Origin: a phage
Length of the DNA stretch: 64,000 bases
Reading direction: 5' to 3' (one strand)
Sequence record: PZ347661.1
Shown: positions 1 through 64,000 of the stretch, in pieces
Layout of the letters: the number at the start of each line of letters is the position of its first letter
How positions within the stretch are numbered: the stretch's first letter is position 1
Position numbers and translations under genes: made by a program
Notes under the pieces: model-generated
Told to the model about the DNA's origin: nothing
Databases searched by the model: none
The model's input: the letters and a program-made list of their open reading frames with translations, nothing else

Positions 1-34
1 GTGAGGGCTTTCTTGTATATATAGGAGAGTAAAA

Positions 35-349
35 ATGACCCAGAAATTACGTGTATGGCACATCCCCCAAGTGCCAATGAAGGCATTTCATGTAGAGACT
101 GATAGTCTTCAGGAAGCTGTTAAGATTAAGAATGCGCTAGCAGACTACGATCTATTCCAATATGAGAACAACGTCAAAGGCGATTATGCTAATGCTAACG
201 GTATTGAGATGTGGGATGAGTCCCTCACTGACCAAGACCTTATTGATATGGAATTGGATGACCGTTGGGTAGATTGGTATATTGAAACTGAAGAATATTT
301 CTTTGATGACCCAGAAGAGTATCTGAATTATCTAGCCAAGCAAGTATGA
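35..349 (+). CDS. hypothetical strongly acidic small protein
   Basis: 104-aa ORF; roughly 24 Asp/Glu against about 8 basic residues; terminator immediately downstream. Confidence 0.45.
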   Translation: MTQKLRVWHIPQVPMKAFHVETDSLQEAVKIKNALADYDLFQYENNVKGDYANANGIEMWDESLTDQDLIDMELDDRWVDWYIETEEYFFDDPEEYLNYLAKQV

Positions 350-395
350 TTGCTTTATTTGGGGCTATAAACCCTGAAATAAAACCCTCAAGTTT

Positions 396-425
396 GACCT
401 CCCTATTGAAGGGAGGTCTTTTTTT
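396..425 (+). terminator. rho-independent terminator
   Basis: GACCTCCC-tattgaa-GGGAGGTC stem-loop followed by a T7 run. Confidence 0.7.
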
Positions 426-450
426 GACTTAAACATCCTGGAGCCAGGAA

Positions 451-639
451 ATGTATAAAGAGATTGCATTTTTCTCATTCTTACTTGGTGGTTTAATAGG
501 TGCAGGAATTGTAGCTATTTCTAATACCTACTTTGGTTCTACTCCAAACTCTCTAACACAAACCCTCAAGCATGAATGTGAATTGAATATCCCTCGTAAT
601 CAAAACTGTGTAATGCAGTTCGTACCGGAGAAAAAATGA
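451..639 (+). CDS. small membrane protein (hypothetical)
   Basis: 62-aa ORF with one hydrophobic helix IAFFSFLLGGLIGAGIVAI. Confidence 0.35.
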   Translation: MYKEIAFFSFLLGGLIGAGIVAISNTYFGSTPNSLTQTLKHECELNIPRNQNCVMQFVPEKK

Positions 640-896
640 ATATTCATAACCTACGTTTGGTTGAAAAACTGTATGAAGAATACAACGACAACCGGCAGCA
701 ATTAGCTAGTTTGAAGAAGTCACCACATATGGTGAAAGTATCATTCAATGATACGGATTTAGGACTACAAGCCCGTACAAGAATACTTCCTGAACTACTG
801 TCCTTTTATCAAAAGAGGATTGCTGTTTTAGAAAAACGCTTTGAGCATTTAGGCGTAGATTTATCACCACTCCCAGATGAAGGAGAAGAAGAGTGA
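636..896 (+). CDS. hypothetical protein
   Basis: 86-aa ORF, start overlaps upstream stop, same-strand operon context. Confidence 0.4.
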   Translation: MNIHNLRLVEKLYEEYNDNRQQLASLKKSPHMVKVSFNDTDLGLQARTRILPELLSFYQKRIAVLEKRFEHLGVDLSPLPDEGEEE

Positions 897-1102
897 AAGT
901 AACAAATCGTTCTGAGAACAATGAGGTAACTTTCGGTGATGTAGAGCCTGCTAATGGTTTTATTTATAACCAGACAGTGTGTCTAAAGATTCACTTACCT
1001 GAAGGTAAACCTGCTGCTGTTGCTGTAGAAACTGGCAAATCATTCTATCTATCAGCAAATACATATGTAACACCAATAAACCTGGAAGGATATTACCTTT
1101 GA
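893..1102 (+). CDS. hypothetical protein
   Basis: 69-aa ORF, 4-nt overlap with upstream gene. Confidence 0.35.
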   Translation: MKVTNRSENNEVTFGDVEPANGFIYNQTVCLKIHLPEGKPAAVAVETGKSFYLSANTYVTPINLEGYYL

Positions 1103-1284
1103 AACTTACCCAGTCCCAAGCAATCTTCCTTCGTATGGTTCAAGGTGGTTCTGCCACCAGCAACCGTAATAACAAAACCGCACAGTCTCTTAAGAAGCTG
1201 GGCTTAGTACAGTTCAATACTGGTCTTGGGTGGTCATTAACCCCTATCGGTGTACTTCAACTTAACGAAATGAAAGGTAACTAA
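1099..1284 (+). CDS. hypothetical protein
   Basis: 61-aa ORF, 4-nt overlap with upstream gene. Confidence 0.35.
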   Translation: MKLTQSQAIFLRMVQGGSATSNRNNKTAQSLKKLGLVQFNTGLGWSLTPIGVLQLNEMKGN

Positions 1285-1614
1285 ATGAAAACTTTACTTA
1301 AAGGTATTGCAGTAGCCGCACTGATAGCTTTGGCCCCAAGTGCACAAGCAATTGAACCAGAACCAATTCTGGAAGGTGCTCAGGCTTATCTGGATGACAC
1401 CCGTGATGCGTTCGGGCAAGGATTCTTCATGGGCAGTATGATCTCTTATATCGAGAGTACAAATAATTGCGTTCCTGAAGGTGTTAAGTATTCAGTCATT
1501 CTGCCTAAGATTGTCAAAGTAGTTATTTATGACTCTGCAATTCTCAAATTGAAGAATACATCTCAAATTGTTGTGTACTCAGTACACAAGGCATATCCCT
1601 GCACTAAATCTTAA
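1285..1614 (+). CDS. secreted/periplasmic small protein (signal peptide)
   Basis: N-terminus MKTLLKGIAVAALIALAPSAQA has n/h/c regions and an AQA-I cleavage-like site; 109 aa. Confidence 0.45.
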   Translation: MKTLLKGIAVAALIALAPSAQAIEPEPILEGAQAYLDDTRDAFGQGFFMGSMISYIESTNNCVPEGVKYSVILPKIVKVVIYDSAILKLKNTSQIVVYSVHKAYPCTKS

Positions 1615-1648
1615 TCAGTAATTCCATTAGCTTTAGGAGAGTAAGTAA

Positions 1649-2701
1649 ATGGCAAGCATTGACTCCTTGACTGTATGTAATTCACGTCAAGCTCGTAACT
1701 TTATTATCCGTGCCCTGAAAGCAGGTAACGTACCATTCCTGACTTCATCACCGGGCATGGGTAAATCTGCAATCATTCGTTCTATTGCAGAAGAATTTGG
1801 TATGAAGCTGATAGACCATCGTCTGTCTACTTCTGCTCCAGAAGACCTTTCTGGCTTACCATTCCGCAATGGTGACCGTGCAGAGTTTATCCCATTCGCT
1901 GACTTATTTCCTATTGAAGGGGATGCTGTACCGAAGGGTTATAATGGCTGGCTCCTGTTCCTCGATGAGTTCAACTCAGCTAAGAAAGAAGTAGTAGCTG
2001 CTGCATACAAACTGATTCTCGACCGTATGACTGGTCAGAAAAAACTACATCCTAATGTGATGATTGTCTGTGCAGGTAACAAAGCTACTGACCGTGCCAT
2101 TGTTAACCCACTGGGTACTGCAATGCAGTCCCGTGTGGTTCACTTCGAAATGGAACTTAACTTCGACATCTTTGTTGAAGACGTAATGATTCCTCAGCAA
2201 TGGGATGAACGTCTGGTTGCATTCTTACATGCTAACCCCGGTTACCTGCATGACTTCGACCCGGCACATAAGAACAAAACATTCTGTTGTCCTCGTACCT
2301 GGGACTTTGTTAACAAAGACCTCAAGAACTTGCCAGAAGGTGCTCTGCCTGATGAAGATTCTATCTACTATGCAGGTCACGTTACTGCTGGTAAGGCTAC
2401 AGAATTTGTTCAGTTTACCCAGGTGTACAATCGTATCATTACGATTGAGAAGGTAGTCAAAGACCCACTGGGCTGTGCACTACCGGATGATAACAACCTG
2501 TGTTGGGCTACTGTTAACCATCTGGCTAACAAAACTACTGAAGAGAACTTTGTTGATGTTCTTCGGTATATTGAACGCTTTAAAACGTTCACCCATAGGA
2601 TTCTATACTTCCGTACAGTAGGCAATGCATTACCAGATCTTCAGGCTACCCCTGAATGGCGTAAGGCTGCTGCTAATATCTCTCGCTACATTCACGGATA
2701 A
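1649..2701 (+). CDS. MoxR-like AAA+ ATPase
   Basis: Walker A SPGMGKSAI, Walker B LLFLDEFN, MoxR/AAA_5-like length of 350 aa. Confidence 0.75.
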   Translation: MASIDSLTVCNSRQARNFIIRALKAGNVPFLTSSPGMGKSAIIRSIAEEFGMKLIDHRLSTSAPEDLSGLPFRNGDRAEFIPFADLFPIEGDAVPKGYNGWLLFLDEFNSAKKEVVAAAYKLILDRMTGQKKLHPNVMIVCAGNKATDRAIVNPLGTAMQSRVVHFEMELNFDIFVEDVMIPQQWDERLVAFLHANPGYLHDFDPAHKNKTFCCPRTWDFVNKDLKNLPEGALPDEDSIYYAGHVTAGKATEFVQFTQVYNRIITIEKVVKDPLGCALPDDNNLCWATVNHLANKTTEENFVDVLRYIERFKTFTHRILYFRTVGNALPDLQATPEWRKAAANISRYIHG

Positions 2702-2708
2702 TCACAAC

Positions 2709-3884
2709 ATGAACCAATTTCCTCAGCACACACTTAGTGATGAACAACTCATGCGTGAGTATGACCGTATTCAGGCCCAAGCCTTCCTGGGCAAGTCTGC
2801 TGCGTTCTTTGGTTCATTACTGTGTAGTCTTAAATTCTCATGGAAACGTGAGGATTGTCCCACTGCATGTACTGATGGGATAGAACTTCATTTCAACCCA
2901 GACTTCTTTATCTGGATGTGTCCAGATGTAAGAGAAACAGTATTAATGCACGAACTATGGCATGTAGCATATCTACATGACATCCGTCGTGGAAGCCGTG
3001 ACCCGGAAGTCTGGAACCAGGCATGTGACCACTTCATTAACCTTCAGTTAGAAGAGGATGGTTACAAGTTCACTGGTATCGACAAGGGCATTTGCAAAGA
3101 CCCTAAATATAAAGATTGGGTCGAAGAAGACATCTACGATGACCTGATGAAGAACCCTCAGAAAAGGCAGAAGCCGTCAGGGGGTGCTGGAGCAGGTCTT
3201 GCTGGCGACATGAAATCCCCTACTTCGGGGCAGTCCCAGGGTGCTGTCGTCAACAACGTAGTACGTGCAATGCAGAGCCAGAAGATGGCTGGTGGACAGA
3301 TGCCCGGTAAGGGTGCTGGTCGTATGGAAGAGGTTATTACCCAATTCCTTAAACCAGTAGTTCCCTGGCAGGAAGTTCTGATAAACTTCTTTACCGACAT
3401 TGATGACACCCATTATACGTGGGCCAGACCTAATCGTCGTTACACTGACATCTATCTACCTTCCATGGAAGATGATGAAGGACGCTTACGACACTTAGCC
3501 TACTTTGAGGATGTATCTGGTTCCATTAGTAGTGATGACTCTCTGCGTTTTAACTCAGAGGTTGCTTACGTTAAGAGCCAATTCAATCCTAAGAAGATGT
3601 CCTTAATTACCTTCGACGATGTTATCCAGGAAGAAATAGACATCACTGAAGAAGATACTTTCGAAGAGATTAAGATTACTGGTCGTGGTGGTACAAACCT
3701 GGAACCAGTACGCGAATGGATTATTAAGAATAAGCCAACCGCTGCAATCATATTCTCCGATATGTATGTTCGCCCAATGGAAGAATTACCATTTGATATC
3801 CCCATCATCTGGTGTGTTCTGAATAATCCCAATGCTACCGTACCTTTTGGGGAGGTAGTTCATATCCCTAAAGGAATGAAATAA
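2709..3884 (+). CDS. VWA-like protein with N-terminal HExxH (putative metallopeptidase-like) domain
   Basis: HELWH motif near N-terminus, Gly-rich linker, C-terminal VWA-like region; directly follows the MoxR ATPase; start moved to ATG 2709 to avoid overlap. Confidence 0.55.
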   Translation: MNQFPQHTLSDEQLMREYDRIQAQAFLGKSAAFFGSLLCSLKFSWKREDCPTACTDGIELHFNPDFFIWMCPDVRETVLMHELWHVAYLHDIRRGSRDPEVWNQACDHFINLQLEEDGYKFTGIDKGICKDPKYKDWVEEDIYDDLMKNPQKRQKPSGGAGAGLAGDMKSPTSGQSQGAVVNNVVRAMQSQKMAGGQMPGKGAGRMEEVITQFLKPVVPWQEVLINFFTDIDDTHYTWARPNRRYTDIYLPSMEDDEGRLRHLAYFEDVSGSISSDDSLRFNSEVAYVKSQFNPKKMSLITFDDVIQEEIDITEEDTFEEIKITGRGGTNLEPVREWIIKNKPTAAIIFSDMYVRPMEELPFDIPIIWCVLNNPNATVPFGEVVHIPKGMK

Positions 3885-4390
3885 TGGTTGTTAACGGTAA
3901 TTCTCTATATCGTTCCTCTCAGTTGCTGGATGTTCCAGACCATAAGGTATCTGAACACGGTGTAAGCTATGGATTAGGTGAAGCTGGTTATGATATTCGT
4001 ATCAAACAAGATATTACCTTCTATCGCTTATTTGGGTTGATTCCAATGGTGAAGGTCGTTGATGGAAATCAAGTATCACGCCATCTCGGTAAGTTCACAT
4101 TGGCTTCAGCAATTGAGAAGTTCAACATGTCCCCATCCTGTGTAGCTATCGTTCACGATAAGTCTACCTGGGCAAGACGTGCATTATCTGTGTTCAATAC
4201 CGTAATAGAACCAGGATGGAAAGGGTATCTTACCCTCGAACTGGTCTATCATGGTCGCAAGAAATTGCATATCCCAGCTGGTTCTGGGATAGCTCAAGTA
4301 TTATTTCATCTGGTTCAGGAACCTGCTAATTACAATGGCAAGTATATGAACCAGGAAAACAAACCAGTAGCTGCAAGAAGCAGCAAATAA
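3884..4390 (+). CDS. dCTP deaminase / dUTPase-superfamily protein
   Basis: Motifs NTVIEPGWKGYLTLEL and IAQVLFHLV...NYNGKYMNQ typical of the Dcd/dUTPase fold. Confidence 0.65.
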   Translation: MVVNGNSLYRSSQLLDVPDHKVSEHGVSYGLGEAGYDIRIKQDITFYRLFGLIPMVKVVDGNQVSRHLGKFTLASAIEKFNMSPSCVAIVHDKSTWARRALSVFNTVIEPGWKGYLTLELVYHGRKKLHIPAGSGIAQVLFHLVQEPANYNGKYMNQENKPVAARSSK

Positions 4391-4399
4391 GGAAACAAC

Positions 4400-4609
4400 A
4401 TGTCAGTATTTCAAGTAACTCATGCAACCTCAGATGTACGTTTAACCATTAATGCTGCAAATGTAATTGCAGTAGAACAGATTCCACAGTCTGACCATGC
4501 ACGCGTCATATTTGTAGATAATAACTATATAGAAACCAAAGAAACCTATCGTTCAGTACGCAATTACCTGAAGAAAGCTCTTGCTCCTGCAAGCAAAGAC
4601 GCTGAGTAA
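4400..4609 (+). CDS. hypothetical protein
   Basis: 69-aa ORF in operon context. Confidence 0.4.
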   Translation: MSVFQVTHATSDVRLTINAANVIAVEQIPQSDHARVIFVDNNYIETKETYRSVRNYLKKALAPASKDAE

Positions 4610-4682
4610 GTAGCTGCCTAAATAGCCCAACATAGTTGGGCTATTTGTGAAGAAACTAACTCAACCTCACATAGGAACCATC

Positions 4683-4925
4683 ATGGAATCTTTAGCAGCA
4701 ATCCTTGTTTTCTTATTCATATTGGCTGTATACCTTATCCCTACTATCATTGCTTTTTCACGAGGCCATGTCTCTAAGTGGGGCATTGGTGTACTCAATA
4801 TCGTATTAGGCTGGTCACTGGTATTCTGGGTAGTAGCACTGATTTGGTCACTGTCCAACAAAGGGCAGAACCAGGTTACAAATGTAACCGTTGTTCAAAC
4901 CAATGGTGGCAGTAAAACAGAGTAA
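4683..4925 (+). CDS. superinfection-immunity (Imm)-like two-TM membrane protein
   Basis: YLIPTIIAFSRGH...LNIVLGWSLVFWVVALIWSL resembles the Imm-family pattern; two TM helices; ATG 4683 chosen (GGA upstream). Confidence 0.5.
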   Translation: MESLAAILVFLFILAVYLIPTIIAFSRGHVSKWGIGVLNIVLGWSLVFWVVALIWSLSNKGQNQVTNVTVVQTNGGSKTE

Positions 4926-4997
4926 CTAATCGTAATAGTCTCATGAGGCTATTACTGGAAGTTACTTCCAGCTCATTGCTTATCCATCTCCTAATCC

Positions 4998-5026
4998 AAG
5001 CCCACCTAACCCGTGGGCTTTTTTAA
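4998..5026 (+). terminator. rho-independent terminator
   Basis: AAGCCCAC-ctaaccc-GTGGGCTT followed by TTTTTTAATT. Confidence 0.7.
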
Positions 5027-5040
5027 TTACAGGTACTCTT

Positions 5041-5421
5041 ATGTCAAACAGACGAAATGGTAAGTCTATCCTGCAAGGACTGGACTTCAGTAAGCTGGAA
5101 CAAACTGCAATGCTTGCTTTAGGTAAAACTATCCATGACCAAGTGGAGAGTAAAATTGAATTAGATCTTTATGCAACAATGCAGACTCTTATTCAGAAAA
5201 AATGGATTACTAGCAGACTTTTTCCTTCATACATTCCCCCAGAACCTCATCTGAAATCTAAGGTAGACCGAATCATAGATAAGTTCTGGCTTAACCCATA
5301 CGGGGATGATATGCAACTTTATCTGACTCAAATACAAAAGAATCCTCATACTAAGGATGTGTTCAAGGGTAAAAGTACTACCCATCACTACCCCTGGTAT
5401 AGAAGAGGTAGTAAATACTAA
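5041..5421 (+). CDS. hypothetical protein
   Basis: 126-aa ORF after terminator. Confidence 0.4.
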   Translation: MSNRRNGKSILQGLDFSKLEQTAMLALGKTIHDQVESKIELDLYATMQTLIQKKWITSRLFPSYIPPEPHLKSKVDRIIDKFWLNPYGDDMQLYLTQIQKNPHTKDVFKGKSTTHHYPWYRRGSKY

Positions 5422-5864
5422 TGCGTATCCCATTCCTAAGAAAAAGGGAACGAAATCCTGTTCTTTATAATAAAGGCATAGAGGATGAGTATGCACTCAA
5501 CAGTAAAGCTCGTTCCTACACAACAAAATTATTTATGGGGACTAAAAACCCTGATAGATTACTGGACTTTGTTTTTGAACAAGTCTTTATCATATACAGC
5601 TTAGCTATGACTGCTGGTTCACAAGAAGTAAGTGATAAGGCAAGAGATGCTCTCTGTATGCTCCGTAAAGAGTATGAAGCCCTCATGTATGAAGACTTGT
5701 ACTCCTTTAAAAAAGAAACCGCTGTAGCGTGTTCTGTGGCTCTTACTGAAGGTGTAGCAGTATTACAAGAACTACCTCGTAGTGAGTTTAAGCTGGTATA
5801 TGTTCAGGTTAAGAGAATCACAGAGACTAGAAGTGGTATCACCAACTATCTAAGGTCATTCTAA
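5421..5864 (+). CDS. hypothetical protein
   Basis: 147-aa ORF, start overlaps upstream stop. Confidence 0.4.
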   Translation: MRIPFLRKRERNPVLYNKGIEDEYALNSKARSYTTKLFMGTKNPDRLLDFVFEQVFIIYSLAMTAGSQEVSDKARDALCMLRKEYEALMYEDLYSFKKETAVACSVALTEGVAVLQELPRSEFKLVYVQVKRITETRSGITNYLRSF

Positions 5865-6808
5865 TGATTAAGGCATCAGTAATTGCAGATTCTGTTCATC
5901 CAGAAACAGGAACTCGTATAACAACCTTTGAATTGGTTTATCCCCGATTCATTCACAGTGAGTTTATGACTCACCGTGTATTCAACCGTAATGCTTCGAG
6001 CAGTCGTGCTATTCCTACCTCTAAGCTTATCGAACAGGTTCGTAATGAACCAGTGATGCCAAGTCACTGGGGCAAGAACCAGAAAGGTATGCAAGCAGAG
6101 GAAGAACTCACTCCTATGGAGATTGGGGATGCCAAGTTTATCTGGGATAACGCTGCATCTGCTGCTGCTGTGTACGCTGAACAACTACGCCGTGGTCAGG
6201 TACATAAGCAGATTGTTAACCGTATTCTGGAACCCTTCACGCATATTCGTGTAGTGGTAACTTCAACTAGCTGGGCTAATTTCTATGGACTGCGTGACCA
6301 CAAAGATGCACAACCAGAGATTCGTGAACTGGCTCAAGCAATGCGTAAGGCACATGAAGAAAGCACACCAAGAGCACTATCATATGGGCAATGGCATATG
6401 CCGTACATTACTCATATTGATCGTGTTGGGGCTTACAATTTCTGCAAACGCAATCGAGTTACACGCGATGAACCAAGTGATGCAGAAGTACATGGACTAC
6501 TTCTTAAAGTAAGTGCTGCACGCTGTGCTCGTGCTTCCTATAACAACTTTGAAGGGCGACCTTCTACTATCGAAGAAGACCTTGGCTTATTTGCTAAGTT
6601 AGTGGAAAACCAACCTATTCATGCTTCTCCAACGGAACATCAAGCTACGCCTATGAACCTTAGTGAGAAGTACGTGAATAACATGAACCCAGTTACATGG
6701 GAACAAGGTGTTACATCCATGGATAAAGAAGGGAATCTGTACTCAGGTAACCTGCTTCACTTTATCCAATTCCGTAAATTAATTCCTGGTGAGACTATTA
6801 CTGAATGA
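5864..6808 (+). CDS. thyX: flavin-dependent thymidylate synthase ThyX
   Basis: ThyX signature region THRVFNRNASSSR (RHR-x7-S-x-R-like); 314 aa. Confidence 0.7.
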   Translation: MIKASVIADSVHPETGTRITTFELVYPRFIHSEFMTHRVFNRNASSSRAIPTSKLIEQVRNEPVMPSHWGKNQKGMQAEEELTPMEIGDAKFIWDNAASAAAVYAEQLRRGQVHKQIVNRILEPFTHIRVVVTSTSWANFYGLRDHKDAQPEIRELAQAMRKAHEESTPRALSYGQWHMPYITHIDRVGAYNFCKRNRVTRDEPSDAEVHGLLLKVSAARCARASYNNFEGRPSTIEEDLGLFAKLVENQPIHASPTEHQATPMNLSEKYVNNMNPVTWEQGVTSMDKEGNLYSGNLLHFIQFRKLIPGETITE

Positions 6809-7044
6809 AAAAACTAGCTCTATACGCAATGCTAATTAGTACCTTACTTACACTAACCTACGCATACAAAGTTGCCTTTGTCGTAGAAACAGATATGCAG
6901 TTCATTCGAGCTAGTATTCTGTTCTTTGTAAGTGAAATTGGTTTATGGTGTGTCTACTACTTTGCTCGTGATTATGAAGCGATTCGTGAGCATGATGAAG
7001 CAAAGGAACGAATGAGACGCTTCATTGAAGAAAATAGTAAGTAA
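6805..7044 (+). CDS. small membrane protein (hypothetical)
   Basis: 79-aa ORF with two hydrophobic helices. Confidence 0.4.
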   Translation: MKKLALYAMLISTLLTLTYAYKVAFVVETDMQFIRASILFFVSEIGLWCVYYFARDYEAIREHDEAKERMRRFIEENSK

Positions 7045-7050
7045 ACTTAA

Positions 7051-7076
7051 GACCTCCTCCGGGAGGTCTTTTTTTT
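7051..7076 (+). terminator. rho-independent terminator
   Basis: GACCTCC-tccg-GGAGGTC followed by a T8 run. Confidence 0.75.
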
Positions 7077-7104
7077 GGTTTCAATAACTGTCCCAGGAGG
7101 ACTT

Positions 7105-7329
7105 ATGGCAAGTTGGTATGCAACTATGTTGGAGAAAGACTCCAATGGAATATACAGAGAATCCGCAGGCAGTTTTAAAAACATCTGTATAGATGGGCGT
7201 TTATGCAAAATTAATGCAATAGACACTGCGGAAGAAATCCTGTCTAAAGAATCAGGGTATGCAGGATTCAAGTTAGAAAAACTTAGTAAAGCCTGGGATT
7301 ACAGAAATCCCATTGTTATTAAAAAATAA
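7105..7329 (+). CDS. hypothetical protein
   Basis: ORF with AGGAGG RBS at 7094-7099 and ATG at 7105. Confidence 0.4.
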   Translation: MASWYATMLEKDSNGIYRESAGSFKNICIDGRLCKINAIDTAEEILSKESGYAGFKLEKLSKAWDYRNPIVIKK

Positions 7330-7338
7330 GGAAACAAT

Positions 7339-7551
7339 ATGCCTGCTAAATATCGTATTAAAGACACTCCCGTAATGTGTGAGGGAGAAAAGGGTGACAT
7401 TGTATATGCCTGTATCCAGGATGATTTCAATGCTGCTCTAATGTTAACCCAAATGACAAATACACTGCATGTATCAGTAACACTGGACCCTACCGGTGAC
7501 TATCCATGCTTCCCTATTCCTGCCCATAACCTGGAGCAAATTCATGATTAA
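7339..7551 (+). CDS. hypothetical protein
   Basis: 70-aa ORF. Confidence 0.35.
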   Translation: MPAKYRIKDTPVMCEGEKGDIVYACIQDDFNAALMLTQMTNTLHVSVTLDPTGDYPCFPIPAHNLEQIHD

Positions 7552-7858
7552 CCCTGAAGTAATTCATAGTAAAACCGGTAAGGCTGTCCCGCTTAGTGAG
7601 ATTGCAGTAACTGGTGATATTGCTGCTTGTCCAGCTAACATCGCTTCTCTATGTATGTGCATTGCTGCATTAGCAGAAGAACGTAAATTATGGCTGGAAC
7701 CAAGCAAGGAGATGGTACTGGCTGGTATGTCTGAACTGAATGCTCTTCTGAAAGAAATGTATGACGAGAATGGGCAATTAGTTGAACCTACTGATGACCA
7801 AATTTCAGACACTGTAGTATTTGTACTACAAGCAATGGCGGAGAAACGAAATGGCTAA
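7544..7858 (+). CDS. hypothetical protein
   Basis: ORF with ATG at 7544 overlapping upstream stop. Confidence 0.35.
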   Translation: MINPEVIHSKTGKAVPLSEIAVTGDIAACPANIASLCMCIAALAEERKLWLEPSKEMVLAGMSELNALLKEMYDENGQLVEPTDDQISDTVVFVLQAMAEKRNG

Positions 7859-8045
7859 CGCTACAGTAAAAAACAAAAAACAATTCTCCATCACTATTGA
7901 TGGTTTATCTGAAGAAGATTTACTAATTCTGGCTAGTTTTATGCAAAACAGTCCTTTTGGTTACAGTCCTCATGAGGAACCGGAAAAAGAACGGGAATTA
8001 CGTAAAGTAATCTTTGAAGCCTGTAAATCGGCATTAGATTCTTAA
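7851..8045 (+). CDS. hypothetical protein
   Basis: ATG at 7851 overlapping upstream stop; 64 aa. Confidence 0.3.
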   Translation: MANATVKNKKQFSITIDGLSEEDLLILASFMQNSPFGYSPHEEPEKERELRKVIFEACKSALDS

Positions 8046-8088
8046 TAGTCATAACCAAGAAGCAACATTTAATCTGGAGAGTAAATAA

Positions 8089-10653
8089 ATGTTAGTTGCA
8101 GATACTAATGAAGTAGCTACCTCAGCGACACTGGGTGGCAAAGAAACAATTGCCTTTGGCATCTCTGATGACCCGGCATTCTTCCATGTATTAAGTACTT
8201 CTCTGTATAACAATCCTACTCTGGCAGTAGTCCGTGAGACTATCTGTAACAGTTGGGATGCTCATATTGAAGCAGGTAAGACTAATACTCCTATTCGTAT
8301 CACCATTGATACAGACAACTTTATTACCTTCCGTGACTACGGTAACGGTATCCCAGATGAACTCATTGGTTCCATTTATGGTGTCTATGGTGCATCTACT
8401 AAGAAAGCCAACAGTAGTGTTACTGGTGGCTTTGGTCTGGGATGTAAATCCCCATTCGCTTATACGGATAGCTTCCAGGTTACTTCATGGAACCAGGGAA
8501 AGATGTCGGTATACAACGTAGCTAAGGCTGCGATTGAGAATGATGGTAAGCCAGGTATTGTTCCTATTGTTACTGGTATTCCTACTGAGGAATCTGGTCT
8601 GGAAGTTAAATTCCAGTTAGGCAAACATGATTTAAATACCTTTATTCATTACATCAAATCAATCGTGTTTAACGGTGAGATTAAAGCTGAGCTAAGTACC
8701 ACTAAACTCGTTAAAACAGAAGAGGGCATTAGTATTCAGCAAGGTGACTACACTCTACTGAATACATTGGGTATGTCATTTGAACCCGGTTCGTATGATA
8801 TGTCTGATAGCTGGTATCAGGGTTATATGGGTAACAGTAACATTTTCGTTCGTTACGGCAACGTAATGTACCCAATTGTATCCAGTCCTGCTAGTGAAGA
8901 AGCTGTAGGTCTTATTCTCAACTTTATGAATATCATTGGTGCTTCTAATTTAGTAGTTCAAGCTGCACCAGATACTCTGGCTATTGCTCCTAGTCGAGAA
9001 ACTCTGTCTAACCAGAAGTTAACCGACGATGGTATTACTACTCTATGTGTAGATTTAGTAGACCGTATGGAGAAAGAGATTAAGGCTAAAATTCCTGAAG
9101 CTATTAAGCAGGTTGAAGAATTCGCCTCTAAATCCTCTACTCGCTTTTGGGAATATCCTTCTTTCCTGTCTGCTGTTACAAACCCAATTGTTCAACGTTA
9201 TATGTCTTCTAGTTTGTGGGCTAAGCAACGTAAGCATCACATCAAGCACTGGCGTAACCTATCCAATAAAGCATTACTAGCTCGTCCTGAATATGCAGGT
9301 CTTAAGAAGCTGTATGGTAAAGCTATACGTGCTCTTAAGCATACGCGTACAGACAGCACCTATTTATTCCAGGATTTAGTATACCGTCACCTACACTTAC
9401 CCCAACTTGCTGCTCTAAAGGCTACTGGTATTAAGTGGTCTGGTTACATAGTGAACCAGGGTAGCTGTGTTGACTTAGTAAAAGGTAAGCTTACTGATTA
9501 CTTTAAGATGACTCATCTTAGTCATTTAGGTATCGGCATATTCACTACCAAGAACGTTGTAGTTACCCGACGTTTATCTGATTGTGCAGACTCTTTCTCA
9601 TACTTCCCTGAGTACAACCGAGGTGACTTGGAGCGTACAGCTTTTGTTCATGTCGTTGGTCCTAAGAAGGGTGCAGCAGAGGAAGCTGTAGCTAAGTTTA
9701 CTGTTATGGGTTATCGGGTAATTGACCTTACTCAATATAATGAGTGGGACAAACCAACTAACTTCCGTAGAGAACAAGCTAAGATGGCTGCTGAAAAACG
9801 GGCTAAGACAATAGCTGCCAATAAAACCAAAGCAGGAGGTAAAACCAATGCTCTGATTTCATTGAATGCAGTTCTTGATACTACCCGGGTACGGAATAAA
9901 AATGGTGATTGGGAACCCAAGCCCTATATCCAGAAGGAATTTGCTGACCCAAGTCGCCATGAGAAGTACGGTTTCGTTGAAGTGGAGCAACCTAAGTACT
10001 ACGTACTAGCCAATCAGGTTGGTTCAGGTAGCCCAGTAACAGCCAGTATTGGAACCATGTGGAAATGGTATGAGTTGTCCGATGAGATGAAAGCAGAGAC
10101 TGTTGTCTGCCGTAATCAAATCGAAGCTAACAAGGCCAAGCGACGTGGTGCTATCCACATTGATGATGTTCGCTTTATGGAACTGATGCCCGTAATTACT
10201 AGTAAAGGCTTCAAGAAGTATGTTACTGAACATCGCATCGGTATTCTGGAATACGTAGGACTGGATGACAGGGAATACTGGGAAATTCTAGACATACTGG
10301 GTCTAACCTTCAAACCATTACAGAATCTGATTTTTAAACCAGAGTATGAGTGGGCATATGACTTTCTACGGAATCGACCACATGACAACAAAGAAAAACT
10401 TGTTGAAATGGGTTGTATTAAGTCAGTGAGTGACTTAGAACCATATACAAAACTGGTTAATCCCCGTAATCATAAGTACTTTAAAATACTTAATGATTAC
10501 AAAGAATTATTCAGTTATAGCTGGGCTAAAAATGACATCCTACAGACGCTGGACTTAGGTAGTTTGGTCAAACACCTTAAGAAGAATCCAGAGGATATTC
10601 CTGGGTTTAAGTCCCTCTACCGTAATCGTCTAAATAAACTGAAAGGTAACTAA
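8089..10653 (+). CDS. rIIA: rIIA-like protein (GHKL-type ATPase N-domain)
   Basis: N-terminal Bergerat-fold motifs ETICNSWDA, RDYGNGIP and GGFGLGCKSPF; 854 aa; followed by rIIB-sized partner. Confidence 0.6.
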   Translation: MLVADTNEVATSATLGGKETIAFGISDDPAFFHVLSTSLYNNPTLAVVRETICNSWDAHIEAGKTNTPIRITIDTDNFITFRDYGNGIPDELIGSIYGVYGASTKKANSSVTGGFGLGCKSPFAYTDSFQVTSWNQGKMSVYNVAKAAIENDGKPGIVPIVTGIPTEESGLEVKFQLGKHDLNTFIHYIKSIVFNGEIKAELSTTKLVKTEEGISIQQGDYTLLNTLGMSFEPGSYDMSDSWYQGYMGNSNIFVRYGNVMYPIVSSPASEEAVGLILNFMNIIGASNLVVQAAPDTLAIAPSRETLSNQKLTDDGITTLCVDLVDRMEKEIKAKIPEAIKQVEEFASKSSTRFWEYPSFLSAVTNPIVQRYMSSSLWAKQRKHHIKHWRNLSNKALLARPEYAGLKKLYGKAIRALKHTRTDSTYLFQDLVYRHLHLPQLAALKATGIKWSGYIVNQGSCVDLVKGKLTDYFKMTHLSHLGIGIFTTKNVVVTRRLSDCADSFSYFPEYNRGDLERTAFVHVVGPKKGAAEEAVAKFTVMGYRVIDLTQYNEWDKPTNFRREQAKMAAEKRAKTIAANKTKAGGKTNALISLNAVLDTTRVRNKNGDWEPKPYIQKEFADPSRHEKYGFVEVEQPKYYVLANQVGSGSPVTASIGTMWKWYELSDEMKAETVVCRNQIEANKAKRRGAIHIDDVRFMELMPVITSKGFKKYVTEHRIGILEYVGLDDREYWEILDILGLTFKPLQNLIFKPEYEWAYDFLRNRPHDNKEKLVEMGCIKSVSDLEPYTKLVNPRNHKYFKILNDYKELFSYSWAKNDILQTLDLGSLVKHLKKNPEDIPGFKSLYRNRLNKLKGN

Positions 10654-10657
10654 TCTG

Positions 10658-12694
10658 ATGAAAATCGAACTGATTTCTATCATCGCACTGGCAGTTGACA
10701 GTCGTAACCTTACACTGTGGAAGCCCGATGGCTCCACGCTTATATATCCTCAGAGCGATCCACGGGTTGCTCGTATTGTATCTGAAGCACAAACCAAAGG
10801 TCTGGGAACTACCAAAGACCAAATAGAAGTGAATATTGCACCAGAAGTAAACCTGCGTACTGAATATCTGGAAGCAGAGAAGAACACTAATGGATTCGTC
10901 CGTTTCTTCAAGGTAGCTAAAGCTAAACTTATGGAGTTCTTTCAGGATGGTACAGGTGTTCCTCCTGCACGTATCGTCTCAGATATTAAGCTGGGTAACC
11001 CTACTAAGACGTTGGTATCTAAAGCCATGGATACCTTCCTGGCTGTACAAGCTAATGAACCAGAAGTAACTGTAACAGATGGTTTCTACGACAGACGAGA
11101 CAACCTGATGTGGGTTACTGGCTGGGATAAGGACCATAACCATCCTGCACTGGTTCGTTTTATCAATGACGTACTGCGTTGTGGTTATGACCATACCAAC
11201 CGTACTCTTGCACAGGAATGGCCTATTGCAATTCGTGCAGTATCCGATGATGAAATGGGTGAGTTTGCTAAACAAGCTCAGCACATCAAAGGAGTACACA
11301 TTGTATTTACCAGTCGTGATGTAACGCCATTTCCTTACGTAGAAGTAGTTAAAACTACGAACCAGGATAAGCTGGCTGCCGCTTCTGAGAAGCTGGCTGC
11401 ATTGGGGGCTATTAGTACTGATGATGCTAACTTCCACACTGATGTGAAGGAAGATGAAGTGGTTGTTGCTGTTACCAACAATGGGGTTATCCCTGGAGTT
11501 GAGAACCTGCATCGTCACTTGCGTCAATCTGCTCAGCTGAAAGACTACAAGGGCTTTACTAAGTTCCTTGAGCGTCTGGCTCCGGTTATTAAAGACCGTC
11601 TGCACTCAGTAGAAGACCTGATGAAGTTCATGGAGACTGCTGAACTGCCTATTGCCGATGATGGTTCAATCCTGTTCCTCAAACGCCTTAAGTCTAGTGG
11701 TATAGAAAACGGTAAACGTGTATTCGTTGACTGTCACTCAGGTAACATTCGTCAATGGGTAGGCTGTAAAGTGCAGGTACGTGAAGACCTGGTAGACCCT
11801 GACCGTCGTCAGGATTGTTCTAACGGTCTGCACGTAGCATCCATGAGCTATCTACGTGGCTTCGGTGGTAACGTAACTATCCTTGGTAAAGTAGCACCGG
11901 AAGATGTATTTGCTGTTCCTGAGTACAGCACTAATAAGATGCGTGTATCTGCATATCATATTATTGCTGAGCTACCCGAAGAGGAACGTAATAACGTTAA
12001 CAACGGTATCTATCTTTCTAAAACTGAAGTAGGTAAAAAGCTACTTAATGATGCCATCGTTGGGAACCATAGTTCACCTACCACACTTATTATGGTTGGT
12101 GGTCATTATGGTACTAACCTCAAATACACCAATCTATCTTCTGGTTCCGTAGAACAATTCCGTACAGTTGCTAGTAAAGAAGCACTGAATATGGAAGAGT
12201 CACTGAATGAAGCTGTAGCTGCTGAACCAGTGAAAGCTACTGACCTTAAACCTATTAGTAAGAAGGCTCCTACTGTGAAAGAACAAATCCAGGAACTGGT
12301 TAAAGAGTTCCTTAATGCAACAACCCCTGAAGATAAGTTAGCTGCTGCTGACCTTCTGGTAGAACTGCGTGGTAAAGCTCGTAAGCCCTGGGGTGCATTC
12401 GACGTAGGTAGTGATGTAGTAGACGCTATTGCTACTATCCGTAGTACTCGCATTCCTGCACCAAAAGCTAAACCGGTGAAGGTAAGCAAACCTATTAAAA
12501 CTGCCCCTAAACCAATTAATGGAACACACGCTGATAATCTGCGTAGCATCCTGAACGATACGACGTACTCCGACTATCAGAAAGGCCATGCTCTGCAAGA
12601 CTATAAGCGTCATGCTAAGAAGTCATTCACTGCAATGGGTTTGACTGAAGAAGAAGCTAAATTAGCTACCAAACTGGTCAAAGCTGTTAAGTAA
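10658..12694 (+). CDS. rIIB: rIIB-like protein (putative)
   Basis: 678-aa ORF immediately downstream of the rIIA-like gene; assignment by synteny only. Confidence 0.45.
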   Translation: MKIELISIIALAVDSRNLTLWKPDGSTLIYPQSDPRVARIVSEAQTKGLGTTKDQIEVNIAPEVNLRTEYLEAEKNTNGFVRFFKVAKAKLMEFFQDGTGVPPARIVSDIKLGNPTKTLVSKAMDTFLAVQANEPEVTVTDGFYDRRDNLMWVTGWDKDHNHPALVRFINDVLRCGYDHTNRTLAQEWPIAIRAVSDDEMGEFAKQAQHIKGVHIVFTSRDVTPFPYVEVVKTTNQDKLAAASEKLAALGAISTDDANFHTDVKEDEVVVAVTNNGVIPGVENLHRHLRQSAQLKDYKGFTKFLERLAPVIKDRLHSVEDLMKFMETAELPIADDGSILFLKRLKSSGIENGKRVFVDCHSGNIRQWVGCKVQVREDLVDPDRRQDCSNGLHVASMSYLRGFGGNVTILGKVAPEDVFAVPEYSTNKMRVSAYHIIAELPEEERNNVNNGIYLSKTEVGKKLLNDAIVGNHSSPTTLIMVGGHYGTNLKYTNLSSGSVEQFRTVASKEALNMEESLNEAVAAEPVKATDLKPISKKAPTVKEQIQELVKEFLNATTPEDKLAAADLLVELRGKARKPWGAFDVGSDVVDAIATIRSTRIPAPKAKPVKVSKPIKTAPKPINGTHADNLRSILNDTTYSDYQKGHALQDYKRHAKKSFTAMGLTEEEAKLATKLVKAVK

Positions 12695-12706
12695 TAGCCT
12701 GTTCAA

Positions 12707-12740
12707 ATAGCCTCACTTATAATAAAGTGAGGCTATCTTT
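12707..12740 (+). terminator. stem-loop terminator candidate
   Basis: 12-bp stem ATAGCCTCACTT / AAGTGAGGCTAT with 6-nt loop, then CTTT. Confidence 0.5.
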
Positions 12741-12756
12741 GAAGAGGAAATAAGCT

Positions 12757-13152
12757 ATGTCTAAAGTATTCAGAAGTAATCGCAAAGCAACTGATGAAGA
12801 CATCATTCGTATGAATGCTGTTGGTCTATCCCTCGCAACTATCGCTAAGACGTTGGGGGTTCACCCCACTACGGTTACTTTGCGATTGCGTTCTCTAAAC
12901 ATTGAACCAGCCGACACACGTCGGACGTTCATGGAAAACGTATTACGACCTTTACCAACCCATGTGGCTGATTGGCTATCGGAACAAGTTGGTCCTGCTT
13001 ATGAGATTCGCTCATATGTAAGAGACTTGATTCTGGAGGCATATAATAATCGCCACCTTAACCAAGAGAGTGAGCATGACAAGTTCATCCGTTTGTACGC
13101 TGGCAAATACGGAAGCCTGGTTCCGGAAAGCAGTACCAAATCCAACGAGTAA
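12757..13152 (+). CDS. helix-turn-helix DNA-binding protein
   Basis: HTH-like segment DEDIIRMNAVGLSLATIAKTLGVHPTTVTLRL. Confidence 0.45.
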   Translation: MSKVFRSNRKATDEDIIRMNAVGLSLATIAKTLGVHPTTVTLRLRSLNIEPADTRRTFMENVLRPLPTHVADWLSEQVGPAYEIRSYVRDLILEAYNNRHLNQESEHDKFIRLYAGKYGSLVPESSTKSNE

Positions 13153-13537
13153 GAACATTAGTACCCAGATTGGCTGCCATCTGGAAGAAGTATGTGAAAT
13201 GTTAGATGAGTTAACCCCATCCTGCGAGGATAGTATGCAAGTGTTAGCCGATGCACAGGCTGCTTTGGGTAAATTATCTCTGCTAATGAAATCAAACCAC
13301 ATGGCTATCTTCCCAGCGAATAGCAATCGCTTAGCTTTGCTGGATTCACTGGCAGACCAGATTGTTACAGCAACTGGCGTCGGTACTTTCCTTGGGATGA
13401 ATGTCTCTGGAGCATTGGCTGAAGTCAATCGCTCAAACTATTCTAAGTTTGAAGATGGAGAACCTGTCTTCAATGAGAACATGAAAGTTATGAAAGGGAA
13501 AGACTACACTCCCCCAGATTTAACGCCATATATCTGA
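13070..13537 (+). CDS. MazG-like nucleotide pyrophosphohydrolase (putative)
   Basis: Acidic EExxE-type motif HLEEVCEMLDEL and later LAEVNRSNYSKF; start uncertain, overlaps upstream gene in another frame. Confidence 0.35.
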   Translation: MSMTSSSVCTLANTEAWFRKAVPNPTSKNISTQIGCHLEEVCEMLDELTPSCEDSMQVLADAQAALGKLSLLMKSNHMAIFPANSNRLALLDSLADQIVTATGVGTFLGMNVSGALAEVNRSNYSKFEDGEPVFNENMKVMKGKDYTPPDLTPYI

Positions 13538-13544
13538 GGTACAT

Positions 13545-13679
13545 ATGACTGAAGATTTTCTGACATGGTTTGAAAAGACTTTTCCCGTGCATCTTTGGCC
13601 CTCTGAAGAGGAACGGGAGGAACTAAAAACCTACACCTGGCTTGCTTGGCGTGATGCCAAAAGAGTAACTACTTAAAAA
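13545..13679 (+). CDS. small hypothetical protein (44 aa)
   Basis: ATG 13545 preceded by GAGGT; ORF ends just before terminator 13681-13701; below the ORF-track size cutoff. Confidence 0.3.
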
Positions 13680-13680
13680 C

Positions 13681-13701
13681 AACCCTCTACGGAGGGTTTT
13701 T
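13681..13701 (+). terminator. rho-independent terminator
   Basis: AACCCTC-tacg-GAGGGTT followed by TTTTT. Confidence 0.7.
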
Positions 13702-13714
13702 ACTGGAGATTTTA

Positions 13715-15025
13715 ATGTTTTCCAAACCTACCAAAGCCCCGCTGAACAAGGGGCAAGAAGCGGTTGCGAAGGAGTTCTTCGACTTCCTGCTCAACCCTAA
13801 TGCTACCGAATTCAATATTAGTGGCCCAGGGGGAACTGGCAAGACATTCCTGATGTCGCACCTCATTGATGACACAATGCCTGCATATATGGAAACTTGC
13901 TCCCTTATGGGAACCAAGTCTCTGTATAACGAAGTTGTTATGACTGCGACCACGAACAAAGCTGCTGAAGTTCTGGCTCAGGCTACTGGACGTCCTACAT
14001 CTACTTATCATTCCTTCCAGGGATTGATTGTTAAGAATGACTTTAAGACTGGTGAGGCTAATGTCGTACCATCTAAATCATTCAATATTAAGAAGAACAA
14101 AATCATCTTCGTAGATGAAGCATCCATGATTGACCGTCAGTTACTTAAGTATGCCCGTGAAGGTACTCACCAGTGCAAACTGGTATTTGTAGGAGATGCT
14201 TCCCAGCTTCTGCCTGTTAAAGAGAATAAGTCTCCAGTGTATGCAGGTAATATCCCAACACACTATCTGACTGAACAGATGCGTACCGATGTACCGGAAC
14301 TCAAAGCATTGAACCAGCAATTGCGTGATACGGTAGAAGGTAAGACAGGCTTCCTGCCTATTAAGTGTATTCCAGGCATCATTGATTGGGTACAGGGGGA
14401 AGAGATGGAGAAACTGGTTCTCAGTCACTTCACTCAACCTACTAATAGCCGTATTGTTGCTTACACAAATGACCAGGTTATTAATTACAATAACTACATT
14501 CGTGAAGCTAATGGCTACGTGGGTGAGTACTCCATTGGTGAACAGCTAGTCTCTAACTCTGCTATTCGCTTAGGTGTGGATAATCGTCTGTCTATCGAAC
14601 AAGACGTAAAACTCATCGACCAGGATAGCAGTACTCGCATGATTAAGGTTACAGGTGACCTGGAACTGGAAGTTCGTGATAGTACTCTGGACCTTGGTTA
14701 TGGTGGTATTGTAAGTGAAGTTCCTGTTCCTACTGACCCAGACTACTTCAACCGTTTGGTTAAGTGGTTAGGTAAAGAGAAGAACTGGGAACCTTACTTC
14801 CGTCTTAAAGAAACCATTCCAGACCTGCGTGCTACTCATGCATGTACTGTCCATAAATCACAAGGCTCTACTTACGACACAATCTTCATTGATGCAGATG
14901 ACCTCTCAAGCTGTCGCCAACCTGATATGGTTGCTCGTCTGCTTTACGTCGCTGTGTCCCGTGCGCGTAAGCGAGTAGTGTTCTATGGCAATCTTGCCAG
15001 TAAGTATGGTGGTCTAACTTTCTAA
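13715..15025 (+). CDS. SF1 DNA helicase (Dda/RecD-like)
   Basis: Walker A GPGGTGKTF, Walker B IIFVDEASMI, C-terminal motif ATHACTVHKSQGSTYD. Confidence 0.75.
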   Translation: MFSKPTKAPLNKGQEAVAKEFFDFLLNPNATEFNISGPGGTGKTFLMSHLIDDTMPAYMETCSLMGTKSLYNEVVMTATTNKAAEVLAQATGRPTSTYHSFQGLIVKNDFKTGEANVVPSKSFNIKKNKIIFVDEASMIDRQLLKYAREGTHQCKLVFVGDASQLLPVKENKSPVYAGNIPTHYLTEQMRTDVPELKALNQQLRDTVEGKTGFLPIKCIPGIIDWVQGEEMEKLVLSHFTQPTNSRIVAYTNDQVINYNNYIREANGYVGEYSIGEQLVSNSAIRLGVDNRLSIEQDVKLIDQDSSTRMIKVTGDLELEVRDSTLDLGYGGIVSEVPVPTDPDYFNRLVKWLGKEKNWEPYFRLKETIPDLRATHACTVHKSQGSTYDTIFIDADDLSSCRQPDMVARLLYVAVSRARKRVVFYGNLASKYGGLTF

Positions 15026-15035
15026 GGGAGGGTAT

Positions 15036-15566
15036 ATGCCTCAGATTGGTTCAGCGACTATTGGTCAAGTTGCCAATAGCAGTGATATAGTCAAACACCT
15101 GTTCTTAGCAGAACTGGTTCGTCTTGATAGTGTGTTAAACGGTATCATTGATAAGAACGACCGTATCAATGGTATTGATGTATCGGCTGGATTCCTTTAT
15201 CAAGGGGAATTCTATCAGCGTTCTAATGCTGCCAGACCCCCAACCTACGGTGAGCGATTAACACTTAATCCAGAACTATGGCCTGCAATGGACAAGTATC
15301 TGAAAGCCTCCAGTCGCTTGATTATGGAAGTACACCTTGTGAACCAGACAGTATATCGTCTGGTTCGTGGTTGTATGTCTTATCAGGATGTACGTGATGC
15401 TTTACCTGAGTGCCTGGTAGCCCAGGACCAGACTGGTAAGTACAAGGAACTGCCACGTACTCGTGAAGCAGCCTGGACACTTGCTGGTGATCCTATGGCA
15501 ATAAAACAGTATGAGAAGATTCTTCCCTCTATTGAGTATTATGCAGCTTCCCATCTGATTTTCTAA
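15036..15566 (+). CDS. hypothetical protein
   Basis: 176-aa ORF between helicase and DNA polymerase. Confidence 0.45.
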   Translation: MPQIGSATIGQVANSSDIVKHLFLAELVRLDSVLNGIIDKNDRINGIDVSAGFLYQGEFYQRSNAARPPTYGERLTLNPELWPAMDKYLKASSRLIMEVHLVNQTVYRLVRGCMSYQDVRDALPECLVAQDQTGKYKELPRTREAAWTLAGDPMAIKQYEKILPSIEYYAASHLIF

Positions 15567-15575
15567 GGTAAAGCT

Positions 15576-18155
15576 ATGCGTTACATCACCTCTCAAGATA
15601 CGGGTAAGTATCCCATTGCTATCCTCGGTCATCAAATCCGAAGGGAGGAGATGATTAAAACCTACCTGCTGCCTAATGACTTAAGCATGGAAGATTTCAT
15701 CTTCATTGAGCTTCATTCTGCCCCAGGCAAGAAGAAGACTCCTGCAAGGGAAATTAAAGAGTTCATACAGCAGGAACTTCAACAAGTACTGGATGATGCA
15801 GAAACTCAATACATAATCTGTACCGATTCTGATTACTTCAAAATACTGACTAAAGAAGCTAAAGCAGAGGCTAACCTCGGCTATGTTTGTGACTCAATAT
15901 GGGGTAAGCAGAAGGTTATCTATGCACCTAGCTACAGGCAGGTCTTTTATGATCCTCCTGTAGTGAAATCCAAGATTGCTCAGGGTATGGATGCATTACT
16001 TAACCACATCCGTGGGCAGTATGCCGAACCAGGTCAGGGAATCATTGAGTTTGAAGCCTATCCAGATACACCAGAGAAGATTAAAGCCTGGTTAGACCAG
16101 TTGCTTGAGATGAATAAGCCACTGGCTATAGACATTGAAACATTCGGTTTAAAGCACTATAACGCCGAGGTAGGAACAATTACATTCTGTTGGAGTAAGA
16201 CACAAGGCATAGCCTTTAATGTGGACTACGAGCCGATTCCTGGGGCTACTGAAGCACCTTACGGGCGTATCAACAGAAATGATATTGTTCGAAATCTTCT
16301 CCGTGAGTTCTTCATTAAGTACACCCAACGGCAGATGTATCACAACATTAGCTATGACGTGTATGTGCTTATCTATCAGTTATTCATGGATAACCTGATT
16401 GATACAGAAGGCTTACTACATGGCATGGAAATCATGCTACGTAACTGGGATTGCACTAAGTTAATTACCTACCTGGCTACTAACAGTTGTGCCGGTAATC
16501 ACCTTAGTCTGAAAGATCAGGCTCAGGAGTATGCTGGTAACTATGCTCAGGATGATATTAAAGACATCTGTCTTATTCCTAATGAGCAGCTGTTACGCTA
16601 CAACCTCATTGACGGTTTGTGTACGTGGTACACCTATGAGAAGCACTGGGATACTCTCATTGCTGATAACCAATTGGATGTTTACAACAACATCTTTAAG
16701 CCAGCTTGTGAAGATATTATCCAGATGCAGTTAACCGGTATGCCCATGAATATGGATACCGTTAACCAAGTAGCTAAGGAGATGGAAACTGACAGGAACC
16801 AGGCTCTGAAAACTATTCGTGAGTCTAAGCTCATGAAGAACTTCACACTGATGCTTCGTCAGGAATGGGTAGACGATAAGAATGCTAAGCTGAAGAAGAA
16901 GCAAGTAACACTTGCTGACTGTGACATCGAGTTTAATCCAAACTCCGGTCCACAGCTACAGAAGCTGTTATTTGACTATATTGGCTTACCGGTTCTTGGT
17001 CTTACTAAGAGCAAGCAACCTGCTACTGATGGTGACACTATTAAAGCACTGCGTACCCATACGCAGAGTGAAGATGTTAAGGAACTGCTCAATGCACTTA
17101 TCGACTATAAGCTCGTGGATAAGATTATCACTAGCTTTATACCAGCTTTCAGGAATGCCCAACCGGGACCGGATGGCTGGCACTACCTATTCGGTAACCT
17201 CAATCTGGGAGGCACAGTCTCCGGTAGGCTATCGGCTTCAGAGCCAAATCTACAAACAATTCCATCCGGCTCTAAATATGCCAAGAAGATTAAGAAATGC
17301 TTCGAAGCTCCTCCAGGCTGGATATTTTGCGGCTTGGATTTCGCCTCGCTGGAAGACAGAATCTCTGCACTGACTACTAAAGACCCACAAAAGCTCAAGG
17401 TATATACCGACGGCTATGATGGTCACAGTCTACGTGCATATGCTTACTTCGGCGAGCAGATGCCAGACATAGAAGACACAGTAGAATCCATTAACTCCAT
17501 TCAGCATAAGTACAAATCATTACGTAGTGATTCGAAGGCTCCAACCTTCCTGCTTACCTATGGTGGTACTTATATGGGCTTAATGAAAAACTGTGGCTTC
17601 TCTGAAGAGAAGGCTAAAACTACAGAGAAACGTTATCACGATCTCTATGTAGTTAGTGACAGGTGGGTTCAGGCTAAGCTGGACGAAGCTGCCAAAACTG
17701 GCTATGTTACTGCCGCATTCGGTTTGAGAGTGCGTACTCCTTTACTGGCTCAGGTTTTACGTGGGACATGTAAGACTCCGTATGAAGCAGAAGCAGAAGG
17801 CAGAACTGCTGGTAATGCTTTAGGGCAAAGCTGGTGTCTACTGAATAACCGTGCTGGTTCAGAATTTATGCGTAAAGTCAGAGCCAGTGAGTTCAGATTA
17901 GATATTCGTCCTAGTATTCATATTCATGATGCTCAGTACTTCATGATTCGTGACAACATGGATACCTTGCAGTTTACGAACAAGCACTTGGTTGAAGCTG
18001 TTAACTGGCAAGACCATCCTGATATTGCTCATCCAGAAGTTGGCTTGGGTGGGGAACTATCCTTGTTTTACCCAACGTGGGCTAACGAGATTGAAATTCC
18101 AAATCACGCTACCCCAGAAGAAGTTCATCAAATAATTCAAAAGGCATTCGCATGA
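15576..18155 (+). CDS. family A DNA polymerase with 3'-5' exonuclease domain
   Basis: Exo motif LAIDIETFGL; polymerase motifs GLDFASLEDRISA, RSDSKAPTFLLTYGGTYMGL and IHIHDAQYF; 859 aa. Confidence 0.85.
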   Translation: MRYITSQDTGKYPIAILGHQIRREEMIKTYLLPNDLSMEDFIFIELHSAPGKKKTPAREIKEFIQQELQQVLDDAETQYIICTDSDYFKILTKEAKAEANLGYVCDSIWGKQKVIYAPSYRQVFYDPPVVKSKIAQGMDALLNHIRGQYAEPGQGIIEFEAYPDTPEKIKAWLDQLLEMNKPLAIDIETFGLKHYNAEVGTITFCWSKTQGIAFNVDYEPIPGATEAPYGRINRNDIVRNLLREFFIKYTQRQMYHNISYDVYVLIYQLFMDNLIDTEGLLHGMEIMLRNWDCTKLITYLATNSCAGNHLSLKDQAQEYAGNYAQDDIKDICLIPNEQLLRYNLIDGLCTWYTYEKHWDTLIADNQLDVYNNIFKPACEDIIQMQLTGMPMNMDTVNQVAKEMETDRNQALKTIRESKLMKNFTLMLRQEWVDDKNAKLKKKQVTLADCDIEFNPNSGPQLQKLLFDYIGLPVLGLTKSKQPATDGDTIKALRTHTQSEDVKELLNALIDYKLVDKIITSFIPAFRNAQPGPDGWHYLFGNLNLGGTVSGRLSASEPNLQTIPSGSKYAKKIKKCFEAPPGWIFCGLDFASLEDRISALTTKDPQKLKVYTDGYDGHSLRAYAYFGEQMPDIEDTVESINSIQHKYKSLRSDSKAPTFLLTYGGTYMGLMKNCGFSEEKAKTTEKRYHDLYVVSDRWVQAKLDEAAKTGYVTAAFGLRVRTPLLAQVLRGTCKTPYEAEAEGRTAGNALGQSWCLLNNRAGSEFMRKVRASEFRLDIRPSIHIHDAQYFMIRDNMDTLQFTNKHLVEAVNWQDHPDIAHPEVGLGGELSLFYPTWANEIEIPNHATPEEVHQIIQKAFA

Positions 18156-18457
18156 CCAAAAGTACTAAAGAAACTGTAGTCAGAAAATATCATTGGATGG
18201 TGGCAGCACAAGTAGTCTTCCAGCTTCCTAAAGTGGATGATGGTTCCCTGCTTACCATGAACACAATGTTGCTCACTGATGAACCTTATGTGACCTATAA
18301 AGATTTGGCCCGTGCCAATCATTCCCTGAAGATTAGTCTGGACCAGCGTTTCGACACTTCGGTTGACCTGAAAGACATTGTTTATCTGTCTCTTAGTAAC
18401 CTGGGTCTGATGTCTGAACCAGAGTTCCAGGCAAACATGATTCCAAAGGATAAATAA
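18152..18457 (+). CDS. hypothetical protein
   Basis: 101-aa ORF with ATGA overlap to polymerase stop. Confidence 0.4.
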   Translation: MTKSTKETVVRKYHWMVAAQVVFQLPKVDDGSLLTMNTMLLTDEPYVTYKDLARANHSLKISLDQRFDTSVDLKDIVYLSLSNLGLMSEPEFQANMIPKDK

Positions 18458-18741
18458 TGACTAAGCTCTCCGGTGGATTGAATAACTGGTATGTAGTACC
18501 AGTTAAGCACCCTCAACGGAAAGAGCAAGAGCCATACCAAGCAGAGTGTGAGGATATTATCCAAGCACTGGGCATGACCTTCGATGAAGGTTGTGCCTTT
18601 AAAGCTCTGTGGCGAAATGCTGCTGCCCGTATGGGTAATGGTAAACCTGGAAACTCTTCAGTGTACGACTCAGAGAAGATTGTGCACTATGCCAACCGTA
18701 TATTAAAAAAGGCTTACAATGAAGATAACCAACAATCATGA
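18457..18741 (+). CDS. hypothetical protein
   Basis: 94-aa ORF. Confidence 0.4.
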   Translation: MTKLSGGLNNWYVVPVKHPQRKEQEPYQAECEDIIQALGMTFDEGCAFKALWRNAAARMGNGKPGNSSVYDSEKIVHYANRILKKAYNEDNQQS

Positions 18742-19699
18742 TGTCTCACTGGCTCTGGCTGTATGGCTACTACATGATGAGTATGATTACGTAGACAATC
18801 CTAAGTATCTGTCTGTTACTACATTGCTTAAGCCTATTAAGCAAATCGTCATGAAACATCGTGTAGATCTCAGTGACCAGTCAATTGATGTTATGGATTT
18901 TGTCTCCACATCAATGGGTACTGGCTTACATGACTCTATCGAGAAAGCCTGGAAGCTGGGTCATAAGACTGCATTGAAGAAGCTAGGTTATCCTCAGCGC
19001 GTAATTGATGCAGTAGTCATTAATCCAACCGAAGCAGACTTTGATGCTAACCCTGACCTTATCCCAATCTACATTGAACAACGTGGAACCAGGGTAGTTA
19101 AGGGTTGGACTATCGGTGGTAAGTTCGACATCGTAACAGAAGGTCTGTTGCAGGACTTTAAGTCCACTTCAACCTATTCCTGGGTTGCTGGTTCCCGTGA
19201 TGATGAACACAAGATGCAAGGTAGCTTATATCGTTGGATTCACAACGACATCATTACCGAGGATGTAATCCGTATTAACTACATCTTCACTGACTTCATG
19301 AAGCATATGGCCAATAGCAATCCGAACTATCCTGCTAATCGTATTATGCACAAGGATATTCCGTTGCTATCTGTCGATAAGACTGAACGTTGGGTAGAAG
19401 AGAAGATTCACCTCATTGAGAAGTACTGGAATGCACCTGAAGAGGAAATTCCTGAATGTACTGACGAGGAGTTGTGGCGAACAGAGCCACAGTTCAAATA
19501 CTTCTCTGATGCTTCTAAGGTAGATGTACCTGGAGCCAGAAGTACCAAAAACTTTGACGATATGGCATCTGCTCGTATCTTCATGGCTGAAAAAGGTGGC
19601 AAGGGTGCTATCAAGGTCGTGGAGGGGCAGGTTAAGCGTTGTCTATACTGCCCTGTCGCGTCCATTTGCAAACAAAGAGAGAGATATTTTCCATCATGA
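18719..19699 (+). CDS. PD-(D/E)xK-type nuclease with C-terminal Cys cluster (putative)
   Basis: GKFDIVTEG...LQDFKST resembles the PD-(D/E)xK core; four Cys near C-terminus (PECT, RCLYCPVASIC). Confidence 0.4.
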   Translation: MKITNNHDVSLALAVWLLHDEYDYVDNPKYLSVTTLLKPIKQIVMKHRVDLSDQSIDVMDFVSTSMGTGLHDSIEKAWKLGHKTALKKLGYPQRVIDAVVINPTEADFDANPDLIPIYIEQRGTRVVKGWTIGGKFDIVTEGLLQDFKSTSTYSWVAGSRDDEHKMQGSLYRWIHNDIITEDVIRINYIFTDFMKHMANSNPNYPANRIMHKDIPLLSVDKTERWVEEKIHLIEKYWNAPEEEIPECTDEELWRTEPQFKYFSDASKVDVPGARSTKNFDDMASARIFMAEKGGKGAIKVVEGQVKRCLYCPVASICKQRERYFPS

Positions 19700-20211
19700 G
19701 TAAGCTGACCCAGCAACGTCTGAAAGAATTACTGCATTATGATGCTCAAACTGGCATCTTCACTCGTCGTATATCTCTCAGTAATCGCACACCAGTAGGT
19801 AGCATTGCTGGGTCAGTTAACAAGAGTGACGGCTATATCTATATAACTGTTGATGCCAAACGGGAAGCTGCTCACAGATTAGCTTGGTTCTATGTATATG
19901 GGGTATGGCCAGAAGGTCTTTTAGACCATAAGGACACTATTAAAACCCATAACTGGATAGACAATCTGAGAGAAGCCGATAAAAGTACTAACGGAGCTAA
20001 CCGTGGACTGAATAAAAACAACACTACAGGTTTTATGGGTGTTACAAAATTCAGGAGTGGATACCGAGCAGCAATTAAGGTAAACCACAAATCACATTTT
20101 CTAGGTGTATTCCCAGATGTAGTAGAGGCAGCTAAGGTATACGACAAAGCTGCATTAGAACATTTTGGGGAATTTGCCGTTACTAACATGAGCTTAGGAT
20201 TATTTAAATGA
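19696..20211 (+). CDS. HNH-AP2 homing endonuclease
   Basis: HNH_3-like AHRLAWFYVYG...DHKD...NWIDNLR plus AP2-like GVTKFRSGYRAAIKVNHKSHFLGVFPDVVEAAKVYDKAALEHFG; ATGA overlaps at both ends. Confidence 0.7.
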   Translation: MSKLTQQRLKELLHYDAQTGIFTRRISLSNRTPVGSIAGSVNKSDGYIYITVDAKREAAHRLAWFYVYGVWPEGLLDHKDTIKTHNWIDNLREADKSTNGANRGLNKNNTTGFMGVTKFRSGYRAAIKVNHKSHFLGVFPDVVEAAKVYDKAALEHFGEFAVTNMSLGLFK

Positions 20212-22361
20212 GTATTGACCTTACTGGCATAAGTCACCACCCTGCAATTGAAGAAATTGTAGACGTGCTGTGTAACAAGACACAAAACAACGACAGAGGA
20301 TTCTTCCGTGTCGAAGTAGCCTACTTCCTGGCTAAAATGGCATCCTGTATGGGTGCAACCATTGTCACTAAAGACCGTGGTGACTTACCAGTCAACATTT
20401 ACGCTATGGCATTAGCAACGTCTGGCTTCGGTAAAGGTCACTCGGTAAATATTATTGAAGACGGATTTATGACTGGCTTCCGTAAACGCTTTATGGAAGA
20501 CACCATGCCCGTCATTGCAAATGACCGTTTATGGAAGATTGCTAACGAACGTGCTGCTCGTCAGGGTACAGACCAGAATGATGAGTTTGATAAAGTTGAG
20601 GCAGAGTATAAGCGTGCTGGAGCATATCCGTTTACGTTTGACTCAGGTACTCCACCAGCAGTTAAACAATTACGTCACAAGCTGTTAATGGCTGGGTGTG
20701 GTTCAATCAACCTTCAGATTGATGAGATTGGTTCAAACCTGTTAGCTAACACAGATGTATTAACCCTGTTCCTGGAGCTATATGACCAGGGTAAGGTTAA
20801 GCAGAAGCTAACCAAAAACACTGCTGAAAGTGTTCGTGGAGAAGAACTGGATGGTAAGACTCCAGCTAACCTGTTGTTGTTTGGTACACCAAGTAAGCTA
20901 CTGGATGGTGGTCAGACCGAAGATCAGTTCTATGACTTCCTCGATACAGGGTATGCACGTCGCTGTCTGTTTGCCATTGGGCATTTAGACAAACGAGCAC
21001 ATGCAACAATGTCTCCGGAAGAAATCTACCGTAACCTGATTAAACAGGATAACGTGCAGTCTCTTGGCAAGTGGGCTAATCATTTCCATAGTCTGGCTGA
21101 CCCAAACCTGTTTGGTTTTAAAATGGTTGTGGAAGATGCTGTGGGGATTGCTCTGATTACTTACAAGATTGATTGTGAGAAACAGGCAGAGGCTATGGCT
21201 GACCACGAAGAGATTCGTAAGGCTGAAATTTCACACCGTTACTTCAAAGCTCTTAAGCTGGCAGGAGCACTGGCATTTGTTGACCAGAGTTCATTCATTG
21301 AGATGTCCCATCTTAAACAAGCAATCCTGCTTGTAGAGGAATCTGGAGCAGCATTCCAGGGTATTCTCAATCGTGAGAAAGCCTATGTGAAGCTGGCTAA
21401 GTACATTGCCTCTGTAGGTAAAGAAGTAACTCATGCTGACTTGCTGGAGTCATTGCCTTTCTATAAGAGCGGTAATGCAGCTCGTAATGAGATGATGACT
21501 CTTGCTACAGCATGGGGTTACAAACAGCACATCATCATTAAGAAAACCTTCAATGAAGGTATTGAGTTCTTCCGTGGTGAGACTCTGAAAGAAACTGACA
21601 TCAATGAGATGATAGTGGCATATAGTGATAGCTTTGCTTATGACTACATTGGTGAACGTGTACCGTTCGACCAGTTGCATGTATTAACCCAAGCTCCCGG
21701 TATGCACTGGGTAAACCATCATATGAAGAATGGGCATCGTTCTGAAGAGAACGTTATTCCAGGATTTAACATGATTGTTATTGACTGTGATGGTGGAGTA
21801 CCACTGCATATGTGCCATGAACTGATGAAGGAATATAAGTTCATGACCTATACCACTAAACGTCATTCTGATGAAGAGAACCGATTCCGACTGATTATTC
21901 CAATGAACTATGAGTTACACCTCGACACTGAGGAATACAAAGAGTTCATGAATAACGTTATGTCTTGGCTACCGTTCGAAACGGATGAGTCTGCTAATCA
22001 GCGAGCCAAGAAGTGGATGTCCTGCGAGATTGGTTCCTATCATTACAATCTTGAAGCAAATCTGTTGGATGTGCGTGACTTTATTCCTCGTACTAGTAAG
22101 AACGAGCAGTTCCGGAACCAGATGAAGGAAGTACAGTCGTTGGATAATCTGGAGCGTTGGTTCGCTAGTCGTATTGCTACCGGTAATCGTAATAATCAAA
22201 TGATTAAGTACGCACTGGCATTGGTTGACAGTGGTTGGGATTTTGCCCAAGTACAGCAAGCCGTCCACTCATTCAATAAGAAACTGGTTAATCCATTGCC
22301 AGATGATGAATTGAATGCAACCGTAATGGTCACCGTGGCTAAACGCTTCGCTGGCAAGTAA
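20208..22361 (+). CDS. primase-like replication protein (putative)
   Basis: 717 aa; IVIDCDGG acidic motif and C-terminal helical region; position between nuclease and recombination genes. Confidence 0.4.
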   Translation: MSIDLTGISHHPAIEEIVDVLCNKTQNNDRGFFRVEVAYFLAKMASCMGATIVTKDRGDLPVNIYAMALATSGFGKGHSVNIIEDGFMTGFRKRFMEDTMPVIANDRLWKIANERAARQGTDQNDEFDKVEAEYKRAGAYPFTFDSGTPPAVKQLRHKLLMAGCGSINLQIDEIGSNLLANTDVLTLFLELYDQGKVKQKLTKNTAESVRGEELDGKTPANLLLFGTPSKLLDGGQTEDQFYDFLDTGYARRCLFAIGHLDKRAHATMSPEEIYRNLIKQDNVQSLGKWANHFHSLADPNLFGFKMVVEDAVGIALITYKIDCEKQAEAMADHEEIRKAEISHRYFKALKLAGALAFVDQSSFIEMSHLKQAILLVEESGAAFQGILNREKAYVKLAKYIASVGKEVTHADLLESLPFYKSGNAARNEMMTLATAWGYKQHIIIKKTFNEGIEFFRGETLKETDINEMIVAYSDSFAYDYIGERVPFDQLHVLTQAPGMHWVNHHMKNGHRSEENVIPGFNMIVIDCDGGVPLHMCHELMKEYKFMTYTTKRHSDEENRFRLIIPMNYELHLDTEEYKEFMNNVMSWLPFETDESANQRAKKWMSCEIGSYHYNLEANLLDVRDFIPRTSKNEQFRNQMKEVQSLDNLERWFASRIATGNRNNQMIKYALALVDSGWDFAQVQQAVHSFNKKLVNPLPDDELNATVMVTVAKRFAGK

Positions 22362-22417
22362 GCAAACAGGAGTCTTTCTTTGGTTTGAAGGACTCCTAAA
22401 TTAAATGAGGAAAAATA

Positions 22418-23170
22418 ATGTCCGAAGTAATTCCCAATGATATGAACACTCAGCTAATCCTGATTGCAGGATTCTCAGCGAGCGGTAAATCAGCATCACT
22501 GCGTAACATCCGGAACCAGGAACGCTGGCTCTATCTGAACACTGAAGCAGGTAAACGTCTGCCTTTCCGTAACAAATTCAATACCTACAACATCGAAGAC
22601 CCATATCAGATTTGGGAAGCATTTGATGTTGCATCTCCTGGTGGAGAAATGGCAGATGATGTTGATGGTATCATCATTGACTCAGCAACCTTTATGATGG
22701 ATATGCTGGAATCCCAGTATGTATTGCCCTCTGCAAACACACAAAAGGCATGGGGTGATTTTGCACAGTTCTTTAAGATACTGCTGCAACAGAAAGTTGT
22801 TAAGTTTGGTAAGCCAGTAATCATTACTGCTCATGCTAAAGACGAACTGGATGAAGCTGCTGGTGTGATGAAAACATTCATCCCAGTGAAAGGTTCTCTT
22901 AAGAATAACGGGCTTGAAGCCTACTTCTCTACAGTGGTTTACGCAGAACGTGTAGACATTAAAGAACTGGAGAAGTATGGGAACAAGATGCTTGAAATTA
23001 CGGAAGAAGAACGTGACTTAGGGTATAAGCACGTATTCCAGACCCGTCCAACCAAGAAGTCAGTAGGTAAACGACTTCGTTCCCCAATGGGTATGTTTGA
23101 TAAGTCCGAGACTTATATCGACAATGATGCCCAGAAACTCTTAGACCACCTGGCTGAATACTACGCTTAA
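22418..23170 (+). CDS. AAA_24-type (Sak4-like) ATPase
   Basis: N-terminal P-loop LILIAGFSASGKSAS followed by NTEAG; 250 aa. Confidence 0.5.
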   Translation: MSEVIPNDMNTQLILIAGFSASGKSASLRNIRNQERWLYLNTEAGKRLPFRNKFNTYNIEDPYQIWEAFDVASPGGEMADDVDGIIIDSATFMMDMLESQYVLPSANTQKAWGDFAQFFKILLQQKVVKFGKPVIITAHAKDELDEAAGVMKTFIPVKGSLKNNGLEAYFSTVVYAERVDIKELEKYGNKMLEITEEERDLGYKHVFQTRPTKKSVGKRLRSPMGMFDKSETYIDNDAQKLLDHLAEYYA

Positions 23171-23209
23171 GCGTTTGTCTGGTTGTTAATCACTTATTAG
23201 GAAAATCAT

Positions 23210-24013
23210 ATGTCATTGTTCAGTAATCTGAAAGAAAAAACCAAAAACGTTGAAGCTGCTAAAGACTCCCTGGGTGGGGGTGGCTTCGGTGCAAAAGAAA
23301 CCGATATCTACACCGGTACTGTAAAAGTAGCTTACGTAGGCAAAGCTGACTCTGGTGCAGACTGGATGCAGTTAATCATTGAAGACCTGAAGAACTCTGA
23401 TGGCGTACCTGCTGGTGAGTTCCGTGCTCAGGTGTACTTCACTTCTGGTAATGCTAAAGGTAACAAGCCAACTTACGAGAAGAATGGCAAAGAATACTTC
23501 TTGCCTGGCTACACTGTCATTAACGACATGATGCTGATGGCTACCGGTACTGAACTGCCTGAAGCAGACTTCGAAGAGAAGATTGTTAAGGTCTATGACT
23601 TCGATGCTAAAGCAGAGGTTAATAAATCCGTCATGGTTCCAGTTGACCTGGTTGGTCAGACTGTTACCTTCGCTCTGGAAAAAGTTCTGGAATCTAAGCA
23701 GGTTAAAGGTGACAACGGCTACGTTGACTCCGGTGAAACTCGTGAAGTAAACGAGATCCAGAAAGTGTTTCATCCGGAACTGCTGGTCACAGTCGTCGAG
23801 GCTCAGGAAGCAGAGAAGGCTGAGAAAGAACTGACCCCAGAACTGGCTGTATTCTATGCAGCATGGCTGGAAAAGAACAAAGGCAAGACTCGTGATAAGA
23901 CCAAGGGTTCTGCTGGTGGTAATGGTAAAGGTGGCTTGCCTCCTAAACCAGGTGCAGGTGCTGGCACGGGTACTACTCCTGCTGGTGGTAAATCACTGTT
24001 CGGTAAACGTTAA
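23210..24013 (+). CDS. single-stranded DNA-binding protein (N4 SSB-like, by synteny and size)
   Basis: 267 aa with Gly-rich C-terminal tail; located between ATPase and resolvase. Confidence 0.45.
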   Translation: MSLFSNLKEKTKNVEAAKDSLGGGGFGAKETDIYTGTVKVAYVGKADSGADWMQLIIEDLKNSDGVPAGEFRAQVYFTSGNAKGNKPTYEKNGKEYFLPGYTVINDMMLMATGTELPEADFEEKIVKVYDFDAKAEVNKSVMVPVDLVGQTVTFALEKVLESKQVKGDNGYVDSGETREVNEIQKVFHPELLVTVVEAQEAEKAEKELTPELAVFYAAWLEKNKGKTRDKTKGSAGGNGKGGLPPKPGAGAGTGTTPAGGKSLFGKR

Positions 24014-24567
24014 TGAAAATCCCAATTGTTGGTGCAGACATTAGTCTCCGCAATTGGGGTTTAGCTCGTGGGATGCTGGACATTGAGTCCGGCGTCTTCG
24101 AGCAGGTCGAACTTAAACTGGTTCAAACTGAAGTTGACCACAACAAACAAGTTCGAACCAACTCCAAAGATATACAAGCCGCTCACGATTTGTTTCTTGG
24201 TTGTGAGGAATGGTTACGGTCTGCTAAAGCAGTATTCGTAGAAGTACCAGTAGGCTCTCAGTCTGCTAACGGTATGAAATCCTATGGAGTATGCGTAGGA
24301 TTAATCGGTGCATTTCGTGCATTGGGTTGTCCAATCTTTGAAGTATCCCCAATTGAAAACAAACTTGCACTGGTCGGTGATAAAACTGCATCTAAGGACA
24401 CGATGATTCGTGCTGCTCATGCCATTTATCCTGAAGCCAACTGGCTCACAGATAAGAAGGGCAAACTTCTGAATAAGAATGAGCACTTAGCAGATGCAAT
24501 CGGTGCAATCCATGCTGGTGTAAATCTCCCAGCTTTCCAGAACCTCATTAAGTTATTAAAGGCGTAA
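24013..24567 (+). CDS. RuvC-like Holliday junction resolvase
   Basis: N-terminal IVGADIS, EVPVGSQSANG and C-terminal HLADAIGAIHAG resemble RuvC catalytic motifs. Confidence 0.55.
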   Translation: MKIPIVGADISLRNWGLARGMLDIESGVFEQVELKLVQTEVDHNKQVRTNSKDIQAAHDLFLGCEEWLRSAKAVFVEVPVGSQSANGMKSYGVCVGLIGAFRALGCPIFEVSPIENKLALVGDKTASKDTMIRAAHAIYPEANWLTDKKGKLLNKNEHLADAIGAIHAGVNLPAFQNLIKLLKA

Positions 24568-24568
24568 T

Positions 24569-25021
24569 ATGCAAATCATTTTGAACCAGTCCGAAGTAGA
24601 AGCTGCTGTACAGGCTTATGTTGATGATCAAATCAATCTTGCTGGTGACATTAATATTGTCATCAATGCAGATGGTACAGCCTCCGTTGGTATCAACGAA
24701 GAGGTTCACGAAGATACTCCACCCGTGGGAGTAGAGAAGAAAACTCGTCGTTCTCGCAAAAATCCACAGGAAGCTAAACATCGTCCGGTAGAACCAGAGC
24801 CGGAAGAAGCTGTTGAAGAGGTAAAGGTAGAAGAAACCCAGACCTCTACTGGTGGTCCGAACGGGAATTCTACGCCGGAACCTGAAGAAGAAGCAGTAAC
24901 TGAACCAGTAGCACAAGAAGAAGTTGTGCAGGAAGAGGCCAAGAAAGAAGATCGTGAGCTTCCTCCGGAAGAACGACCGGTAACGAAGCCTTCACTGTTC
25001 GCTGGCCTTAAACGTAGTTAA
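24569..25021 (+). CDS. acidic Pro/Glu-rich hypothetical protein
   Basis: 150-aa low-complexity ORF. Confidence 0.35.
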   Translation: MQIILNQSEVEAAVQAYVDDQINLAGDINIVINADGTASVGINEEVHEDTPPVGVEKKTRRSRKNPQEAKHRPVEPEPEEAVEEVKVEETQTSTGGPNGNSTPEPEEEAVTEPVAQEEVVQEEAKKEDRELPPEERPVTKPSLFAGLKRS

Positions 25022-25845
25022 TCTGGTAGGTGGCTCAGAAGCTGCTGCTATTTGTGGTAGTGTTCATAATTCTGATGCTATTGCTTATCAGGATTCTGGA
25101 CGTGTCGGCTCCATACATAGCATTTATCATCACTGTGCTTATACTTTGGAAACTCAGTGATAAAAACGGTGGTGACAAGCCGCCAGACTAACAACAACCG
25201 AACCAGTGTGCAGGAATACTCTCCCCTGTGCATTGGTTCAACTGAGACTAATATGAACAAATTTACTATTCACTGGCTCAATGGAAAGGTTAGTTCTTTC
25301 ATGGGTGGAGAACCTGTTGAAGGAAAGAAAGCATTTCACATTGAATCAGAAGGCTGCAAAATCTTAATACCATACGCTTGGTATAAAGATGGTGAAGTAG
25401 AAGCATTAAAAAAGAGTAGTTAATATCGTGAAGGGTTCTGTTAGAATCCTTTGAGATAGGAACTCCTATCATAACCTTTCTTAACTTAATCTTTGCCGTA
25501 TGGCACTGACGCTAGGGGTGGCCCCCCATCCGTCAGGTAGACTATTTTAAGAATGGGTTATCACAGCAAATGTAAAGCAACATTCGGGTTAATCAATGGC
25601 CTCTCCCTATAGGGGCCATTTCTGAATCTTAGGCTATATCCCAAAGGTTAATATCTTTGGGATAAGGCTTCAGATCCCTTATCAACTAACCGCTCAATGT
25701 TGAGCATTTTAATCACATAAGCCCCTATATGGGCTGGGTTAAATGTCGGATAGCATAGCTACCTACAGCATCGAATTGTTAGGTCTTACATGCAAACTAA
25801 ATCATAGGGTAAAGAGGGACTCGTCCTCCCTCCCCTATTATAATG

Positions 25846-25915
25846 GTCGGGGTAGCGCGTAGGCATGTGCAGAAGGTCGCTACTTCTCTCGCTGGTTCGA
25901 ATCCAGCCCCCGACC
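25846..25915 (+). tRNA. tRNA-like gene, 70 nt, isotype uncertain
   Basis: Acceptor GTCGGGG/CCCCGAC 7 bp; T-arm GCTGG-TTCGAAT-CCAGC; D-stem GCGC/GTGC; anticodon stem AGAAG/CTTCT with loop GTCGCTA (possible CGC); short variable loop. Confidence 0.4.
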
Positions 25916-26466
25916 TACTGACATCCTATCAATGAGTACATTAGGCTAACGTGCGGAGGTTTACACTGTAGCCGGTGTAGGTGGAGAAGACGGCAGGATA
26001 GCTACCTGTGCTTAGTGTACTCTTTGATAGTTTTCGTAAGCGATTATGCGGTTTTTTAGAAACGAACCAATAACATAAATGCAAACGATGATGTTGTTCT
26101 GATGGCGGCGTAATAGCCTATAAGTCAGCAAGGTCTTCCGATTCCTTGTAAACAAATTCGGCGCAGTGGCCCGCTGTGATTAATAATGGGCACACAACAG
26201 GTAAGAGCATTTAGGCTACTGAGAAATCATCCGAGGCAATCAGACCTATCTTCTGTTAAGTGCTCTTTCCGTTGTGGTGAATGTGCAGGCTGATGCGCAG
26301 TGGGACGTGGCTGACTCACGAGGATGGCTCAAGCGAATAAGCAAGCTCGACGCCGCCGAATAAGCGCCTTATGCCGGAGATCAGTACCGGCCACCACAAC
26401 AAGTCCAGACGATATCTGAGTGACTATAAAAACAGATGGAGCCAGGTGGAATCCCTGGCAACTAAT

Positions 26467-26532
26467 TCCGGTGTAGGTACTAGTGTCGTGCACGGCATGA
26501 GTGTTCTGGTTCGAGTCCAGACGCCGGAACCA
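26467..26532 (+). ncRNA. tRNA-like minihelix element with encoded CCA
   Basis: TCCGGTG pairs with CGCCGGA; T-arm TCTGG-TTCGAGT-CCAGA; discriminator A then CCA; body only about 63 nt, too short for a full cloverleaf. Confidence 0.3.
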
Positions 26533-26534
26533 AT

Positions 26535-26658
26535 TACCAGTTGCACGAGATGGCTTGATATGTTCAAGTTTGGACTAAGTGTGACACCGCTAGATTGGAG
26601 AGCTGCTGCGGTAAGCTATAGACTCCAACCGGGGGTTCGAATCCCTCACTGGTAACCA
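26535..26658 (+). ncRNA. tRNA-like element with oversized body and encoded CCA
   Basis: TACCAGT pairs perfectly with ACTGGTA; T-arm GGGGG-TTCGAAT-CCCTC; discriminator A then CCA; about 121 nt between acceptor strands with internal hairpins. Confidence 0.3.
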
Positions 26659-27102
26659 ATTCAAAGTAGCATTGCACTAATCCATCCCGGAGTTCAAAGG
26701 CCAAACATGGAGCAGTGCTACTTTGAATTAGAAAGATTATGGGGGTAAGTCGTAACCATACGACGGCGTAAGTACCAGATGAGACTTCTGGACGCCCCTA
26801 CCAGATTTGGGGTGTAACAGTTAGATCCAGTTGCCGGAAGTGCTATTCTAGATACGCTGCCAATGTGTGAACGGTAAGGCTGTACAGGACTCGGACTCCC
26901 ACCTCAAACCAAAGTCGCCAGGTACTTATGGCAAACGGGTAGTAACGAACTAGTCATTCGTCAAACGCCCAACCTATTATGAGTCAGCAAGAACGCCTTC
27001 ACTTAAACTTAAACAAAAAAGCTTAACGCAATAATTATGTAGGGGTATGTAAGGATTGCGAAGAAGGAGCCAGTTAAAGTCTGGCATGGCTCAACCTATT
27101 AT

Positions 27103-27176
27103 GCCCACTTAGCTTAGACAGGGAAAGCAACCGACTAATAATCGGAAGGTCACTGGTTCAAATCCAGTAGTGGGTA
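27103..27176 (+). tRNA. tRNA gene, canonical cloverleaf, anticodon loop CTAATAA
   Basis: Acceptor GCCCACT/AGTGGGT; T8 A9; D-stem GCTT/AAGC with 9-nt loop containing GGG; anticodon stem CCGA/TCGG; 5-nt variable loop; T-arm ACTGG-TTCAAAT-CCAGT; 74 nt. Confidence 0.55.
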
Positions 27177-27491
27177 CTTATTTGCTGCAATATTCCCATA
27201 GGGAATGGTGCCGTATACGCCACCTAGTTTCTGGTGAAACTCCAGATGCAGCAATCCATTCAGCAGTAACATAGTCCTGATTGCATTGCACTCTAAAGAC
27301 AACACTGGTAAGACAGTCCAGTGACTGCTAATGTACTGTTATTCCCCTCGACGGGAATTTCGCTAGTGAAGGTAACACTTAAAAATCCAAACCTACGTCT
27401 TACTACTATCGGGCTATCAACCCACAGTCGCTTAACACACTAGTGGTAGTAGTTTGACGGCCTAGCCTCGTTAGCTGCGTTAAAGCTACTA

Positions 27492-27517
27492 AGTCCCTCT
27501 TCGGAGGGACTTTTTTA
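27492..27517 (+). terminator. rho-independent terminator
   Basis: AGTCCCTC-ttcg-GAGGGACT followed by TTTTTT. Confidence 0.75.
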
Positions 27518-27687
27518 TTTGAGTATTAATAAATGGATATTCAGGATGATTGACCTAATTTCTACTCCGTATGCCTATGAGGTAACGGATAACCGAGGAC
27601 ATAAGTACTTGGTATTTGCAGGTAGCGTAGCCTATAACAACGCAGTAATGTTTAAGTACAAACTCAAACCACTCTATGAGGCTAATA

Positions 27688-28068
27688 ATGGCAACAGTAA
27701 GTAAAGAAGCAATCGAAGCTAAGATTAAGAGCATTTACTTTTTCAATGGTGCTGACGCAGTGAAGTCTGCATTCGTTGATCCATCTGCACTTCCAGCAGA
27801 TGATTTGGCTAACCTGGGTCTGACAACTCATTGCATTATCATCCTGGAAAATGGATTCAAAGTTGAAGGCGTATCCGCCTGCGTAGACCCGGCTATCTAT
27901 GATGAGCAAAAAGGTCGTCAGTATGCATATGAAAATGCATTCAATAAGATTTGGGAATTAGAAGGTTATCTGCTACGTCAGGCACTGCATGAGAAAGAAG
28001 AGACTGCTAAAGCTCTGGCTTCCTTTGCAGAAAACAATACCTGTGATGGTGGTGGTTGTACAATCTGA
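27688..28068 (+). CDS. hypothetical protein
   Basis: ORF with start at MATVSKE (27688); 126 aa. Confidence 0.4.
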   Translation: MATVSKEAIEAKIKSIYFFNGADAVKSAFVDPSALPADDLANLGLTTHCIIILENGFKVEGVSACVDPAIYDEQKGRQYAYENAFNKIWELEGYLLRQALHEKEETAKALASFAENNTCDGGGCTI

Positions 28069-28187
28069 TTCAAAGGTGTATGGTAGTTTTTACCGAAAGG
28101 TACTGAACTACCCGACAAAGTAGTAAGGCTCAAGAAGCCAAAACAAAACAAGCCCTCCTAGCGAGGGCTTTATCATTTGAGGTAGTT

Positions 28188-28679
28188 ATGTCAGAAGAAA
28201 TTAAAGTCCATTTCACCAATTATATCGGAACCAAGTGTGTAAATGGTTTCCCGATGAACAAAGAAACATACTGCAAACTTCGTGGCTGGAATGTACCTGC
28301 TAAAGAAGACCCACTAGAAGAAGGTTATTTAGTCGAGTACCCAGACTCTAAGTCCAACCATCCTCAGTTCCGTGGCTATATTAGCTGGTCACCTAAAGCT
28401 GCATTCGAAGCTGCATACCATGACGTAGAAAAAGGTTGTACCTTTGGTCATACAGTAGAGCTTCTCAAATCAGGCTTCAGAATGACCCGTAAAGGTTGGA
28501 ACGGAAAAGGAATGTATATCACCTTAGTATCTGGTGAAAATTGGGCCATGGATAAACATGAAAATACCGTTTGTGAGAAACGGGATTGGCTGGGTATTAA
28601 AACCGTTGATAACCAGTTTATGCCATGGGTTCCATCTCAATCAGATGTATTAGCAGAAGATTGGGTGTTAGCTCAGTAA
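28188..28679 (+). CDS. two-domain protein with C-terminal DUF2829 (Tad2-like) domain (putative)
   Basis: C-terminal TFGHTVELLKSGFRMTRKGWNGKGMYITLV ... PWVPSQSDVLAEDWVLAQ matches the DUF2829 pattern as recalled; N-terminal ~80 aa has no recognised motif. Confidence 0.45.
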   Translation: MSEEIKVHFTNYIGTKCVNGFPMNKETYCKLRGWNVPAKEDPLEEGYLVEYPDSKSNHPQFRGYISWSPKAAFEAAYHDVEKGCTFGHTVELLKSGFRMTRKGWNGKGMYITLVSGENWAMDKHENTVCEKRDWLGIKTVDNQFMPWVPSQSDVLAEDWVLAQ

Positions 28680-28685
28680 AAAGAT

Positions 28686-28710
28686 AAGCCCCTCATTAGA
28701 GGGGCTTTTT
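28686..28710. terminator. bidirectional rho-independent terminator between convergent genes
   Basis: AAGCCCCTC-atta-GAGGGGCTT with T-run on + strand and A-run upstream, so a U-run on - strand; lies between + gene end 28679 and - gene end 28714. Confidence 0.7.
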
Positions 28711-28713
28711 CAT

Positions 28714-31700
28714 TTAGTTAGTGAGGTTGAGCCAAGGGTTCAGGTTATGAGCACGTAAGCCTTGACCGAAACCGAAGGAGTAACCAAGGTTGCCTTGTGC
28801 AGCAATGCTAAAGATGTTGTCCTGAATAGGCAGGCCAACGTTACCAAACATAGTAGGAGTTGGAGCCAGCATAGCCATAGCAGCATGTACAGGGTTGTTA
28901 CGAATCATGGACACTGCAACTTTTGCGGAACGAATCTTAAAGTTGTAGAACCACATAAGACCAACGCTTTCCATATAACCACGGAAGCGTCCTGGCAAAC
29001 GGTCATAGTTAATGAACTCTTCCGTCACACGTCCAAGTGCTTCTTCACGGGTTTTACCTTTACGCTTAGTCAGTTCATCATAGATGATCGCTTTAGCAAT
29101 AAAGTCAGAGTACTCAACCGTCTTCTGGATACCCTGGAAGAGAGCAGTATCCTTAGTGATAAGTGCATAACGACCTGCATTGCGTACAGACTTAGGCAGC
29201 TTATCAGCCAGCTTATCCATGTATTCGTGGAGTTTGCCCTCAGTAATCAGGATGTCATCACGTCCAATACCAGCATCTGCAATTGAGGAGAACTCACCTG
29301 CTTCTAGCAGAGGCCAGATACTCAAACGCTTATGACTATCCGTGATGGACTGAATCTCAGCTTTCAACTTACGAATCTGGTTCGGGTTAGTAGCTGCACG
29401 TAATTCTGCTTCTGCATCTACCTGACGTAAACGAGATTTCAGATACTGGTTAATCTCAGCAGTCTTCTGTGGAATGCTCTTAGCAATGTTCTTAACGGGT
29501 ACACCACGAGCAACCATCTGATAAAGGTTAGCCAGGAAGTTAACAGCAGGTACGACTACTGACTTAACTACAATCAGAGTCTTAGCTTCTTTAACTAAGT
29601 TTTGAACCAGGTTCTCACCACCCATTACATACTTGTAGGCACGGTTGCCGAATACACCCAACATAGCCTTCTTGAAGGTATCCAGCGTTTCTGGGGACCA
29701 ACGAGAATTACCAGACCAGGCATCACCAACGGAAGCTGCACGATAACCAAGAGCATCATTAAGCATGTCACGACGTACCCACAGCTCACCTGGGCCAAAC
29801 AGACTTTCTGCTTTCTGACGTGTTTCACTGTTCATCAGTTTAAGAGCATCGGCAGTTACTGGGTCCAGTTTAGAACCAAGAAGGTTAACGTACTGAGACT
29901 TATTAGAAGCAGACATCTTAATGTCGTTCTCATACATGCTATACAGATTCTCAATTAGCATATCGTTGAAACGCTGGGCCTTGGCCTCTTCTACCTGACG
30001 ACCACGCCATACACCAATTGCACGAGCAAGATGGTTCTCACCCTCAATGTGCTTCAGCATGTTAGGGTCAATGGATTGCTCATAAGCAACCACATTACCA
30101 TTGGCATCATATACAGGCAGAAGTGGTTCATTACCTCGTTCACCACGAGCCAGTGCTTTGGTGATACGGTCCACGGAAGGCTTGTCAGTAATACGACCTG
30201 CTACCATGGTTCCCATCGTAAAGCCTGTACCAAGGTCTACACCACCAGCAGTATTACGAACGTTCTGTAAGATACCCTGTGAGAATGGAGCCTGTGACTG
30301 TACTGGTGCAAAGTAGTAGCTACGTGCTGGACCACGATTAGCAGAGCTACCCTGATAAGTACCCAGACGTACATAAGACTTCTCAATCAAATCAGCAAAT
30401 TGATTATCTTCAGCAACAATCAGGTTAACACCTTGTTTGTTCTCACCAGGGATATACCCTTTGTACTGGTTCAAGGTTGCACGCGAATCAGACTTGGCTT
30501 TAGCCATTTCATCCTTACGTTGACCAACCAGGTAAGAAGTAGCAAAGTCCATACCTTCAATTTCTGTCTGAGCCAGTAAAGATAACATCTCACGGTCAGA
30601 TTTATTCATTGCTTCCAGTGCATACAGGGTAATGAGTTTATCCAGTTGAGCTACATCAACAACAGAGCGTGTAGTCTTACGCTCACCCAGCAAGCGTGAA
30701 ATTGCAGTAGCATTACGCAACAAGTTATTTCCGACTGTACCATTAATCATGTACTGAGCCAGTTGCTTAGATTTACGGCTAATCAGATGCCAGTTACGTC
30801 CTGCTTGTTTCTGCAAATCTGCTTCCAGTTTATTAACCTCACGGTCAACAATCTTCTGGTCAGACAACAGGTCACGAATTTCAGCCAGAGACATAGTGTC
30901 ACGCAGGACAGCTAAGTCAGTTTTACCCATACCGGTATGCATTGCTTTCCACTCAACATTAGTCAGCTTACGGCTGAACTTAGATGCGATAGTGGTAGGC
31001 AGGTGTTCACGGAACTGTTGACGGTCAGCCTGTACCTGTGCACGTACTGCTTTAATCAAATCATATACAGAAGCATTACTCTTAGTACGACCGATTATGT
31101 CATTAACCAGGTCATGGAACGGTTGCCATACTTTACCCTGGTTCATTGCAGCCATAACACCTTCAGCTACGATTGAACCATTCTTCTCTGTAGCAATAGC
31201 AGCTACCAGTTGTGCAGCATGAGCAGCACCTTTAACCAATGGGTTCTTGGTATTAGCTGCAACTTCACGAGCACCTTCCAAAGCACGGGTAGACAGTACA
31301 TCAATAGAATCCACCAGATACTGGTTAGCACGGTCAATAGCATTACCGGTAGGAGTAGCAACGGAATCATAGAAGGACTCTGCATTAAGACTGGTCTGCA
31401 TAATTGTCTGAGCTAGTGCATCCATACCTTCTTGTACGTTAGTGGCTTTAGTATCGCCTGCTACACGGGCATTCAGACTAGCCATTGCAGCAGTACCGAT
31501 GTTAGTCAGCATTGCATCAACAGTATTGCCTGACTTCTTATCTGCTTTCATAACAGGAATATCAGCCAGTACTTTACGTACCTCTTCACTTACCATTGCC
31601 AGACCAACAAAGGTAGGCAGCAAGGAAGAACGACCCTGTGCATCAAACTCAATGTTGTTAGCACCCATGATGGTATCGAACTTCTGCTGTGCATAGTAAC

Positions 31701-34700
31701 GGTCAGCAGGGTTAGTACTATCTGGGTCAGCCATGAACGATTCAACAGTTAGGTTCTTAGTAACGTGTGTGTAGTATTCCTGTGCACGAGCCATGGCAGC
31801 TGGGTTAATAGCAGCCTCGGTAGCCAGTGCAGCAACAATGTTAGTGAAGAGACGCTGTTCCTGCATATTCATGGTGAAGCCATGAGCCTGAACATCACGA
31901 GTTACTTTAGTTGCATTCACTACTGCATCAGAGAACTTACCTTTACGAATTACTTGCTGTACTGGTTCTGAACCAATGTAGTCAGTAATCAGTTTATCGA
32001 AGGTTTTTCCTAACTCTTCCAGACGAGTATTGTTACCGTATGCTTTGTTATGGAACAGGGTAGTGTCCTTAGCTACAGCAGCAGTAGGAGCCTGTCCACG
32101 CATAACTACAGCAGAGTTAAACAGTAAGCCAGAGAACATATCATCTGCATTAGACGGAGCTTTCTTACGTCCAAATACCAGGCGTTTGATTGCTTCATAT
32201 ACAGCCTGAGCCATAGCTTTAAGTGCAGTGGTTTTCTTCTGCTTACCAATCAGTTCACGGTTAGTTAAGCCCCAAGCCATGTACTCATTCAATGCAGCAG
32301 CTTTAGCCATTGCTGGTTCAATGAAGCCATTGGACAAGTGACCATTAATGGTATTCAGTGCATCAGCATATGCTTCACGTACTACCGGAGATTCATCCTT
32401 AACATCCAGAGTACGGAATTGGTTCATCAGGTCTTCAATATTCTGGACAGCTTCATTAGGAGTACCCTCATAGTGAGCCAGTACAGATTCAAAAGTAGAG
32501 GCATGTACTAATTCATGAACCAGAGTCTCTAAGGAAGGGGTAACTAAGTAGATGGTCTTATCTTCAAAGTTAGTCCAGCCATATGCATTACCAGCTTCAG
32601 CAGCTTCAATATCTTCCGGTGCAGGGCGAGTAATATTCTTCTCAATAGCGTAGGCATCCAGTTGAGAAGGTGTACCGTAAACAACCTTATAGTCTTTAGC
32701 AGCAAGAGATTTCTGTATTTCTTTCAATACTGCTTGCTGTTCAGGAGACATCTCTTTAGCCAGCTTAGTGATAGCAGTATTAGACAGCAGACGTACACCA
32801 GACTTCAGTACACGACCTACCTTCTCCATAGCTGGTACAACTTTCACCGGCACTTCCTTCACTGGTTCTGCCTTCGTTGGTTCCGCTTTAGCAGCACGTA
32901 CTGCTTCACGACGCTTGTTTAGTTCAGCATCAAACAGCTCGTTCAGCTTAGCTACTTGCTGGTCTACAGTCAGACCTTCCAGAGAGATTTTACCGTTGTT
33001 CACATAAGGAGCACCTACAGCAGCCATCTGGTCAACAGTGACCTGTACCTGGTCCATTACCTTGTGACGAATATCTACACCCAAAGCAATGTTACGCAGG
33101 TTACGCTCAATCAGTGCAATACCAGAATCTCTAATCATAGAAATTTTATAATCTCTATCACCATCTACTCTGGCAATATGAGCACGTTGCTCAAAGTCTA
33201 AAGCAGACTTTGCAATAGCATCTATTGCTGAATCGGACAGCTTATTTAAATCAACATTCTTAACAAACTTAGAGAAAGACTCATATACATTCTTGATAGG
33301 GTTACCCTGCCAGGAAGTATATACAGCCTCATTAGCTTTACGGCTTGCATCAGTAATGTCATTAATACCAATGTTCATACCATCAAAGATTTTCAGGGTA
33401 TTCTTCGGAGCACCTTTCATAGTAGAAAGAGTCTGCATCATCATGCCATCACCAGTACCGATGGTCATAAATGGAATACCTGCAACACCTGCTTGCGAAG
33501 GAGCATAGATGCTCATTGGCACACGCATACGGTCATCTAAGTTGGTGGCCAGTACTTGGTTAGCAACATCAGTGTTTTCACTACCAGCAATGTAGAAAGT
33601 CTGTGAGCCAGTCTTAATCATTGGAGCCAGTGGTGCTAAGCTATTCTGGATTTCATTCAGTTCTTTCTGTGTTAAGAAATCGCCTTTTTTCCATGTTGGG
33701 TCTTTTTCTTTTTCTGCCAGCTTAGCCTGTACTGCCTGTTGGAACATATCCTGCAATACCAGAGATTGTATCTGAGTAGCCTTCTGCAAGTTCTCAGTAG
33801 AGTGCATCAACCCTTCACCAACAGTAAATCGGATACCTTGTCTCATTGGCTCAACAAAGAAATGCAGCATATTCTCTTGTAAGTTCTTCAGAGCATCCCC
33901 GGATACGGTAAACTCCTGAGGATTTAACTCACCAGTCAGAACACCATCTACTTCCTTAATAAATAACCTACCTTTGCGTTTGGCTGGAATCTTGCCAGTC
34001 AATGCTTCCATAGAAGTAAGGAAGGTATCCAGCATAGCCTGAGCATCAGCTTCAGAAGCAGCCTCCTTACCAAACATCGCCATAGCTGGGGAAATGCTAG
34101 GGTCAGCAGCACGGGCTTTTAGAACGTCGCTTAAGCGTTCATAGATGGCGTCAGTAATTGCACTTACCATCTTGCCTGCAATACCGCGAGCACCAGAACC
34201 ATAAATGGTAATAGTCAGTGGGTTTTTAGCGATACCACGCTTCAGGTCCAGAGTACCATCTTCATTAAGATTGAAGTCTTTGATGAACAGGTCCATTAAC
34301 TTCTGGAGATGGTCCATCTGATTTATAATAGGAATATTTTTGCTGTAAGTATTGCGTAGTTCATTCAGATGGAATTGCAGACTATTGGTAGATGCTTCAT
34401 ACAGGTCAACATTATCATCCTGAGTATGATGCTCATTCATAGTCTTACCGGCTTTACCGAAGAACAAACCACCTTTAGCAGTATTCTTAATCCAGTTTGG
34501 GGTGAACTTACCACCAGTCATTAATACCATTGCGTTGATTGGCCCGTTGGTTACACCATCGGCTTCAACGTACAGTGGGGTATTAAAGTTGGCTCGGTCA
34601 TCACTGTTAAGGTAACGGGCATATTCCATAAGAGCCATGAGAGCTACAAATGATTTATCATTACCCAGAGATGTTCTCAGGATATCCACTGCGTCAGCAG

Positions 34701-37700
34701 GCAAGTATCCAGACTTATCAAACTCAACCATCATATCTACAGCAGGCTTCAGTTTACCTTCCAGAGCCTTGGTAAGTTCTTCTGACATAGTTTCACGAGT
34801 CATTTTATGAACTTTGATACCCAATGCCTGAGCCAGACCTAACTGGAAGCCAGAGAAGTCTTCATTGTTTTGGTTCGATAAATCCAGAGTAGCTTTAGTA
34901 GGTAAGATAGCCTCACGAACCAGCTTAGCTGATTGAGGATTGTATTTGCCCAACATCTGCATACGACCAACACGGGTCATATTGTAAGCATAGTGAATAG
35001 GTACAGAAGAAATGTCTTCACTCTGTGCTCTCACCTGTTCAATAACAGAGAACAGTTGGTTGTAAGAATCTTCTACAGAACGATTCTTACCTTCCAGAGA
35101 TTTAGCATGGTTCTTATTAAGTAAATCCTTATCCAGAGTACCTGCACCCATCAGTTCAAGGATACGGTCTTTACCTAATGCTTCATAGAACTGAACCATT
35201 GGAGTATGTACAAAGAACTCAGTAGCCTGTTCTGCTTTAAGAGCAGCTTTCTGTTCTGGAGTATTACGGACAGCAGGGTTACGTAACTGAGTAGGAGCCA
35301 CTGAAGGAATATCATCACCCAGGTACAATTTCTCTTCTGGTTCTACGAGGACAGCTTCCTCGATAGCAGTAGGGAATTTGTTAATGGCATCGTTATCATC
35401 CAGTTTCTCAATGGTATACAGACCAATAGTCTTATTAGATTCTGGGTCAATTTCAGACACATCAAGCATAGACTCTTTAACTTCACCCATCTCAATGAGA
35501 GAAGACAGAATCTCTGTAGCCATTGCCATTGGAATACCTTTGGTATAACCCAATGGTGCATCAGCATTACGATTAAGTCCCCAATAAGATTCAATCTTTT
35601 GAGCCAGTGAGTTAGTAGCTTCTACTAAGGTTTGTGCATTCTCAAATTCTGCGAGGATGCCCTCTGGTAACAAGGAAGCATTTACACCAGTAATTGCAGC
35701 CACATCCTGCATGTCTTTAATAGCAGCATTCTGTGTAGCAGTAAGTCGCCATTGCAGACCAGCAAGTACAGCAGTCTCTAATAACTGGTCATTGAACTTA
35801 AAGGTATCACCATCTTTCTCTACGATGTTAAGCAGTTTGCCACCTACCCAACGGTTAGCCTCAGTACCCTCTGCAAAACGTTTACCAACATTCTTGTTAG
35901 CAAGGAACTTAGCCAGACGATCAGACAGAGTAGTCTTCAGAGTTTCACCAAAATCAAATAAGTCCTGGTAACGCTTAATCACATCACTTGTGAGAGCGTT
36001 ATTTTCTCTTTGAGTGAATGCTTCAAAACGAGCAGCAGAAGACAATGCTTTCTTAACATCAGTCAAAGGAGATTCAGAACCAATGGTACGAGACTTAGGT
36101 TCTTCTGGAAGAGAAAATGCTTTAAGGAACTGGTTCGGTGTCTTGTCGTTGTTATAGACAGGGAACACTGTTTCTATTCCCGATAGAGGTTTACCGCCAA
36201 CGGTATAGTCTGCTTTCAGTTGAGCCAGTGATACTTCTTCCTTCTCGACGTTATTGGTATTAAGCCCAGATGTATCTACACCAATCTGAATCAGTGCATT
36301 GTTTGCTTCTACGAATGATTGAACAGTATTAAATTGTTCCGGGGTCAGCTTCTGGTTATCAAACAGTTGCAAAGATACAAATGGTTGTTCACTACCTTTG
36401 TAGAAGGTAGAGCGAATAGCACCAGTATCTAAAGACATATCACGATAACCATCATGACCAAATACATCAGACAGACTGATATGGTCACCATTAGAACCAA
36501 CAACAGTACCATCAGCAAAGAGCCATGGACTTTCCCTACGGTCACCATACTTATTAAGAGTATCTTGTGAAATAGTATTCTCTTTCACATAAGAATCTCT
36601 TTCAGATTCAGTAGGCTGTTCAACGGTATCCTGTTTTTCAGACTGGTTCTCAGGTTCTTTTACAGTCTGTGGTTTAGACTCTTTATTAGTAGGTTCTGTT
36701 TTAACAGCTTCACTAACAGAGGGTTTAGTCTGTACAGTAGGGGTAACTGGTTCCTGTTTCGTAACAGGAGTTTCATCAACCTGATTCACTGGTTCATTGG
36801 TCTGTTGGGATTGAGCAGCATCAAGATTGCCCTGACGGAACTCTTTAACTACCTGGGCAGCAGGCTTGTCCAGACGTGAATCCAATGGGGTAACTTTCAC
36901 ATGAGAAACATTAAGCTCCGGGTAAGCCGTAGCAAGTGCGTTAGCAATATCAGCTACGGTCTTGGCTTCCAGTCCTACTTGCTGGGCAAACTTAACAGAC
37001 TTGGTATCATACGGATTGACACCGAGGCCAGTACGACTACGTACCCATTCACGCGAGGGAGTAAGAGCCTGATAATGGACAGACTTATTCTTATCCGCAT
37101 TCCCAGAAATCAGATGCTCATTCAACGCTCCGACCTTATTCTGCATGTGCTGGGCGAACTTCATAAAGTCGTCGAGATAAGCGGAAGCCAAATCGAAGTT
37201 ACCAGAGTTGTACGCAGAACGAATGCGTTTAGCATGTTGCAACGCAGAGTACTGGCCTTCATTAGAACGAGATTCGTCGGTTTTAATTTGTTTACTAACA
37301 ATGTCTTGAGGACGTAAGCCTAGTTCTTCTGCTTTAGCGTCAAATTCTCGTGCTCCTTGCAATAGAGCAGCAGCAGATTGCAGGGCAGCACGCTGACGAT
37401 TCCCCAGTGTAATCTTACCTTCACTCGCATGTTTCAGAACCATGTTCACTGAATCTGCATCCAGTACTTCTGGAGACACATCAGCAGCCATAGCAATATT
37501 GTTTGCCTGGGCTTGGTTAGCTTCTTCAGTAGCTTTCAGTTTACCTGCTTCAGCCTGTTCCTGAATCATGGAATGAATGGCACGGAATGCACGGAGTACT
37601 TTCGGTGTATTCTGAACATTAGCCATCAGGCCGGAGAACTGGTCAACGATATTAGCAGCAGGAGAACCCTGTTCCAGATTAGCTAATGCACCTGGGTCAC

Positions 37701-39531
37701 GGTTAATGAAGCTATCCATAGACATGATGTTGTCATACATCTGGATTGCAGCTTCCATTTGAACGTTAGGGTCTTCAGCAGTATTAACCAGGTCAGCCAT
37801 CTTCTGAATAGCTTCAACACGGTTAGTGGAACCAGAAACAGCTTCACGGATTGCAGGACTAGCTTGTTCCAGTTCTACTGGGTCAAACTTCATTGCCTGA
37901 GTTAAGTCAGCAGCATACTGAGTAGCAGCAGCTTTCTCTTCAGGAGAAATATCCATTGCATCTACTGCTTCCTGAACAGTTGCTTGTGCTTGTTCTGCCT
38001 GAGCAGTAGCTTCCTGTGCAGCAGCGTTAACTGTAGCATCTGATACAGGGGATGCTTGTTCATTACGCTTAGCAACTTCTTCTCCACGTTGAACCAGAAT
38101 GTTAGTAATAGGTGAAGCTACTTTTGCTAATGCCTTACCAGCCAGAGAAGCACCAGCCAAGGTAGTACGTACAGCAGGACCAACGGCAGCACCAGCAGCC
38201 TTAACAGTTGCACCAGGAGCTTGAGCAACTCCAGCAGAACCGAAGCCGTACAGTGCACCCAGACCTGCTTGCTCACCAACACCTTTGAGGATGTCACGAG
38301 ATGCATCAACATTACCTTGGATTGCCTTGTTCTGTGCAAACTGACTTGTACCAGACTGGATACCTTCTTCTACAGTCTCACGCAGCATGTTGGAACCAGC
38401 ACCAGCCAGTGAACCTACCTTAAGTGGATTAAGTTCAAACTTGGATACCAATGGAGCAGTAAGAGCAGCAACTGGAGCAGTTAAACCAGCAGCAGTGATA
38501 CCTGTTTCAGATGCAGTCTGACGTCGTGCCTCTTCAGGAGTTAAGCCGTCTTTAATGTGTTGTTGGTATACAGGAGATTTAGCAGCCAGTTCACTGAATG
38601 GCATTTCCATAATTTCATTGGCAGTCTGTTGATATGCACCACCAGCTTCCATACCACCAATTGCTATAGCAGGTGCAGCAATACGACCAGCAGTCTGTGC
38701 AATCCGTGCAGGACGTGAACCTAACTCAGCAGCTAAGGTAATACCCTTAACAGCTTTGTCCCCACCTACCATTACTTTACCAAGTGCGGATACACCACGG
38801 ATAAGTGGACCACCAGTGAAGAGAGAACCAACGCCTTCAGCCAGACCATCTGTAGCAGCCATGCCATTGGACAAGGTATTAGCAACAGAATCATAAGCAT
38901 CCCGACCAATTCGAGACAGAGAAGCAACGAGTTCACTTTCTCCTTTAGCAATATCCTGCTTATAGAGTTTCTCATTTTCCTGTGCAGATATTACGTTCTG
39001 GTTCTGTACTACATTACGACGAGCATTCAGTGCATCAGACTGTAGGTTGTGTACACCTTTATTCAACCAGTCAAGACCGGAAGCAATGGATGCCCCGGCA
39101 TTATCATTGACCAAGCCTGTGCCAAGAGCAGCAATGCCCCCAAGGGTATTAGCAACACCAAGACCAACACCAGAAAGGGTATCACCAAGTGCTTCACCAT
39201 ATGTGCGACTCTTAGTTAAATCACGACGAACAGCATTAGCTGCATTGACACGAGCATTGAGAATGTCCATTCCTTGCTCATTGCCATACTTGTTTACGAT
39301 TTCAAGAGGGGAGGCATTAGTAAAATCTGCCTGAATAGAACCTGGGTCAAATGCACCAGCACCTAAGTCACCGGCACGTCCTGCCTGTAATTGGTAAGCG
39401 TTCTGAGAAGTTAATTGGAAAGGGTTTTGCCCTTGTTCAGCTTGTTTCCGAGAGGTTGCAGTAGAGACATCGACTTGCTTAGCAGTAGTGATGCTGTCTG
39501 CGAAACCTGCCAGACGGTCAAATGTTGACAT
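28714..39531 (-). CDS. virion-encapsidated RNA polymerase (N4 vRNAP-like giant protein)
   Basis: About 3600-aa ORF at the head of the late block; central region has single-subunit RNAP-like motifs (VEADGVTNG, KNPLTITIYGSGARG, KIFDGMN); ATG at 39531 with AGGA RBS, alternative TTG at 39549. Confidence 0.85.
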   Translation of the reverse strand: MSTFDRLAGFADSITTAKQVDVSTATSRKQAEQGQNPFQLTSQNAYQLQAGRAGDLGAGAFDPGSIQADFTNASPLEIVNKYGNEQGMDILNARVNAANAVRRDLTKSRTYGEALGDTLSGVGLGVANTLGGIAALGTGLVNDNAGASIASGLDWLNKGVHNLQSDALNARRNVVQNQNVISAQENEKLYKQDIAKGESELVASLSRIGRDAYDSVANTLSNGMAATDGLAEGVGSLFTGGPLIRGVSALGKVMVGGDKAVKGITLAAELGSRPARIAQTAGRIAAPAIAIGGMEAGGAYQQTANEIMEMPFSELAAKSPVYQQHIKDGLTPEEARRQTASETGITAAGLTAPVAALTAPLVSKFELNPLKVGSLAGAGSNMLRETVEEGIQSGTSQFAQNKAIQGNVDASRDILKGVGEQAGLGALYGFGSAGVAQAPGATVKAAGAAVGPAVRTTLAGASLAGKALAKVASPITNILVQRGEEVAKRNEQASPVSDATVNAAAQEATAQAEQAQATVQEAVDAMDISPEEKAAATQYAADLTQAMKFDPVELEQASPAIREAVSGSTNRVEAIQKMADLVNTAEDPNVQMEAAIQMYDNIMSMDSFINRDPGALANLEQGSPAANIVDQFSGLMANVQNTPKVLRAFRAIHSMIQEQAEAGKLKATEEANQAQANNIAMAADVSPEVLDADSVNMVLKHASEGKITLGNRQRAALQSAAALLQGAREFDAKAEELGLRPQDIVSKQIKTDESRSNEGQYSALQHAKRIRSAYNSGNFDLASAYLDDFMKFAQHMQNKVGALNEHLISGNADKNKSVHYQALTPSREWVRSRTGLGVNPYDTKSVKFAQQVGLEAKTVADIANALATAYPELNVSHVKVTPLDSRLDKPAAQVVKEFRQGNLDAAQSQQTNEPVNQVDETPVTKQEPVTPTVQTKPSVSEAVKTEPTNKESKPQTVKEPENQSEKQDTVEQPTESERDSYVKENTISQDTLNKYGDRRESPWLFADGTVVGSNGDHISLSDVFGHDGYRDMSLDTGAIRSTFYKGSEQPFVSLQLFDNQKLTPEQFNTVQSFVEANNALIQIGVDTSGLNTNNVEKEEVSLAQLKADYTVGGKPLSGIETVFPVYNNDKTPNQFLKAFSLPEEPKSRTIGSESPLTDVKKALSSAARFEAFTQRENNALTSDVIKRYQDLFDFGETLKTTLSDRLAKFLANKNVGKRFAEGTEANRWVGGKLLNIVEKDGDTFKFNDQLLETAVLAGLQWRLTATQNAAIKDMQDVAAITGVNASLLPEGILAEFENAQTLVEATNSLAQKIESYWGLNRNADAPLGYTKGIPMAMATEILSSLIEMGEVKESMLDVSEIDPESNKTIGLYTIEKLDDNDAINKFPTAIEEAVLVEPEEKLYLGDDIPSVAPTQLRNPAVRNTPEQKAALKAEQATEFFVHTPMVQFYEALGKDRILELMGAGTLDKDLLNKNHAKSLEGKNRSVEDSYNQLFSVIEQVRAQSEDISSVPIHYAYNMTRVGRMQMLGKYNPQSAKLVREAILPTKATLDLSNQNNEDFSGFQLGLAQALGIKVHKMTRETMSEELTKALEGKLKPAVDMMVEFDKSGYLPADAVDILRTSLGNDKSFVALMALMEYARYLNSDDRANFNTPLYVEADGVTNGPINAMVLMTGGKFTPNWIKNTAKGGLFFGKAGKTMNEHHTQDDNVDLYEASTNSLQFHLNELRNTYSKNIPIINQMDHLQKLMDLFIKDFNLNEDGTLDLKRGIAKNPLTITIYGSGARGIAGKMVSAITDAIYERLSDVLKARAADPSISPAMAMFGKEAASEADAQAMLDTFLTSMEALTGKIPAKRKGRLFIKEVDGVLTGELNPQEFTVSGDALKNLQENMLHFFVEPMRQGIRFTVGEGLMHSTENLQKATQIQSLVLQDMFQQAVQAKLAEKEKDPTWKKGDFLTQKELNEIQNSLAPLAPMIKTGSQTFYIAGSENTDVANQVLATNLDDRMRVPMSIYAPSQAGVAGIPFMTIGTGDGMMMQTLSTMKGAPKNTLKIFDGMNIGINDITDASRKANEAVYTSWQGNPIKNVYESFSKFVKNVDLNKLSDSAIDAIAKSALDFEQRAHIARVDGDRDYKISMIRDSGIALIERNLRNIALGVDIRHKVMDQVQVTVDQMAAVGAPYVNNGKISLEGLTVDQQVAKLNELFDAELNKRREAVRAAKAEPTKAEPVKEVPVKVVPAMEKVGRVLKSGVRLLSNTAITKLAKEMSPEQQAVLKEIQKSLAAKDYKVVYGTPSQLDAYAIEKNITRPAPEDIEAAEAGNAYGWTNFEDKTIYLVTPSLETLVHELVHASTFESVLAHYEGTPNEAVQNIEDLMNQFRTLDVKDESPVVREAYADALNTINGHLSNGFIEPAMAKAAALNEYMAWGLTNRELIGKQKKTTALKAMAQAVYEAIKRLVFGRKKAPSNADDMFSGLLFNSAVVMRGQAPTAAVAKDTTLFHNKAYGNNTRLEELGKTFDKLITDYIGSEPVQQVIRKGKFSDAVVNATKVTRDVQAHGFTMNMQEQRLFTNIVAALATEAAINPAAMARAQEYYTHVTKNLTVESFMADPDSTNPADRYYAQQKFDTIMGANNIEFDAQGRSSLLPTFVGLAMVSEEVRKVLADIPVMKADKKSGNTVDAMLTNIGTAAMASLNARVAGDTKATNVQEGMDALAQTIMQTSLNAESFYDSVATPTGNAIDRANQYLVDSIDVLSTRALEGAREVAANTKNPLVKGAAHAAQLVAAIATEKNGSIVAEGVMAAMNQGKVWQPFHDLVNDIIGRTKSNASVYDLIKAVRAQVQADRQQFREHLPTTIASKFSRKLTNVEWKAMHTGMGKTDLAVLRDTMSLAEIRDLLSDQKIVDREVNKLEADLQKQAGRNWHLISRKSKQLAQYMINGTVGNNLLRNATAISRLLGERKTTRSVVDVAQLDKLITLYALEAMNKSDREMLSLLAQTEIEGMDFATSYLVGQRKDEMAKAKSDSRATLNQYKGYIPGENKQGVNLIVAEDNQFADLIEKSYVRLGTYQGSSANRGPARSYYFAPVQSQAPFSQGILQNVRNTAGGVDLGTGFTMGTMVAGRITDKPSVDRITKALARGERGNEPLLPVYDANGNVVAYEQSIDPNMLKHIEGENHLARAIGVWRGRQVEEAKAQRFNDMLIENLYSMYENDIKMSASNKSQYVNLLGSKLDPVTADALKLMNSETRQKAESLFGPGELWVRRDMLNDALGYRAASVGDAWSGNSRWSPETLDTFKKAMLGVFGNRAYKYVMGGENLVQNLVKEAKTLIVVKSVVVPAVNFLANLYQMVARGVPVKNIAKSIPQKTAEINQYLKSRLRQVDAEAELRAATNPNQIRKLKAEIQSITDSHKRLSIWPLLEAGEFSSIADAGIGRDDILITEGKLHEYMDKLADKLPKSVRNAGRYALITKDTALFQGIQKTVEYSDFIAKAIIYDELTKRKGKTREEALGRVTEEFINYDRLPGRFRGYMESVGLMWFYNFKIRSAKVAVSMIRNNPVHAAMAMLAPTPTMFGNVGLPIQDNIFSIAAQGNLGYSFGFGQGLRAHNLNPWLNLTN

Positions 39532-39597
39532 AGCATGATTCCTGTTCAAACTTATATCGTATAAGAAGATTCACTGTACAGTAAGTGAATGTAAGAG

Positions 39598-39617
39598 AAA
39601 AGCCCCGGATGGGGCTT
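39598..39617 (-). terminator. intra-operon stem-loop (attenuator/terminator candidate)
   Basis: AAAGCCCC-ggat-GGGGCTTT palindrome between the 648-aa gene and the vRNAP gene; T-rich on the - strand downstream. Confidence 0.45.
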
Positions 39618-39634
39618 TATTAGTATGTAAGATT

Positions 39635-41581
39635 TTATCGAGGTTGCATATAGGGAGGTAAACCCTCTGCTAATTTTAGGTAACGTTTAGCACGTTCTTC
39701 ATCTTCACGACTACGTTCACGCTCTACTGAAGCATTAGAACGGAAGTTCTGTGGAACCAGGTTTCCTTGGTCAGCCACTACAGTATTGACAGCAGCATCT
39801 AGTGCAGCCCGTGCTCTTGCTAACTCAGCTTCACGAGCAGGGATAGTAGCAGCAAGCCCACTTTGCCCAGCAGCTACACGACGACGAGTATCAGCAAGTA
39901 AGGCTTCTGCTTGTGTTACCTGGTTCTGGGCATTAGCAATATTACCCTGTACCTGGGTAAGAACATTATCACGAGCAGTAGCTTCAATACCTTCCCCACG
40001 TCGTACCGAACGTGCCAGTTCTCTGGCAACGGTATCGTCAATACGAATTCCATTACCACCTTCCGGTGATTTCCCTGGTGTAAGCGCATCCCAGGTACGA
40101 CCGAGGATACCTTCCGGTACGTTGGTAATAGACTGCTTAAGAATCTCAGCAGCTACAGCAGGAGACTGTCCGGATTCCTGCATAACTTTATTCAGTCGAG
40201 CTATCATCCATCCTTTCTCAGAACCTTTGAAAGCATCCTTAAGAAGACGGTCTGCCACTTCACCAATGGTAGAATTATCACGCAATGCACGAGCATAGTT
40301 AGCAGTAATGGTTCCAGTATTATCTTCCGACTGACGTGCAGCAACTGTATTGCCTGCCATGTTTGAAACTACTTGCTGGGTCTGTAGCTGGTCAATAGGT
40401 GCACCTACTTCTGCCTGTGCAATTAACTGACGTGCTTCACTCCATGGCATGTCCTTATAACCACCCACACCCAAGTCAGGCAATGCTGCCCAAGTCTTGG
40501 AAAGGTTACCATTCTTACGGTCATTGAAGATTGCTTCAGCTATTTTGTCCTGTACTTCAGGAGTCATTTGCTGATTACGCCAACCTGAACCAAGTACTTT
40601 GGGGGCATAGTCTTCCAGAGTAGCTTTATTAATCTGGAATGCACCTACAGGAGAATGACCTTGTGATGGGTTATTAATCATAGTTTGCTGATGATTAGTA
40701 ACCTCTCCCAGTGTCATCTCGGTAATAGGCTTATCAGTAGCAGCAAAGGTATATGTTGCATCATAAGGGGAACCAGAACGAGTACCAGCAGTTCCTGGAG
40801 CAGAGCCAGAAGAAGACGTAGCATAAGTACCAGGGAATCTCTGGTTCACACCTCGCATGATTGCAGCACGTACACCAGGAGAAGCATTCTGCATAGCAGA
40901 CTCTGCCAGTGTAAGAGCATCCATAGGTGTGGAAGCACTACGGAAAATATCAGTCAGTATACCGGATGCAGCTTGCGAATCAGCATCATTACGCTGAGCC
41001 ACACCCAAATCAAAGCGGTTCTGTGCTTGGTTAATAGCCTGACCACCCTGACCTTGAAGACGACTCAGCATATCCAGTTGTTGGTCAGCAGGAAGTGCAG
41101 ACAGTGCCTCACGAGTCTGATTCAATGCAGCATTAACACGGTTCTGGTCACCAGACTGATAAGCCTCAGATAATAAACGGATAGCTGGGGATGCATTATC
41201 TAATGCAGAATCAGTATTCTGTAAACGATCAAAACGATATGCATTGTAATCATTAATTCCCTGCTGACCTTGTTGAGTCAGAAGAGTACCTGCTCGCTCA
41301 TCCAGATTCTGGAGGGTATGTTGGTTTACCAGTGATGGGTCAACTCCCTGGAACAATGCACCAGATGCCAAAGCATTGCGATACTCAGTAGGGTCTTGAT
41401 ACTGCATAGCATTCATCATGACGGCATTGCCAGCCTCCTGCTTGGCAGCGTTCTGGAAGTTACCCAGTGCATCACTTAAGCCGGAGGTGGCGTTACCAAT
41501 CATGCTTCCAAATGTGCGAATGCTGTCACCAACTCCAGAAAAGTTAGGTGCATCAACATTACGCCATGTAATCTGAGCCAT
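39635..41581 (-). CDS. virion internal protein (gp51-like position)
   Basis: 648-aa Q/N/A-rich ORF immediately upstream of vRNAP in the late operon. Confidence 0.45.
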   Translation of the reverse strand: MAQITWRNVDAPNFSGVGDSIRTFGSMIGNATSGLSDALGNFQNAAKQEAGNAVMMNAMQYQDPTEYRNALASGALFQGVDPSLVNQHTLQNLDERAGTLLTQQGQQGINDYNAYRFDRLQNTDSALDNASPAIRLLSEAYQSGDQNRVNAALNQTREALSALPADQQLDMLSRLQGQGGQAINQAQNRFDLGVAQRNDADSQAASGILTDIFRSASTPMDALTLAESAMQNASPGVRAAIMRGVNQRFPGTYATSSSGSAPGTAGTRSGSPYDATYTFAATDKPITEMTLGEVTNHQQTMINNPSQGHSPVGAFQINKATLEDYAPKVLGSGWRNQQMTPEVQDKIAEAIFNDRKNGNLSKTWAALPDLGVGGYKDMPWSEARQLIAQAEVGAPIDQLQTQQVVSNMAGNTVAARQSEDNTGTITANYARALRDNSTIGEVADRLLKDAFKGSEKGWMIARLNKVMQESGQSPAVAAEILKQSITNVPEGILGRTWDALTPGKSPEGGNGIRIDDTVARELARSVRRGEGIEATARDNVLTQVQGNIANAQNQVTQAEALLADTRRRVAAGQSGLAATIPAREAELARARAALDAAVNTVVADQGNLVPQNFRSNASVERERSREDEERAKRYLKLAEGLPPYMQPR

Positions 41582-41593
41582 GATGGTTTCCTA

Positions 41594-42037
41594 TTAACGG
41601 GTTAATTTATTAGCTGCAATATAAGCATCAGCAGTAGACTGGTCACGGTTCTCTGCAACAGCACGACTACGAGCACGGTCTTCCAGTGCAGTGTTATAAG
41701 ACTTAATCTGGTTATTCAGGTTAGTGTTAGTAACACTCTTAGCAAAGTTCAACTGGTCTTTGGCTAACTTATTGGCCTGGAAACCACTATAGATATTAGC
41801 TAATGAACCAAGTGCACCCAGTCCTAACTGAAATGTGGGTACGTTCATACCCAACTGATTGGCCGAACCAGACATGAACGAAGTAGGGGCAGATGCACCC
41901 AAATTCGTACCCATACCAATAGCTGCACCTGGGTTATAGTTCATAGCCGGGGTATTAAAGTTCTGATTGTTATTAGACATCCAAGACATAGCTGCTGGCT
42001 GTGGGGTTTGGTTGCCTGTTAAGAATGACAAATCCAT
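41594..42037 (-). CDS. virion protein (gp52-like position)
   Basis: 147-aa ORF, synteny. Confidence 0.4.
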   Translation of the reverse strand: MDLSFLTGNQTPQPAAMSWMSNNNQNFNTPAMNYNPGAAIGMGTNLGASAPTSFMSGSANQLGMNVPTFQLGLGALGSLANIYSGFQANKLAKDQLNFAKSVTNTNLNNQIKSYNTALEDRARSRAVAENRDQSTADAYIAANKLTR

Positions 42038-42050
42038 GGGGATTCTCCTG

Positions 42051-44693
42051 TTAAACTAAGTCAGTATTAAGGGTCATGTCAGAGTAGTTACCTATCATGT
42101 CTAAAGACAGGTCGGCTATATCTGAACCAGTCATGAGAGTACGTGATAAGAATGAATCCAGTGACTCCATTGACACGAATTGCATTGGGTCAATTACACC
42201 CTGTCCAGCAGTACCAAACATTTCTTCATACTGCTTATTGATTTCCATCATATCAGTATTGTACTGCTGCATTACTTTCTCTGCTTTCTGAATAGTAGCA
42301 GCCGTAGATGCATTAATATACTGGCTAATACCATTACCTACTGAACTGGTAAGCTGCATGATGTTTTGGGCATTCATCATTTCACTTGCCAGAGCAGACA
42401 GAGATGTACCAGTAGACATAGCAGTACCAACATTCATAGCTACCATCGAAGCAACGGCTGCAATGATAAAGCCCAGTTTGTCTCCGAACAGTGCAGCAGA
42501 TACTTTAGTGATAATGGATACCAGAATCATTCCAGCAATAGCGTTTGCTACAGCACCGACTATCACAGCAGCTAATCCAACAAAACCCAGAGATGCACCA
42601 ACTGCACCATATGCACCAAGTATACCTGCACCACCAGCACCAGCTGTAAATACAGAGATAACCACAGCGACCACTACAACAACAATCTTAAATGCCCCAG
42701 TCTGATACCACTTCTGCTTAACCTTCTTATATGAGTTCATCACTAAGTAGGAGCAGGCAGTAGATAACTGAGTACTTCGAACTAGTGACATGGAACGATA
42801 GATGTTGGTGTGCAGTGGGATAATGAACCCACTCTCTTCTGCATCACCCATTGCTTCGGCTACATCAATGTGCACTGACTTATTTTTGTATACCCTGTTA
42901 TTGTGGTTTAGGCCCAGTACCCTGAGTTTACGGTAAGTGTCATTACCATCCTGCCAGAGTAACTCATACTCCTGCATAGAGTAGAATGTAGTGGTAACTT
43001 CCAGTTTGTTGTTAGTACCAGTGCGTATGTTCTTACGAGTAAGAGTTATATCCCCTGCATATCTGGATCGAAGTTGCCCTTGCTTAGCACCAGACCATGC
43101 TTGCCCCGAATGAGTAGTTTCAGATACATAGTTCCAGCCAATAGTCATGTCGTACTTGTACTGCTTATTGCTATGTACCCTAAACTCTCGCTTAGGTATA
43201 ACTGGGTATTCCGGCAGTGGAGGAGGTGTTCCAACAATCTGACCTTCCTGCCTGTTCCACCATTCTACATATGCATCAACTGCATCATTAGCTGCCTGAT
43301 AACCTGCAATTACTGCTTCCAAAGTCGGGTAGGTTGGGTCAGGTGGGAATGCTTCAGTAGCCATCTGAAAGAAACGATAGATATATTCCTTAGCAGTGTC
43401 TTCTGGAGTATTAAGAGATACACCGAATGTGCCGTAAATGTACTGAATATCTCCTATGTCATCATTCTTCTTAAGCTCTGTCACCACCTTATCAATTTTC
43501 CCACCAGTAGCTTTATAAAGAGCTTTCTTACAGTGTGGGTAGATTGAGTCATTCTCTACCCATTGCTTGTCATTCCTGATTGGAATGAATGGATAGAATC
43601 GGTTATCAGTAGCTTCGGTATTAAACAGTGAATCTAGTGCAACATTACCAGAGTTTTGCTTATAGATAAGCAATTTAGGTGTACCAACAGCAGTCATCTC
43701 AGTATCTGTACGGGTAGTCTGGGATGAGTACTTACGAACCAGTGTCTCTGTGGTTGTAGTAATTGTGTCAGTACGTGTAACACCACCACCTATATCAACT
43801 ACATTGGTAGTTACAGTAGTACTGGATTGAACCTCACCAAACTTTTTGTGGGTCATTACTCTGTCAGATACAACTACAGTCACATCATCAGGTTTCTCTG
43901 TAAATCCTCTACGATAAACCTTAACGTAAGAATTCCAGTTATCCACACTTGGTTCAGTGACAGTACTATCTTCATCCGGTCTGCCATCAGAGTAGACAGA
44001 ATGAGTATGTGTAGTCTTAGTAAGATTAGTTGTATTAGCTGTTGTATCACTTGATACAGTAGTCCATAACAAAGTGGAGGGTAAGTCACCCTCATTGTCA
44101 TAGACAGTAGTCGGCCCTACTACCGGAGGATTAGTATTAGGGGACTTGTAAAATGAGTAATAAGCATAGAGATATAAAGCACCTGGTTCAAAGTTAGTAG
44201 GTGTGAATTTAATAGTGGAACCTCCATCTAAGGAGGTCATAGTAATTTCATTGGTATCTTCATCAATATCTATGTCGAATCGTTCCATGATTCGACTTGG
44301 AGCATTCTCATAAAGATACTGGTCACACCATTGTTCAAAGTCAGCAAAGCCAATCTCTGCTGCCTGAACATAGACAGACTCTCCAGTAGGAGGTGTAATT
44401 TGACCCTCTATAACAGTAGGGTCAATCTTAGCCAACACACCTAATGAAGAACCAGCCATACCAACTTTTGAATCATAGTGATTCTTACTCCAGCTGGAGA
44501 ACAGTCGCATACGAATACCCGGCCCATTCAGATAACTATCAGAGATAGTGTCTGCCATAGTGAATCCTGTATTGGAAACAATGTTACCAATGACCACAGT
44601 TTTCATATAGTTAGGACGTTTATGTATATCCCCTGCCATGTTATAGACAGAGGATGCTACGTATACTTTGGTCTTCCCACTGAATAAGCCCAT
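42051..44693 (-). CDS. large virion protein with Gly/Ala-rich multi-helix hydrophobic segment (gp53-like position)
   Basis: 880 aa; C-terminal about 120 residues of GxxxG/AxxxA-rich hydrophobic sequence. Confidence 0.45.
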   Translation of the reverse strand: MGLFSGKTKVYVASSVYNMAGDIHKRPNYMKTVVIGNIVSNTGFTMADTISDSYLNGPGIRMRLFSSWSKNHYDSKVGMAGSSLGVLAKIDPTVIEGQITPPTGESVYVQAAEIGFADFEQWCDQYLYENAPSRIMERFDIDIDEDTNEITMTSLDGGSTIKFTPTNFEPGALYLYAYYSFYKSPNTNPPVVGPTTVYDNEGDLPSTLLWTTVSSDTTANTTNLTKTTHTHSVYSDGRPDEDSTVTEPSVDNWNSYVKVYRRGFTEKPDDVTVVVSDRVMTHKKFGEVQSSTTVTTNVVDIGGGVTRTDTITTTTETLVRKYSSQTTRTDTEMTAVGTPKLLIYKQNSGNVALDSLFNTEATDNRFYPFIPIRNDKQWVENDSIYPHCKKALYKATGGKIDKVVTELKKNDDIGDIQYIYGTFGVSLNTPEDTAKEYIYRFFQMATEAFPPDPTYPTLEAVIAGYQAANDAVDAYVEWWNRQEGQIVGTPPPLPEYPVIPKREFRVHSNKQYKYDMTIGWNYVSETTHSGQAWSGAKQGQLRSRYAGDITLTRKNIRTGTNNKLEVTTTFYSMQEYELLWQDGNDTYRKLRVLGLNHNNRVYKNKSVHIDVAEAMGDAEESGFIIPLHTNIYRSMSLVRSTQLSTACSYLVMNSYKKVKQKWYQTGAFKIVVVVVAVVISVFTAGAGGAGILGAYGAVGASLGFVGLAAVIVGAVANAIAGMILVSIITKVSAALFGDKLGFIIAAVASMVAMNVGTAMSTGTSLSALASEMMNAQNIMQLTSSVGNGISQYINASTAATIQKAEKVMQQYNTDMMEINKQYEEMFGTAGQGVIDPMQFVSMESLDSFLSRTLMTGSDIADLSLDMIGNYSDMTLNTDLV

Positions 44694-44694
44694 A

Positions 44695-45537
44695 TTAGTT
44701 CAGCCCGTTGTTAGACTTCAGCTTGGTCAGAATGGTGTCAATACTTGCGTTAGTGAAGCCATTCGGTGGGTTCAAGCCTTCATCAATAGTCTTCTGTGTA
44801 ATCCATGCATCAGTAAACAGCTTAGATGCTTTAACTTCTGCATCACGTTGATAAGAAGTAATCTGTTGGGAGTACAACTCTTTCTGTTTACCTACAGAAC
44901 CAGTAACAGTAGCACCATCACTACGGGTATCCAGTGTCTGTGCACGTTGTGCTTCGGTCTGCTCAGTAACCAGCTTAAGCTGTTGAGGTAACATCTGACT
45001 AGCATTAAACAATGCAGCACAGTATGTCTCAGACTCAGTAGCAATTTTCATCTTAGTAAGAGCATATTCACTCTTAGCAGATATTGCCTGAATCTTAGCC
45101 AGTACAAACTGAGCTTTAGAAGTAGCTAATGTAACGCGTGCAGTAACTGCCTGAATCTGTGCCAGTGCAGCAGCCCAGTATGCCTGGTCACGACCAAGTA
45201 AGAACTGAACAGCATTACTCATGCATGATTCCATCATAGCAATGTATGCTTTGGTATATTCACCACCTGTAATACGGTTAGCCTTAAACTCAGCTTTAAG
45301 GTGATTATGTGCAGACTCCATTAATGCATCAAACGTACCACTACCACCTACTTCACGGGTAGTAAGGGATTCATTGGTTACTTTAGAAATAGCACCAAAG
45401 ATTGGAGAACCATCTCCACCTGGGATATCCCATTCAGGGCCGGACATATCAATATCAGGAAGGGTAAAGTCATCACCCTTAGTTAACTCTTCTAGAAGTC
45501 GGTTAGCTTCTACCTCAGCAGAACAAGACATAATCAT
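44695..45537 (-). CDS. virion protein (gp54-like position)
   Basis: 280-aa ORF, synteny. Confidence 0.4.
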
Positions 45538-45607
45538 TCCTCTTGGTTCAAAAAGAAACGGCCCACGGAGTTACCCCAGTGAGCCGTGTTGAACTGTAGC
45601 TTATACG

Positions 45608-46246
45608 TTAATCGTTAAGGCTACCAGCAGCAATCTGTGCTTGAGCCAGTTGAGCTAATTCAGCTTCAGTCAACGGAGGCAGTACTTCAATGGAGAACTC
45701 ACGTGCTTCTGTTGCACGGATGTCCGGTAAGCCATTCTTACCTTTACGAGTAGTAATGTTAATGAACTTACGTTCTTTAAGAAACTCGTAGATACAGTAC
45801 GGAATATGATAACCATTGTCGGTCACTTCACCGAATGGAACAAACTTACGTACAGTACCCATATATTCGTTAGCTACGGTGATAATCTCACCTGGCAGGT
45901 CTTTCTTCTTCGGATCAAGGTTCTGGATACGTACACGAATCAGTCGAGTCTGTTCTGCACGAATCTTCTGACCCAGGGTCATCTTCTTAACACCAGATTC
46001 TTGGTTAGCACCCAGTGGGTTAACAGCAGCTTCTACTACTGGTTCATCTTTTACTTGTGCAGCTTCAATCTTCTCGCGAAGCTTCTCAACGGAAATGTTG
46101 TTAGAGAACTTGATATTCATCAACGTTGCACGTTGCTTAAGAACTTCAAGTTCGCTAGGCATTGCAATATCGTTAACGGTATCTTCGTTGCCCTGTACGT
46201 TCACTTCTACGTCAGTGGTCGGTTTATCGTTAATGCTCATGTTCAT
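45608..46246 (-). CDS. hypothetical structural-module protein
   Basis: 212-aa ORF downstream of the capsid gene. Confidence 0.4.
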   Translation of the reverse strand: MNMSINDKPTTDVEVNVQGNEDTVNDIAMPSELEVLKQRATLMNIKFSNNISVEKLREKIEAAQVKDEPVVEAAVNPLGANQESGVKKMTLGQKIRAEQTRLIRVRIQNLDPKKKDLPGEIITVANEYMGTVRKFVPFGEVTDNGYHIPYCIYEFLKERKFINITTRKGKNGLPDIRATEAREFSIEVLPPLTEAELAQLAQAQIAAGSLND

Positions 46247-46276
46247 ATTTCCTGTGGTTCATTTAGTTTTATTAAG

Positions 46277-46296
46277 AGGGGGACTTATGTCCCCCT
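46277..46296 (-). terminator. stem-loop downstream of capsid gene (attenuator candidate)
   Basis: AGGGGGAC-ttat-GTCCCCCT GC-rich hairpin in the 67-nt gap after the major capsid gene. Confidence 0.4.
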
Positions 46297-46313
46297 TGTT
46301 TTATTTCGGACTA

Positions 46314-47516
46314 TTACAGAGGAGCAACAGTCTTAATCAGAGCCAGACGTTCTGGGCGTTTAACCAGGATACCATAGTACCACTTGATAGAACTGAAGCC
46401 AGTTTCACCATACGGGTCATTACGGTCAGCAGTTTCTTTACCAGGCATCTTAGTCATGATGGTGAACTTAACAGACTTACCATCAGTCTGGAAGCCAATG
46501 GTAGAGAAGGAGTCATCACCAACTACCAGCATTGGGAATACGTCGTAGTGCTCCTGACCAGATACCATAGAAGTACGGTAACCCGGGTTAGTAGTAACCT
46601 GAGCACCAGCACCTGCCCAATGCAGCATCTCAGGAACCTGAATGATACGGAACTTATCAATACAACCGATTTCACCATTCATCAGAGTACCAGCATCAGC
46701 ATAGTGCTGAACTTCGATGAATGCTTTATTACCGAACAGGTCTTTCATCGCTTTCAGTTCTGGAACCAGTTCAGAACCAACGTACATTACACGAGTACCA
46801 CCAAGTACTTTGGTATCTGTCAGTTTAGAACCAGTGATGATAGTAGTCTGGGTCGGAGTACGGTTCTCAGTAAGAATCTGGTCAAGACGCATCAGGTTCT
46901 TATAAGAAACTACAGACGGGGTAGCACCTTCACCTGTGATGGTAGCATCAGAGACAGCAGCACCTGCATACAGTACAGTACCAGCAGCAGCCAGCAGGTC
47001 TTTCTGGAGAACAGCTTCAGTCAACTGCACAGCACCGTTCATCAGTTCACGAGACAGGTGTTCTTTCAGTTGGTCATCAGAATCAAAGTCCAGAGACTCT
47101 TGGGTAAATTCATAGAAGAAACCGAACTTATGAATAGAGCCTTCACGAGCAATACGAGTAAAGCCTACACGGTTAACACGACCACCGTTCTCTGACAGCA
47201 GAGGCAGTTTAGAAGTGATGTTACCTACGTCTTTGGAAGAACCGTACAGGTTACCATTAACGATGGTAGCACCATTAGCATCAATACCCTGGTCGTTAAT
47301 GTTCTTATCGTCGAGCAGAGGAACGTACTCATACACCTTAACAGTCTTACCGTAGTTCTTCGGCATGTTAACGGTGTTAGCCAGAGGCATAAAATACTGG
47401 TCTTTACGGGACTGAATAATAGCCTTCTTCAGCCAGTAATAGGTATTCATCTGGTCGGAACCAGCACCATCAATGCTAGATTTCTGACCGTCAATTGGAG
47501 CGTTATAGTTTAACAT
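46314..47516 (-). CDS. major capsid protein
   Basis: 400 aa, matching N4 gp56 in size and position relative to portal and scaffold-like genes. Confidence 0.65.
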
Positions 47517-47532
47517 ATCATCTCATTCCTGT

Positions 47533-48753
47533 TTAAAGACTACCCGGTACTGGGAGTTTAGCGAAATCTTCATCACTCATAGCGAGTGGGTTTACAATAG
47601 GCGTTGCTTTACGTGTAGCAGCCCGATTAAGGGAAGCTGCTTTAGCTTGCTCACTGTTAGCCAGAGTCTGCTTAGGTCGTGCTACACGCACTACCGGCTG
47701 AACTGCTGGTTTAACTGCTTGTACCGGTTCAGGCTTAGCCACTTGGTTAAATGCACCCTGCTGTGCAAGGAGATTACCAACGTAGTTATAAGCCTGAATG
47801 AACGGAGTACCTACCGGAATCTGACCTAACACCTGAAGACGATTCACTTCGTTAGCAATGGTGTCATAAATACCATTCTCACGCTGTTCGTGAATGGTGT
47901 GGAGTAAGCCACGATTCTGATAAAGAGCATCTTTACTGGCAGCATCCCATGTCGAGCTAATAACACCTAATGTAGCTTGTCCTTCTTGAGTAGACTTTAA
48001 GTCGTCAATTTCGGTTGCAAAATCTGCTTCGGTGTCTGTAACACGGTGTTTGCCACCCTGGTAGTTAATTTCCTCATCAGGATTAAAGTCCAGAGGATCT
48101 GTACCAGAGTCTTTTAACAACTTTTTAATGGCTTCAGGATTCTTTTTATCCAGGTCAATCAGGAAAGAAAGTTTTTCCTCATCCATTAAACCGTTGTTCT
48201 GTAGCATCAGCATTACCTTACGGTACGGCTGAAGTTCTTGCATCTTACGAGTATAGTTAGCACCCATCTGCATCAGGCTAATGGCCTCCTCCGGTGAACG
48301 GGGAGTAATCATTTTGCCGTTAGCTTTAAAAGGAGCCATCAACTTCTCGTAACCTTCCTTATAGTTGAAGTCAGCAGGCAGACCTTCAGACTGTTTGCCT
48401 TCTTCTTTCTGTTCCTGGCCTGGTTCAGTAGTAGAAGGTTCAGCTTTAGTAATCGGCTCACCGTTACTATCAACTTCTGTGTCAACAACTTTATCATCAA
48501 CTTTATCAGAAGTTAAAGAATTTGCTGAATCATCTTCAACTGGCTCAGTTTCAGGGGAGGTTTCTTCGGTTGGTAGGTCTTCAACAGCAGAGGGGTCAAC
48601 TTCTTCATCAGGAGTCTGTACGCCGTTGGTTTCTGGGTTGTTCTGAGTGGAAGTATCTTCCTCAGCAATAATTGCTGGGGCTTCCATATTCAGAATCTCA
48701 TCATCCGACATTGCGAGAATGTCGGAAGCTGTGGTTGCAGCTTCCGTAGTCAT
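47533..48753 (-). CDS. head assembly / scaffolding-like protein (putative)
   Basis: 406 aa with strongly acidic low-complexity N-terminal third; immediately upstream of the capsid gene. Confidence 0.4.
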   Translation of the reverse strand: MTTEAATTASDILAMSDDEILNMEAPAIIAEEDTSTQNNPETNGVQTPDEEVDPSAVEDLPTEETSPETEPVEDDSANSLTSDKVDDKVVDTEVDSNGEPITKAEPSTTEPGQEQKEEGKQSEGLPADFNYKEGYEKLMAPFKANGKMITPRSPEEAISLMQMGANYTRKMQELQPYRKVMLMLQNNGLMDEEKLSFLIDLDKKNPEAIKKLLKDSGTDPLDFNPDEEINYQGGKHRVTDTEADFATEIDDLKSTQEGQATLGVISSTWDAASKDALYQNRGLLHTIHEQRENGIYDTIANEVNRLQVLGQIPVGTPFIQAYNYVGNLLAQQGAFNQVAKPEPVQAVKPAVQPVVRVARPKQTLANSEQAKAASLNRAATRKATPIVNPLAMSDEDFAKLPVPGSL

Positions 48754-48772
48754 AGGAAATATCTCCGGTTAA

Positions 48773-49117
48773 TTATTCGTCTTCAGGTTCAGCACGAACT
48801 GCATCGAGTTCTTCTTCTACCTGAAGAATAACGTCAGCTTCATTTTCACCCATACGAATGGCGAGGTCGAGCCAACGACGTAAGTGACCAGCAGCTTGAG
48901 CCATGTTGAGTGCATCTGCACGGTTATTCGGTTCAAGCAGTGGATCACCAGACTCTTGTACGTAACGTGCACAATCTTCCACACAGAACTGACGAAGGAT
49001 TACTTTACGGAACAGTGGATTCTCCAGAAGTTTACGTACATCTTCTGCATGTGCAACTGCACCTTTAGCAGCTTCCAGTCGATGTTCCAGTCCTGCGATT
49101 GTTGATTCTTTACTCAT
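48773..49117 (-). CDS. hypothetical protein
   Basis: 114-aa ORF between portal and scaffold-like genes. Confidence 0.4.
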   Translation of the reverse strand: MSKESTIAGLEHRLEAAKGAVAHAEDVRKLLENPLFRKVILRQFCVEDCARYVQESGDPLLEPNNRADALNMAQAAGHLRRWLDLAIRMGENEADVILQVEEELDAVRAEPEDE

Positions 49118-49130
49118 GTGAAGGTCTGCC

Positions 49131-51401
49131 TTATAAGTTCATACCAAGAGCCGATGCTGGGTCTTGGCTAGGGTCATAAAACTGGGAACTAAGTGAATAA
49201 GTCGGATCTTGCTGTGCAGCTAAGTCACGTTCCTGTAAAGAGTTCCCGTTAGTCAAAGCGTTATATCCGACAGCAGCAGATATGTTGGGGGTAGTTTCAC
49301 CTTCTTTAGTAGGTGTTGTCAACGCCTTAGTTATTTGAAGGTTCTGGTTTCCTTGAGATTGTGCTTTTTGTTTTTCCATATCACGGGCATGTTTAGTACC
49401 AGATTCTTGTTCCAGATAATCCAGGTCTTTAAGGTCACCGCTAGAAATAGCTTCTTTAGCCTTAGCATTATTGAGTGCAATCTTACTTTTCAACTCCTCA
49501 TTCTCAAGCTGTGCTTTCTGAATTGCTAATTGCTTAAGCTGTTCTTCCATAGGGTCTGGTTGTGGTTTCCAGGTACGTAACTCATGTGCAAGGTCTGGCA
49601 TACGTTTAAGTTCTGCAATCTTAGCTACAAGAGATAACGTAATAGTCTGGTCAACTGTATTACCTAATGTTTGAACCATGAAGCTCAAATCCTGGGACTT
49701 CTGGTTATCAATTTCAGCAGTATTAATATCAACCTCAATGTCGAAGTTACCTTTAAGGTCTTCACGGTTAATTTCTACATACTGCTCATTAGTAATACGT
49801 ACCACTTCCTTTTCAGATAAGAACACAGCATTCATTGCACAAATCTTAGTACCAATGTCTGCCATACCCTTAGCTAATCGACGAAGGATTGCCATCTCAC
49901 GTTTGGATGCTGCATCGAGTGCACCACGAATACCAGCAGCTACATCCCCATAAGCTGCACCAGTTACACCACCAGAAAATGCTTTAACACCAGTTAGTGC
50001 TTCTGCTTCCTGGTTCTGCATCTGAGTCATTACTATTGCCGACTGAGGTAATTCCGGGAACTTATGTTCCATAATGGCCTGACTAGGATTACCCTGCATT
50101 GGGTTATATTCATAGTCTTGCCCATCATCATATCGACGACGGTTAAGGGTATCTAACATCCCCTTGGGATATCCACGCTGCCCATTTGCACTTCGGCCTA
50201 ACAGGTCAATCATCCCACGCATAGTTGCACCAAGAATTGCTTGGTTATCCCCTAACAGTTCAGCATCAGCCTCACCATAGAGTTCACGTTTACGTGGCAT
50301 ATAAGGAACAACTACCAAAGGTAGCTTACCATCCGGGAATGGGTTCTTTTCCATACGGATAAGAGTAGAACCAATCCAGGTAGCAACAATTGGTTCCAGT
50401 GAACCATCGTCGTTAATGTCGTAGAATCCCCAGTATTCATAGGCAATGACTTTCTTACGAAGTGCATCCTTAAACTGGAAATCGCCAGGGGTTTTACTTT
50501 CATGGTCTGGGTCAGTCATAGGACTGGAACTTTCCCAGTCAATCTTATCCAGATTGTGGTAACGGTCCTTGTTCTTCATAAGGTCTGCTTTGCAAGTCTC
50601 AAATGAGATAACTGCATACAGAGCCTTATCCAAATCACCATTACAGCTTGGGTCAATAACTACGTTATTGGGGTTAAGCATTTCAACAGTAGGCCTGTTA
50701 ACCAGTGCCTTCTCTACCTCTACCTCAGTAACACCAGTCTGGATTGCATAGGTAGCTTCCCCAGTTTCATTGAAGTAGTTAACAGCTTCCTTAATATCTT
50801 CTGGCATTGTTTCGTCATATTCACGAGGATTTTCTGCCTGAAGCTGCAAAGCCTGCTGAAGAATATCTGCTTGCTCTTGGTTCTCAATTGGATACAACTG
50901 GAAGACTGGTGTTTCTGTTTTAATCTTAACAGTCTTACGTTCCCAACCAATACGAGCAATACCAGTACCGTCATCTACGACACTGTGTACGTAATCATCT
51001 ACCAGTTTTACTTTATTAAGCTGGGTACGGAATTGGTAGTTAAGAACTAATTCATTCTGACGTGCAGCTAACTCATCTTCAAAAGTAACAGGGGTTACTT
51101 TAAAGAGTTTGTTAGACGAGAGGAATGGTTCTGACAATGGTGCATAACGCCACTCTGCCTGACGGCGAACCAGTCTAGGTTGGACTTGTGATCGTCCCTT
51201 AACCTTTGGGGGTTTAGCCTTACCCTTAACTTCCATTAAGTCATTCCACTCACGAATCTGAGCCATGATTGCATCGTGAGCAGGCTTAGCTGATTCCAAA
51301 TCACCCTTGAGTAATTGGATACTTGGTTCCTTCTTCCAGTCCGTTAACTTCTCTGATTGAGTCGGGTCTGGTAAAGGCTTAAAAGTGTCTTGGTGTTCCA
51401 T
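49131..51401 (-). CDS. portal protein
   Basis: 756 aa, size and position match N4 gp59-like portal. Confidence 0.65.
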
Positions 51402-51403
51402 AG

Positions 51404-51910
51404 TTATTCCTGTTCAAAAAGTTTACGGTCAGCCTGAATCTGTTTACCCAACTCAATTAGTTGGCTGTCACGGAGTCTAACAGTTGCCCTGAGTTCTTCA
51501 ACCAAACGTCTGCCTTCTTCAAGACTGTTGTCGAGTCTGGCTGCATGGCTTGCAAGACTTCTGCACTCAAAGGTTCCGGCTTCGGCTTTACGTTTATATA
51601 CCGATGCTCGTCTTTCAGACTGTTGCATCCGGCTGTCGTAATCACTGCTAACGCGAGCAAGCTCGCTTGCGTAATTACTCTCAGCCGTCTGCAACCGGGA
51701 AGTGAGTAACCCGACTTCATAACTATGGTTTCTTTGGAGAGCATTGTATTTGTCCTGTAATTTTTGTGTTGCCTTTTGATCTTCAATCTTTTGGTCATCC
51801 CACTTCTTTTGAACAGTAGACTGTCCATTGGAATTACCCCAAAAGTAAATGGTGGCCCCTAGGACCACCACCAGAAGATAAGGCCAACCTTTAGAGATTA
51901 GCATCTTCAT
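51404..51910 (-). CDS. i-spanin (Rz-like)
   Basis: N-terminal TM helix [16 protein letters not shown] then long coiled-coil periplasmic domain; downstream of endolysin; contains embedded +1-frame lipoprotein ORF. Confidence 0.5.
51457..51720 (-). CDS. o-spanin (Rz1-like lipoprotein) embedded in i-spanin gene
   Basis: Signal peptide with lipobox-like ...[12 protein letters not shown], short Pro-rich mature region; wholly inside the Rz-like ORF in another frame. Confidence 0.45.
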   Translation of the reverse strand: MKSGYSLPGCRRLRVITQASLLALAVITTAGCNSLKDEHRYINVKPKPEPLSAEVLQAMQPDSTTVLKKADVWLKNSGQLLDSVTAN

Positions 51911-52526
51911 TACATGCCTCCAGTGGCACATTGCCTATTCGGTTAGCTACCCAACCATACGTAAAGTCTGGCATGTTTAATGAGGTGTAGTGGTTCAGTT
52001 GTTTGGCATCAAGTAACTTAATCATTACCTGACATGCTGCAACTTTGCCTCGTTTTTTCTGCAATGCTTTATATGCATTAACAGTACTTGTACCGACTTT
52101 ACCATCAACCTGTATTTTAGGGTAGTCTTTGCCATTGCGAGACATTTCATTAAGAGATAACTGCAACCATTTAGCAGGACGAGTTACACCAGTGTTAACA
52201 CCAGCATCTACCAGCTTGTGTGTTACAGCAGGAGATATATCAGCGAAGGCTACGAAGTTAGGCTTAAGTACGTAGTCATCAATGTATATCTCAGCAGCCA
52301 TCTCTTTAGATAAACCTTTCATAGAACCATCCCAACCATACTCAGTAGCCAGAACTTCTTTATGAGATTTAGCTACAGATTGGGTAATACCATAATTAGT
52401 TTCCCCACCTGGGTCACGAGGATTGTTTACATATCCCCCTTCCATATAGAACACTGCCCCCAGGATAGCAGCGACAACTCCTCCCACTGCACCACCTTTC
52501 GCAGCAAGTTTCTGTTTAGCTTTCAT
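51891..52526 (-). CDS. GH108-family N-acetylmuramidase endolysin with N-terminal SAR-like segment
   Basis: EGGYVNNPRDPGGETNYGIT motif of the GH108 family; Gly/Ala-rich N-terminal hydrophobic stretch GGAVGGVVAAILGAVFYM. Confidence 0.75.
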   Translation of the reverse strand: MKAKQKLAAKGGAVGGVVAAILGAVFYMEGGYVNNPRDPGGETNYGITQSVAKSHKEVLATEYGWDGSMKGLSKEMAAEIYIDDYVLKPNFVAFADISPAVTHKLVDAGVNTGVTRPAKWLQLSLNEMSRNGKDYPKIQVDGKVGTSTVNAYKALQKKRGKVAACQVMIKLLDAKQLNHYTSLNMPDFTYGWVANRIGNVPLEACNEDANL

Positions 52527-52776
52527 GTGAATCTTCCTTTGGTCGGAATCGTATTAATCTGCCTACGATGTTTAAGGCAAACAGTGCAATTGCAATATTG
52601 GAACCATGGGGAATATCTTCCAGGATGTGACGAGGTAATCCTGTCAGCATTGGTTGAATGATATCTATGGCAGAAAACATAATTAACCCAAAAGTACTAA
52701 TCTGAATGGATGCCCACTTCCAGCATCTTTTCCAATTAGGTACTAACTCAATCTTTCTTCTTAACCTGCGAACCAT
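52516..52776 (-). CDS. holin-like two-TM membrane protein
   Basis: Two hydrophobic helices (ISTFGLIMFSAIDII, IAIALFALNIVGRLI), immediately upstream of endolysin. Confidence 0.45.
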   Translation of the reverse strand: MVRRLRRKIELVPNWKRCWKWASIQISTFGLIMFSAIDIIQPMLTGLPRHILEDIPHGSNIAIALFALNIVGRLIRFRPKEDSHES

Positions 52777-53090
52777 GCGAATATCTCCCGTCTTGCAGCA
52801 GCCAATACACCAATGATTGCACCTGCCCCAGCCCACACCCACTTACCAAAAATCCCAGCACCAACAACTTTATGTTTAATGGTAATGAACTCTTCAATAG
52901 TAGGTTCATTCTTAGCTAAACTATCCTCCACGTTTTTCAGTCTATTACCTATGTCATTGATTGAATCCCGTAGCTCCACCAGAGTTTCCTCCAGTTTCTC
53001 ACGATCCTGTCTTTCTCTTGTCTGGTTCTCAAACAGAGTCTTCAATCGTTCCTCCAGCCTGACTAGGAGTAGTTCACCCGATTCATTCAT
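52761..53090 (-). CDS. membrane-anchored coiled-coil protein (holin/antiholin candidate)
   Basis: Charged helical N-terminus, C-terminal TM VVGAGIFGKWVWAGAGAIIGVLAAA; first gene of the lysis cluster. Confidence 0.4.
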   Translation of the reverse strand: MNESGELLLVRLEERLKTLFENQTRERQDREKLEETLVELRDSINDIGNRLKNVEDSLAKNEPTIEEFITIKHKVVGAGIFGKWVWAGAGAIIGVLAAARREIFAWFAG

Positions 53091-53324
53091 AATATTACCG
53101 TAGTTGTGTAGTTAGAATCCCCAATAGGGTCATATCATAAGATGACTCATAGATAATACTTAGTATGATGAGGTACATCCAGACATAGTGTCTGGTATCA
53201 ACACATGGTAGATAGCGTTCAGTTGGGTATGTTTAATATCTCAAGGCAAGTAATTACCTTAACAGCAGTATCAGTTAGGGTAATGCAAACAGTGAACTCT
53301 ATATAAAAAGTATCATTAGTAGGT

Positions 53325-53354
53325 AAAACTAACCCCGCCGAAGCGGGGTTTTTG
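53325..53354. terminator. rho-independent terminator
   Basis: AACCCCGC-cgaa-GCGGGGTT with T-runs on both sides; directly after the 699-aa tailspike gene. Confidence 0.65.
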
Positions 53355-55454
53355 TTATGGCATTCTTATGATTCCAGTTATGTTATTAGGGGTTGCTGGC
53401 AAGGCTGTACCGCTGAATGTCAACTTCAAGAGTCCACCATTATTTGACGGTGTTATAGTTAAATTAGGTGCCGTCCCGTCTAAGTAAACAGCATCGTTAT
53501 ATACGCGACCCCGCACCCGAATACCTTCAACCGTCAAGTTGATTAGAACAATCATATGCGGTCTAAAAGTAATGGCGGTATAGATAGCCCGGGTCGCAAC
53601 ACCCTCATTAATCTGAGAGCAGAACGGTATAGTTGTGGAAGCATCACCTTGGTCACCACTAAACGGCAAATCTACTTTACCGCCGGTGAAGTTCTGACGT
53701 GCAATGAAATTACCAGACCCATCAAGCGCCACAGCAGGAAATACTATTTTCTCGAAACCAGAGAATGTCCACCCAGACGGAACCCCCGGCAGAGTGTTAA
53801 CCGATACCGCAGCAGGAGGAATGTTGACCGTTAAGCCATTCAGGTTTCCAGCATCAGTATTGAATTTGGTGGTGCAGTTCAGGAAGTACGTATTCTCACC
53901 GAATACACCAGAGCTTAACTGGTTGCCGTAGAAACAAGTATTTACGTTGTTAAAGAATCCACCAATTTTAACGGCTCTATGCGCTTGCGCCGCACCCATG
54001 TCAATGGCTACATCGGTGATATCTTCGTAGTAACCGTAAATTTCCAACGGCATTACTTCCCCGGTGAATACTAGCCCTTTATCACAGCTTTCAGCGTTCA
54101 CGAATTCAAGGCGCTGCCCGTTTATAGCGCCGTCAAAACGATACGCAAGTTTGCGCTGTGTAACGTTAATGTTATGGATGTTCTGCGAGTTGATATAGGT
54201 ATCAAACAAGAACGCCGGTTGTGTATGCGTTTTTGGTGCCGTCAGGTTTCGGGAAGTCATAGTATGGAACGCACCATACCAGCTTGACTTAGCAATTAGG
54301 TTTTGAGCACAATCCACGAACGTAATAGAGTGTAATTCGCTTGCCTCTGCAAAGTTCCGTACGCTAAAACCAATCCCTGCATTTCTTACGATGAAATTTC
54401 TAATCTTGGTTCCAGTTACGCGATAAGTATTATCTGCGAGGGCCACATTGCTCTCTAACACCCCTGTTGATGGGTTAAACCCACCAGTAACAAACATAGT
54501 ATTTGTACCATTTCCGACTAGTTCAGCGCCGTTCAGGTCGATGTCTACCATGGCAGGAATGATGATGGGGGAGCTGCCGATTACGTTAAATCGACCACCC
54601 CTTGATGATACTTTGCGGATGCCTTGTTTCATAGCATCAGCGTAGACATCGCCACTTATTCCATTACCAGCAGCTTTAACTGCATCAGCAATAGCTTGTG
54701 TATTATCCGTTGCCGTTGTATATGCGCCAAAATCCTCTATATACAGGATACTGCATTCTCGAATCCAACGACCAGGACCGGATATGGCGGTTGGTTTGAT
54801 GACCACACCATTGTCATCATCCCTGGTATTCGCTGAATCCCATACAAAAATACCACCACCGCCGGATACGCCAGTGCGGTAAGCTTTAACCTGAATTCGC
54901 TGATTAGAAACACTACCGGTAACTCCGCGAAGCGCAACAATCGAATCTACGGCACCTACTAACTTAAGACCATCCTGCGCGGATAAATCAGTTCGTAATG
55001 TTGGGTCAGTCTGCGGCTTCCAGTCAGCGTTACCAACTGGGTTAGTTCCTGAGGGAATAGTTACAGGTAAAGAACCTAAGTAGGTGTAACCCATGCCATT
55101 GTGAAATAATAATTCATTTCTGGTATTTACAACTAAACCAGTAACAAACGAGTCGGACAGGCTTACGAATTCTCTACGTGTAGCAGCCAGTTCACCTAAA
55201 TCAATAGTACCAGCTGAATGAACCAGGACTGCTTGCTCACTGAGACTTACAGCAGTGGTTCCTACTGGGAGTACGGGTAATGAGTAAGCACGTTGAGTAG
55301 TCTTATCATAAATAACTTTGTAACCACCTAAGTCTACACCTACAGAAAAGTAGACTACTTCATTCTGCTTAACACCAAACTTACGGGCAATGGCCTGCTT
55401 ATTGGTAAGAATACCAGTAGAACCTCTACCACCTTGTGAGAACATCTCGTTCAT
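53355..55454 (-). CDS. tailspike / tail fiber with beta-helix (pectate-lyase-like) domain
   Basis: 699 aa; IEDFGAYTTATDNTQAIADAV resembles the N-terminal cap motif of right-handed beta-helix depolymerases. Confidence 0.55.
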   Translation of the reverse strand: MNEMFSQGGRGSTGILTNKQAIARKFGVKQNEVVYFSVGVDLGGYKVIYDKTTQRAYSLPVLPVGTTAVSLSEQAVLVHSAGTIDLGELAATRREFVSLSDSFVTGLVVNTRNELLFHNGMGYTYLGSLPVTIPSGTNPVGNADWKPQTDPTLRTDLSAQDGLKLVGAVDSIVALRGVTGSVSNQRIQVKAYRTGVSGGGGIFVWDSANTRDDDNGVVIKPTAISGPGRWIRECSILYIEDFGAYTTATDNTQAIADAVKAAGNGISGDVYADAMKQGIRKVSSRGGRFNVIGSSPIIIPAMVDIDLNGAELVGNGTNTMFVTGGFNPSTGVLESNVALADNTYRVTGTKIRNFIVRNAGIGFSVRNFAEASELHSITFVDCAQNLIAKSSWYGAFHTMTSRNLTAPKTHTQPAFLFDTYINSQNIHNINVTQRKLAYRFDGAINGQRLEFVNAESCDKGLVFTGEVMPLEIYGYYEDITDVAIDMGAAQAHRAVKIGGFFNNVNTCFYGNQLSSGVFGENTYFLNCTTKFNTDAGNLNGLTVNIPPAAVSVNTLPGVPSGWTFSGFEKIVFPAVALDGSGNFIARQNFTGGKVDLPFSGDQGDASTTIPFCSQINEGVATRAIYTAITFRPHMIVLINLTVEGIRVRGRVYNDAVYLDGTAPNLTITPSNNGGLLKLTFSGTALPATPNNITGIIRMP

Positions 55455-55476
55455 AAGTACCTCTTTGTTTTTCTGG

Positions 55477-55500
55477 AAAACCCCTCCGAAGAGGGGATAT
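55477..55500 (-). terminator. stem-loop terminator between tailspike genes
   Basis: CCCCTC-cgaa-GAGGGG with U-run on the - strand. Confidence 0.5.
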
Positions 55501-55511
55501 GTTAATTATTA

Positions 55512-58253
55512 CTACATACGCTGAATACGCCATCTACGCGTAGTGCTGGATATACCAGATTCTACATATACACCAGTGAGGGTATATAGGGTATTACCTA
55601 ATCGTGTAGCATCAGCAACTGCATGAGAGATGGTATATGCAACACTATCAGTAGCAGCATCATACCCATTGACTGTAACTGTAAATGCAGGAGTTGCCAG
55701 TAAAGTTGCACCACTACTAGCTTCGCCAATGACTTTAGTTACTAGTACGCCAGTACCCGCTGTACTAGCCTCTGGTAGCGTAATACCTATTAAATATTGT
55801 TCATTACCTTGTATATAGTTTTCAGATACTGCTTTCGTTAAAGCATTAATCTGTAGGTGCATCATACGGGGGTTGCCACTACCTGCCGGGATATAAACCT
55901 TAAATACAGCAACAGGAGAAGTAGATGCATGGTTCTTAAAGTTTACCATTGCGGGGATAATAGAGTTCCAATCCCTAACATCCATTGGGCGTGCTTCTAC
56001 ATACATAGATGCTGTGTGCATTGCACTCCCATCGTAATCCCCAGTTCTTCCATAATCTGGTGCATCCGAGAATGTACCTAAGTATCTGTATTTAGATAAG
56101 ACTATCTTAGTGCCATTACCTTGTAGTGAAACGTTGGGTGAGTTAGACCATCCGCCATTAATATAAATAGTAATATTCTTACCTAGTGAGCTGACTGTGT
56201 TTCCTAAACGGAACATGCAATCGTTACAGGTTATTACCTGGTTTACAGTCTGCCCTTCTACCAAATATGGATAAGACGAGGATTCTACATCCCCCTCGAT
56301 ATAGCAAGAATTGAGGGTAAACGTGTTTACCGATGCCATAGTAGCAAAATAAATACGAGACTGTCCTTTGGTTTCAAAAGAACACTCGTTCCACGTTAAC
56401 ACCTGAGTTGGGCAGTGCACTGATACCGCATGGGTCTGTTGCTCTGCCATCCATATATTTGAGAAGTTAACGTTGTTAACTTCCTCTGTTGGTTGATTGT
56501 AGCCAATTCGGATATGTGATCCTGTTAGCACCACAGATGAACTACTACGACGGAAACGGATATTTTGGTACACGGAATACCAACATTTATCAATATCAAT
56601 GCCGTAGTGGAAGTCTTCAAGTATTGCGTCTACAACCCCACCATTATCCGTGTTATACGTACTAGAAATGCCCCTAAGGTTGGCATTACTCGCATTCCCT
56701 TTTAAGCGTAGTGTTTCTAGACGTGCTCCAAATCCTACCAGGGTTACTAAATATCCTGAATTGGTATTATTCGAGGCGTCGATTATTGTGAATAAATCTT
56801 CCCCGCAAATAGTGGTCCCACTCGGCAGAGTGATACCCGCCCCATTGTAGATATATGTACCATGCGGTAAGTACAGTCTACGGAAGTTAGTGACTAAACT
56901 GGTTCCTGTTAATGCTGCACACGCGGCGTCGATGGCATTGGTGTCATCTGTTACACCGTCCCCTTTTGCACCCCAATCCTTAACACTTATATAATCTGCG
57001 TTGAAATCATGTTGTGTACGCATTACAGCAGTAATGTGATTAACCTTGGTGCCAATATGCCCACTACCACTTTCACTTCCTAATCGGTTTTCTAAGTCAG
57101 AAACCTGGGCACTGGGAACGGGAACCAATGCTACGGTAATATTGCCTGGATTATAAGTTAGCTGCCCATTGTTTACAGAGTCGATGTAAACGTTGGTTGG
57201 TAACGTAGGTAACCCATATGCCTTCTGTTCACTAACAGAATAAATAATCTTCTTACCATTAAGTACTTGGGAATTATCCGTACTAAGGATTACCTCAGAA
57301 TCTTTTACATTAGCAGCACGGGCAACTTCCTGAAGAGTATGGTCTGATGTTTCCAGTACCTGTGTCTCTCCGCCAATCTGAACAATCAGACGATCATTAG
57401 TTGCCAGTGGCTCAGTAAGAAGGATACGCTGGTTATCTGGGTCAGCAGTATATGACTCAGTAGTTAGTCCTTTATACAAACGAAGACCATTCTTATACAC
57501 AGCAGGAACAGACTGGAAGGTATAAGGAATAGCAATAACCTGCTCACCACCCACAGCAGCACCATTGTTGTATAACCAGTTAATCTGAACCCAGTCATTA
57601 ACGTTAGGGTTGTCTGGTACAGCAGGAACACCAGTCAGCAAGAATACAACTTCATCACCTTCTTCCAGAGGCTGAGCCAGAGTCACGGACAGATTCTCTA
57701 CGTTAAACTCAAAGCCACGACCTACATACTGCATGTCACCATTAATAATGATAAATGGTACACCTACTGTACCATCCGGTACGTTGATTGTGGTTTCCCC
57801 ACCAGTAGCAGAACCATTGCTATATACCCAAGGAATGTATGCACCCTCACCAGAGGAAGTACCACCTCCATTGGAACCGGTAGTAGCAACAGTAATCCAC
57901 GAACCAGTTGATTCTGGGTCATCTGGGATAATACCGGTACGATCACCTTCTACGTATAAGTAGTCAGTTACCTGACGGTCACCTGCACGGGAGAAGCCAT
58001 AAATACGTGCATACTTAGCTTTGGTTGTTAGAGCCTTAAGTTCTGCCTCAGACTGTACGCCAAGTACCATCCCATACTGATTCAAGAAGTCATAAATCAG
58101 TTTAAGGTTACCCAGGTTGCAGTACACAGTACGAACCACGTGGTAAGCATTACCAAGTAGTGCATCTACCATTGGGTCATTGGAACTGTTCTGGCAGTAA
58201 GGATTAGTCCAATCCTGATTTGCATCAAAGGGGGTATGTGCGTTCATCGCCAT
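55512..58253 (-). CDS. tailspike with pectate-lyase-superfamily beta-helix domain
   Basis: 913 aa; SVKDWGAKGDGVTDDTNAIDAACAAL is the classic beta-helix tailspike/depolymerase motif. Confidence 0.65.
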   Translation of the reverse strand: MAMNAHTPFDANQDWTNPYCQNSSNDPMVDALLGNAYHVVRTVYCNLGNLKLIYDFLNQYGMVLGVQSEAELKALTTKAKYARIYGFSRAGDRQVTDYLYVEGDRTGIIPDDPESTGSWITVATTGSNGGGTSSGEGAYIPWVYSNGSATGGETTINVPDGTVGVPFIIINGDMQYVGRGFEFNVENLSVTLAQPLEEGDEVVFLLTGVPAVPDNPNVNDWVQINWLYNNGAAVGGEQVIAIPYTFQSVPAVYKNGLRLYKGLTTESYTADPDNQRILLTEPLATNDRLIVQIGGETQVLETSDHTLQEVARAANVKDSEVILSTDNSQVLNGKKIIYSVSEQKAYGLPTLPTNVYIDSVNNGQLTYNPGNITVALVPVPSAQVSDLENRLGSESGSGHIGTKVNHITAVMRTQHDFNADYISVKDWGAKGDGVTDDTNAIDAACAALTGTSLVTNFRRLYLPHGTYIYNGAGITLPSGTTICGEDLFTIIDASNNTNSGYLVTLVGFGARLETLRLKGNASNANLRGISSTYNTDNGGVVDAILEDFHYGIDIDKCWYSVYQNIRFRRSSSSVVLTGSHIRIGYNQPTEEVNNVNFSNIWMAEQQTHAVSVHCPTQVLTWNECSFETKGQSRIYFATMASVNTFTLNSCYIEGDVESSSYPYLVEGQTVNQVITCNDCMFRLGNTVSSLGKNITIYINGGWSNSPNVSLQGNGTKIVLSKYRYLGTFSDAPDYGRTGDYDGSAMHTASMYVEARPMDVRDWNSIIPAMVNFKNHASTSPVAVFKVYIPAGSGNPRMMHLQINALTKAVSENYIQGNEQYLIGITLPEASTAGTGVLVTKVIGEASSGATLLATPAFTVTVNGYDAATDSVAYTISHAVADATRLGNTLYTLTGVYVESGISSTTRRWRIQRM

Positions 58254-58954
58254 CCTCGTTGTTCAAATTTAGTTTCGGTAATTGAAATACTTCCATTAGC
58301 CAGGTCGTAATCAACAACCTCACCACAGATGCTTTCATACGTTTGCAGATACTCTGCTGCTTTAGCATTAGCTTCAGGAGTATTCAAACCGGTGTGGTAA
58401 CGATAGCCCACCCAGTTATGAAGTGCCGTCATTAGCGTATCAGCTAAATCAACTTCCTGTTCTTCATCACCCGTAAGTACAGGGTGCTTAGCTTGATAAG
58501 TTACGTTAAGTGCCTCGAAGTGTCGAGGTCGCATACACTGAATAGTATCAGGCCGAGGAGTAAAAATTGCATGAGGGTCTGAATCGTCGTTAAGTCTACG
58601 TCGATTCCCTGAGTTATCAAACACATTTAGGATTTTAATAACATCATCCTGGAAAGGCTTCATGAACCCATCCATGATATATGGATATTGAATCTCAAGA
58701 GTAGGCTTAGTAAATCTGGAATAGGCATATTTGGATTGAAGGGGATAATCAGTACGACCTTCCTTCATTTCCACAATACAGCTGTTAGTCCTAAGAGGGA
58801 AACGACTATGTAGTCGTACCAGTCCCTCATTAATAGCAGCTAATATCTCAGGCTTACTCTCTGGTTCAATATCTAATCTGTCATCAGTGATTGCACCAGT
58901 ACCCTTCAGAGTACTTAGTGCCAAGCCACGATATACTTCCGATAATTTCTGCAT
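58244..58954 (-). CDS. virion / tail-associated protein (gp67-like position)
   Basis: 236-aa ORF between terminase and tailspike genes. Confidence 0.4.
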   Translation of the reverse strand: MQKLSEVYRGLALSTLKGTGAITDDRLDIEPESKPEILAAINEGLVRLHSRFPLRTNSCIVEMKEGRTDYPLQSKYAYSRFTKPTLEIQYPYIMDGFMKPFQDDVIKILNVFDNSGNRRRLNDDSDPHAIFTPRPDTIQCMRPRHFEALNVTYQAKHPVLTGDEEQEVDLADTLMTALHNWVGYRYHTGLNTPEANAKAAEYLQTYESICGEVVDYDLANGSISITETKFEQRGWR

Positions 58955-58960
58955 GGTTCC

Positions 58961-60550
58961 TCACACAATATATGAACGTAGTGGGTTAACACTATCTTCT
59001 TCTTCGTCATCCCACATTGGGTCGCCTTTGTTATCCACCATAGTCATACCTGCTTGTGGTTTCCAAGGATTGAGATAACCCAGCATGGAGATAGTATCAA
59101 TACAGTCATCCTTGCCTTTAATTCCATTAATGGTAGCTAGTTTAATCTGGCCCATGAACAGACCCATAATAGTTGAATCTCTCAACTCTTCCGGGAAGTA
59201 CATTTTACCAGCCTTGAACCATGGAACTACCAGGTTAAAGCGTGACAGCTTAGAGGTTACAGGACGTATGCCTGGCTTACCACCCTCAGAGGATGCAAAG
59301 TTAAAGAAGACATTACGGTTAATCATTTCTTTCTGAAGGAGTGAGATGAATCCATTCTGCTGTCCTGTGATTTCGACCCCAACGTTTTGCGGTTGGTATT
59401 CCTGAACCAGACGGAACAGGTCGTCAAAGTTTTTATCCATAAGCTGACGATTAGCCACACCATCAACCCAGAACCAATCTCCATTAGAACTATAAGCCCA
59501 AACTGATATGACACTGTAGTCACTGGTCTGTTTCTCCGATGTAGCAAAGTCGGTTGTAATATAATAGTTGTAGCAAGACTTCATCCTTAACAGCTGCTGT
59601 CTGCTATACCATCTTATTTCACTATCCTGAACCAGTCTCTCATCCTCAGAACTAATACGAAGCATTAGTTCCTGGTAGAAGCCAGCCAACTTACCAGTCT
59701 TAACTGCCATGTCATATTGGGCTTTGATGTAGTCATAAGAGAAACGGTCATCCCATGCACCCTGAAATTCTTCTCTGCTACAAGGGAACTTCTCACACAC
59801 AGGCCATACGTTGACATCCCATGCACCAGACTCAACAGCTTCAATGATAATGTCTTCCTTATTAAAGGGAGTACCATTGAAGATTACTTTACGACGAGTA
59901 GGGTCAAGAGCATGGTTCACACCTTTATAGACAGTATCTTTAATAGCTTCCATACTCGTCTTGGAGTTAGCATCACCATCACTAATCAAGTCATCCAGTA
60001 CACAGAGTGTTGGACGTTTACCATATATCTTTGTACCACGAAGACCTGTCTTAGCACCAAACAGCTTAACACCAAGTCGATGTCCTTCTACATTACGAAA
60101 CTCTAATAGGTTATCCGTAAAGGTAGCTTCAGGTATCCATTGCTGGAGGAACTCACTATTCTTGTAACGGAACTCAATGTTCTTACGTGCAGACTTAGCA
60201 CCGTTATCCATTGAGTCAGATACGTAAATCATTCCTTCTACTTTACCCAGGCTAGGTAAGTGACCAAACACTGCCAGGAACAAAGTAAAGTATTCCATGA
60301 ACACAGCAGTCTTGCCTGCACCACGGAAGCACAGGTTAACCACATACTGGTTCGGGCTAATCATCTTATCCAGCATCTTCAAGTGAACTGGAGGTGTTTT
60401 GTTGGATTCACCCTCTTTGCCATTAACCAACTTAATAAAGTTGGCAAAGGTAAGAGCAAACTGACTAGGAACATAGTTAGAAGAATTAAGGTGGGAGTAA
60501 TCCACCTGGTCTAGCCATTCATCCAGTTCCTGTTTAATTAACTCAGACAT
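58961..60550 (-). CDS. terminase large subunit
   Basis: Walker A CFRGAGKT, Walker B LCVLDD, nuclease-domain motifs ITTDFATS and DDCIDT; ATG 60550 overlaps upstream stop. Confidence 0.8.
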   Translation of the reverse strand: MSELIKQELDEWLDQVDYSHLNSSNYVPSQFALTFANFIKLVNGKEGESNKTPPVHLKMLDKMISPNQYVVNLCFRGAGKTAVFMEYFTLFLAVFGHLPSLGKVEGMIYVSDSMDNGAKSARKNIEFRYKNSEFLQQWIPEATFTDNLLEFRNVEGHRLGVKLFGAKTGLRGTKIYGKRPTLCVLDDLISDGDANSKTSMEAIKDTVYKGVNHALDPTRRKVIFNGTPFNKEDIIIEAVESGAWDVNVWPVCEKFPCSREEFQGAWDDRFSYDYIKAQYDMAVKTGKLAGFYQELMLRISSEDERLVQDSEIRWYSRQQLLRMKSCYNYYITTDFATSEKQTSDYSVISVWAYSSNGDWFWVDGVANRQLMDKNFDDLFRLVQEYQPQNVGVEITGQQNGFISLLQKEMINRNVFFNFASSEGGKPGIRPVTSKLSRFNLVVPWFKAGKMYFPEELRDSTIMGLFMGQIKLATINGIKGKDDCIDTISMLGYLNPWKPQAGMTMVDNKGDPMWDDEEEDSVNPLRSYIV

Positions 60551-61232
60551 CTGTAATGTCCTCATCTGCACGTACTAGTTTAGAACCAGCAACCTCTTTG
60601 GTAGGTACACCACTATTGATTGCATTAATTTGCTGCTCAGCCAATGCAGCGAGTGTTGCCTTGAGGTCGGTTAATCCAGAGTTCTCTCTCAAGTCCAGAT
60701 TGATATTTGTTACCTGGTCCTTTGGTTTAGCTAAGTGAGTAAGGATAGAGTTAGCTGCATCACATCTTACCTTCTCGCTTGCTGCCGAAGTCATCAGTTC
60801 AACCTGAACATTGATTGCCTTCTGATAGTTGTCCTGGTTCACAATCCACACTGGAACCAAACTTTGTTCCATGATGAGGTTAACTAACTTACCTCTGTGG
60901 TAAGCAGATACATAAGCACTAATATCTTTCTCACTGGTTCCTCGTGCAACAAGTTCTGCTTGTCGGTTAGGGAATGTTTTAAAGTAGGCTTCCTTATTTG
61001 AGTAACCCATATGTTTGTAAGTCACATACTGAACTGCATTCATGTAGTCCTGTGTCTTAAACTTACCTTCCTTCATTACACCAGAGTAGGAGATAAAGTT
61101 TTCACGAAAGGACTCAGCAACCAGTTGGTCTTGGGTTATGTTGTTAATCGTGTCTACCAATTCCTGGGTAACACTGTTTTTGAAGTTAGCAGGTAAGGCA
61201 TTAATAATCTGCTGCTTAGTTAGTTCACTCAT
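60543..61232 (-). CDS. terminase small subunit-like protein (putative)
   Basis: 229-aa ORF immediately upstream of and overlapping the large terminase; first gene of the late strand block. Confidence 0.4.
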   Translation of the reverse strand: MSELTKQQIINALPANFKNSVTQELVDTINNITQDQLVAESFRENFISYSGVMKEGKFKTQDYMNAVQYVTYKHMGYSNKEAYFKTFPNRQAELVARGTSEKDISAYVSAYHRGKLVNLIMEQSLVPVWIVNQDNYQKAINVQVELMTSAASEKVRCDAANSILTHLAKPKDQVTNINLDLRENSGLTDLKATLAALAEQQINAINSGVPTKEVAGSKLVRADEDITDV

Positions 61233-61403
61233 ACTTATCTCGCTACAAAGTTATTTCTATTAAAGAAGATTTTTTTCTTGGGGTGAGTTACCCCTTGAAG
61301 AAACGATACCATACAGTTACACTTTAGTCATGATATAGAAAAAGTTCATGATACTAAATAGTATGTAATGTTCCGATGACCCTATTCCCAAAAGGAGTAA
61401 CCT

Positions 61404-61694
61404 TTGAGAATCTATATGAAAGTCTCAGACTCTAAAGATGAATACAAGGAGCTAGACCACACTAAGGCTGGTTTTCTTTCAGGTGATGTCATTATTACCC
61501 ATAATGAAGATACCTACCATGAATTAGCTGGGATGATGCTTTTAGAGAATCGTCCGGGCATTAAAATCTTAGAACCAAGAGAAACTTACTCTTTAGAAAA
61601 ACGCCCTTCAGCTCTTGTGTTCTTCACAAAATTACCTCATAGTGTCTCCGTCAGGCGAAGCAAAGACAGTGTTCGGATGACGGTGACGATGTGA
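61404..61694 (+). CDS. small protein, paralog family member A
   Basis: TTG start after AAGGAG; motif VIITHNEDTYHELAGMMLLENRPGIKILEP shared with neighbours. Confidence 0.4.
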   Translation: MRIYMKVSDSKDEYKELDHTKAGFLSGDVIITHNEDTYHELAGMMLLENRPGIKILEPRETYSLEKRPSALVFFTKLPHSVSVRRSKDSVRMTVTM

Positions 61695-61894
61695 TTAGTC
61701 ATGCCGCCTAGTAGACAGTGGCGGTACTCGTAAAGAGTTAATAACTTCTACAGTCAGGGTTGCCCGGCTCCTTTCCTACCTAGTAGGCTAACGATACACA
61801 TGTATCTAGGGTGATGAACTGACCCGTGATTGAAAACGGTAAGGGGTAGAGTCGAGAGGCTCTACCCCATTTCTTTTTCAGGAGGTATGCAACT

Positions 61895-62290
61895 ATGAGC
61901 ATCTACGCTTTTGATATTGATATTACCGGTGTACTTCGTAAGCAGGAACCCTACTACCTTGGGGAACCAGAGATGGTTAGTAAGTTCTTGTCTAAACATG
62001 TAGTCTTCCTACCAGACTGTGAAGAATCTCATGAGATAGTTGGTTCATTTTTCCTAAGTAACCTACAAATAAATACACGTATACTTACTGAACCAGTTGT
62101 GTATGACCTTACTGAGTATGCAGACTTCGAAACATTCTTCCCAGGAGTCAGATTCTATAAAGTACCCGGCTGGGAAATGATAGCTGACCATAACGTCTTT
62201 AATAAAACACTTTCCATTTACTTCAGACCTATTCCTAAAGGAAGGAAAATCCATCATGAAATTCATAATGACCATCCCCAGTTTTGCTGA
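61895..62290 (+). CDS. small protein, paralog family member B
   Basis: Motif VVFLPDCEESHEIVGSFFLSN...RILTEP. Confidence 0.4.
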   Translation: MSIYAFDIDITGVLRKQEPYYLGEPEMVSKFLSKHVVFLPDCEESHEIVGSFFLSNLQINTRILTEPVVYDLTEYADFETFFPGVRFYKVPGWEMIADHNVFNKTLSIYFRPIPKGRKIHHEIHNDHPQFC

Positions 62291-62570
62291 AAGGGAATCT
62301 ATGTATACAACTGACTTCACTTTAGAAGAAGTCATGAACAGCAACCCCCAGCAAGTAATCCTGGTTCCTACTTTAGAGGACTACCATGAGGTAAGGGGTC
62401 AACTCTTCTTAGCAGGTAATGACCGTAAGGTTGTATGTATTGTTCCTCCATCTGTCTATACCAACTTTAACTCCGGGGAACCTATCCCATACATGATGGT
62501 GTCTGATGATTACCAATGGGATTGTCGCTATGAGGATGGTGAATCCCGTTACTACTATGTAAGGAAGTAA
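62256..62570 (+). CDS. small protein, paralog family member C
   Basis: Motif VILVPTLEDYHEVRGQLFLAGNDRKVVCIVPP; start overlaps upstream gene. Confidence 0.4.
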   Translation: MKFIMTIPSFAERESMYTTDFTLEEVMNSNPQQVILVPTLEDYHEVRGQLFLAGNDRKVVCIVPPSVYTNFNSGEPIPYMMVSDDYQWDCRYEDGESRYYYVRK

Positions 62571-62573
62571 GGT

Positions 62574-62891
62574 ATGCGCTTCTATGGTTTGAGTTATCGT
62601 AGTACCAGTCCCCTTAATCTGGGGGTAGGTAAATCTCACTGGATTAGAATAAGCACGCCTATGACCATGTACTACGAACAATGCGAAAAAGCAGATGAGT
62701 TCATCGGAACTTGTCTCTTGTTGGGTGTACCCATTACCTTTATTAAAATAGACACTTCCATTGAAGTTCCAGAGAATGTAGTTGTGTATATCTATTCCTC
62801 CAGTGAACCTATGGTAGTTACTACCCTTACAGGTAGACTTATTACCCTCTATCCTTCTACCTCATATTTATCTAGCGACGAGAGCTATTAA
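62574..62891 (+). CDS. small protein, possible divergent paralog D
   Basis: Weaker resemblance (EFIGTCLLLG...IEVPE); 105 aa. Confidence 0.35.
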   Translation: MRFYGLSYRSTSPLNLGVGKSHWIRISTPMTMYYEQCEKADEFIGTCLLLGVPITFIKIDTSIEVPENVVVYIYSSSEPMVVTTLTGRLITLYPSTSYLSSDESY

Positions 62892-63175
62892 TGGTTATCA
62901 GTAAAATTTATTCAGAGCTACCATGGGATGAATACACCCACCATAAAAAAGTAGCTAACCTAGATGCTGATGTACTTATCCTGGTTCCAGACGAGCAGTC
63001 CTTGCATGAACTACAGGGATTGCTTTTCTTATACAATAAGAAAGCAGAAGTACATCTACTTGAACCAGGAACACCTATGTCCTGGCAGGGTAGCTTTAGT
63101 CCTTGGCATCTTAATACAGACAAGTACATTCTATCCTTCGAGGACAACACCCCAATCTATAAGGAAAGGTACTGA
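62891..63175 (+). CDS. small protein, paralog family member E
   Basis: Motif VLILVPDEQSLHELQGLLFLYNKKAEVHLLEP. Confidence 0.4.
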   Translation: MVISKIYSELPWDEYTHHKKVANLDADVLILVPDEQSLHELQGLLFLYNKKAEVHLLEPGTPMSWQGSFSPWHLNTDKYILSFEDNTPIYKERY

Positions 63176-63178
63176 AGT

Positions 63179-63583
63179 ATGAACGTTAAACTCTTAGGGA
63201 TGAAAGGTACAGACTTACTGCACTATTCCTCTGAACCAGAGAAAGCCATCATCCATGCTATGTCCTATGGGGATTCTACGCTAATAATGGAACCAGGGGA
63301 GTTAGCAGATTTTGCACAGGGGCATAGACTTCTCACTAACAGCAAAGCAAAGATAGTTACCCTCAATGAAGGAGATACTTACCTTGCACCAGAAGGGGAT
63401 TACTTCCATATCTTCCTACCGGTAACAGTAAAAACCAGTATGGTAAGAGAAGGTAACTCTTTCAGGTCTATAAGAATACTTGAGTCTAGAAAGATATTTC
63501 CTTGGGATATTAATTTGTCACAACCTTGGGACGTAAACACAGGTGATTATAGTATGCCCTTTGGTATCACAGATAGCTACTAA
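63179..63583 (+). CDS. small protein, possible divergent paralog F
   Basis: 134 aa; weak similarity (LIMEPGELADFAQGHRLL...KIVTLNEG). Confidence 0.35.
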   Translation: MNVKLLGMKGTDLLHYSSEPEKAIIHAMSYGDSTLIMEPGELADFAQGHRLLTNSKAKIVTLNEGDTYLAPEGDYFHIFLPVTVKTSMVREGNSFRSIRILESRKIFPWDINLSQPWDVNTGDYSMPFGITDSY

Positions 63584-64000
63584 CCACTTCCTCCTATTTA
63601 ACTGCTTATAAGGATTAATATGTGGTATATAACAGTAAAAGGCTTACTTGAACCAGTGATAGTACATAGCCTAGCTTTCGTAGAAGTAGGTGGACCATTG
63701 CTTGTAAAGGGTAAGCTATACGAGGTTTTAGGTATTAAACGCTACGATGAGTAGGGGATAGATAGTTATCCCCTATAGTATTTATAAATAAGGTAGAACC
63801 AGTGACAAGATTACAATACCTATGAATCCTACAATGCAAGCACAGGCAATGAAGTGAAGCCAATTCTCAGGGTCTGTAGGATTGTAGTTACCCCATCCAT
63901 CTTTCATGTTAGTACCTCAAAGTTATCTGCTTATAGAGATAGTGCCTATAATATTTTTGCATGTCAAAATTGTGATAGCTATGTACAGCCATAGTGGTGT

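Follow-up and report, generated by a model that had tools for sequence, protein, structure and literature searches.

What does a phage gain from a small, strongly acidic protein whose gene many of its close relatives do without? This question is raised by an open reading frame (ORF) near the start of a stretch of phage DNA, 64,000 nucleotides long (sequence record PZ347661.1), which is called the window below. A preliminary description, made from the letters of the sequence, read the product as a candidate DNA mimic of the Ocr kind or anti-restriction protein. In our analysis the best explanation overall is that the protein is the ortholog of N4 gp18 and P22 gp17 and a probable counter-defence factor, a reading to which we give a probability of about 0.6. 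The features of the locus are as follows.

1..15, + strand: 3' arm (GAGGGC) of an upstream hairpin with its T-rich tail; the 5' arm precedes the start of the window
23..27, + strand: Shine-Dalgarno-like AGGAG, 7 nt 5' of the ATG, as read from the sequence
35..349, + strand: coding sequence of the gp17-like protein, with ATG start, 104 aa plus stop codon (PF17420 / PHROG 1510)
44..214, + strand: conserved N-terminal module, codons 4-60, beta-beta-alpha-loop-beta in the AlphaFold model
215..319, + strand: acidic, faster-evolving half, codons 61-95, with 16 Asp/Glu in 35 residues
396..425, + strand: intrinsic terminator, GACCTCCCT-ATTGA-AGGGAGGTC followed by T7

The first 5 kb of the window are Gamaleyavirus-like (similar to G7C, IME11, and St11Ph5, which are N4-like coliphages of the Schitoviridae), with 90-94% nucleotide identity, and the closest match to this part is vB_EcoP_PE007. 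The window also contains a 3611-aa virion RNA polymerase ORF, which is typical of N4-like phages. The gp17-like ORF comes straight after the capsid-decoration gene (the homolog of N4 gp17), and downstream of its slot is a block encoding an AAA ATPase, a VWA-like protein, and dCTP deaminase. With a dN/dS of 0.24 against the St11Ph5 ortholog, ORF 35..349 is a genuine gene under purifying selection. The AGGAG motif in front of it is also kept in the alignment with St11Ph5 and the N4-like phage OLB145. A sigma-70 scan found no coding-strand promoter near the gene, the 17 nt upstream of the start codon are not a repeated promoter motif within the window, and an Rfam search of window positions 1..1700 returned nothing meaningful.

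The composition that first drew attention to the ORF is as the preliminary description gave it, 104 aa with about 23% Asp/Glu. There are 13 Asp and 11 Glu (24/104 = 23.1%) and eight Lys plus Arg (7.7%), and the computed pI and net charge are 4.09 and about -16. The window has 126 ORFs of 60 aa or more, and this one is the most acidic of them. The clustering of the acidic residues also holds, residues 61-95 having 16 acidic residues and one basic residue in 35. The highest Kyte-Doolittle value in a 19-residue window is 0.06 and the GRAVY is -0.67; the protein is soluble.

What had been overlooked is that the protein belongs to a known family. It matches Pfam PF17420 ('GP17') with E = 1.1e-46 (157.4 bits against a cut-off of 25), from residue 4 to 101 of the protein and from position 2 to 97 of the 98 profile positions, and it matches PHROG 1510 with E = 1.1e-50. 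The statement that sequence-level evidence ends with composition is therefore wrong. The P22 gene 17 product (including the original entry, X15637) is 66% identical to the protein over 101 residues, and the two genes have 72% nucleotide identity over 239 nt in phages that are otherwise unrelated. The homolog in PE007 is 94% identical. In N4 the slot after the capsid-decoration gene holds gp18, with the annotation 'similar to P22 gp17', so that the window ORF is the positional ortholog of N4 gp18. Membership in the PF17420 (P22 gp17 / N4 gp18) family is thus virtually certain. Searches with the protein in NCBIfam and PADLOC gave no match. The RefSeq records of St11Ph5, IME11, U1G, and PGN829.1 already name the gene 'superinfection exclusion'. 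With annotations already on record for the nearest relatives and for N4, under a Pfam family, the gene is a well-catalogued and ordinary family member.

The terminator beyond the ORF begins 46 nt past its stop codon. Its stem (396-418) has 9 bp, six of them G-C pairs, and is followed by T7 at 419-425; the fold energy has z = -4.3, and none of 200 shuffles folds equally well. The preliminary description took it as the ORF's own. It is a real terminator, but one that belongs to the slot as a whole rather than to the gp17-like gene, since the same element is found directly 3' of the capsid-decoration gene in ECBP1 and PhAPEC5, both of which have no such ORF. The PhAPEC5 record annotates this element as the terminator of the capsid-decoration gene. 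The hairpin upstream of the ORF reads AGCCCTC-loop-GAGGGCTTTCTTG in the alignment of St11Ph5 and OLB145, and in relatives it comes after the capsid-decoration gene; folded by itself, the St11Ph5 copy does not reach significance (z = -1.2). To judge from these alignments, the ORF behaves together with this hairpin (3' arm at window 1-10) as a cassette, ~370 bp long, inserted before the terminator.

Gamaleyavirus genomes vary in what they carry in the slot between the capsid-decoration gene and the terminator, an accessory site (regions compared: window 1-450; ECBP1, L002:1470-1610; Bp4, L003:1030-1530; PhAPEC5, L018:1191-1300). About one quarter of the related Gamaleyavirus records carry the gp17-like gene there. 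The slot is empty in ECBP1, PhAPEC5, and Bas96, and G7C has no nucleotide match to the gene. In Bp4 the slot holds an unrelated 86-aa hydrophobic ORF (orf75) instead. An hmmsearch of the six-frame translation of the whole Bas96 genome, with the window as positive control, found no PF17420-family member.

The region beyond the terminator is also made of small genes. Four back-to-back ORFs (62, 86, 69, and 61 aa) lie at 451-1284 (+); all belong to PHROGs of unknown function and their presence is patchy among relatives. They are followed at 1285-1614 (+) by a 109-aa ORF with an N-terminal signal-peptide-like sequence (MKTLLKGIAVAALIALAPSAQA), which has no Pfam match at E <= 0.001 and falls in PHROG 11132, of no known function. 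Several relatives have 'tai4' or 'Rap1a' (type VI amidase immunity) annotated in the corresponding region, a correspondence of region and not an established match to the same ORF.

Where is the family conserved? In an alignment of 38 diverse members, 15 residues are invariant, and all of them are present in the window protein. Fourteen of the 15 are in the N-terminal module (R6, V7, W8, P11, Q12, F18, L35, Y38, D39, F41, Q42, K48, D50, and G56) and the fifteenth is W78. The near-invariant motifs are RVWHIPQVP, YDxFQ, and KxDYxNxxG (IKPDYxNxxG). Codons 1-60 have a dN/dS of 0.08, and the C-terminal half has one of 0.44. Many distant members match only positions ~2-65 of the PF17420 profile, the alignment with Kuttervirus homologs stops at residue 80, and residues ~63-73 are deleted in the alignment in four members (P0103, P0114, P0118, and P0120). 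Acidity is nevertheless retained: 103 close homologs have a mean Asp+Glu content of 22.5% and a mean net charge of -14.6, and among 148 representatives of 50% clusters the median pI is 4.4, with only five above 6. In the acidic half it is negative charge, rather than sequence, that is conserved across the family.

The AlphaFold2 model made from the 38-sequence alignment (mean pLDDT 93.5, pTM 0.82) predicts, with confidence, a compact alpha/beta fold, with strands at 5-10, 18-22, 54-60, and 78-80 and helices at 25-44, 66-71, and 93-103. A Foldseek search of the model against the PDB gave nothing significant (best E = 0.47, ERH), and against BFVD it returned family members only. A sequence search of the PDB found no solved structure for the family, the best match being a 374-aa hypothetical protein with E = 0.049.

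As to function, P22 gp17 is reported to be required if the phage is to overcome exclusion by the Fels-2 prophage (Semerjian 1989, cited in PMC6486243 and PMC9409062). In P22 the order of the early PL operon is ral-orf78-orf67-17-cIII-kil-arf-erf-abc1-abc2, and E. coli lambdoid prophages have the equivalent order N-GP17-cIII-kil-RecT. The PL-operon surroundings of gene 17 are a neighbourhood of host-takeover and anti-nuclease genes. A counter-defence role is the probable one for the gp17 family. In such a role, the infecting phage would make a soluble, cytoplasmic, strongly acidic alpha/beta protein, which would neutralize an abortive-infection ('exclusion') function encoded by the host or by a prophage, and the Gamaleyavirus ortholog would do in E. 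coli the same kind of work as P22 gp17. The protein may act as a stoichiometric protein inhibitor or decoy. The invariant N-terminal module would make the specific contact with the target, the fast-evolving acidic half may supply electrostatic, possibly nucleic-acid-like, contacts, and the target class might be an AbiU/AIPR-type protein.

Some points weigh against this role. The sole experimental datum is the P22 phenotype of 1989, known from citing papers, and the occurrence of the family in very diverse phages, including those of Bacillus, could equally mean a conserved host target. A literature search found no functional data for N4 gp18 or the Gamaleyavirus copies, and for PF17420, phrog_1510, gp17 anti-defence, and N4 gp18 it found no mechanistic study. 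In its broad form, the idea in the preliminary description, that a small acidic protein assists the phage in facing host immunity, agrees with the reports on P22 gp17; the specific Ocr-like mechanism is not supported, and homology to Ocr or ArdA is lacking. The presence or absence of the cassette could affect host range on lysogens, which would matter for phage therapy.

Which defence might Fels-2 carry? In the Fels-2 genome (NC_010463), STM2723.1 encodes a 565-aa protein in a cargo position adjoining the portal gene (L007:22639-24336, - strand). It matches AbiU in PADLOC (2.7e-112), AIPR in Pfam (8.8e-43), and an abortive-infection (Abi) family in PHROGs (1.6e-150). PADLOC found no match for four other Fels-2 cargo ORFs, including that of the neighbouring 243-aa STM2726. 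By these profile matches, STM2723.1 is the sole recognizable defence gene among the Fels-2 cargo ORFs tested. Since the only recognizable defence gene is AbiU/AIPR, the simplest hypothesis is that the gp17 family neutralizes AbiU/AIPR abortive infection. The AbiU of lactococci is predicted to be nuclease-like, and its effect is a delay in phage transcription (PMC13064643). We infer AbiU as the target of the gp17 family in a tentative way, as a possible but still doubtful assignment. It turns the phenotype of 1989 into a candidate pair of defence and anti-defence genes. No paper linking gp17 and AbiU was found in the PMC open-access subset and bioRxiv. Close DNA homologs of the Fels-2 AbiU gene are present in seven of 5426 complete E. 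coli genomes, a number that neither supports nor refutes the lead; because the gene is so rare in E. coli, the natural target in the host of the window phage may be different.

The E. coli copies are of interest by themselves. Six genomes, four of them from chickens, have the Fels-2 AbiU gene at 97% nucleotide identity, and one further copy is 84% identical. The copies at 97% identity indicate, as far as sequence comparison goes, that the AbiU/AIPR cargo gene was recently exchanged between Salmonella and E. coli.

The PF17420 family is large. A profile search over 1.84 billion representatives gives 1163 clusters at 50% identity with E <= 1e-3 (739 with E <= 1e-10), and 325 deposited phage records carry a member. 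Among the deposited phages are P22-like, Stx, N4-like, and Kuttervirus and other Ackermannviridae phages, together with phages of Serratia, Klebsiella, Erwinia, and Pectobacterium and some Bacillus phages.

The family also has longer variants. In one subfamily of ~154 aa (e.g., P0009, P0024, P0028, P0031, P0045, and a metagenomic N4-like contig, L008:3001-3465), a conserved N-terminal extension of 50 residues is fused to the GP17 domain. The extension has a Walker-A-like motif, GAxxxGKS/T, followed by RLMxEIKEKC. The protein sequence of the extension is conserved between members with an overall identity of 60-70%, so that it is probably coding; a complete NTPase would have to be far longer. 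In some longer members (P0157, P0226, and P0177) the GP17 domain is fused to Phage_gp49_66 (the family of N4 gp49 and Sf6 gene 66), to DUF6166, or to a region like the C-terminal domain of the RNA polymerase alpha subunit, the last being a sub-threshold match. These fusions gave no functional clue.

The breadth of the family, with its 1163 clusters and its Bacillus members, bears on the strongest alternative to counter-defence, namely that the protein has a host-takeover or other non-defence role. Its N-terminal module would then bind a conserved component of the host or the phage (e.g., a nuclease, a polymerase, or a chaperone), and the Fels-2 phenotype would be indirect. A near-invariant core motif of polar and aromatic residues suits a conserved target better than an arms-race interface. 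The PHROGs category is 'moron, auxiliary metabolic gene and host takeover', and the fusions to Phage_gp49_66 and DUF6166, small phage domains that are unrelated, agree with such a role. However, many close relatives dispense with the gene, which therefore fits a conditional function that depends on host genotype, and the only phenotype recorded in the papers that cite the P22 work depends on a prophage. We regard host takeover as unlikely.

The next alternative is the one from which the question started. As an Ocr-like mimic, the protein would imitate B-form DNA with its acidic surface, titrate type I restriction-modification (RM) or BREX, and so shield the incoming genome. Its 104 aa, pI of 4.09, and 23.1% Asp+Glu fit the loose profile of a mimic, a profile that is not specific to mimics, and the negative charge is kept across PF17420. 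The carriers N4 and AlfredRasser are reported to have no detectable RM sensitivity, and Bas96, which lacks the gene, is reported with 'detectable sensitivity to some systems'; this is a weak correlation of three phages that is confounded by genus. Even so, Bas96 is still reported as considerably RM-resistant without the gene. A Pfam scan of the protein at E <= 10 gives GP17 alone, with neither Ocr nor ArdA, and in hhalign the family profile and T7 Ocr are matched with a probability of only 0.2%. The invariant residues are concentrated in the half that is not acidic, and the acidic stretch is partly deleted in some members, which weighs against a rigid mimic surface. The published structure of T7 Ocr is an all-alpha fold. 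The predicted fold class of the gp17-like protein differs from it, and the model does not show the elongated all-alpha dimer by which Ocr-type proteins mimic bent B-DNA. P22 has a separate gene annotated for antirestriction, ral, three genes from gene 17, and its gp17 phenotype, as cited, concerns a prophage exclusion system. The Ocr-like, anti-restriction claim is thus not borne out, and we consider it improbable.

A wider form of the mimicry idea is that PF17420 is a widespread nucleic-acid-mimicking decoy against nuclease-type defences, including AbiU/AIPR of the Fels-2 kind and perhaps restriction enzymes. This would explain part of the restriction resistance of N4-like phages, and AbiU would then have a second inhibitor, and a very common one. 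It is a speculative proposal, and distinctly improbable.

What of the database name? 'Superinfection exclusion protein' is an inverted name for the gp17 family, because P22 gp17 is required to overcome Fels-2 exclusion; the genetics, as reported in the citing papers, are the opposite of the name. The misleading name is propagating to hundreds of phage records. The record of one relative even reads 'superinfection exclusion protein A'. The window has a separate gene that would fit the name.

4647..4925, + strand: Imm-family membrane protein, 92 aa (PF14373 Imm_superinfect, E = 2.9e-16)

By this match it is the candidate for the real superinfection-immunity gene of the genome. That the gp17-like protein itself guards the infected cell from secondary phage infection is very improbable, even though PF17420, PHROG 1510, and the RefSeq records of the nearest relatives carry the name and a superinfection-exclusion system of N4 is, according to PMC12642591, still to be identified: P22 gp17 is cited as needed to escape exclusion and not to exclude, the annotated exclusion genes of P22 are sieB (beside gene 17) and sieA (PMC4837284), the protein lacks both a signal peptide and a transmembrane segment, unlike proteins of the Imm/Sp/SieA type, its hydropathy maximum being 0.06, PADLOC does not recognize it, and the Imm-family gene lies elsewhere in the window.

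Surt, a Vibrio-phage protein, is the one validated anti-AbiU protein (bioRxiv 10.1101/2024.06.14.598830); should the AbiU lead be correct, Surt and the gp17-like protein would act against one class of defence. It differs in being 195 aa long and unrelated in sequence; an hhalign probability of 0.3% rules out Surt as a GP17 homolog. A search for GP17 motifs in the available part of the supplementary files of that preprint found no GP17-family sequence.

T7 Ocr (gp0.3), the archetype of the DNA-mimic anti-restriction proteins, is, like the window protein, a small, very acidic, non-structural protein encoded by a phage, with 29% Asp+Glu and a pI of 4.05, compared with 23% and 4.09. However, the window protein is predicted to be alpha/beta, is unrelated to Ocr in sequence, and has about half of its net charge. 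Unlike the gene for Ocr, the window gene is not the first to enter the cell. A restriction phenotype is reported for the Ocr class and none for the gp17-like protein.

P22 gp17, the founding member of PF17420, has the same length, invariant residues, and acidity as the window protein, and among gp17-family members the Fels-2 phenotype is reported for P22 only. P22 is a temperate lambdoid phage in which gene 17 is expressed as part of the PL operon, alongside ral and cIII. The window phage, by contrast, is a virulent N4-like phage, and its gene stands as a cassette of its own in the middle region, flanked by a hairpin on either side. The nearest counterpart in position is N4 gp18, which has 104 aa, is ~61-63% identical, and lies after the decoration gene gp17 and before the gp24 ATPase block. 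N4 belongs to a different genus (Enquatrovirus), in which the gene is near-invariant (16 records at >=98.7% identity), whereas in Gamaleyavirus it is found in only about one record in four.

Follow-up and report, generated by a model that had tools for sequence, protein, structure and literature searches.

The gp17.3 locus and its gene neighbourhood

The open reading frame at 1285..1614 (+) of the window, that is, the whole stretch of 64,000 nucleotides of phage DNA analyzed here, encodes a protein of 109 aa followed by a stop codon and corresponds to gp17.3, which is annotated as a "hypothetical protein" in both St11Ph5 and G7C. Its product, which begins MKTLLKGIAVAALIALAPSAQA and is identical in translation to the 109-aa protein of the earlier note, matches phrog_11132 (E 4e-60) and is interpreted below as the probable precursor of a Rap1a/Tai4a-like periplasmic protein. 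The first 6 kb of the window are matched at 80-95% nucleotide identity by 63 phage records, all from phages of Escherichia, Shigella, and Klebsiella that are either classed as Gamaleyavirus (G7C-like) or N4-like and unclassified, with PE007, St11Ph5, and IME11 as the top matches. The window is therefore the DNA of a virulent Gamaleyavirus (G7C/N4-like) coliphage of the family Schitoviridae, subfamily Enquatrovirinae. An SD-like AAAGG (1273..1277, +), read from the sequence, lies 7 nt before the gp17.3 ATG, and the TAA of gp17.2 (1282..1284) directly abuts this start codon, a stop-start junction that suggests translational coupling. Intact copies of gp17.3 are present in ~57 phage records, and dN/dS within allele classes is 0.13-0.28 (0.13 in the comparison with St11Ph5), against ~0.05 for gp24; gene-wide dN/dS gives no sign of positive selection on gp17.3. 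Because of the SD-like site, the stop-start junction, the conserved anatomy of the product, and the low dN/dS, gp17.3 can be regarded as a real, translated gene under purifying selection, in agreement with the reading frame that the earlier note had proposed.

The gene is placed in the rightward early/middle block, among N4-type middle genes, after the RNAPII subunits and gp17. A GP17-family gene ("superinfection exclusion gene product 17"; PF17420, E 1e-46) occupies 35..349 (+) and is followed by a terminator-like hairpin at 396..418 (+), which has a 9-bp stem with 6 GC pairs and a T-run and coincides in position with the annotated stem-loop in G7C. The GP17 gene and the hairpin probably mark the start of the transcription unit containing gp17.3. 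Several small ORFs lie between the hairpin and gp17.2 (1099..1284, +), the gene directly upstream of gp17.3, while the AAA ATPase gene gp24 (1649..2701, +) lies downstream, followed by gp25 with its DUF2201/VWA domains and by genes for a dCTP deaminase, an Imm_superinfect membrane protein, and ThyX. The part of the earlier reading that placed a phage-encoded exported protein in an N4-type middle-gene block, between the RNAPII/gp17 genes and gp24, gp25, the dCTP deaminase, and ThyX, is thus upheld.

Two of these neighbours deserve comment in their own right. The Imm_superinfect gene (4647..4925, +; 92 aa; PF14373, E 2.9e-16), which is gp27.1 "immunity to superinfection" in the annotation of relatives, is the second gene of this block, besides gp17.3, to act on the envelope. 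Several RefSeq records, as well as phrog_1314, call the product of gp25 an "HNH endonuclease"; this label looks like an annotation error, since the Pfam domains of the protein are DUF2201_N (putative metallopeptidase, E 7e-57) and the VWA-like DUF2201 (E 1e-34). The mechanical ORF of gp25 (2625..3884, +) starts within gp24, and the 390-391-aa length of its homologues implies that the true start is likely at 2709.

Signal peptide, cysteine pair, and fold

Residues 1-22 of gp17.3 (1285..1350, +) are predicted to form a Sec-type (SPase I) signal peptide, which was called by hand rules based on charge, Kyte-Doolittle hydropathy, and the -3/-1 rule. An n-region with a net charge of +2 (MKTLLKG) precedes an h-region of 11 residues (IAVAALIALAP), the maximum 10-aa Kyte-Doolittle mean of which is 2.98, and a c-region (SAQA) that provides an A-x-A site with alanine at -3 and -1, placing the predicted cleavage at A22/I23 (AQA/IEP). 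The protein contains no lipobox, and its mature part has no second hydrophobic span. All 14 of the diverse family members examined, including relatives that share as little as 25% identity, have this anatomy, their AXA-type site lying at approximately residues 14-24. In the full-length AF2 model, the signal-peptide stretch forms an N-terminal helix of low confidence. The Sec-type signal peptide claimed in the earlier note is therefore retained, and gp17.3 is probably exported to the periplasm via Sec. The remaining mature domain (1351..1611, +), of 87 aa, 9.6 kDa, and pI 5.7, is predicted to be a compact five-helix bundle of the Rap1a/Tai4a fold.

Rap1a of Serratia marcescens (SMA2260; PDB 3ZFI/4BI8) is the founding "Tai4a" member (PF18602, IPR041238) and provides immunity to the T6SS DL-endopeptidase Ssp1, while Tai4 of Agrobacterium tumefaciens (Atu4346; PDB 6IJE/6IJF) provides immunity to AtTae4. 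These proteins, which carry signal peptides of 26 aa and 25 aa, respectively, act in the periplasm as pre-formed dimers that depend on disulfide formation, and their structural disulfide links a C-terminal Cys to one that directly follows helix 2. Each dimer binds two cognate Tae4-family DL-endopeptidases and sterically blocks the catalytic Cys/His cleft; the Rap1a family is further characterized by exquisite effector specificity. The Tae4 enzymes themselves belong to the CHAP/NlpC-P60 superfamily.

The two Cys residues to which the earlier note had pointed occupy corresponding positions in gp17.3. Cys62 (codon 1468..1470, +) is the counterpart of Cys78 of Rap1a and Cys80 of AtTai4, located in the α2-α3 loop, and Cys106 (codon 1600..1602, +), located in an invariant P-C motif, is equivalent to Rap1a Cys122 and AtTai4 Cys124. 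Both residues are invariant, 44 residues apart, in 19 of the 19 phage family sequences compared, and this spacing equals that of the solved disulfides C78-C122 of Rap1a and C80-C124 of AtTai4. In addition, Cys62 aligns to the first Cys of a Yersinia ruckeri Rap1a-family protein, and every Pfam Rap1a match stops at the C-terminal Cys, at profile position 90. From this correspondence, Cys62 and Cys106 are likely to be linked by a disulfide bond in the exported protein.

In Pfam, the window protein gave one weak match, to Rap1a (PF18602; 15.8 bits, E 0.021), which does not reach the cut-off of 27.7. The same profile was matched in a single register by 12 of the 12 family members scanned, the best at E 5.5e-5, and by nine of ten further proteins, again in the same register and ending at the C-terminal Cys. 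The gp50 allele of the Shigella phage Moonfish has 44% identity to the window protein (tblastn 8e-18); its depositors cited IPR041238, and it exceeds the Pfam Rap1a cut-off (29.6 versus 27.7 bits). A tblastn search of plasmids with the Moonfish allele led to the Y. ruckeri "Rap1a/Tai family immunity protein" (PF18602, 38.8 bits), to which the phage-family profile A4 was aligned by hhalign over 83 columns with E 9.2e-5 and a probability of only 59%; both Cys residues are aligned and a C-[VL]-P-E-G motif is common to the two. When the PDB was searched by sequence with the protein, P0016, and profiles A2 and A3, Rap1a was not among the matches, all of which were rejected as chance matches driven by the signal peptide or by low complexity. 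NCBIfam gave no match.

The structural models point in the same direction. The first AF2 model, built at full length from a shallow alignment, had a pLDDT of 74 and gave no meaningful Foldseek match. When the signal peptide was removed and divergent alleles were added, the mature domain was modelled with a pLDDT of 90 and a pTM of 0.82 as five helices, and Foldseek matches to Rap1a-type proteins appeared. Among 350,542 chains, 3ZFI and 6IJE/6IJF came out on top with TM 0.56-0.66, the E-values of these matches not being significant, and in two independent fold searches only Tae4-immunity proteins ranked first. The mature domain, as modelled, appears to adopt the compact five-helix fold of 3ZFI. 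The most conserved motif of the family, Q45-G46-x-F48-x-G50 (Q-G-x-F-x-G), falls in the long second helix, which may be the counterpart of the dimerisation helix of the solved proteins; by analogy with them, gp17.3 could form a homodimer via helix α2. Taken together, gp17.3 very probably represents a divergent member of the Rap1a/Tai4a family, in both family and fold. It shares with these proteins the signal peptide, the fold, the position of the Cys pair, and, through intermediates, profile homology, and it departs from them in the sub-threshold Pfam score of the window allele and in not being encoded beside an effector within a T6SS locus.

The distances to the characterized proteins are nevertheless considerable. 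In structural alignment, gp17.3 is only 7-9% identical to Rap1a, and its mature N-terminus is ~12 residues shorter; unlike Rap1a, it is encoded by a virulent phage, without an Ssp1/Tae4 partner and outside a T6SS cluster. Identity to AtTai4 is 9-16%, and AtTai4 belongs to a chromosomal effector-immunity pair, whereas the phage gene does not. In the structural literature, the Rap1a-type "Tai4a" proteins and the canonical Tai4 proteins (Rap2a/EcTai4/StTai4) are distinguished as different folds. The canonical proteins Rap2a, Rap1b, Rap2b, EcTai4, and StTai4 perform the same class of job, as periplasmic, disulfide-containing, dimeric, helical Tae4 immunity proteins, but they belong to this other fold family, and none was among the top fold matches of gp17.3. 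The "Tai4", "tai4 protein", or "Rap1a" labels found in a few 2024-2025 GenBank phage records are thus accurate, as far as "Tai4" is concerned, only in the Tai4a/Rap1a sense. A homologue in nr already has the name "MAG TPA: RAP1A...", and in public records of this kind the label had been reached automatically. A literature search turned up no account of a Rap1a or Tai4 encoded by a phage, whether Gamaleyavirus or other, so that such proteins are known so far from database labels only.

With identities to the solved proteins of just 7-16%, the Rap1a fold could have been re-used in these phages for an unrelated periplasmic task, such as the binding of another component of the envelope, of a receptor, or of a defence sensor, and immunity-type inhibition would then not apply. 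This alternative is considered rather unlikely, because the phage proteins have kept the signal peptide, the size, and a Cys pair with the spacing of the solved disulfides, because the top conserved motif lies in the putative dimerisation helix, and because proteins of Tae4 immunity alone head both fold searches.

Distribution and allelic exchange

The gp17.3 family appears, from the sequence collections searched, to be small and restricted to phages. When 1.84 billion representatives were searched exhaustively with HMMER, only eight proteins were returned at E < 1e-3, and two word-index searches added a handful of further members; neither the former nor the latter yielded a bacterial bridge or a close bacterial relative. 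Every contig examined that carries a family member is an N4-like phage, ~68-72 kb in size where complete. Among 50,697 cultured-phage records, the gene was found in only ~57 Gamaleyavirus-like genomes, amounting to ~90% of those that match the backbone, and no chromosomal copy was detected by blastn in 5,426 E. coli genomes. The phages carrying the gene were obtained from faeces, sewage, and river water.

The gene occupies one of two positions, either directly upstream of gp24 (the window, L002, and L020) or after gp25 (L005, L018, and L019). The latter arrangement characterizes a second, uncultured N4-like lineage, whose Rap1a-like genes are located at 8001-8336 of L005, 4322-4654 of L018, and 5001-5336 of L019. 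In two of these three loci (L005 and L018), an extra AAA/AAA_2 ATPase gene lies upstream of the Rap1a-like gene, and on the 3' side of the latter are found a ~160-aa gene, DUF7740, and a Band_7 (SPFH) protein. The presence of the same gene at a different position in the second lineage is consistent with mobility of the cassette. The Y. ruckeri Rap1a/Tai gene, which has a GTG start, is recorded at L016:3887-4231 on the conjugative MOBF plasmid pWKY (NZ_CP025801.1), with a tyrosine recombinase in the vicinity. Like gp17.3, its product (WP_158650689.1) is encoded on a mobile element with no recognisable adjacent effector in the annotated flanks, and it shares with the phage family the C-terminal Cys and a C-[LV]-P-E-G motif after the first Cys. 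Unlike gp17.3, it is a clear Pfam member (38.8 bits) borne by a plasmid, and its Cys spacing is 42 rather than 44.

Within Gamaleyavirus, gp17.3 forms a sharply bounded, divergent allelic cassette set in a conserved backbone; the limits of the cassette were placed at 1282..1628 by nucleotide identity to G7C and Moonfish. This identity is 88-98% at 1132..1281, falls to 40-68% at 1282..1578, and is regained at 1629..1678 (96-98%), remaining at 80-98% across 1629..2078. At the protein level, gp17.3 of the window shares 35-44% identity with its counterparts in G7C and Moonfish, against 92-95% for gp17.2 and gp24 on either side. Gamaleyavirus harbours at least four allele classes with less than 60% identity between classes, namely those of the window/St11Ph5, Moonfish/Jgk1 (to which P0012 is related), G7C/U1G/UE-M3/PhAPEC7, and phiG17. 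Since dN/dS within classes is below 0.3, this diversity is best read as that of old, deeply divergent alleles swapped as a cassette and not as recent runaway change under ongoing positive selection. Variability in the family peaks at residues 84-96, which are not securely mappable onto the contact residues of Rap1a. A second mosaic stretch is located at ~451..1102, where nucleotide identity to G7C and Moonfish is 28-48% upstream of ~1082; the small ORFs at 636..896 and 893..1102 in this stretch are missing from G7C or differ from what it has, gp17.1 being the only G7C gene at this place.

Possible function of gp17.3 in the infected cell

The genes adjoining gp17.3 are phage middle genes, and the related loci all belong to N4-like phages. 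A Pfam scan of the phage virion and lysis proteins, including gp50-gp54, the tail proteins, and the endolysin, found no Tae4, CHAP, or NlpC/P60 domain, and the endolysin itself is a GH108 muramidase with a PG_binding_3 domain. Because no Tae4-like amidase domain occurs in the proteins scanned, gp17.3 is an orphan immunity-type gene, polymorphic and resident in virulent phages. The absence of such an enzyme from the scanned phage proteins, together with the exchange of divergent alleles, suggests a polymorphic target of exogenous origin. Had the target been conserved, whether in the host or in the phage, its inhibitor would be expected to be conserved as well, whereas the polymorphism of the cassette points to an external, polymorphic antagonist.

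As a separate observation, a gp52-like virion protein (147 aa; 41594..42037, -) matches the polymorphic-toxin domain Ntox22 (PF15527) only below threshold (16.7 bits, where 25 are required; E 0.0077). It was rejected as a toxin, the match being probably due to chance; gp17.3 would have to be read differently if a toxin or hydrolase were ejected, which is why the match is recorded here.

Based on the predicted features of the protein and on the analogy with Rap1a-Ssp1 and AtTai4-AtTae4, a possible mode of action can be proposed for gp17.3. The product of this middle gene would be exported by the Sec pathway with removal of the 22-residue signal peptide and would be locked in the periplasm by the Cys62-Cys106 disulfide, folding as a five-helix Rap1a/Tai4a bundle. 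The pre-formed and probably dimeric protein could then act as a steric plug of the active site of a papain-like peptidoglycan amidase/endopeptidase that works in the periplasm, the candidates being effectors of the Tae4/Ssp1 type that neighbouring Enterobacteriaceae inject through their T6SS. In this way, the infected cell may be kept from lysis by rivals before the phage burst. Of the mechanisms considered, the best supported, quite possible if not quite probable, is steric inhibition by gp17.3 of a periplasmic peptidoglycan amidase that is both exogenous and polymorphic, with T6SS effectors of the Tae4 type as the likeliest targets; its dimerisation, the inhibition of an amidase, and the identity of the target are all suggested by analogy with the solved complexes. 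An anti-T6SS function of gp17.3, taken on its own, is a serious though tentative possibility. In Salmonella, the SPI-6 effector Tae4 plays a role in interbacterial competition and gut colonisation, and the origin of the phages from faeces and sewage favours this reading. On the other side, the benefit of T6SS immunity in a short lytic cycle is only presumed, and no cognate effector can be named because no close bacterial relative was found among the representatives searched. Still more tentatively, Gamaleyavirus and other N4-like phages may carry a swappable orphan T6SS-immunity cassette, the alleles of which would each be matched to a different Tae4-type amidase, rendering the infected cell transiently immune to contact-dependent killing until the burst; virulent phages would in that case be participants in the warfare between bacteria.

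The earlier note had regarded exported phage proteins of replication regions, in general terms, as often being superinfection-exclusion or envelope-modifying factors. This generic interpretation is replaced here by the Rap1a/Tai4a immunity reading, and superinfection exclusion is kept as its main rival. T4 Spackle (gp61.3) is a periplasmic inhibitor of the gp5 tail lysozyme and is presumably the closest functional analogue of gp17.3 among phage proteins. Like gp17.3, it is a small helical phage protein with a signal peptide, and its action is to block a periplasmic peptidoglycan hydrolase. In a Spackle-like mechanism, gp17.3 would inhibit the virion peptidoglycan hydrolase of incoming phages and thereby block genome entry, and its alleles would track the enzymes of these phages. 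Such a role would suit a protein that is predicted to be early/middle-expressed and exported, that is encoded near the exclusion-type genes GP17 and Imm_superinfect, and whose fold family plugs the active sites of peptidoglycan hydrolases; the hypervariability of gp17.3 would likewise fit an external polymorphic target. However, gp17.3 has no fold or profile similarity to T4 Spackle, T4 Imm, or T4 RI, nor has a target of this kind been identified, and superinfection exclusion is judged unlikely.

Lysis timing or cell-wall homeostasis is a further, distinctly less likely explanation, according to which gp17.3 would inhibit the host enzymes MepS, MepH, or NlpC or the phage endolysin, stabilizing the sacculus and delaying lysis as in the lysis inhibition of N4-type phages. 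The membership of Tae4 in the CHAP/NlpC-P60 superfamily means that host homologues might, in principle, also be plugged by a Rap1a-like protein, and the phage contains rIIA/rIIB-like genes in the same transcription direction as gp17.3; the polymorphism of gp17.3 and the muramidase class of the endolysin nevertheless disfavour this explanation. That the hydrophobic N-terminus is fortuitous and the ORF is not exported or not expressed is very improbable, given that the signal-peptide anatomy is kept across alleles with only 25-45% identity, that the bacterial relatives are periplasmic and rely on disulfide formation, and that the dN/dS values, the SD-like site, and the stop-start coupling argue for expression.

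T6SS immunity proteins have so far been regarded either as self-protection of the attackers or as orphan or acquired defences of the prey. If the T6SS-immunity reading of gp17.3 is correct, this logic would extend to viruses, with a phage shielding its temporary factory from killing by a third party, and the gene would represent a new class of phage "virocell-protection" gene, apart from anti-defence and superinfection-exclusion genes, that is under purifying selection in ~90% of a strictly lytic coliphage genus. If the target should instead be a phage or host hydrolase, gp17.3 would represent a new use of the Rap1a fold and would provide a function for a conserved "hypothetical" gene of therapy-candidate phages. 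The existing T6SS models of Salmonella, Enterobacter, and Serratia are suited to a direct test, for which the allele classes offer a natural specificity panel.

Elsewhere in the window, a protein of 163 aa encoded at 28188..28679 (+) contains a Tad2-like (Thoeris anti-defence 2) domain (PF11195, E 1.7e-22), and its gene is a candidate anti-Thoeris gene of an N4-like phage.

Follow-up and report, generated by a model that had tools for sequence, protein, structure and literature searches.

A MoxR-clade ATPase gene paired with a putative zincin-VWA partner in an N4-like phage

Pairs of a MoxR-type AAA+ ATPase and a VWA protein have been characterised in several systems, among them MoxR, NorQ/NorD, CoxD/CoxE, RavA/ViaA and the chelatases, and all the characterised pairs named in two papers work in a chaperone or metal-insertion mode (PMC3893208; PMC7159879). 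There is also a viral precedent: in Acidianus two-tailed virus, the MoxR-type p618 interacts with the VWA protein p892, which stimulates the ATPase activity of p618 (PMC4124505). For N4-like phages, papers of 2009–2020 count gp24 and gp25 among the core genes but assign them no function, the published descriptions going no further than 'AAA ATPase' and 'vWFA domain' (PMC2784036; PMC4193335; PMC7650795), so a first-pass annotation of the locus described here was right to call its function unclear. The two genes are common to every N4-like phage, and their role has been a long-standing blank in N4 biology; our literature search on DUF2201, COG3864, Schitoviridae VWA/ATPase and N4 gp24/gp25 found no functional study, and the CRISPRi-ART paper holds no data on the genes of the pair.

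The window, that is, the whole 64,000-nucleotide stretch analysed here (record PZ347661.1), belongs to a G7C/Gamaleyavirus-type N4-like coliphage with 93–95% DNA identity to St11Ph5, ECBP1, IME11 and G7C. Judged by sequence and gene order, its pair is orthologous to N4 gp24/gp25, the Schitoviridae core pair, and is in that sense already catalogued; we see no essential difference from the N4 genes, the window being another member of the Gamaleyavirus (G7C) group. What is added here is the invariance of the motifs (HExxHxxxxH...NxAxD and the MIDAS), the pairing of the genes in 79 of 79 viral loci, a wider distribution, and the inteins and a homing-endonuclease insert in relatives. Both open reading frames were found on the + strand, and together with their Pfam domains they bear out the proposal that a MoxR-type ATPase and a VWA partner are encoded side by side. 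The partner frame was called by the program at 2625..3884, but this start was dropped in favour of the ATG at 2709, because all 121 homologues begin there and starting at 2625 would make the two genes overlap by 77 nt. The partner gene so defined begins 8 nt past the ATPase stop, and its own stop codon shares one base with the ATG of a dCTP deaminase gene. The main features of the locus are as follows.

396..418, + strand: terminator-like hairpin 5' of the transcription unit of the pair (9-bp stem with 6 G-C pairs, T run), by pattern match only
1649..2701, + strand: gene for the 350-aa AAA+ ATPase, N4 gp24 orthologue by sequence, MoxR/AAA_5-type clade (matches to Pfam AAA, phrog_1297 and Midasin)
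2709..3884, + strand: gene for the 391-aa zincin-like and VWA protein, N4 gp25 orthologue by sequence (DUF2201_N and DUF2201)
4998..5020, + strand: terminator-like hairpin 3' of the unit, past the dCTP deaminase gene and small ORFs (8-bp stem with 5 G-C pairs, T run), by pattern match only

The order gp24-gp25-dCTP deaminase is identical in the window and in N4, and this synteny would place the pair among the middle genes.

The ATPase matched phrog_1297 'ATPase' (E 6e-133) and the generic Pfam AAA family (27 bits; cut-off 21.2), and is 95% identical to the ATPases of Escherichia phages. None of the MoxR-type Pfam families (AAA_5, AAA_3, bpMoxR) was matched by the window protein above its curated cut-off, the scores being 18.8 bits for AAA_5 (cut-off 22) and 13.5 bits for bpMoxR (cut-off 27). 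Among its relatives, 16 of 26 phage homologues matched AAA_5 at E<=0.01, and of the five bacterial or plasmid orthologues tested, which are 29–32% identical to the phage ATPase where compared, four passed the AAA_5 cut-off (25–32 bits) and one passed AAA_3 (30.1 bits); one bacterial or plasmid orthologue is also labelled 'MoxR family ATPase' in its source record. The MoxR identity proposed in the first-pass annotation is thus supported at the level of the family, but not for the window protein alone. The only PDB sequence matches of the ATPase were AAA modules of Midasin, to which some 30 conserved residues (STSAPEDLSGLP...AEFxPF) also align; they stand between the Walker A and B motifs, where the MoxR/dynein-midasin clade has its helix-2 insert. 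All of the expected functional residues are present and conserved in 26 diverse homologues.

1754..1768, + strand: Walker A (P-loop) GMGKS, residues 36–40; G38, K39 and S40 invariant
1961..1972, + strand: Walker B LDEF, residues 105–108; D106 and E107 invariant
2072..2080, + strand: candidate sensor-1 AGN, residues 142–144; A142, G143 and N144 invariant, the role suggested by position in the AAA+ fold
2126..2134, + strand: QSR, residues 160–162; S161 and R162 invariant, R162 being a candidate arginine finger by analogy with the MoxR family (PMC7159879)

The partner is 61% identical to N4 gp25 across 98% of its length, and two Pfam domains span it: DUF2201_N, a 'putative metallopeptidase domain', at residues 17–253 (E 5.7e-57), and DUF2201, a 'VWA-like domain', at residues 263–386 (E 8.1e-35). 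The profile searches therefore returned the AAA/AAA_5-like, HExxH-bearing DUF2201_N and VWA-like DUF2201 domains that had been predicted from the letters of the sequence. The HELWH string, originally described as lying at the N-terminus, is indeed present in the N-terminal domain, but it occupies residues 81–85 of the 391 (window 2949–2963) rather than the N-terminus itself. Its residues and those of the neighbouring motifs were located as follows.

2949..2978, + strand: HELWHVAYLH (HExxHxxxxH), residues 81–90; putative zinc site and catalytic Glu
3012..3029, + strand: WNQACD, residues 102–107, in the helix after the active-site helix; N103, A105 and D107 invariant across the wide family
3123..3137, + strand: EEDIY, residues 139–143; E140 and Y143 invariant across the wide family
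3426..3443, + strand: RPNRRY, residues 240–245, an Arg-Arg motif directly before the VWA domain; R243 and R244 invariant across the wide family
3510..3524, + strand: DVSGS, residues 268–272; MIDAS motif DxSxS
3681..3695, + strand: GRGGT, residues 325–329; T329 is the MIDAS threonine, and G328 and T329 are invariant
3750..3761, + strand: IFSD, residues 348–351; D351 is the invariant MIDAS aspartate

Only two HExxH strings occur in the 25,793 residues of all six-frame window ORFs of at least 100 aa, and no variation in H81, E82 or H85 was seen among 121 phage homologues, nor in these three and H90 across the phage, plasmid, cyanobacterial and actinobacterial members; this combination of rarity and conservation is far beyond chance. 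In predicted models the three residues fall in a helix (72–87), and WNQACD lies in a second one (99–116). H90 and D107, the latter in this next long helix, are two invariant candidates for the third metal ligand. Y143 may serve as the tyrosine that stabilises the transition state. Foldseek searches with the N-terminal domain gave no significant match; the top fold matches were to minimal zincins and M48/M56 peptidases (selecase, projannalysin, BlaR1, Ste24/ZMPSTE24), and there was also a weak likeness to Wss1, Spartan and ArdC. All of these share with the partner an HExxH helix followed by a helix with a further conserved acidic or histidine residue. No assay of zinc binding or peptide-bond hydrolysis by a DUF2201_N member was found in the searched literature.

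The C-terminal domain has the alpha/beta VWA fold and a complete MIDAS, with D268, S270, S272, T329 and D351 invariant in the 121 phage homologues and 11 members of the wide family. The canonical Pfam VWA models (PF00092/PF13519) gave no match above cut-off, the window partner matching DUF2201 'VWA-like' only and the homologue from phage K64-1 scoring 21.8 bits against PF00092 (cut-off 23.8), while PDB searches with a single sequence or a profile gave a marginal match to an integrin I-domain at the MIDAS motif only. On these profile results the domain belongs to a divergent VWA subfamily. NCBIfam gave no match for either protein of the pair.

In all 79 viral loci the ATPase gene precedes the partner gene on the same strand, and the pair also occurs in jumbo phages, on conjugative megaplasmids and in the genomes of cyanobacteria. 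The family comprises 21,736 cluster representatives at E<=0.001, of which the best 150 were examined. Its distribution takes in 711 phage records from several unrelated lineages and 102 plasmids, of which 59 are conjugative or mobilizable. A scan of genome contigs with phage-specific peptide patterns yielded five loci, all N4-like blocks, bacterial relatives being outside its reach; these were found via plasmids and by a search seeded with a pSYSA protein. The bacterial and plasmid DUF2201_N + DUF2201 pairs, such as Sll7028 of Synechocystis pSYSA and its neighbour, have the same two-domain layout with an upstream ATPase, and the signatures HExxHxxxxH...NxAxD and DxSxS...T...D are unchanged from phages to plasmids and cyanobacteria. 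The cyanobacterial loci differ in carrying several extra paralogous LRV/HEAT-like repeat proteins, and the Burkholderia and Cupriavidus plasmids in having a conserved ORF of some 300 aa that separates the two genes; neither type of companion has a homologue among the window ORFs. An 'anti-sigma factor' beside an rV5-like homologue was considered and proved to be no relative of the ATPase.

We suggest that the two proteins may form an ATP-driven machine that remodels one client protein and carries its own zinc peptidase, a reading in which we place about as much belief as doubt. It starts from the observed domain identities, the intact catalytic and MIDAS residues, the strict gene pairing and the wide spread in mobile elements and bacteria. 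The 350-aa protein is predicted to be a catalytically competent ATPase of the MoxR clade, most likely a hexameric ring, and the 391-aa protein would be its dedicated partner and join it in a complex. By analogy with Midasin, CbbQ-CbbO and NorQ-NorD, the MIDAS would grip an acidic side chain or carboxylate of the client and couple the client to the ATPase, and the zincin-like domain, with its HExxHxxxxH and NxAxD motifs, could then cut the held client or a segment exposed by ATP-driven remodelling. As expression of the pair would coincide with that of the middle genes, for replication and nucleotide metabolism, its single client is presumably an intracellular protein of mid-infection, from the host or from the early genes of the phage. 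The partners in Midasin/Rea1, CbbQ-CbbO, NorQ-NorD, BchI-BchD and RavA-ViaA, which resemble the window pair in sequence at the superfamily level only, are without a zincin-like peptidase domain and remodel or load metals without cleavage; should the zincin domain be active, the pair would be the first of the MoxR-VWA systems to cleave its client rather than only remodel it. A VWA domain fused to a protease domain is also seen in complement factor B and C2, but as a design analogy only, since those are extracellular serine proteases with no ATPase. While the pair is ordinary as a discovery, it is yet a worthwhile experimental target, and K39, E82, D107 and D268 are identified as residues for mutagenesis.

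The main alternative, which we regard as unlikely though well worth keeping in mind, is that the pair works in the classical MoxR-VWA mode, without proteolysis, as a chaperone or in metal insertion. The HExxH domain would then be a metal- or peptide-binding module, and the target of maturation or activation would be a specific enzyme complex, for instance a nucleotide-metabolism or replication enzyme of phage or host. Such a role would follow the mode of the characterised pairs noted above, and is consistent with the dCTP deaminase and ThyX genes that adjoin the pair in the window phage, with the thymidylate synthase gene near it in K64-1, and with the housekeeping-like conservation (50–60% identity) of the cyanobacterial branch. 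However, the peptidase signature is invariant in full over very large distances, with the catalytic Glu82 and a conserved Tyr, and mere metal binding would not require this; and because the pair has lost its place beside dCTP deaminase in 16 of 75 viral loci and does not have it on the plasmids or in the cyanobacteria, no candidate target enzyme travels with the pair. A chaperone for virion assembly in the manner of p618/p892, which would help to assemble or load a large structural part such as the giant virion RNA polymerase, seems to us quite improbable. The precedent for viral MoxR-VWA proteins in tail development (PMC4124505; PMC3893208) and the position of the K64-1 pair after the virion structural genes speak for it, but in N4-like genomes the pair sits in the + strand replication/nucleotide-metabolism block with the structural genes on the opposite strand, and there are no virion genes with the pair on the plasmids or cyanobacterial chromosomes. 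Kinship to p618/p892 is moreover known at the family level only, p618 being a virion component of an archaeal virus, of the RavA subfamily, with no peptidase domain reported (PMC3893208).

A more specific version of the peptidase machine that we favour names the class of client: mobile elements would use the pair for counter-defence or host takeover, to remove a host protein, for example one of immunity or one associated with DNA, when foreign DNA is established. This would explain why the pair occurs both in phages and in conjugative plasmids, in the numbers given above, and is in keeping with the T4SS genes that adjoin it on Burkholderia plasmids, with the toxin-antitoxin, HEPN, DUF262, HIRAN, CBASS-E2-like and Bro-N genes that surround the bacterial copies, and with the weak similarity in fold to ArdC, Spartan and Wss1. 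We nevertheless hold it to be rather improbable, as a strict core pair inherited vertically in all N4-like phages of alpha-, beta- and gammaproteobacterial hosts (PMC4193335; PMC7650795) is atypical of accessory anti-defence genes, the neighbourhood in mobile elements may only mirror sampling, and the PADLOC-DB 2.0 defence profiles gave no match to the partner and one weak match to the ATPase (DolB, E 0.006, 13.8 bits). An equally speculative generalisation makes the pair a universal 'establishment protease' of mobile DNA in N4-like phages, jumbo phages and conjugative megaplasmids, whose MIDAS clamp would seize a conserved host protein or DNA-bound pilot protein for the zincin domain to cut, so that the incoming genome could replicate; if true, two of the Schitoviridae core genes, which number roughly fourteen, would gain a function. 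The label 'HNH endonuclease', which PHROGs (phrog_1314) and many RefSeq phage records attach to the partner, has next to no claim on our belief. It is backed by the database labels only, and it is refuted by the predicted zincin-like fold and the VWA fold and by the absence of any HNH family at E<=0.1, with DUF2201_N and DUF2201 explaining the full length; the annotation of gp25-type genes should be corrected. In G7C, PW8 and pSb-1, true HNH homing-endonuclease ORFs have been inserted next to the genes of the pair or within them, and these probably seeded the wrong label. The conserved motifs of relatives are themselves interrupted by inteins and one homing-endonuclease insert; in P0244 and P0248 the inteins lie between A105 and C106 of the WNQACD motif.

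The source phage belongs to the G7C (Gamaleyavirus) group of N4-like coliphages, and the 2.2-kb segment carrying the pair is 93–95% identical in DNA to St11Ph5, ECBP1, IME11, PE007 and about 50 other records. The first-pass annotation had placed a MoxR ATPase and a VWA partner with an HExxH motif at 1649-3884, and two plus-strand ORFs fill this interval. Downstream comes the replication and nucleotide-metabolism block typical of N4-like phages.

1649-2701, plus strand: ORF A, AAA+ ATPase, 350 aa
2709-3884, plus strand: ORF B, zincin-VWA partner, 391 aa, starting at the ATG at 2709
3884-4390: dCTP deaminase/dUTPase-fold gene, downstream neighbour
5864-6808: ThyX-type thymidylate synthase, downstream neighbour
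8089-10653: rIIA homologue with a GHKL ATPase domain, downstream neighbour

The ATG of ORF B lies eight bases past the ORF A stop, and its stop codon shares one base with the dCTP deaminase ATG. A mechanical call of 2625-3884 for ORF B was rejected, as the ATG at 2709 is the start in every homologue. Two strong hairpins flank a block of about 4.6 kb made up of small ORFs together with the genes for the ATPase, the zincin-VWA protein and dCTP deaminase.

396-418, plus strand: terminator-like hairpin with a T run, a pattern match only
4998-5020, plus strand: terminator-like hairpin with a T run, a pattern match only

Sigma-70-like promoter matches in positions 1-6000 were rarer than expected (5, vs 14.8 in shuffles), a scarcity that would fit a phage polymerase transcribing the region.

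ORFs A and B are orthologues of N4 gp24 and gp25; the partner shares 61% protein identity with gp25, and the N4 gene order, gp24-gp25-dCTP deaminase, is identical. The pair is thus already known as catalogued N4-like core genes: gp24 is listed as a 'putative ATPase, AAA superfamily' and gp25 as 'vWFA super-family' (PMC2784036), both fall in the 14-gene core of N4-like phages (PMC4193335, Table 3), and both belong to the core panproteome of the proposed family Schitoviridae (PMC7650795, Table 2). The earlier remark that their role is unclear agrees with the core-gene literature, which gives the function as unknown (PMC4193335). Our literature search found no functional work on any member of the partner family, and PDB searches with a single sequence and a profile found no solved structure for one. 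The pair will not surprise specialists, yet it marks a gap in N4 biology that is well defined and open to test. Our contributions are the precise conserved signature, support from the fold, how strict the pairing is, its occurrence in jumbo phages, on conjugative plasmids and in cyanobacteria, the insertions of inteins and homing elements, and the correction of a common misannotation.

ORF A matches Pfam AAA at 27 bits, over the cut-off, and AAA_5 and bpMoxR under theirs. The MoxR assignment of the first-pass annotation holds at the level of the family, the window protein alone being sub-threshold. AAA_5 is matched at E<=0.01 by 16 of the 26 phage homologues, and its cut-off is passed by four of five bacterial or plasmid orthologues tested, one of which also passes AAA_3. 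The phage protein shares 29-32% identity with orthologues encoded on Synechocystis pSYSA and on a Burkholderia plasmid, across most of their length, and the pSYSA record names its protein a 'MoxR family ATPase'. These homologue matches and the pSYSA name support placing the family in the MoxR/AAA_5 clade. Among solved structures, only Midasin AAA modules are related by sequence (E 8.6e-5 single, 1.3e-5 as a profile). Across 26 homologues, down to 50% identity, the Walker A residues G38, K39 and S40, Walker B D106 and E107, N144 at the sensor-1 position, R162 at the arginine-finger position and R216 are invariant, so that the protein should, judging from its residues, hydrolyse ATP. The putative helix-2 insert is a conserved sequence segment only.

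The Pfam profile search, which could have refuted the first-pass annotation, likewise bore out the partner, with matches to DUF2201_N, a 'putative metallopeptidase domain' (E 5.7e-57), and DUF2201, a 'VWA-like domain' (E 8.1e-35); the HELWH motif lies at residues 81-85 (2949-2963). Both the observation and the interpretation made from the sequence were right. We aligned the partner widely, from N4-like, jumbo and rV5-like phages to Burkholderia and Cupriavidus plasmids, cyanobacteria and a Rhodococcus plasmid (23-29% identity). Residues H81, E82, H85, H90, R93, N103, A105, D107, N111, E140, Y143, R243 and R244 and every MIDAS residue are invariant, which yields the signature HExxHxxxxH followed by NxAxDxxxN on the next helix, with H90 and D107 as candidates for the third metal ligand. 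Functionally critical sites are typical locations for inteins. Two metagenomic homologues, P0244 and P0248, carry inteins, one a mini-intein and the other of about 300 aa, exactly between A105 and C106 (equivalent to 3023/3024) in the invariant WNxACD motif.

An exhaustive profile search placed 21,736 cluster representatives in the partner family at E<=0.001 and 5,304 at E<=1e-30. All 79 of the 79 IMG/VR loci encoding a partner relative have the ATPase gene upstream in the same orientation (gap -6 to 3642 nt, median about 74 nt), whereas dCTP deaminase comes next in just 59 of 75, and the link to the ATPase is therefore the tighter. The two genes are side by side in the 347-kb jumbo phage K64-1 and overlap in pSYSA, while in rV5-like phages a MoxR ATPase is about 3.6 kb from the partner. 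On conjugative Burkholderia and Cupriavidus megaplasmids one additional conserved ORF of about 300 aa separates them, giving the order ATPase, conserved ORF, zincin-VWA protein.

L007 4889-8158: three-gene module, Burkholderia pseudomallei plasmid
L008 4970-8251: three-gene module, Cupriavidus necator plasmid

The middle ORF has no Pfam match and is 56% identical between the plasmids; the Burkholderia module is directly upstream of VirB11/VirB2/VirB3/VirB4-type (type IV) secretion genes. The pair also occurs on cyanobacterial chromosomes or contigs with several paralogous LRV/HEAT-like repeat proteins, which may be a third component or clients; the window ORFs include no homologue of them. At L093, L094 and L096 these proteins are very unequal in length (111 to 1290 aa), amid HEPN/nucleotidyltransferase, GIY-YIG, HIRAN, CBASS-E2-like, Bro-N and RlaP genes. 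Two very large bacterial contigs also contain the N4-type block ATPase - zincin/VWA - dCTP deaminase: L003 (Roseococcus MAG, 296 kb, there also with ThyX) and L004 (Mesorhizobium yinganensis CN2-181, 727 kb); its proteins are 44-59% identical to those of the window. These may be N4-like elements that are integrated or carried, which would be unusual for this strictly lytic family, or artefacts of assembly.

MoxR-VWA systems that have been characterised use the MIDAS metal of the VWA domain to capture a client peptide or acidic residue, after which the AAA+ ring alters the client's conformation using ATP (PMC7159879, PMC3893208). The partner adds to this precedent a domain with a complete, deeply conserved zincin signature, and on these two grounds we favour, with about an even chance of its being right, a machine that captures, remodels and cuts. 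The gp24 orthologue would form the ring, on which the gp25 orthologue would dock in one or a few copies; the MIDAS site would grip the client and the zincin domain cleave it, possibly only once ATP-driven exposure frees the scissile segment. What our data show is the domains, the residues, the pairing and the distribution; we infer such a complex, its stoichiometry, proteolysis and middle-phase timing. By analogy only, the design is like that of complement factor B and C2, in which a VWA domain tethers a protease, and the proteasome cap is conceptually alike in its trio of AAA-ring, metalloprotease and VWA-receptor.

A non-proteolytic chaperone or metal-insertion system would match every known MoxR-VWA precedent and suit the nucleotide-metabolism neighbours, but it leaves the invariant catalytic Glu and Tyr unexplained and the pair has no co-travelling target enzyme, so that we consider it doubtful. 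The mobile-element distribution and bacterial surroundings resembling defence islands would suit a counter-defence or host-takeover device, an idea that sits awkwardly with strict core-gene status in all N4-like phages and with the lack of PADLOC matches, and seems to us improbable. That the pair assembles virions, like ATV p618/p892, is very improbable, contradicted by its position amid replication genes and by its occurrence on plasmids and chromosomes.

In Escherichia phage PW8 and in pSb-1 the ATPase gene is split after codon 67, within the conserved PEDL|SGLP motif, and the records annotate two separate fragments.

L001 1708-2569: ATPase-gene insert, Escherichia phage PW8, equivalent to about 1849/1850 of the window

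Within the insert (about 865 nt) lie an ORF for an HNH endonuclease and an RNA resembling a group I intron, whose match to Rfam RF00028 (25.6 bits, E 4.6e-4) stays below the gathering score of 50. We could place a splice junction that follows the usual U(-1)/terminal-G rule only with the loss of one residue, and splicing is therefore only putative. The partner itself is labelled 'HNH endonuclease' in PHROGs phrog_1314 and many RefSeq phage records. We reject this label, as Pfam detected no HNH domain and DUF2201_N and DUF2201 cover the whole length; it looks like a propagated misannotation, one that probably spread from genuine homing-endonuclease ORFs inserted at the locus. In G7C a real HNH homing-endonuclease ORF lies between the ATPase and partner genes, in a gap of 483 nt.

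Follow-up and report, generated by a model that had tools for sequence, protein, structure and literature searches.

Introduction

The question raised by positions 4683 to 4925 of the phage DNA analyzed here (a stretch of 64,000 nucleotides, hereafter the window) is what a short membrane protein encoded among nucleotide-metabolism genes does for a virulent phage, and whether the hairpins on either side of its gene are part of that function. The original prediction proposed an Imm-like superinfection-immunity protein of about 80 amino acids with two transmembrane (TM) segments, bracketed by strong hairpins and likely to serve superinfection exclusion in a lytic phage. The reading that we favor, with moderate confidence, is that of an Imm-family gene that would be expressed in the middle phase and whose product would block the entry of superinfecting genomes at the inner membrane, with an old insertion as its origin and with flanking hairpins that would act on RNA.

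Results

Phage and gene neighborhood

The 2.1 kb around imm are 88%–94% identical to 59 phage records, nearly all of them from Gamaleyavirus phages of Escherichia and Shigella. The window phage belongs to Gamaleyavirus (G7C-like; Schitoviridae, Enquatrovirinae), a genus of virulent N4-like podoviruses, in agreement with the lytic lifestyle originally proposed. The window has the N4 layout, with DNA-metabolism genes on the plus strand of the left arm and the structural and lysis genes on the minus strand. The positions of the relevant features are given in Table 1.

Table 1. Genes and sequence elements at and around the imm locus (positions are those of the window)
Feature	Position	Strand	Remarks
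gp25-like DUF2201 metallopeptidase/VWA protein			First in the local gene order; Pfam/PHROG profiles
dCTP deaminase	3884-4390		After the gp25-like gene
gp27-like ORF	4400-4609		Between dCTP deaminase and imm
Upstream hairpin AAATAGCCCAAC-ATA-GTTGGGCTATTT	4620-4646	+	12 bp, 3-nt loop; in the spacer after the gp27-like ORF
Shine-Dalgarno sequence AGGA	4673-4676	+	6 nt 5' of the imm ATG; unchanged in 9 relatives
imm-like gene	4683-4925	+	Between the gp27-like and gp28-like ORFs
Variable C-terminal tail, residues 62-80	4866-4922	+	Predicted disordered
Post-stop hairpin GTAATAGTCT-CATG-AGGCTATTAC	4932-4955	+	10 bp including one G.U pair, 4-nt loop
Hairpin CTGGAAG-TTA-CTTCCAG	4955-4971	+	7 bp, 3-nt loop; nearly invariant; probably part of the ancestral gp27-gp28 spacer
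Conserved single-stranded spacer CTCATTGCTTATCC...	4972-4997	+	
Intrinsic terminator AAGCCCAC-CTAACCC-GTGGGCTT plus T's	4998-5028	+	Terminator scan
gp28-like ORF, then gp29-like ORF	Start 5041		3' of imm
ThyX	5864-6808		After the gp29-like ORF
Virion RNA polymerase, 3611 aa	28714-39549	minus	
gp57 homolog	47533-48753	minus	PHROG 2120 name 'tail length tape measure protein'
Spanin, endolysin and holin-family genes (lysis cassette)	51404-53090	minus	About 47 kb from imm

Reading frame and predicted shape

The imm frame runs on the plus strand from the ATG at 4683 to the TAA at 4923-4925 and encodes 80 residues (MESLAAILVFLFILAVYLIPTIIAFSRGHVSKWGIGVLNIVLGWSLVFWVVALIWSLSNKGQNQVTNVTVVQTNGGSKTE), with a start codon that is invariant among the aligned relatives. 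A GTG start at 4647, which would give 92 residues, was rejected: it abuts the hairpin and lacks a Shine-Dalgarno sequence, and we judged it a non-conserved start because the codon reads GAG in ECBP1.

Hydropathy analysis (Kyte-Doolittle) placed hydrophobic stretches at roughly residues 3-26 and 33-57, with peaks at 6-21 and 37-54, and these are separated by the basic loop R27-G-H-V-S-K32. AlphaFold2, run with 23 homologs, predicted helices at residues 2-26 and 32-61 followed by a disordered tail, in a model that is only moderately confident (mean pLDDT 69, and below 50 at residues 67-80). Both the length and the two hydrophobic helices of the original prediction are thus borne out. The PDB sequence set contained no match to the protein at E ≤1.

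Family membership

The two sequence strings that had been quoted as an Imm-family pattern are present, YLIPTIIAFSRGH at residues 17-29 and LGWSLVFWVVALIWSL at residues 42-57, and the Pfam search that had been suggested as a check returned PF14373 (Imm_superinfect) over the full profile (positions 1-42 of 42) with 60 bits against a gathering score of 27.9 (E 2e-16). On the same profile, T4 Imm scores 58.2 bits. The protein also matches PHROG 1039, 'immunity to superinfection' (E 4e-29), and a direct BLASTP comparison with T4 Imm gave E 2e-10 and 28% identity over 82 columns, aligning residues 1-74 with 1-82. Judged by these matches, the product of 4683-4925 is a genuine protein of the T4-Imm family (PF14373), and a superinfection-exclusion role of the gene is supported at the level of family membership. 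No family in NCBIfam or PADLOC matches the protein, nor does any holin profile in Pfam or PHROGs.

One characterized member stands behind the name of the PF14373 family.

Conservation and distribution

Among 14 distinct relatives, pN/pS is 0.13 for the whole gene, falling to 0.07 in codons 17-60 and rising to 0.31 in the first helix; the imm core is under strong purifying selection. Residues invariant in 23 homologs are Y17, P20, R27-G28-H29, W33-G34, N39, G43, W49, W55, and L57-S-N-K-G61, and W44 is conserved in at least 90% of the same homologs. The sequence past residue 61 behaves differently. It occurs as two to three alleles in the relatives, its mean pairwise DNA identity is 64% compared with 92% for the core, and in Bp4 a frameshift truncates it to leave a protein of 67 residues. 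Taken together, the tail alleles and the Bp4 truncation suggest that the tail beyond residue 61 is probably not essential.

In PGN829.1, only a fragment of 44 residues is annotated. This fragment and the Bp4 truncation are the observations that would favor a chance open frame or a decaying remnant, but the truncations leave the conserved core intact, and the low pN/pS of that core, the strength of the Pfam match, the invariant start with its Shine-Dalgarno sequence, the persistence of the gene at high identity in some fifty records, and its synteny in divergent relatives all point the other way. Such a reading has next to no chance of being correct, and the selection and conservation data effectively refute it already.

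A tblastn search found the family in 764 phage records, of which approximately 53, at 90% protein identity or more, are gamaleyaviruses. The carriers were surveyed in an evenly spaced sample of 60 of the 764 records, in which those outside Gamaleyavirus were T4-like phages, 45-kb Acinetobacter myoviruses, Salmonella jerseyviruses, and mycobacteriophages. To our knowledge, all of these sampled non-gamaleyavirus carriers are long-tailed phages. In N4-like phages, the position of imm is syntenic down to 53%–67% protein identity.

The exact 80-residue sequence is absent from the public protein collection, where the nearest entries are 94%–95% identical. The same gene is found at the same locus in the gamaleyaviruses Bp4 (YP_009113230), IME11 (YP_006990650), St11Ph5 (YP_010659883), SP5M (YP_010659539), and Moo19, and the gamaleyavirus homologs are labeled 'immunity to superinfection', 'putative membrane immunity protein', or gp27.1. 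In Bp4, IME11, St11Ph5, and SP5M, the gene is 90%–95% identical in the core, and the flanking hairpins and the terminator are common to all. Because sister phages already carry the annotation, the gene is not a new discovery; imm here is an already-annotated accessory gene of Gamaleyavirus. The window version combines tail allele 1 with a post-stop hairpin of type A, a combination that occurs otherwise only in PD205 among 14 sequences.

Outside the N4-like phages, the closest relatives are in Acinetobacter myoviruses of about 45 kb (AbP2, LZ35, phiAC-1, and their relatives), with 57%–61% identity over residues 17-60. They belong to another phage group with another gene neighborhood, and the likeness is confined to the core domain. 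P0082 carries a homolog of the LSNKG type (53% identical) on a 41.6-kb contig that is not N4-like, and the DNA of its imm matches that of these Acinetobacter myoviruses.

Flanking hairpins and terminator

Of all perfect hairpins in the 64-kb window, the one 5' of imm is the longest, and the RNA folding of 4607-4690 is more stable than that of shuffled sequences (z = -3.6; none of 200 shuffles as good). It lacks a proper U-tract (its tail reads GTGAAG) and was not called by the terminator scan. The base of the stem, AAATAGCCC/GGGCTATTT, is invariant, and the flanks YTRCCT...G.GAAG are kept even where Imm is only 53%–67% identical. In the apical stem we found compensatory changes, with 93.8% of the cells paired and three pairs changed on both sides; 9-12 of 500 shuffles reach these covariation values, so the formal support is modest.

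Downstream of the stop codon, the folding of 4923-5032 yields three stem-loops (z = -4.7; none of 200 shuffles as good). All the hairpins that were said to bracket the gene therefore exist, and both flanks fold better than their shuffles. The 7-bp hairpin with a 3-nt loop and the terminator that follows it were also described correctly (4955-4971 and 4998-5024).

The first of the three stem-loops, the 10-bp hairpin at 4932-4955, was not described in the original prediction. It folds at -9.6 kcal/mol compared with a shuffle mean of -1.8 (0 of 300 as good; RNAfold). Across the relatives, five unrelated sequences occupy this site, and each folds into a stem of 9-11 bp with a stability well beyond that of its own shuffles. 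Because the G.U pairs fit only the plus-strand RNA, we take this hairpin to be an RNA-level structure of the plus strand.

The second hairpin is kept in all relatives, with the loops TTA, TTG, ATA, and TTC, and the single-stranded spacer behind it includes a motif, CATTGCTTA, that is common to N4. The block 4956-5040 has a mean pairwise identity of 94.8% and both imm-flanking spacers are approximately 95% identical among relatives, compared with a synonymous pS of 0.21 in imm; being more conserved than the synonymous sites of the gene, the spacers are under a constraint of their own. The terminator combines a GC-rich stem, in which 5 of 8 pairs are G-C, with a 7-nt loop and the run TTTTTT at 5019-5024, the first two T's of which close the stem, followed by AATT, and it lies 13 nt before the gp28-like start. 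Its stem is the same in N4 and in every relative, and it is annotated as a terminator in SP5M. The most likely role of the hairpins is one exerted on RNA, in the formation or protection of 3' ends and in partial termination.

It is possible to read such hairpins as promoters instead. Both hairpin sites lie among middle genes, approximately 13 kb from the left genome end. Promoters of the N4 virion RNA polymerase follow a rule of a GC-rich loop heptamer with, on the template, a purine at -11, G at -10, and G at -8 (PMC4496689). The stem and loop of an early promoter (5-7 bp, 3-nt loop) are found at 4955-4971, with 7 bp, and the stem at 4620-4646 has 12 bp; the loop regions of neither are GC-rich. 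As a promoter of this class we rejected 4955-4971, where the template loop, read 3' to 5', is A-A-T with T at -10, G at -9, and A at -8, and where the opposite orientation places T at -11. We likewise rejected 4620-4646, which has T at -10 and A at -8.

A second version of this idea is that the flanking hairpins are DNA-level promoters for the two-subunit RNA polymerase II and not RNA 3'-end elements. Middle promoters of this kind have been reported from the N4-like Pseudomonas phage LUZ7, where hairpins of at least 6 bp with loops of 3-4 nt precede the start site by about 15 bp (PMC9163698), and the conservation of the upstream hairpin and its flanks beyond the needs of a plain stem, its lack of a U-tract, and spacers that vary less than synonymous sites would all suit such a role. 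However, the substitutions of G.U type preserve pairing only in the plus-strand RNA, the RNA polymerase II of N4 is reported to act on AT-rich promoters extending from -7 to +2 and not on hairpins (PMC4496689), and a transcript begun after the 7-bp hairpin would meet the terminator about 50 nt later. We found no transcript mapping for Gamaleyavirus in our literature searches. On these grounds a promoter function seems improbable to us, and an RNA-level function is preferred.

Several further searches with these elements gave little. Rfam returned no family, its sole hit being a chance-level Trp_leader (E 0.49). With up to three mismatches allowed, the motif GGAAGTTCCTTCC recurred in the genome only as a weak minus-strand match at 15769-15784 and one palindrome at 48646-48664 that counts on both strands, and as a genome-wide regulatory motif it was rejected on the basis of having just these two other matches. 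Repeats of CTCATTGCTTATCC in the window were no more frequent than expected by chance. Two other perfect hairpins, at 738-754 and 1571-1589, fall within coding regions and cannot be compared with these elements.

Probable origin of the gene in an N4-type spacer

N4 has no Imm homolog anywhere in bases 1-69,899. Its gp27-gp28 spacer of 113 nt contains one hairpin, TATGGAAATTCC...CATTGCTTA, and the same terminator stem, and it aligns with 4951-5032 of the window at a score of 40, compared with 15 ± 2.3 for shuffled sequences (0 of 1000 as high). The 7-bp hairpin of the window is homologous to TATGGAAATTCC of N4. In the Shigella phage Moo19, the upstream hairpin and the post-imm hairpin are each followed by a copy of TTGTGGAAGTTCCTTC, a perfect direct repeat of 16 nt whose score none of 2000 shuffles reached, and its upstream copy matches the single copy in N4 (4 of 2000 shuffles). 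The place and architecture of imm are unchanged in distant N4-like phages in which Imm is 53%–67% identical.

Given a hairpin and a terminator that are homologous to the N4 spacer, together with the Moo19 repeat, imm looks like an old insertion. The simplest reading of these alignments is that imm and its own 3' hairpin were inserted long ago into a spacer of the form 'hairpin, GGAAGTTCC, terminator', with duplication of a 16-nt site. The upstream copy of the repeat now reads TTTGTGAAGAAAC in the window phage. Moo19 is the only phage in which the spacers before and after imm resemble each other significantly, and it is the 16-nt repeat that makes them do so; in the window and in four of five divergent relatives the similarity lacks significance, with 150-983 of 1000-2000 shuffles reaching the observed score, and for this reason we only infer that the window carries the same duplication in a decayed state. 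The alternative is that imm was lost from N4 rather than inserted here. The hairpins on either side of imm do not form an imm-specific device.

Discussion

Proposed function

The function of the imm product is most likely, in view of its family and its conserved residues, an inner-membrane block to the entry of superinfecting genomes. T4 Imm is described as a plasma-membrane protein that acts with Spackle to prevent genome translocation by secondarily adsorbing T-even phages (PMC7677548, PMC6832632). More specifically, T4 Imm and the tape-measure protein gp29 co-purify, with Imm sitting against the helical-bundle domain of gp29; Imm has been proposed to stop gp29 from opening a conduit or pore in the inner membrane, and the substitutions R33A and W50A weaken exclusion (bioRxiv 10.64898/2026.03.06.709160). 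In pairwise alignment, R33 and W50 of T4 correspond to R27 and W44 of the window protein. Since both of these residues are conserved in this lineage, a block to entry at the inner membrane is the mechanism with the best support.

By this account, imm would be expressed alongside the middle-phase nucleotide-metabolism genes, a timing suggested by its neighbors, and its product would insert into the inner membrane, the presumed location, as a helical hairpin. There it would block a later-arriving phage during the passage of the genome across the inner membrane. If T4 is a guide, it may bind the incoming phage's membrane-inserting ejection protein, with the result that the superinfecting DNA would never enter. 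Because N4 does without the gene, imm is dispensable for the basic life cycle.

It is also conceivable that Imm-family proteins protect the membrane against secondary traumatization or lysis from without, or counter a membrane-acting defense of the host, and leave the entry of DNA unblocked. T4 imm mutants are less resistant to lysis from without and to secondary traumatization (PMC6832632), the window phage has no evident tape-measure target, and PF14373 was defined from one studied member. Against these readings, the direct Imm-gp29 complex of T4 and the phenotypes of R33A and W50A tie the family to a block of genome translocation (bioRxiv 10.64898/2026.03.06.709160), and both residues at which T4 Imm is sensitive to mutation are conserved in the window protein; in addition, no PADLOC defense family matches it. 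We consider these readings unlikely and retain the block to genome entry.

Considerably less probable still is a role as a holin, an antiholin, or another protein that times lysis. The window protein is small with two hydrophobic helices, small phage proteins with two TM segments often have such a role, and T4 Imm itself, in the words of a review, 'reportedly molecularly resembles a holin' (PMC6832632). However, the lysis cassette is far away on the minus strand, Pfam and PHROGs give no holin match, imm lies among the middle genes for dCTP deaminase and ThyX, and the lysis system of N4 is complete without imm. We therefore assign this possibility very little weight.

Possible target and wider relevance

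The mechanism described for T4, in which Imm binds the tape-measure protein, cannot be carried over as it stands to a podovirus. T4 has a contractile tail and its Imm binds its own tape-measure protein, whereas the window phage is short-tailed, and N4-like phages deliver their DNA by means of the ejection proteins gp50 (the virion RNA polymerase), gp51, and gp52 (PMC13434306). For the N4-like short-tailed phages, no tape-measure protein has been established by experiment, and the only label of this kind, which PHROG 2120 gives to the gp57 homolog, is without Pfam support. In a crude hydropathy scan, neither the gp51-like nor the gp57-like protein showed a classical transmembrane segment that would make it an obvious target. 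According to a 2025 preprint, the superinfection exclusion system of N4 is uncharacterized, and the searchable literature reports no exclusion phenotype for any N4-like phage.

The target could be the phage's own ejectosome, as in the exclusion of kin, or could equally be the tape-measure proteins of unrelated competitors. An Imm-family protein has long been retained under strong selection in this podovirus lineage. As a tentative proposal, on which we would place limited trust, the Imm fold may jam an ejectosome of the T7/N4 type (its inner-membrane part, which gp51 forms with the N-terminal domain of the virion polymerase), or may serve as a weapon across families against competitors that bear tape measures. 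If the ejectosome reading is true, the mechanism of the family is wider than tape-measure proteins. If the cross-family reading is true, T-even-like phages and other myo- and siphoviruses would be shut out of an occupied cell.

As such, the finding mainly confirms a database annotation, and its wider value is that of a test case. A family linked to tape-measure binding sits stably in a podovirus, and Gamaleyavirus is the one podovirus group seen with the Imm family in the sample of phage-database records that we examined. The question that it poses is whether Imm can act on an ejection machinery without a tape measure, or against unrelated phages. This is of relevance when phage cocktails with both G7C-like and T-even members are designed.

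Comparison with known systems

The closest characterized system is that of T4. T4 Imm (NP_049660, 83 aa) and the window protein (80 aa) are similar in size and colinear from Met1 to the tail, and both have two hydrophobic stretches; both genes are located among early or middle nucleotide-metabolism genes of a virulent coliphage. The first helix of the window protein is six residues shorter than that of T4 Imm, and the window lineage has an invariant LSNKG motif and a tail rich in Asn, Gln, and Thr of its own. In the preprint on T4 Imm, the protein is described with four helices and not as a simple two-TM hairpin (bioRxiv 10.64898/2026.03.06.709160). HK97 gp15 and the proteins that confer immunity to pore-forming colicins, cited in the same preprint as small inner-membrane proteins that block the opening of a channel by an incoming pore-forming or tape-measure protein, are functional analogs of Imm and share no sequence relationship with it.

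Possible insertion and spread of imm

The putative superinfection-immunity gene imm is bounded by sequences that may bear on its origin. In the imm-carrying Shigella phage Moo19 (MZ358387), imm lies between two perfect 16-nt copies of the direct repeat TTGTGGAAGTTCCTTC, and a hairpin stands immediately 5' of each copy. N4, which has no imm, contains only one copy of this 16-nt sequence, located after the sole hairpin at the corresponding site. The upstream copy appears to have decayed in the window phage. Taken together, the 16-nt repeat around imm looks like an insertion footprint.

The hairpin that follows the imm stop codon (4932-4955 in the window, and at the same position in the imm-carrying relatives L001-L017 and L027-L033) occurs as five unrelated sequences. 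All of these fold into stems of 9-11 bp at about -10 kcal/mol, and thus the structure has been retained while the sequence has been swapped. The hairpin types and the alleles of the imm C-terminal tail have also been reassorted between phages.

Imm is also found outside the N4-like phages. A 41.6-kb Logan contig (SRR30397383) from a non-N4-like phage encodes at 1201-1419 an Imm homologue that is 53% identical and keeps the LSNKG motif, with DUF3310 and DUF1064 genes adjoining it. The homologue matches the imm of Acinetobacter myoviruses at the DNA level, which points to horizontal movement of the LSNKG Imm subfamily. Separately, gp18 of N4 (NC_008720, 7668-7982), annotated as 'superinfection exclusion; similar to P22 gp17', is a candidate exclusion gene distinct from imm, and its site is just left of where the window would start.

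Coordinates of the features discussed, in window numbering unless stated
Feature	Position	Strand	Remarks
Direct repeat, upstream copy	4644-4660		Moo19, about 1166-1181
Direct repeat, downstream copy	4953-4969		Moo19, about 1490-1505
gp25-like protein	2625-3884		DUF2201_N putative metallopeptidase domain and VWA-like domain (Pfam)
gp57 homologue	47533-48753	minus	'tail length tape measure protein' by PHROG 2120 (RefSeq same for N4)
tRNA-Ala(cgc)	25845-25916		ARAGORN
tRNA-Ile(aat)	27103-27177		ARAGORN
GC-rich terminator-like hairpin	396-418	+ arm	start-codon distance examined
GC-rich terminator-like hairpin	4998-5020	+ arm	start-codon distance examined
GC-rich terminator-like hairpin	7049-7070	+ arm	
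GC-rich terminator-like hairpin	13681-13698	+ arm	start-codon distance examined
GC-rich terminator-like hairpin	27491-27512	+ arm	
GC-rich terminator-like hairpin	28150-28170	+ arm	start-codon distance examined

Gene annotation

The gp25-like protein is named 'HNH endonuclease' in PHROGs and several RefSeq records, at odds with its Pfam domains, and in Bp4 its coding sequence is broken into three ORFs. Because the ORF from its listed ATG overlaps the preceding ORF by 77 nt and the protein measures 390-393 aa in relatives, its true start is probably Met29. The tape measure label on the gp57 homologue is doubtful; the protein has neither a Pfam match nor a classical transmembrane segment, and its gene has the portal-side genes on one flank and the major capsid gene on the other, a usual position for scaffolding genes. 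According to the DEV paper, N4 has no identified scaffolding protein. The Rfam gathering score is reached by tRNA-Ile alone of the two ARAGORN calls. In Klebsiella phage vB_Kpl_K57alpha1.2 (OY979416.1), the whole imm region is covered solely by an opposite-strand 10-kb 'virion RNA polymerase' pseudogene, evidently an annotation artefact.

Regulatory potential of spacers and hairpins

The non-coding spacers flanking imm (4610-4682 and 4956-5040) show about 95% mean pairwise identity, exceeding the conservation of synonymous sites in imm (pS 0.21). N4 shares the block on the downstream side, which is made up of CATTGCTTA, the stem of the terminator and TTTTTTAATTA. This conservation suggests that the spacers may have a regulatory role beyond simple termination. 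At the + arm hairpins examined, the start codon of the next gene falls within about 15-35 nt downstream of the hairpin. GC-rich hairpins serve as middle promoters in the N4-like Pseudomonas phage LUZ7 (PMC9163698), and by analogy those on the + arm might act as both terminators and promoters.

Follow-up and report, generated by a model that had tools for sequence, protein, structure and literature searches.

Does the perfect palindrome CTGGAAG-TTA-CTTCCAG, which lies between a superinfection-immunity gene (imm) and a gp28-like gene, 26 nt upstream of an intrinsic terminator, act as a hairpin in its own right? The palindrome was found in a window (the whole stretch of phage DNA that was analyzed, 64,000 nt, record PZ347661.1) in which a sequence-only reading had likened its geometry to that of the DNA hairpin promoters used by N4-type virion RNA polymerase (vRNAP), with a processing site or regulatory element as the fallback. 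The alignments and predicted folds described below suggest that the small hairpin most likely represents a single strand of a larger, conserved RNA stem-loop around the imm stop codon. The fallback agrees with this conserved structure of the sense-strand RNA, in which the functional unit would be the larger, long-range stem-loop rather than the 17-nt hairpin.

Fifty-nine phage records matched window positions 4000-6500 at 80-95% identity, nearly all of them G7C/Bp4/ECBP1-type N4-like coliphages. By its sequence, the window phage is a G7C/Bp4-type N4-like coliphage with its closest relatives in Gamaleyavirus (Schitoviridae). These relatives, together with a minus-strand ORF of 3611 aa (28714-39549) that is the size of a vRNAP, agree with the N4 type to which the earlier reading had pointed. 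In the 72.9-kb G7C genome, the counterpart of position 4955 lies at about 13.65 kb, among the middle genes and downstream of gp15 and gp16, the RNAPII genes. The local genes and elements are listed in Table 1. Over window positions 1-12000, sigma-70-like promoter matches were depleted (11 compared to 27.0 +/- 4.4 in shuffles) and terminator-like sites were somewhat enriched (15 compared to 8.7 +/- 3.2). About 2 kb at 25400-27350 is largely non-coding, highly structured sequence and contains tRNA-Ala(cgc) at 25845-25916 and tRNA-Ile(aat) at 27103-27177, of which the Rfam gathering threshold gave tRNA-Ile(aat) only.

Table 1. Genes and sequence elements at the imm/gp28-like locus, in window coordinates
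Feature	Position	Strand	Description
dCTP deaminase gene	3884-4390		first in local gene order
gp27-like gene	4400-4609		next after dCTP deaminase
Upstream paralogous cassette	4606-4662	+	gp27 stop codon, hairpin A1 (4621-4645), decayed copy of hairpin B (TTTGTGAAGAAACTAAC)
imm ORF (superinfection immunity)	4683-4925		Pfam PF14373, E=2e-16; stop codon TAA at 4923-4925
Basal tier, 5' strand	4908-4913	+	GGCAGT, within last imm codons; predicted in individual folds
Lower stem, 5' strand (IR-L)	4920-4927	+	GAGTAACT, holds imm stop codon; predicted by RNAalifold consensus and MFE folds
Intergenic region under study			115 nt, between imm and gp28-like
Hairpin A (upper stem)	4932-4955	+	10 bp, loop CAUG, one U-G pair; predicted
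Hairpin B (palindrome)	4955-4971	+	CTGGAAG (4955-4961), tta (4962-4964), CTTCCAG (4965-4971); local, alternative fold, read from sequence
Lower stem, 3' strand (IR-R)	4960-4967	+	AGTTACTT; predicted by RNAalifold and MFE folds, with pair counts and forced folds
Basal tier, 3' strand	4975-4980	+	ATTGCT, inside motif CATTGCTTA; predicted in individual folds
CU-rich spacer	4981-4997	+	TATCCATCTCCTAATCC; unpaired in all folds
Intrinsic terminator	4998-5026	+	AAGCCCAC-ctaaccc-GTGGGCTT, then T-run
AT-rich TTTTTTAATTA and translation initiation region of next gene	5019-5040	+	TTTTTTA(A/T)TTA kept through to N4
gp28-like ORF	5041-5421		followed by gp29-like and ThyX

Direct reading of 4955-4971 confirmed the perfect 7-bp stem and 3-nt loop just upstream of the terminator. 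Perfect hairpins of this geometry occur 13 times in the window, compared to 4.8 +/- 2.3 in first-order Markov simulations, and most of the 13 fall within ORFs. The geometry is therefore weak evidence, and a single instance could be due to chance. The palindrome was considered non-random because it is conserved among relatives. The intergenic region was aligned across 24 phages, namely 20 Gamaleyavirus or close relatives, Moo19, Jgk1, KP8, and N4; sampling of IMG/VR via gp29 yielded close relatives already in the set and nothing further. TGGAAG-TTN-CTTCCA was found in about 21 of the 24 phages, and TGGAAG-N3-4-CTTCCA occurs once in the 64-kb window. Conservation, proposed earlier as a check, thus held for a 6-bp core (TGGAAG/CTTCCA) and did not extend to the seventh, outer pair, present in 7 of 22 scorable sequences (six C-G, one G-U). 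The stem is not GC-rich (three of six, or four of seven, pairs are G-C), and the N4 version is degenerate (TGGAAAttcctTTCTCCA). The local hairpin is 88.4% paired, and its covariation is no higher than shuffling gives, with 350 of 500 shuffles attaining the same level. The third base of the "loop" is A, G, or C depending on the relative and changes together with a base located 41 nt upstream, so that a loop position is improbable for it in the dominant fold.

That fold is predicted to be a long, interrupted helix of three tiers. In the lower stem, AGUUACUU (4960-4967) pairs over 8 bp with GAGUAACU (4920-4927). The imm stop codon, TAA, lies within this partner strand, and the "loop" TTA is its complement. 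The 3' strand of the lower stem consists of the inner three bases of the 5' arm of hairpin B, the loop, and the inner two bases of the 3' arm. Hairpin A stacks above the lower stem across a 4x4 internal loop. Below the lower stem, the UGC core of CATTGCTTA has a predicted partner in each of the 24 phages, a GCAG-type segment formed by the final codons of the upstream ORF (GGCAGU with AUUGCU in the window); the pairing probability is about 0.7-1.0 overall and 0.88 or more in 23 of the phages. CATTGCTTA is kept in 24 of 24 sequences, from four named genera and unclassified relatives, with G to A in G7C as the sole change; pairing in this predicted basal tier explains its invariance. The support for the basal tier comes from single-sequence folds, and its absence from the RNAalifold consensus is attributed to the heterogeneous upstream alignment. 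One-mismatch matches to CATTGCTTA were enriched in the window (39 compared to 20.3) but scattered within genes on both strands, and could not be read as a motif family. The whole helix is predicted to span about 24-27 bp and 75-80 nt and to end 17 nt before the terminator.

Several kinds of evidence favor the long helix. RNAalifold, applied to the 24 phages, predicted the lower stem, hairpin A, and the terminator and omitted the local hairpin. When upstream context was included, the MFE structures of five phages (the window phage, G7C, phiG17, N4, and Jgk1) all took the form of the long helix; their z-scores lay between -4.85 and -7.34, and none of 200 shuffles folded as well. Across the alignment, 96.4% of the cells are paired, with compensatory changes at two pairs, compared to at most 62.5% paired in slid registers of the same helix. 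Its covariation was 0.178 compared to 0.141 in shuffles, a level reached by 5 of 500 shuffles, although this shuffle control is not a probability and the lower-stem covariation comes from a few sequences (Jgk1, N4, and G-U/A-U alternations). For example, alignment columns 46 and 92 read U-A in 15 sequences, U-G in five, and G-C in two. The long helix is retained through different bases in N4 (AAGG.GUU with AAU.CCUU) and in another register in KP8 (GAGUAA with UUACUC). Hairpin A is hypervariable in sequence, with at least five unrelated types among the 24 phages, and its stem forms in all of them; RNAalifold counted 1 to 10 double changes per pair at seven of the eight consensus stem pairs.

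When each fold was forced in turn, the long helix came out ahead in 23 of the 24 phages, with margins of 1.1-13.5 kcal/mol, and Moo19 was about even. The smallest margin, 1.1 kcal/mol, was that of the window, which is explained by the extra C-G pair in its local hairpin; the corresponding probabilities are about 0.89 for the long helix and 0.11 for the local hairpin. The sense strand folded better than the antisense strand (window, -24.4 and -20.5 kcal/mol; N4, -30.0 and -21.6; G7C, -25.8 and -20.8), by 4-8 kcal/mol through G·U pairs in three of the four phages tested. Several versions of hairpin A have T-G pairs that are workable on the plus strand alone, and in ZQ2 and ST4 a U-G pair is replaced by U-A. 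This predicted asymmetry is consistent with an element that works at the level of RNA. The composite element of the window is only moderately stable and lies outside the windows at or below -19 kcal/mol in a 60-nt fold scan, and the genome-wide scan was too noisy for defining an element class.

The conservation of the surrounding block was compared to that of its neighbors. From the palindrome to the next start codon (4956-5040), the sequence is 97.9% identical among seven Gamaleyaviruses, compared to 62% for gp27, 86% for imm, and 78% for gp28 in the same phages. The block persists without imm in phiG17, Moonfish, KP8, and N4, and without gp28 in G7C, phiG17, and Moonfish. The terminator stem (4998-5020) has eight pairs, five of them G-C, with a 7-nt loop and a T6 run after it; it is invariant in the 24 phages and is annotated as a terminator in SP5M and PhAPEC5. 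The exact 19-nt terminator core, GCCCACCTAACCCGTGGGC, is also present in unrelated viral contigs (L007, L010, L011, L013, L014), where the flanks are entirely different.

As to function, the palindrome may be part of a conserved sense-strand RNA structure within a middle-gene operon that serves as an mRNA 3'-end processing or stability element of the RNase III type. We give this reading an even chance of being correct. The middle genes of N4 are transcribed by a T7-family polymerase (PMC4496689). The form of an RNase III substrate is present in the predicted structure, which has 8 bp and 10 bp around the 4x4 loop and a basal tier of 6-9 bp. Such an element would determine how stable the upstream imm/gp27 message is and would separate that message from the terminator-proximal piece. 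No transcript-end, cleavage, or transcriptome data for G7C- or N4-type coliphages were found in the literature, and we infer both the cleavage or stabilization of the RNA and the translation-switched fold considered below.

Another possible explanation is that the block has no dedicated function. It would be a linker, conserved where mosaic segments meet and homogenized by recombination, and the palindrome and its upstream complement would be remnants of terminator cassettes duplicated upon the insertion of imm. Because the palindrome is nearly self-complementary, any complement of it will resemble it, and IR-L could therefore be a decayed duplicate rather than a selected partner. In several relatives, homology breaks off precisely where the palindrome begins on its 5' side. 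Within 4606-4925, the imm gene is located between two related stem-loop cassettes and is missing in phiG17, Moonfish, KP8, and N4, so that the superinfection-immunity gene looks, from this arrangement, like an inserted cassette. The first cassette has a decayed B-like copy after its hairpin, and Moo19 still reads TTGTGGAAGTTCCTTCAA at that position. A hairpin family, ATAGYC...GRCTAT, recurs at 4622-4644, 4935-4952, and 12707-12736 (three compared to 0.32 expected), always on the plus strand, intergenic, and right after stop codons; in phiG17, Moonfish, and Jgk1, a hairpin of this type takes the place of hairpin A. Recombination alone does not explain why the long helix is maintained through different bases in N4, KP8, and Jgk1, why hairpin A turns over in sequence and yet always folds, or why the G-U asymmetry consistently favors the sense strand, all of which suggest selection on RNA pairing. 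We consider the linker unlikely, although it is the strongest of the competing explanations.

The local hairpin may also matter. TGG (4956-4958) and CCA (4968-4970) are invariant and are paired in the local hairpin alone. Since the 5' strand of the long helix covers the last codons and the stop codon of imm, translation termination at 4923-4925 should open the lower tiers and release the 3' strand, which could then refold as the local hairpin of 6-7 bp; this would explain the conservation of TGG and CCA. The RNA could thus be bistable and sense translation: ribosomes would melt the stop-codon helix and leave the TGGAAG/CUUCCA hairpin, while the untranslated message would form the long helix and be cut by an RNase III-type activity. 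Although this version is distinctly improbable in our judgment, it would make the stability of the superinfection-immunity/gp27 message depend on the translation of that message and would possibly release a small RNA made up of the CU-rich spacer and the terminator.

A small RNA of about 50-75 nt could also be the main product of the locus. It would be released by processing from the 3' UTR, would consist of the local hairpin, the CU-rich single strand, and the terminator, and would base-pair through the spacer. The unit at 4956-5035 is self-contained, independent of both flanking genes, and 97.9% conserved, it ends in the terminator with a U6 tail, and its spacer, which is unpaired in every fold, contains an anti-Shine-Dalgarno-like CUCCU (4982-4997, ATCCATCTCCTAATCC). 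Intergenic small RNA candidates are present in LUZ7 (PMC9163698). Against this, the spacer, about 98% identical within Gamaleyavirus, has diverged in N4, KP8, and Moo19, where its distal part (4982-4997) is not conserved, and the proximal part is accounted for by pairing. Rfam returned only sub-threshold, chance-level hits for 4400-5300 (best 19.6 bits compared to a cutoff of 49), tRNA alone passed the gathering threshold in the whole window, and the E. coli genomes had no homologue of 4916-5040. We therefore regard a small RNA as quite improbable. A small peptide encoded in the spacer was rejected; there is no ATG, the TTG-started frame of 16 codons is without a ribosome-binding site, and the substitutions are non-synonymous.

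In KP8 (a Klebsiella phage; contig L018, about 1215-1285), the palindrome region contains GGUUACUCCAA, which is perfectly complementary over 11 nt to UUGGAGUAACU; the latter is found at the ribosome-binding site of the gene that follows the terminator. From the sequence, this complementarity could be due to chance or to sequestration of the Shine-Dalgarno sequence. In the window, TTTTTTAATTA comes directly after the terminator (5019-5029; about 2126-2136 in N4, contig L021) and overlaps its T-run. N4 RNAPII promoters are AT-rich from -7 to +2 (PMC4496689), and by sequence the TTTTTTAATTA region is a possible candidate for an N4-type AT-rich middle promoter. As a recurring promoter, TTTTTTAATTA had two matches in the window compared to 2.15 expected. 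A putative upstream motif of N4 middle promoters, AAGACCTG, occurred 69 times in the window compared to 60.7 expected and was dropped since it was not enriched.

The palindrome itself could be a middle promoter for the phage RNAPII of the type described in LUZ7, an N4-like Pseudomonas phage with four middle promoters that have a stem of at least 6 bp and a loop of 3-4 nt about 15 bp upstream of a G start (PMC9163698). The candidate shares with them the N4-like phage background, the middle-gene region, and the geometry (a stem of 6-7 bp and a 3-nt loop), and G4978, in CATTGCTTA, is the only G in 4972-4997 and is located 15 nt from the loop center. However, the candidate is present as a single copy in 64 kb, while a promoter class should recur, its stem is not GC-rich, and the hairpin decays in N4. 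G4978 is an A in G7C, and a transcript started at about 4978 would meet a strong terminator 20 nt on. The LUZ7 architecture also differs from that of N4, in which transcripts start on T (PMC9163698), and G7C-type phages have N4-like gp1 and gp2, the N4 type of promoter being AT-rich from -7 to +2 as described above (PMC4496689). A LUZ7-type promoter is thus very unlikely to be the explanation.

The vRNAP promoter reading, in which a DNA hairpin extruded on the template strand would be recognized as an early promoter by the injected virion RNA polymerase, was rejected as almost certainly wrong on the basis of its explicit determinants, the real early promoters of G7C, and genome position. The template strand of a vRNAP promoter reads 5'-C(+1)-AAAA-GAAGC-GGA-GCTTC-3'; the polymerase specifically recognizes A or G at -11, G at -10, G at -8, and C at +1, and a sheared -10G:-12A pair together with a loop-closing C(-9):G(-13) pair gives the GCGRAGC core (PMC4496689, a review; PMC13492108, a 2026 cryo-EM paper). 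The candidate resembles the N4 early promoters P1-P3 in phage family, in its short stem, and in its 3-nt loop (PMC4496689; PMC13492108); the geometry fits a stem of 5-7 bp with a 3-nt loop (7/3 in the window and 6/3 in most relatives). It had been noted earlier that the loop is without a central purine. This is true of the plus-strand template, which has T at the loop center (-11), while the minus-strand template, used for rightward transcription, has the loop TAA with A at its center. The match goes little further, as the minus-strand template agrees at -11 (A) and -12 (A) only and the plus-strand template at -12 alone. The -10 position is T on both strands and -8 is A where G is required in each case, -12 is A, the closing pair is G(-9):C(-13), and the template base at +1, 11 nt from the loop center, is G (rightward) or T (leftward) instead of C. 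The GCGRAGC core of P1-P3 is thus missing. In addition, the loop base is variable, the hairpin is degenerate in N4 itself, and the G-U pairs indicate RNA rather than extruded DNA.

Position argues against a vRNAP promoter as well. Promoters of this type are constrained to the first-injected left genome end (PMC4496689), and the site, at about 13.65 kb of G7C and downstream of the RNAPII genes, is outside the early region. G7C has four canonical GCGGAGC template-strand cores with flanking stems, at 92-98, 506-512, 1231-1237, and 5224-5230, which implies that this phage group retains the N4 promoter specificity. They are intergenic, just upstream of gp1, gp1.1, gp2, and gp15, all within the first 5.3 kb and none close to 13.6 kb, and read NNNGC-TCC-GCNNN-(T/G)T(A/G)T-G on the coding strand. 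The core at 5224-5230 is directly upstream of the RNAPII subunit gene gp15, and the four cores carry no annotation in the G7C record. In the window, GCGAAGC cores were found at the level of chance (5 compared to 5.15 expected), none with flanking complementarity. Dismissing the site keeps a look-alike from being annotated as a virion-polymerase promoter, and the 13 hairpins of this geometry in the window illustrate how poorly stem and loop geometry by itself predicts function in N4-like genomes.

The positive finding is a modest one: the locus is a non-coding cassette that is far better conserved than the neighboring genes, from N4 to the G7C-type phages, Moo19, and KP8, and that holds a predicted structured RNA around a stop codon. 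The finding would be routine if the element is merely a 3' stabilizer or a recombination linker. Post-transcriptional control in N4-like phages is essentially unstudied, and the element provides a defined, mutable target for studying the expression of the imm moron and the possible processing, as in T7, of middle transcripts made by the T7-like RNAPII. The element is an undescribed example of a familiar type, an intergenic mRNA stem-loop within a terminator cassette, and there is no literature on the element itself.

One close likeness is to the RNase III sites of T7 (R0.3, R1.1, and others), which have two stems of about 8-10 bp, an internal loop, and more than 20 bp of interrupted double-stranded RNA, and are intergenic, just after a stop codon, in polycistronic transcripts. 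The element shares with these sites the intergenic location, polycistronic transcripts made by a T7-family polymerase, and, as predicted here, two stems with an internal loop. It differs in engulfing the stop codon and last codons and in having a terminator immediately after it, and there is no sequence similarity. In the lambda sib/int system, the formation of an RNA hairpin decides the processing and degradation of the upstream message, and the RNase III hairpin of sib overlaps the terminator and depends on read-through. The two systems share an RNA hairpin that follows a gene and adjoins a terminator. In the element, the long hairpin does not overlap the terminator, and to propose that it depends on translation or read-through is speculation. 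Lastly, promoter/stem-loop cassettes (PeSLs) reportedly flank variable genes in T4-type phages (Arbiol, Comeau and Krisch, 2010). Like the cassette described here, PeSLs are conserved stem-loop cassettes that bound genes that are present or absent and are plausibly substrates for recombination. They belong to another phage family with a different polymerase, and the cassette at this locus is composed of a stem-loop and a terminator, with promoter content that is putative.
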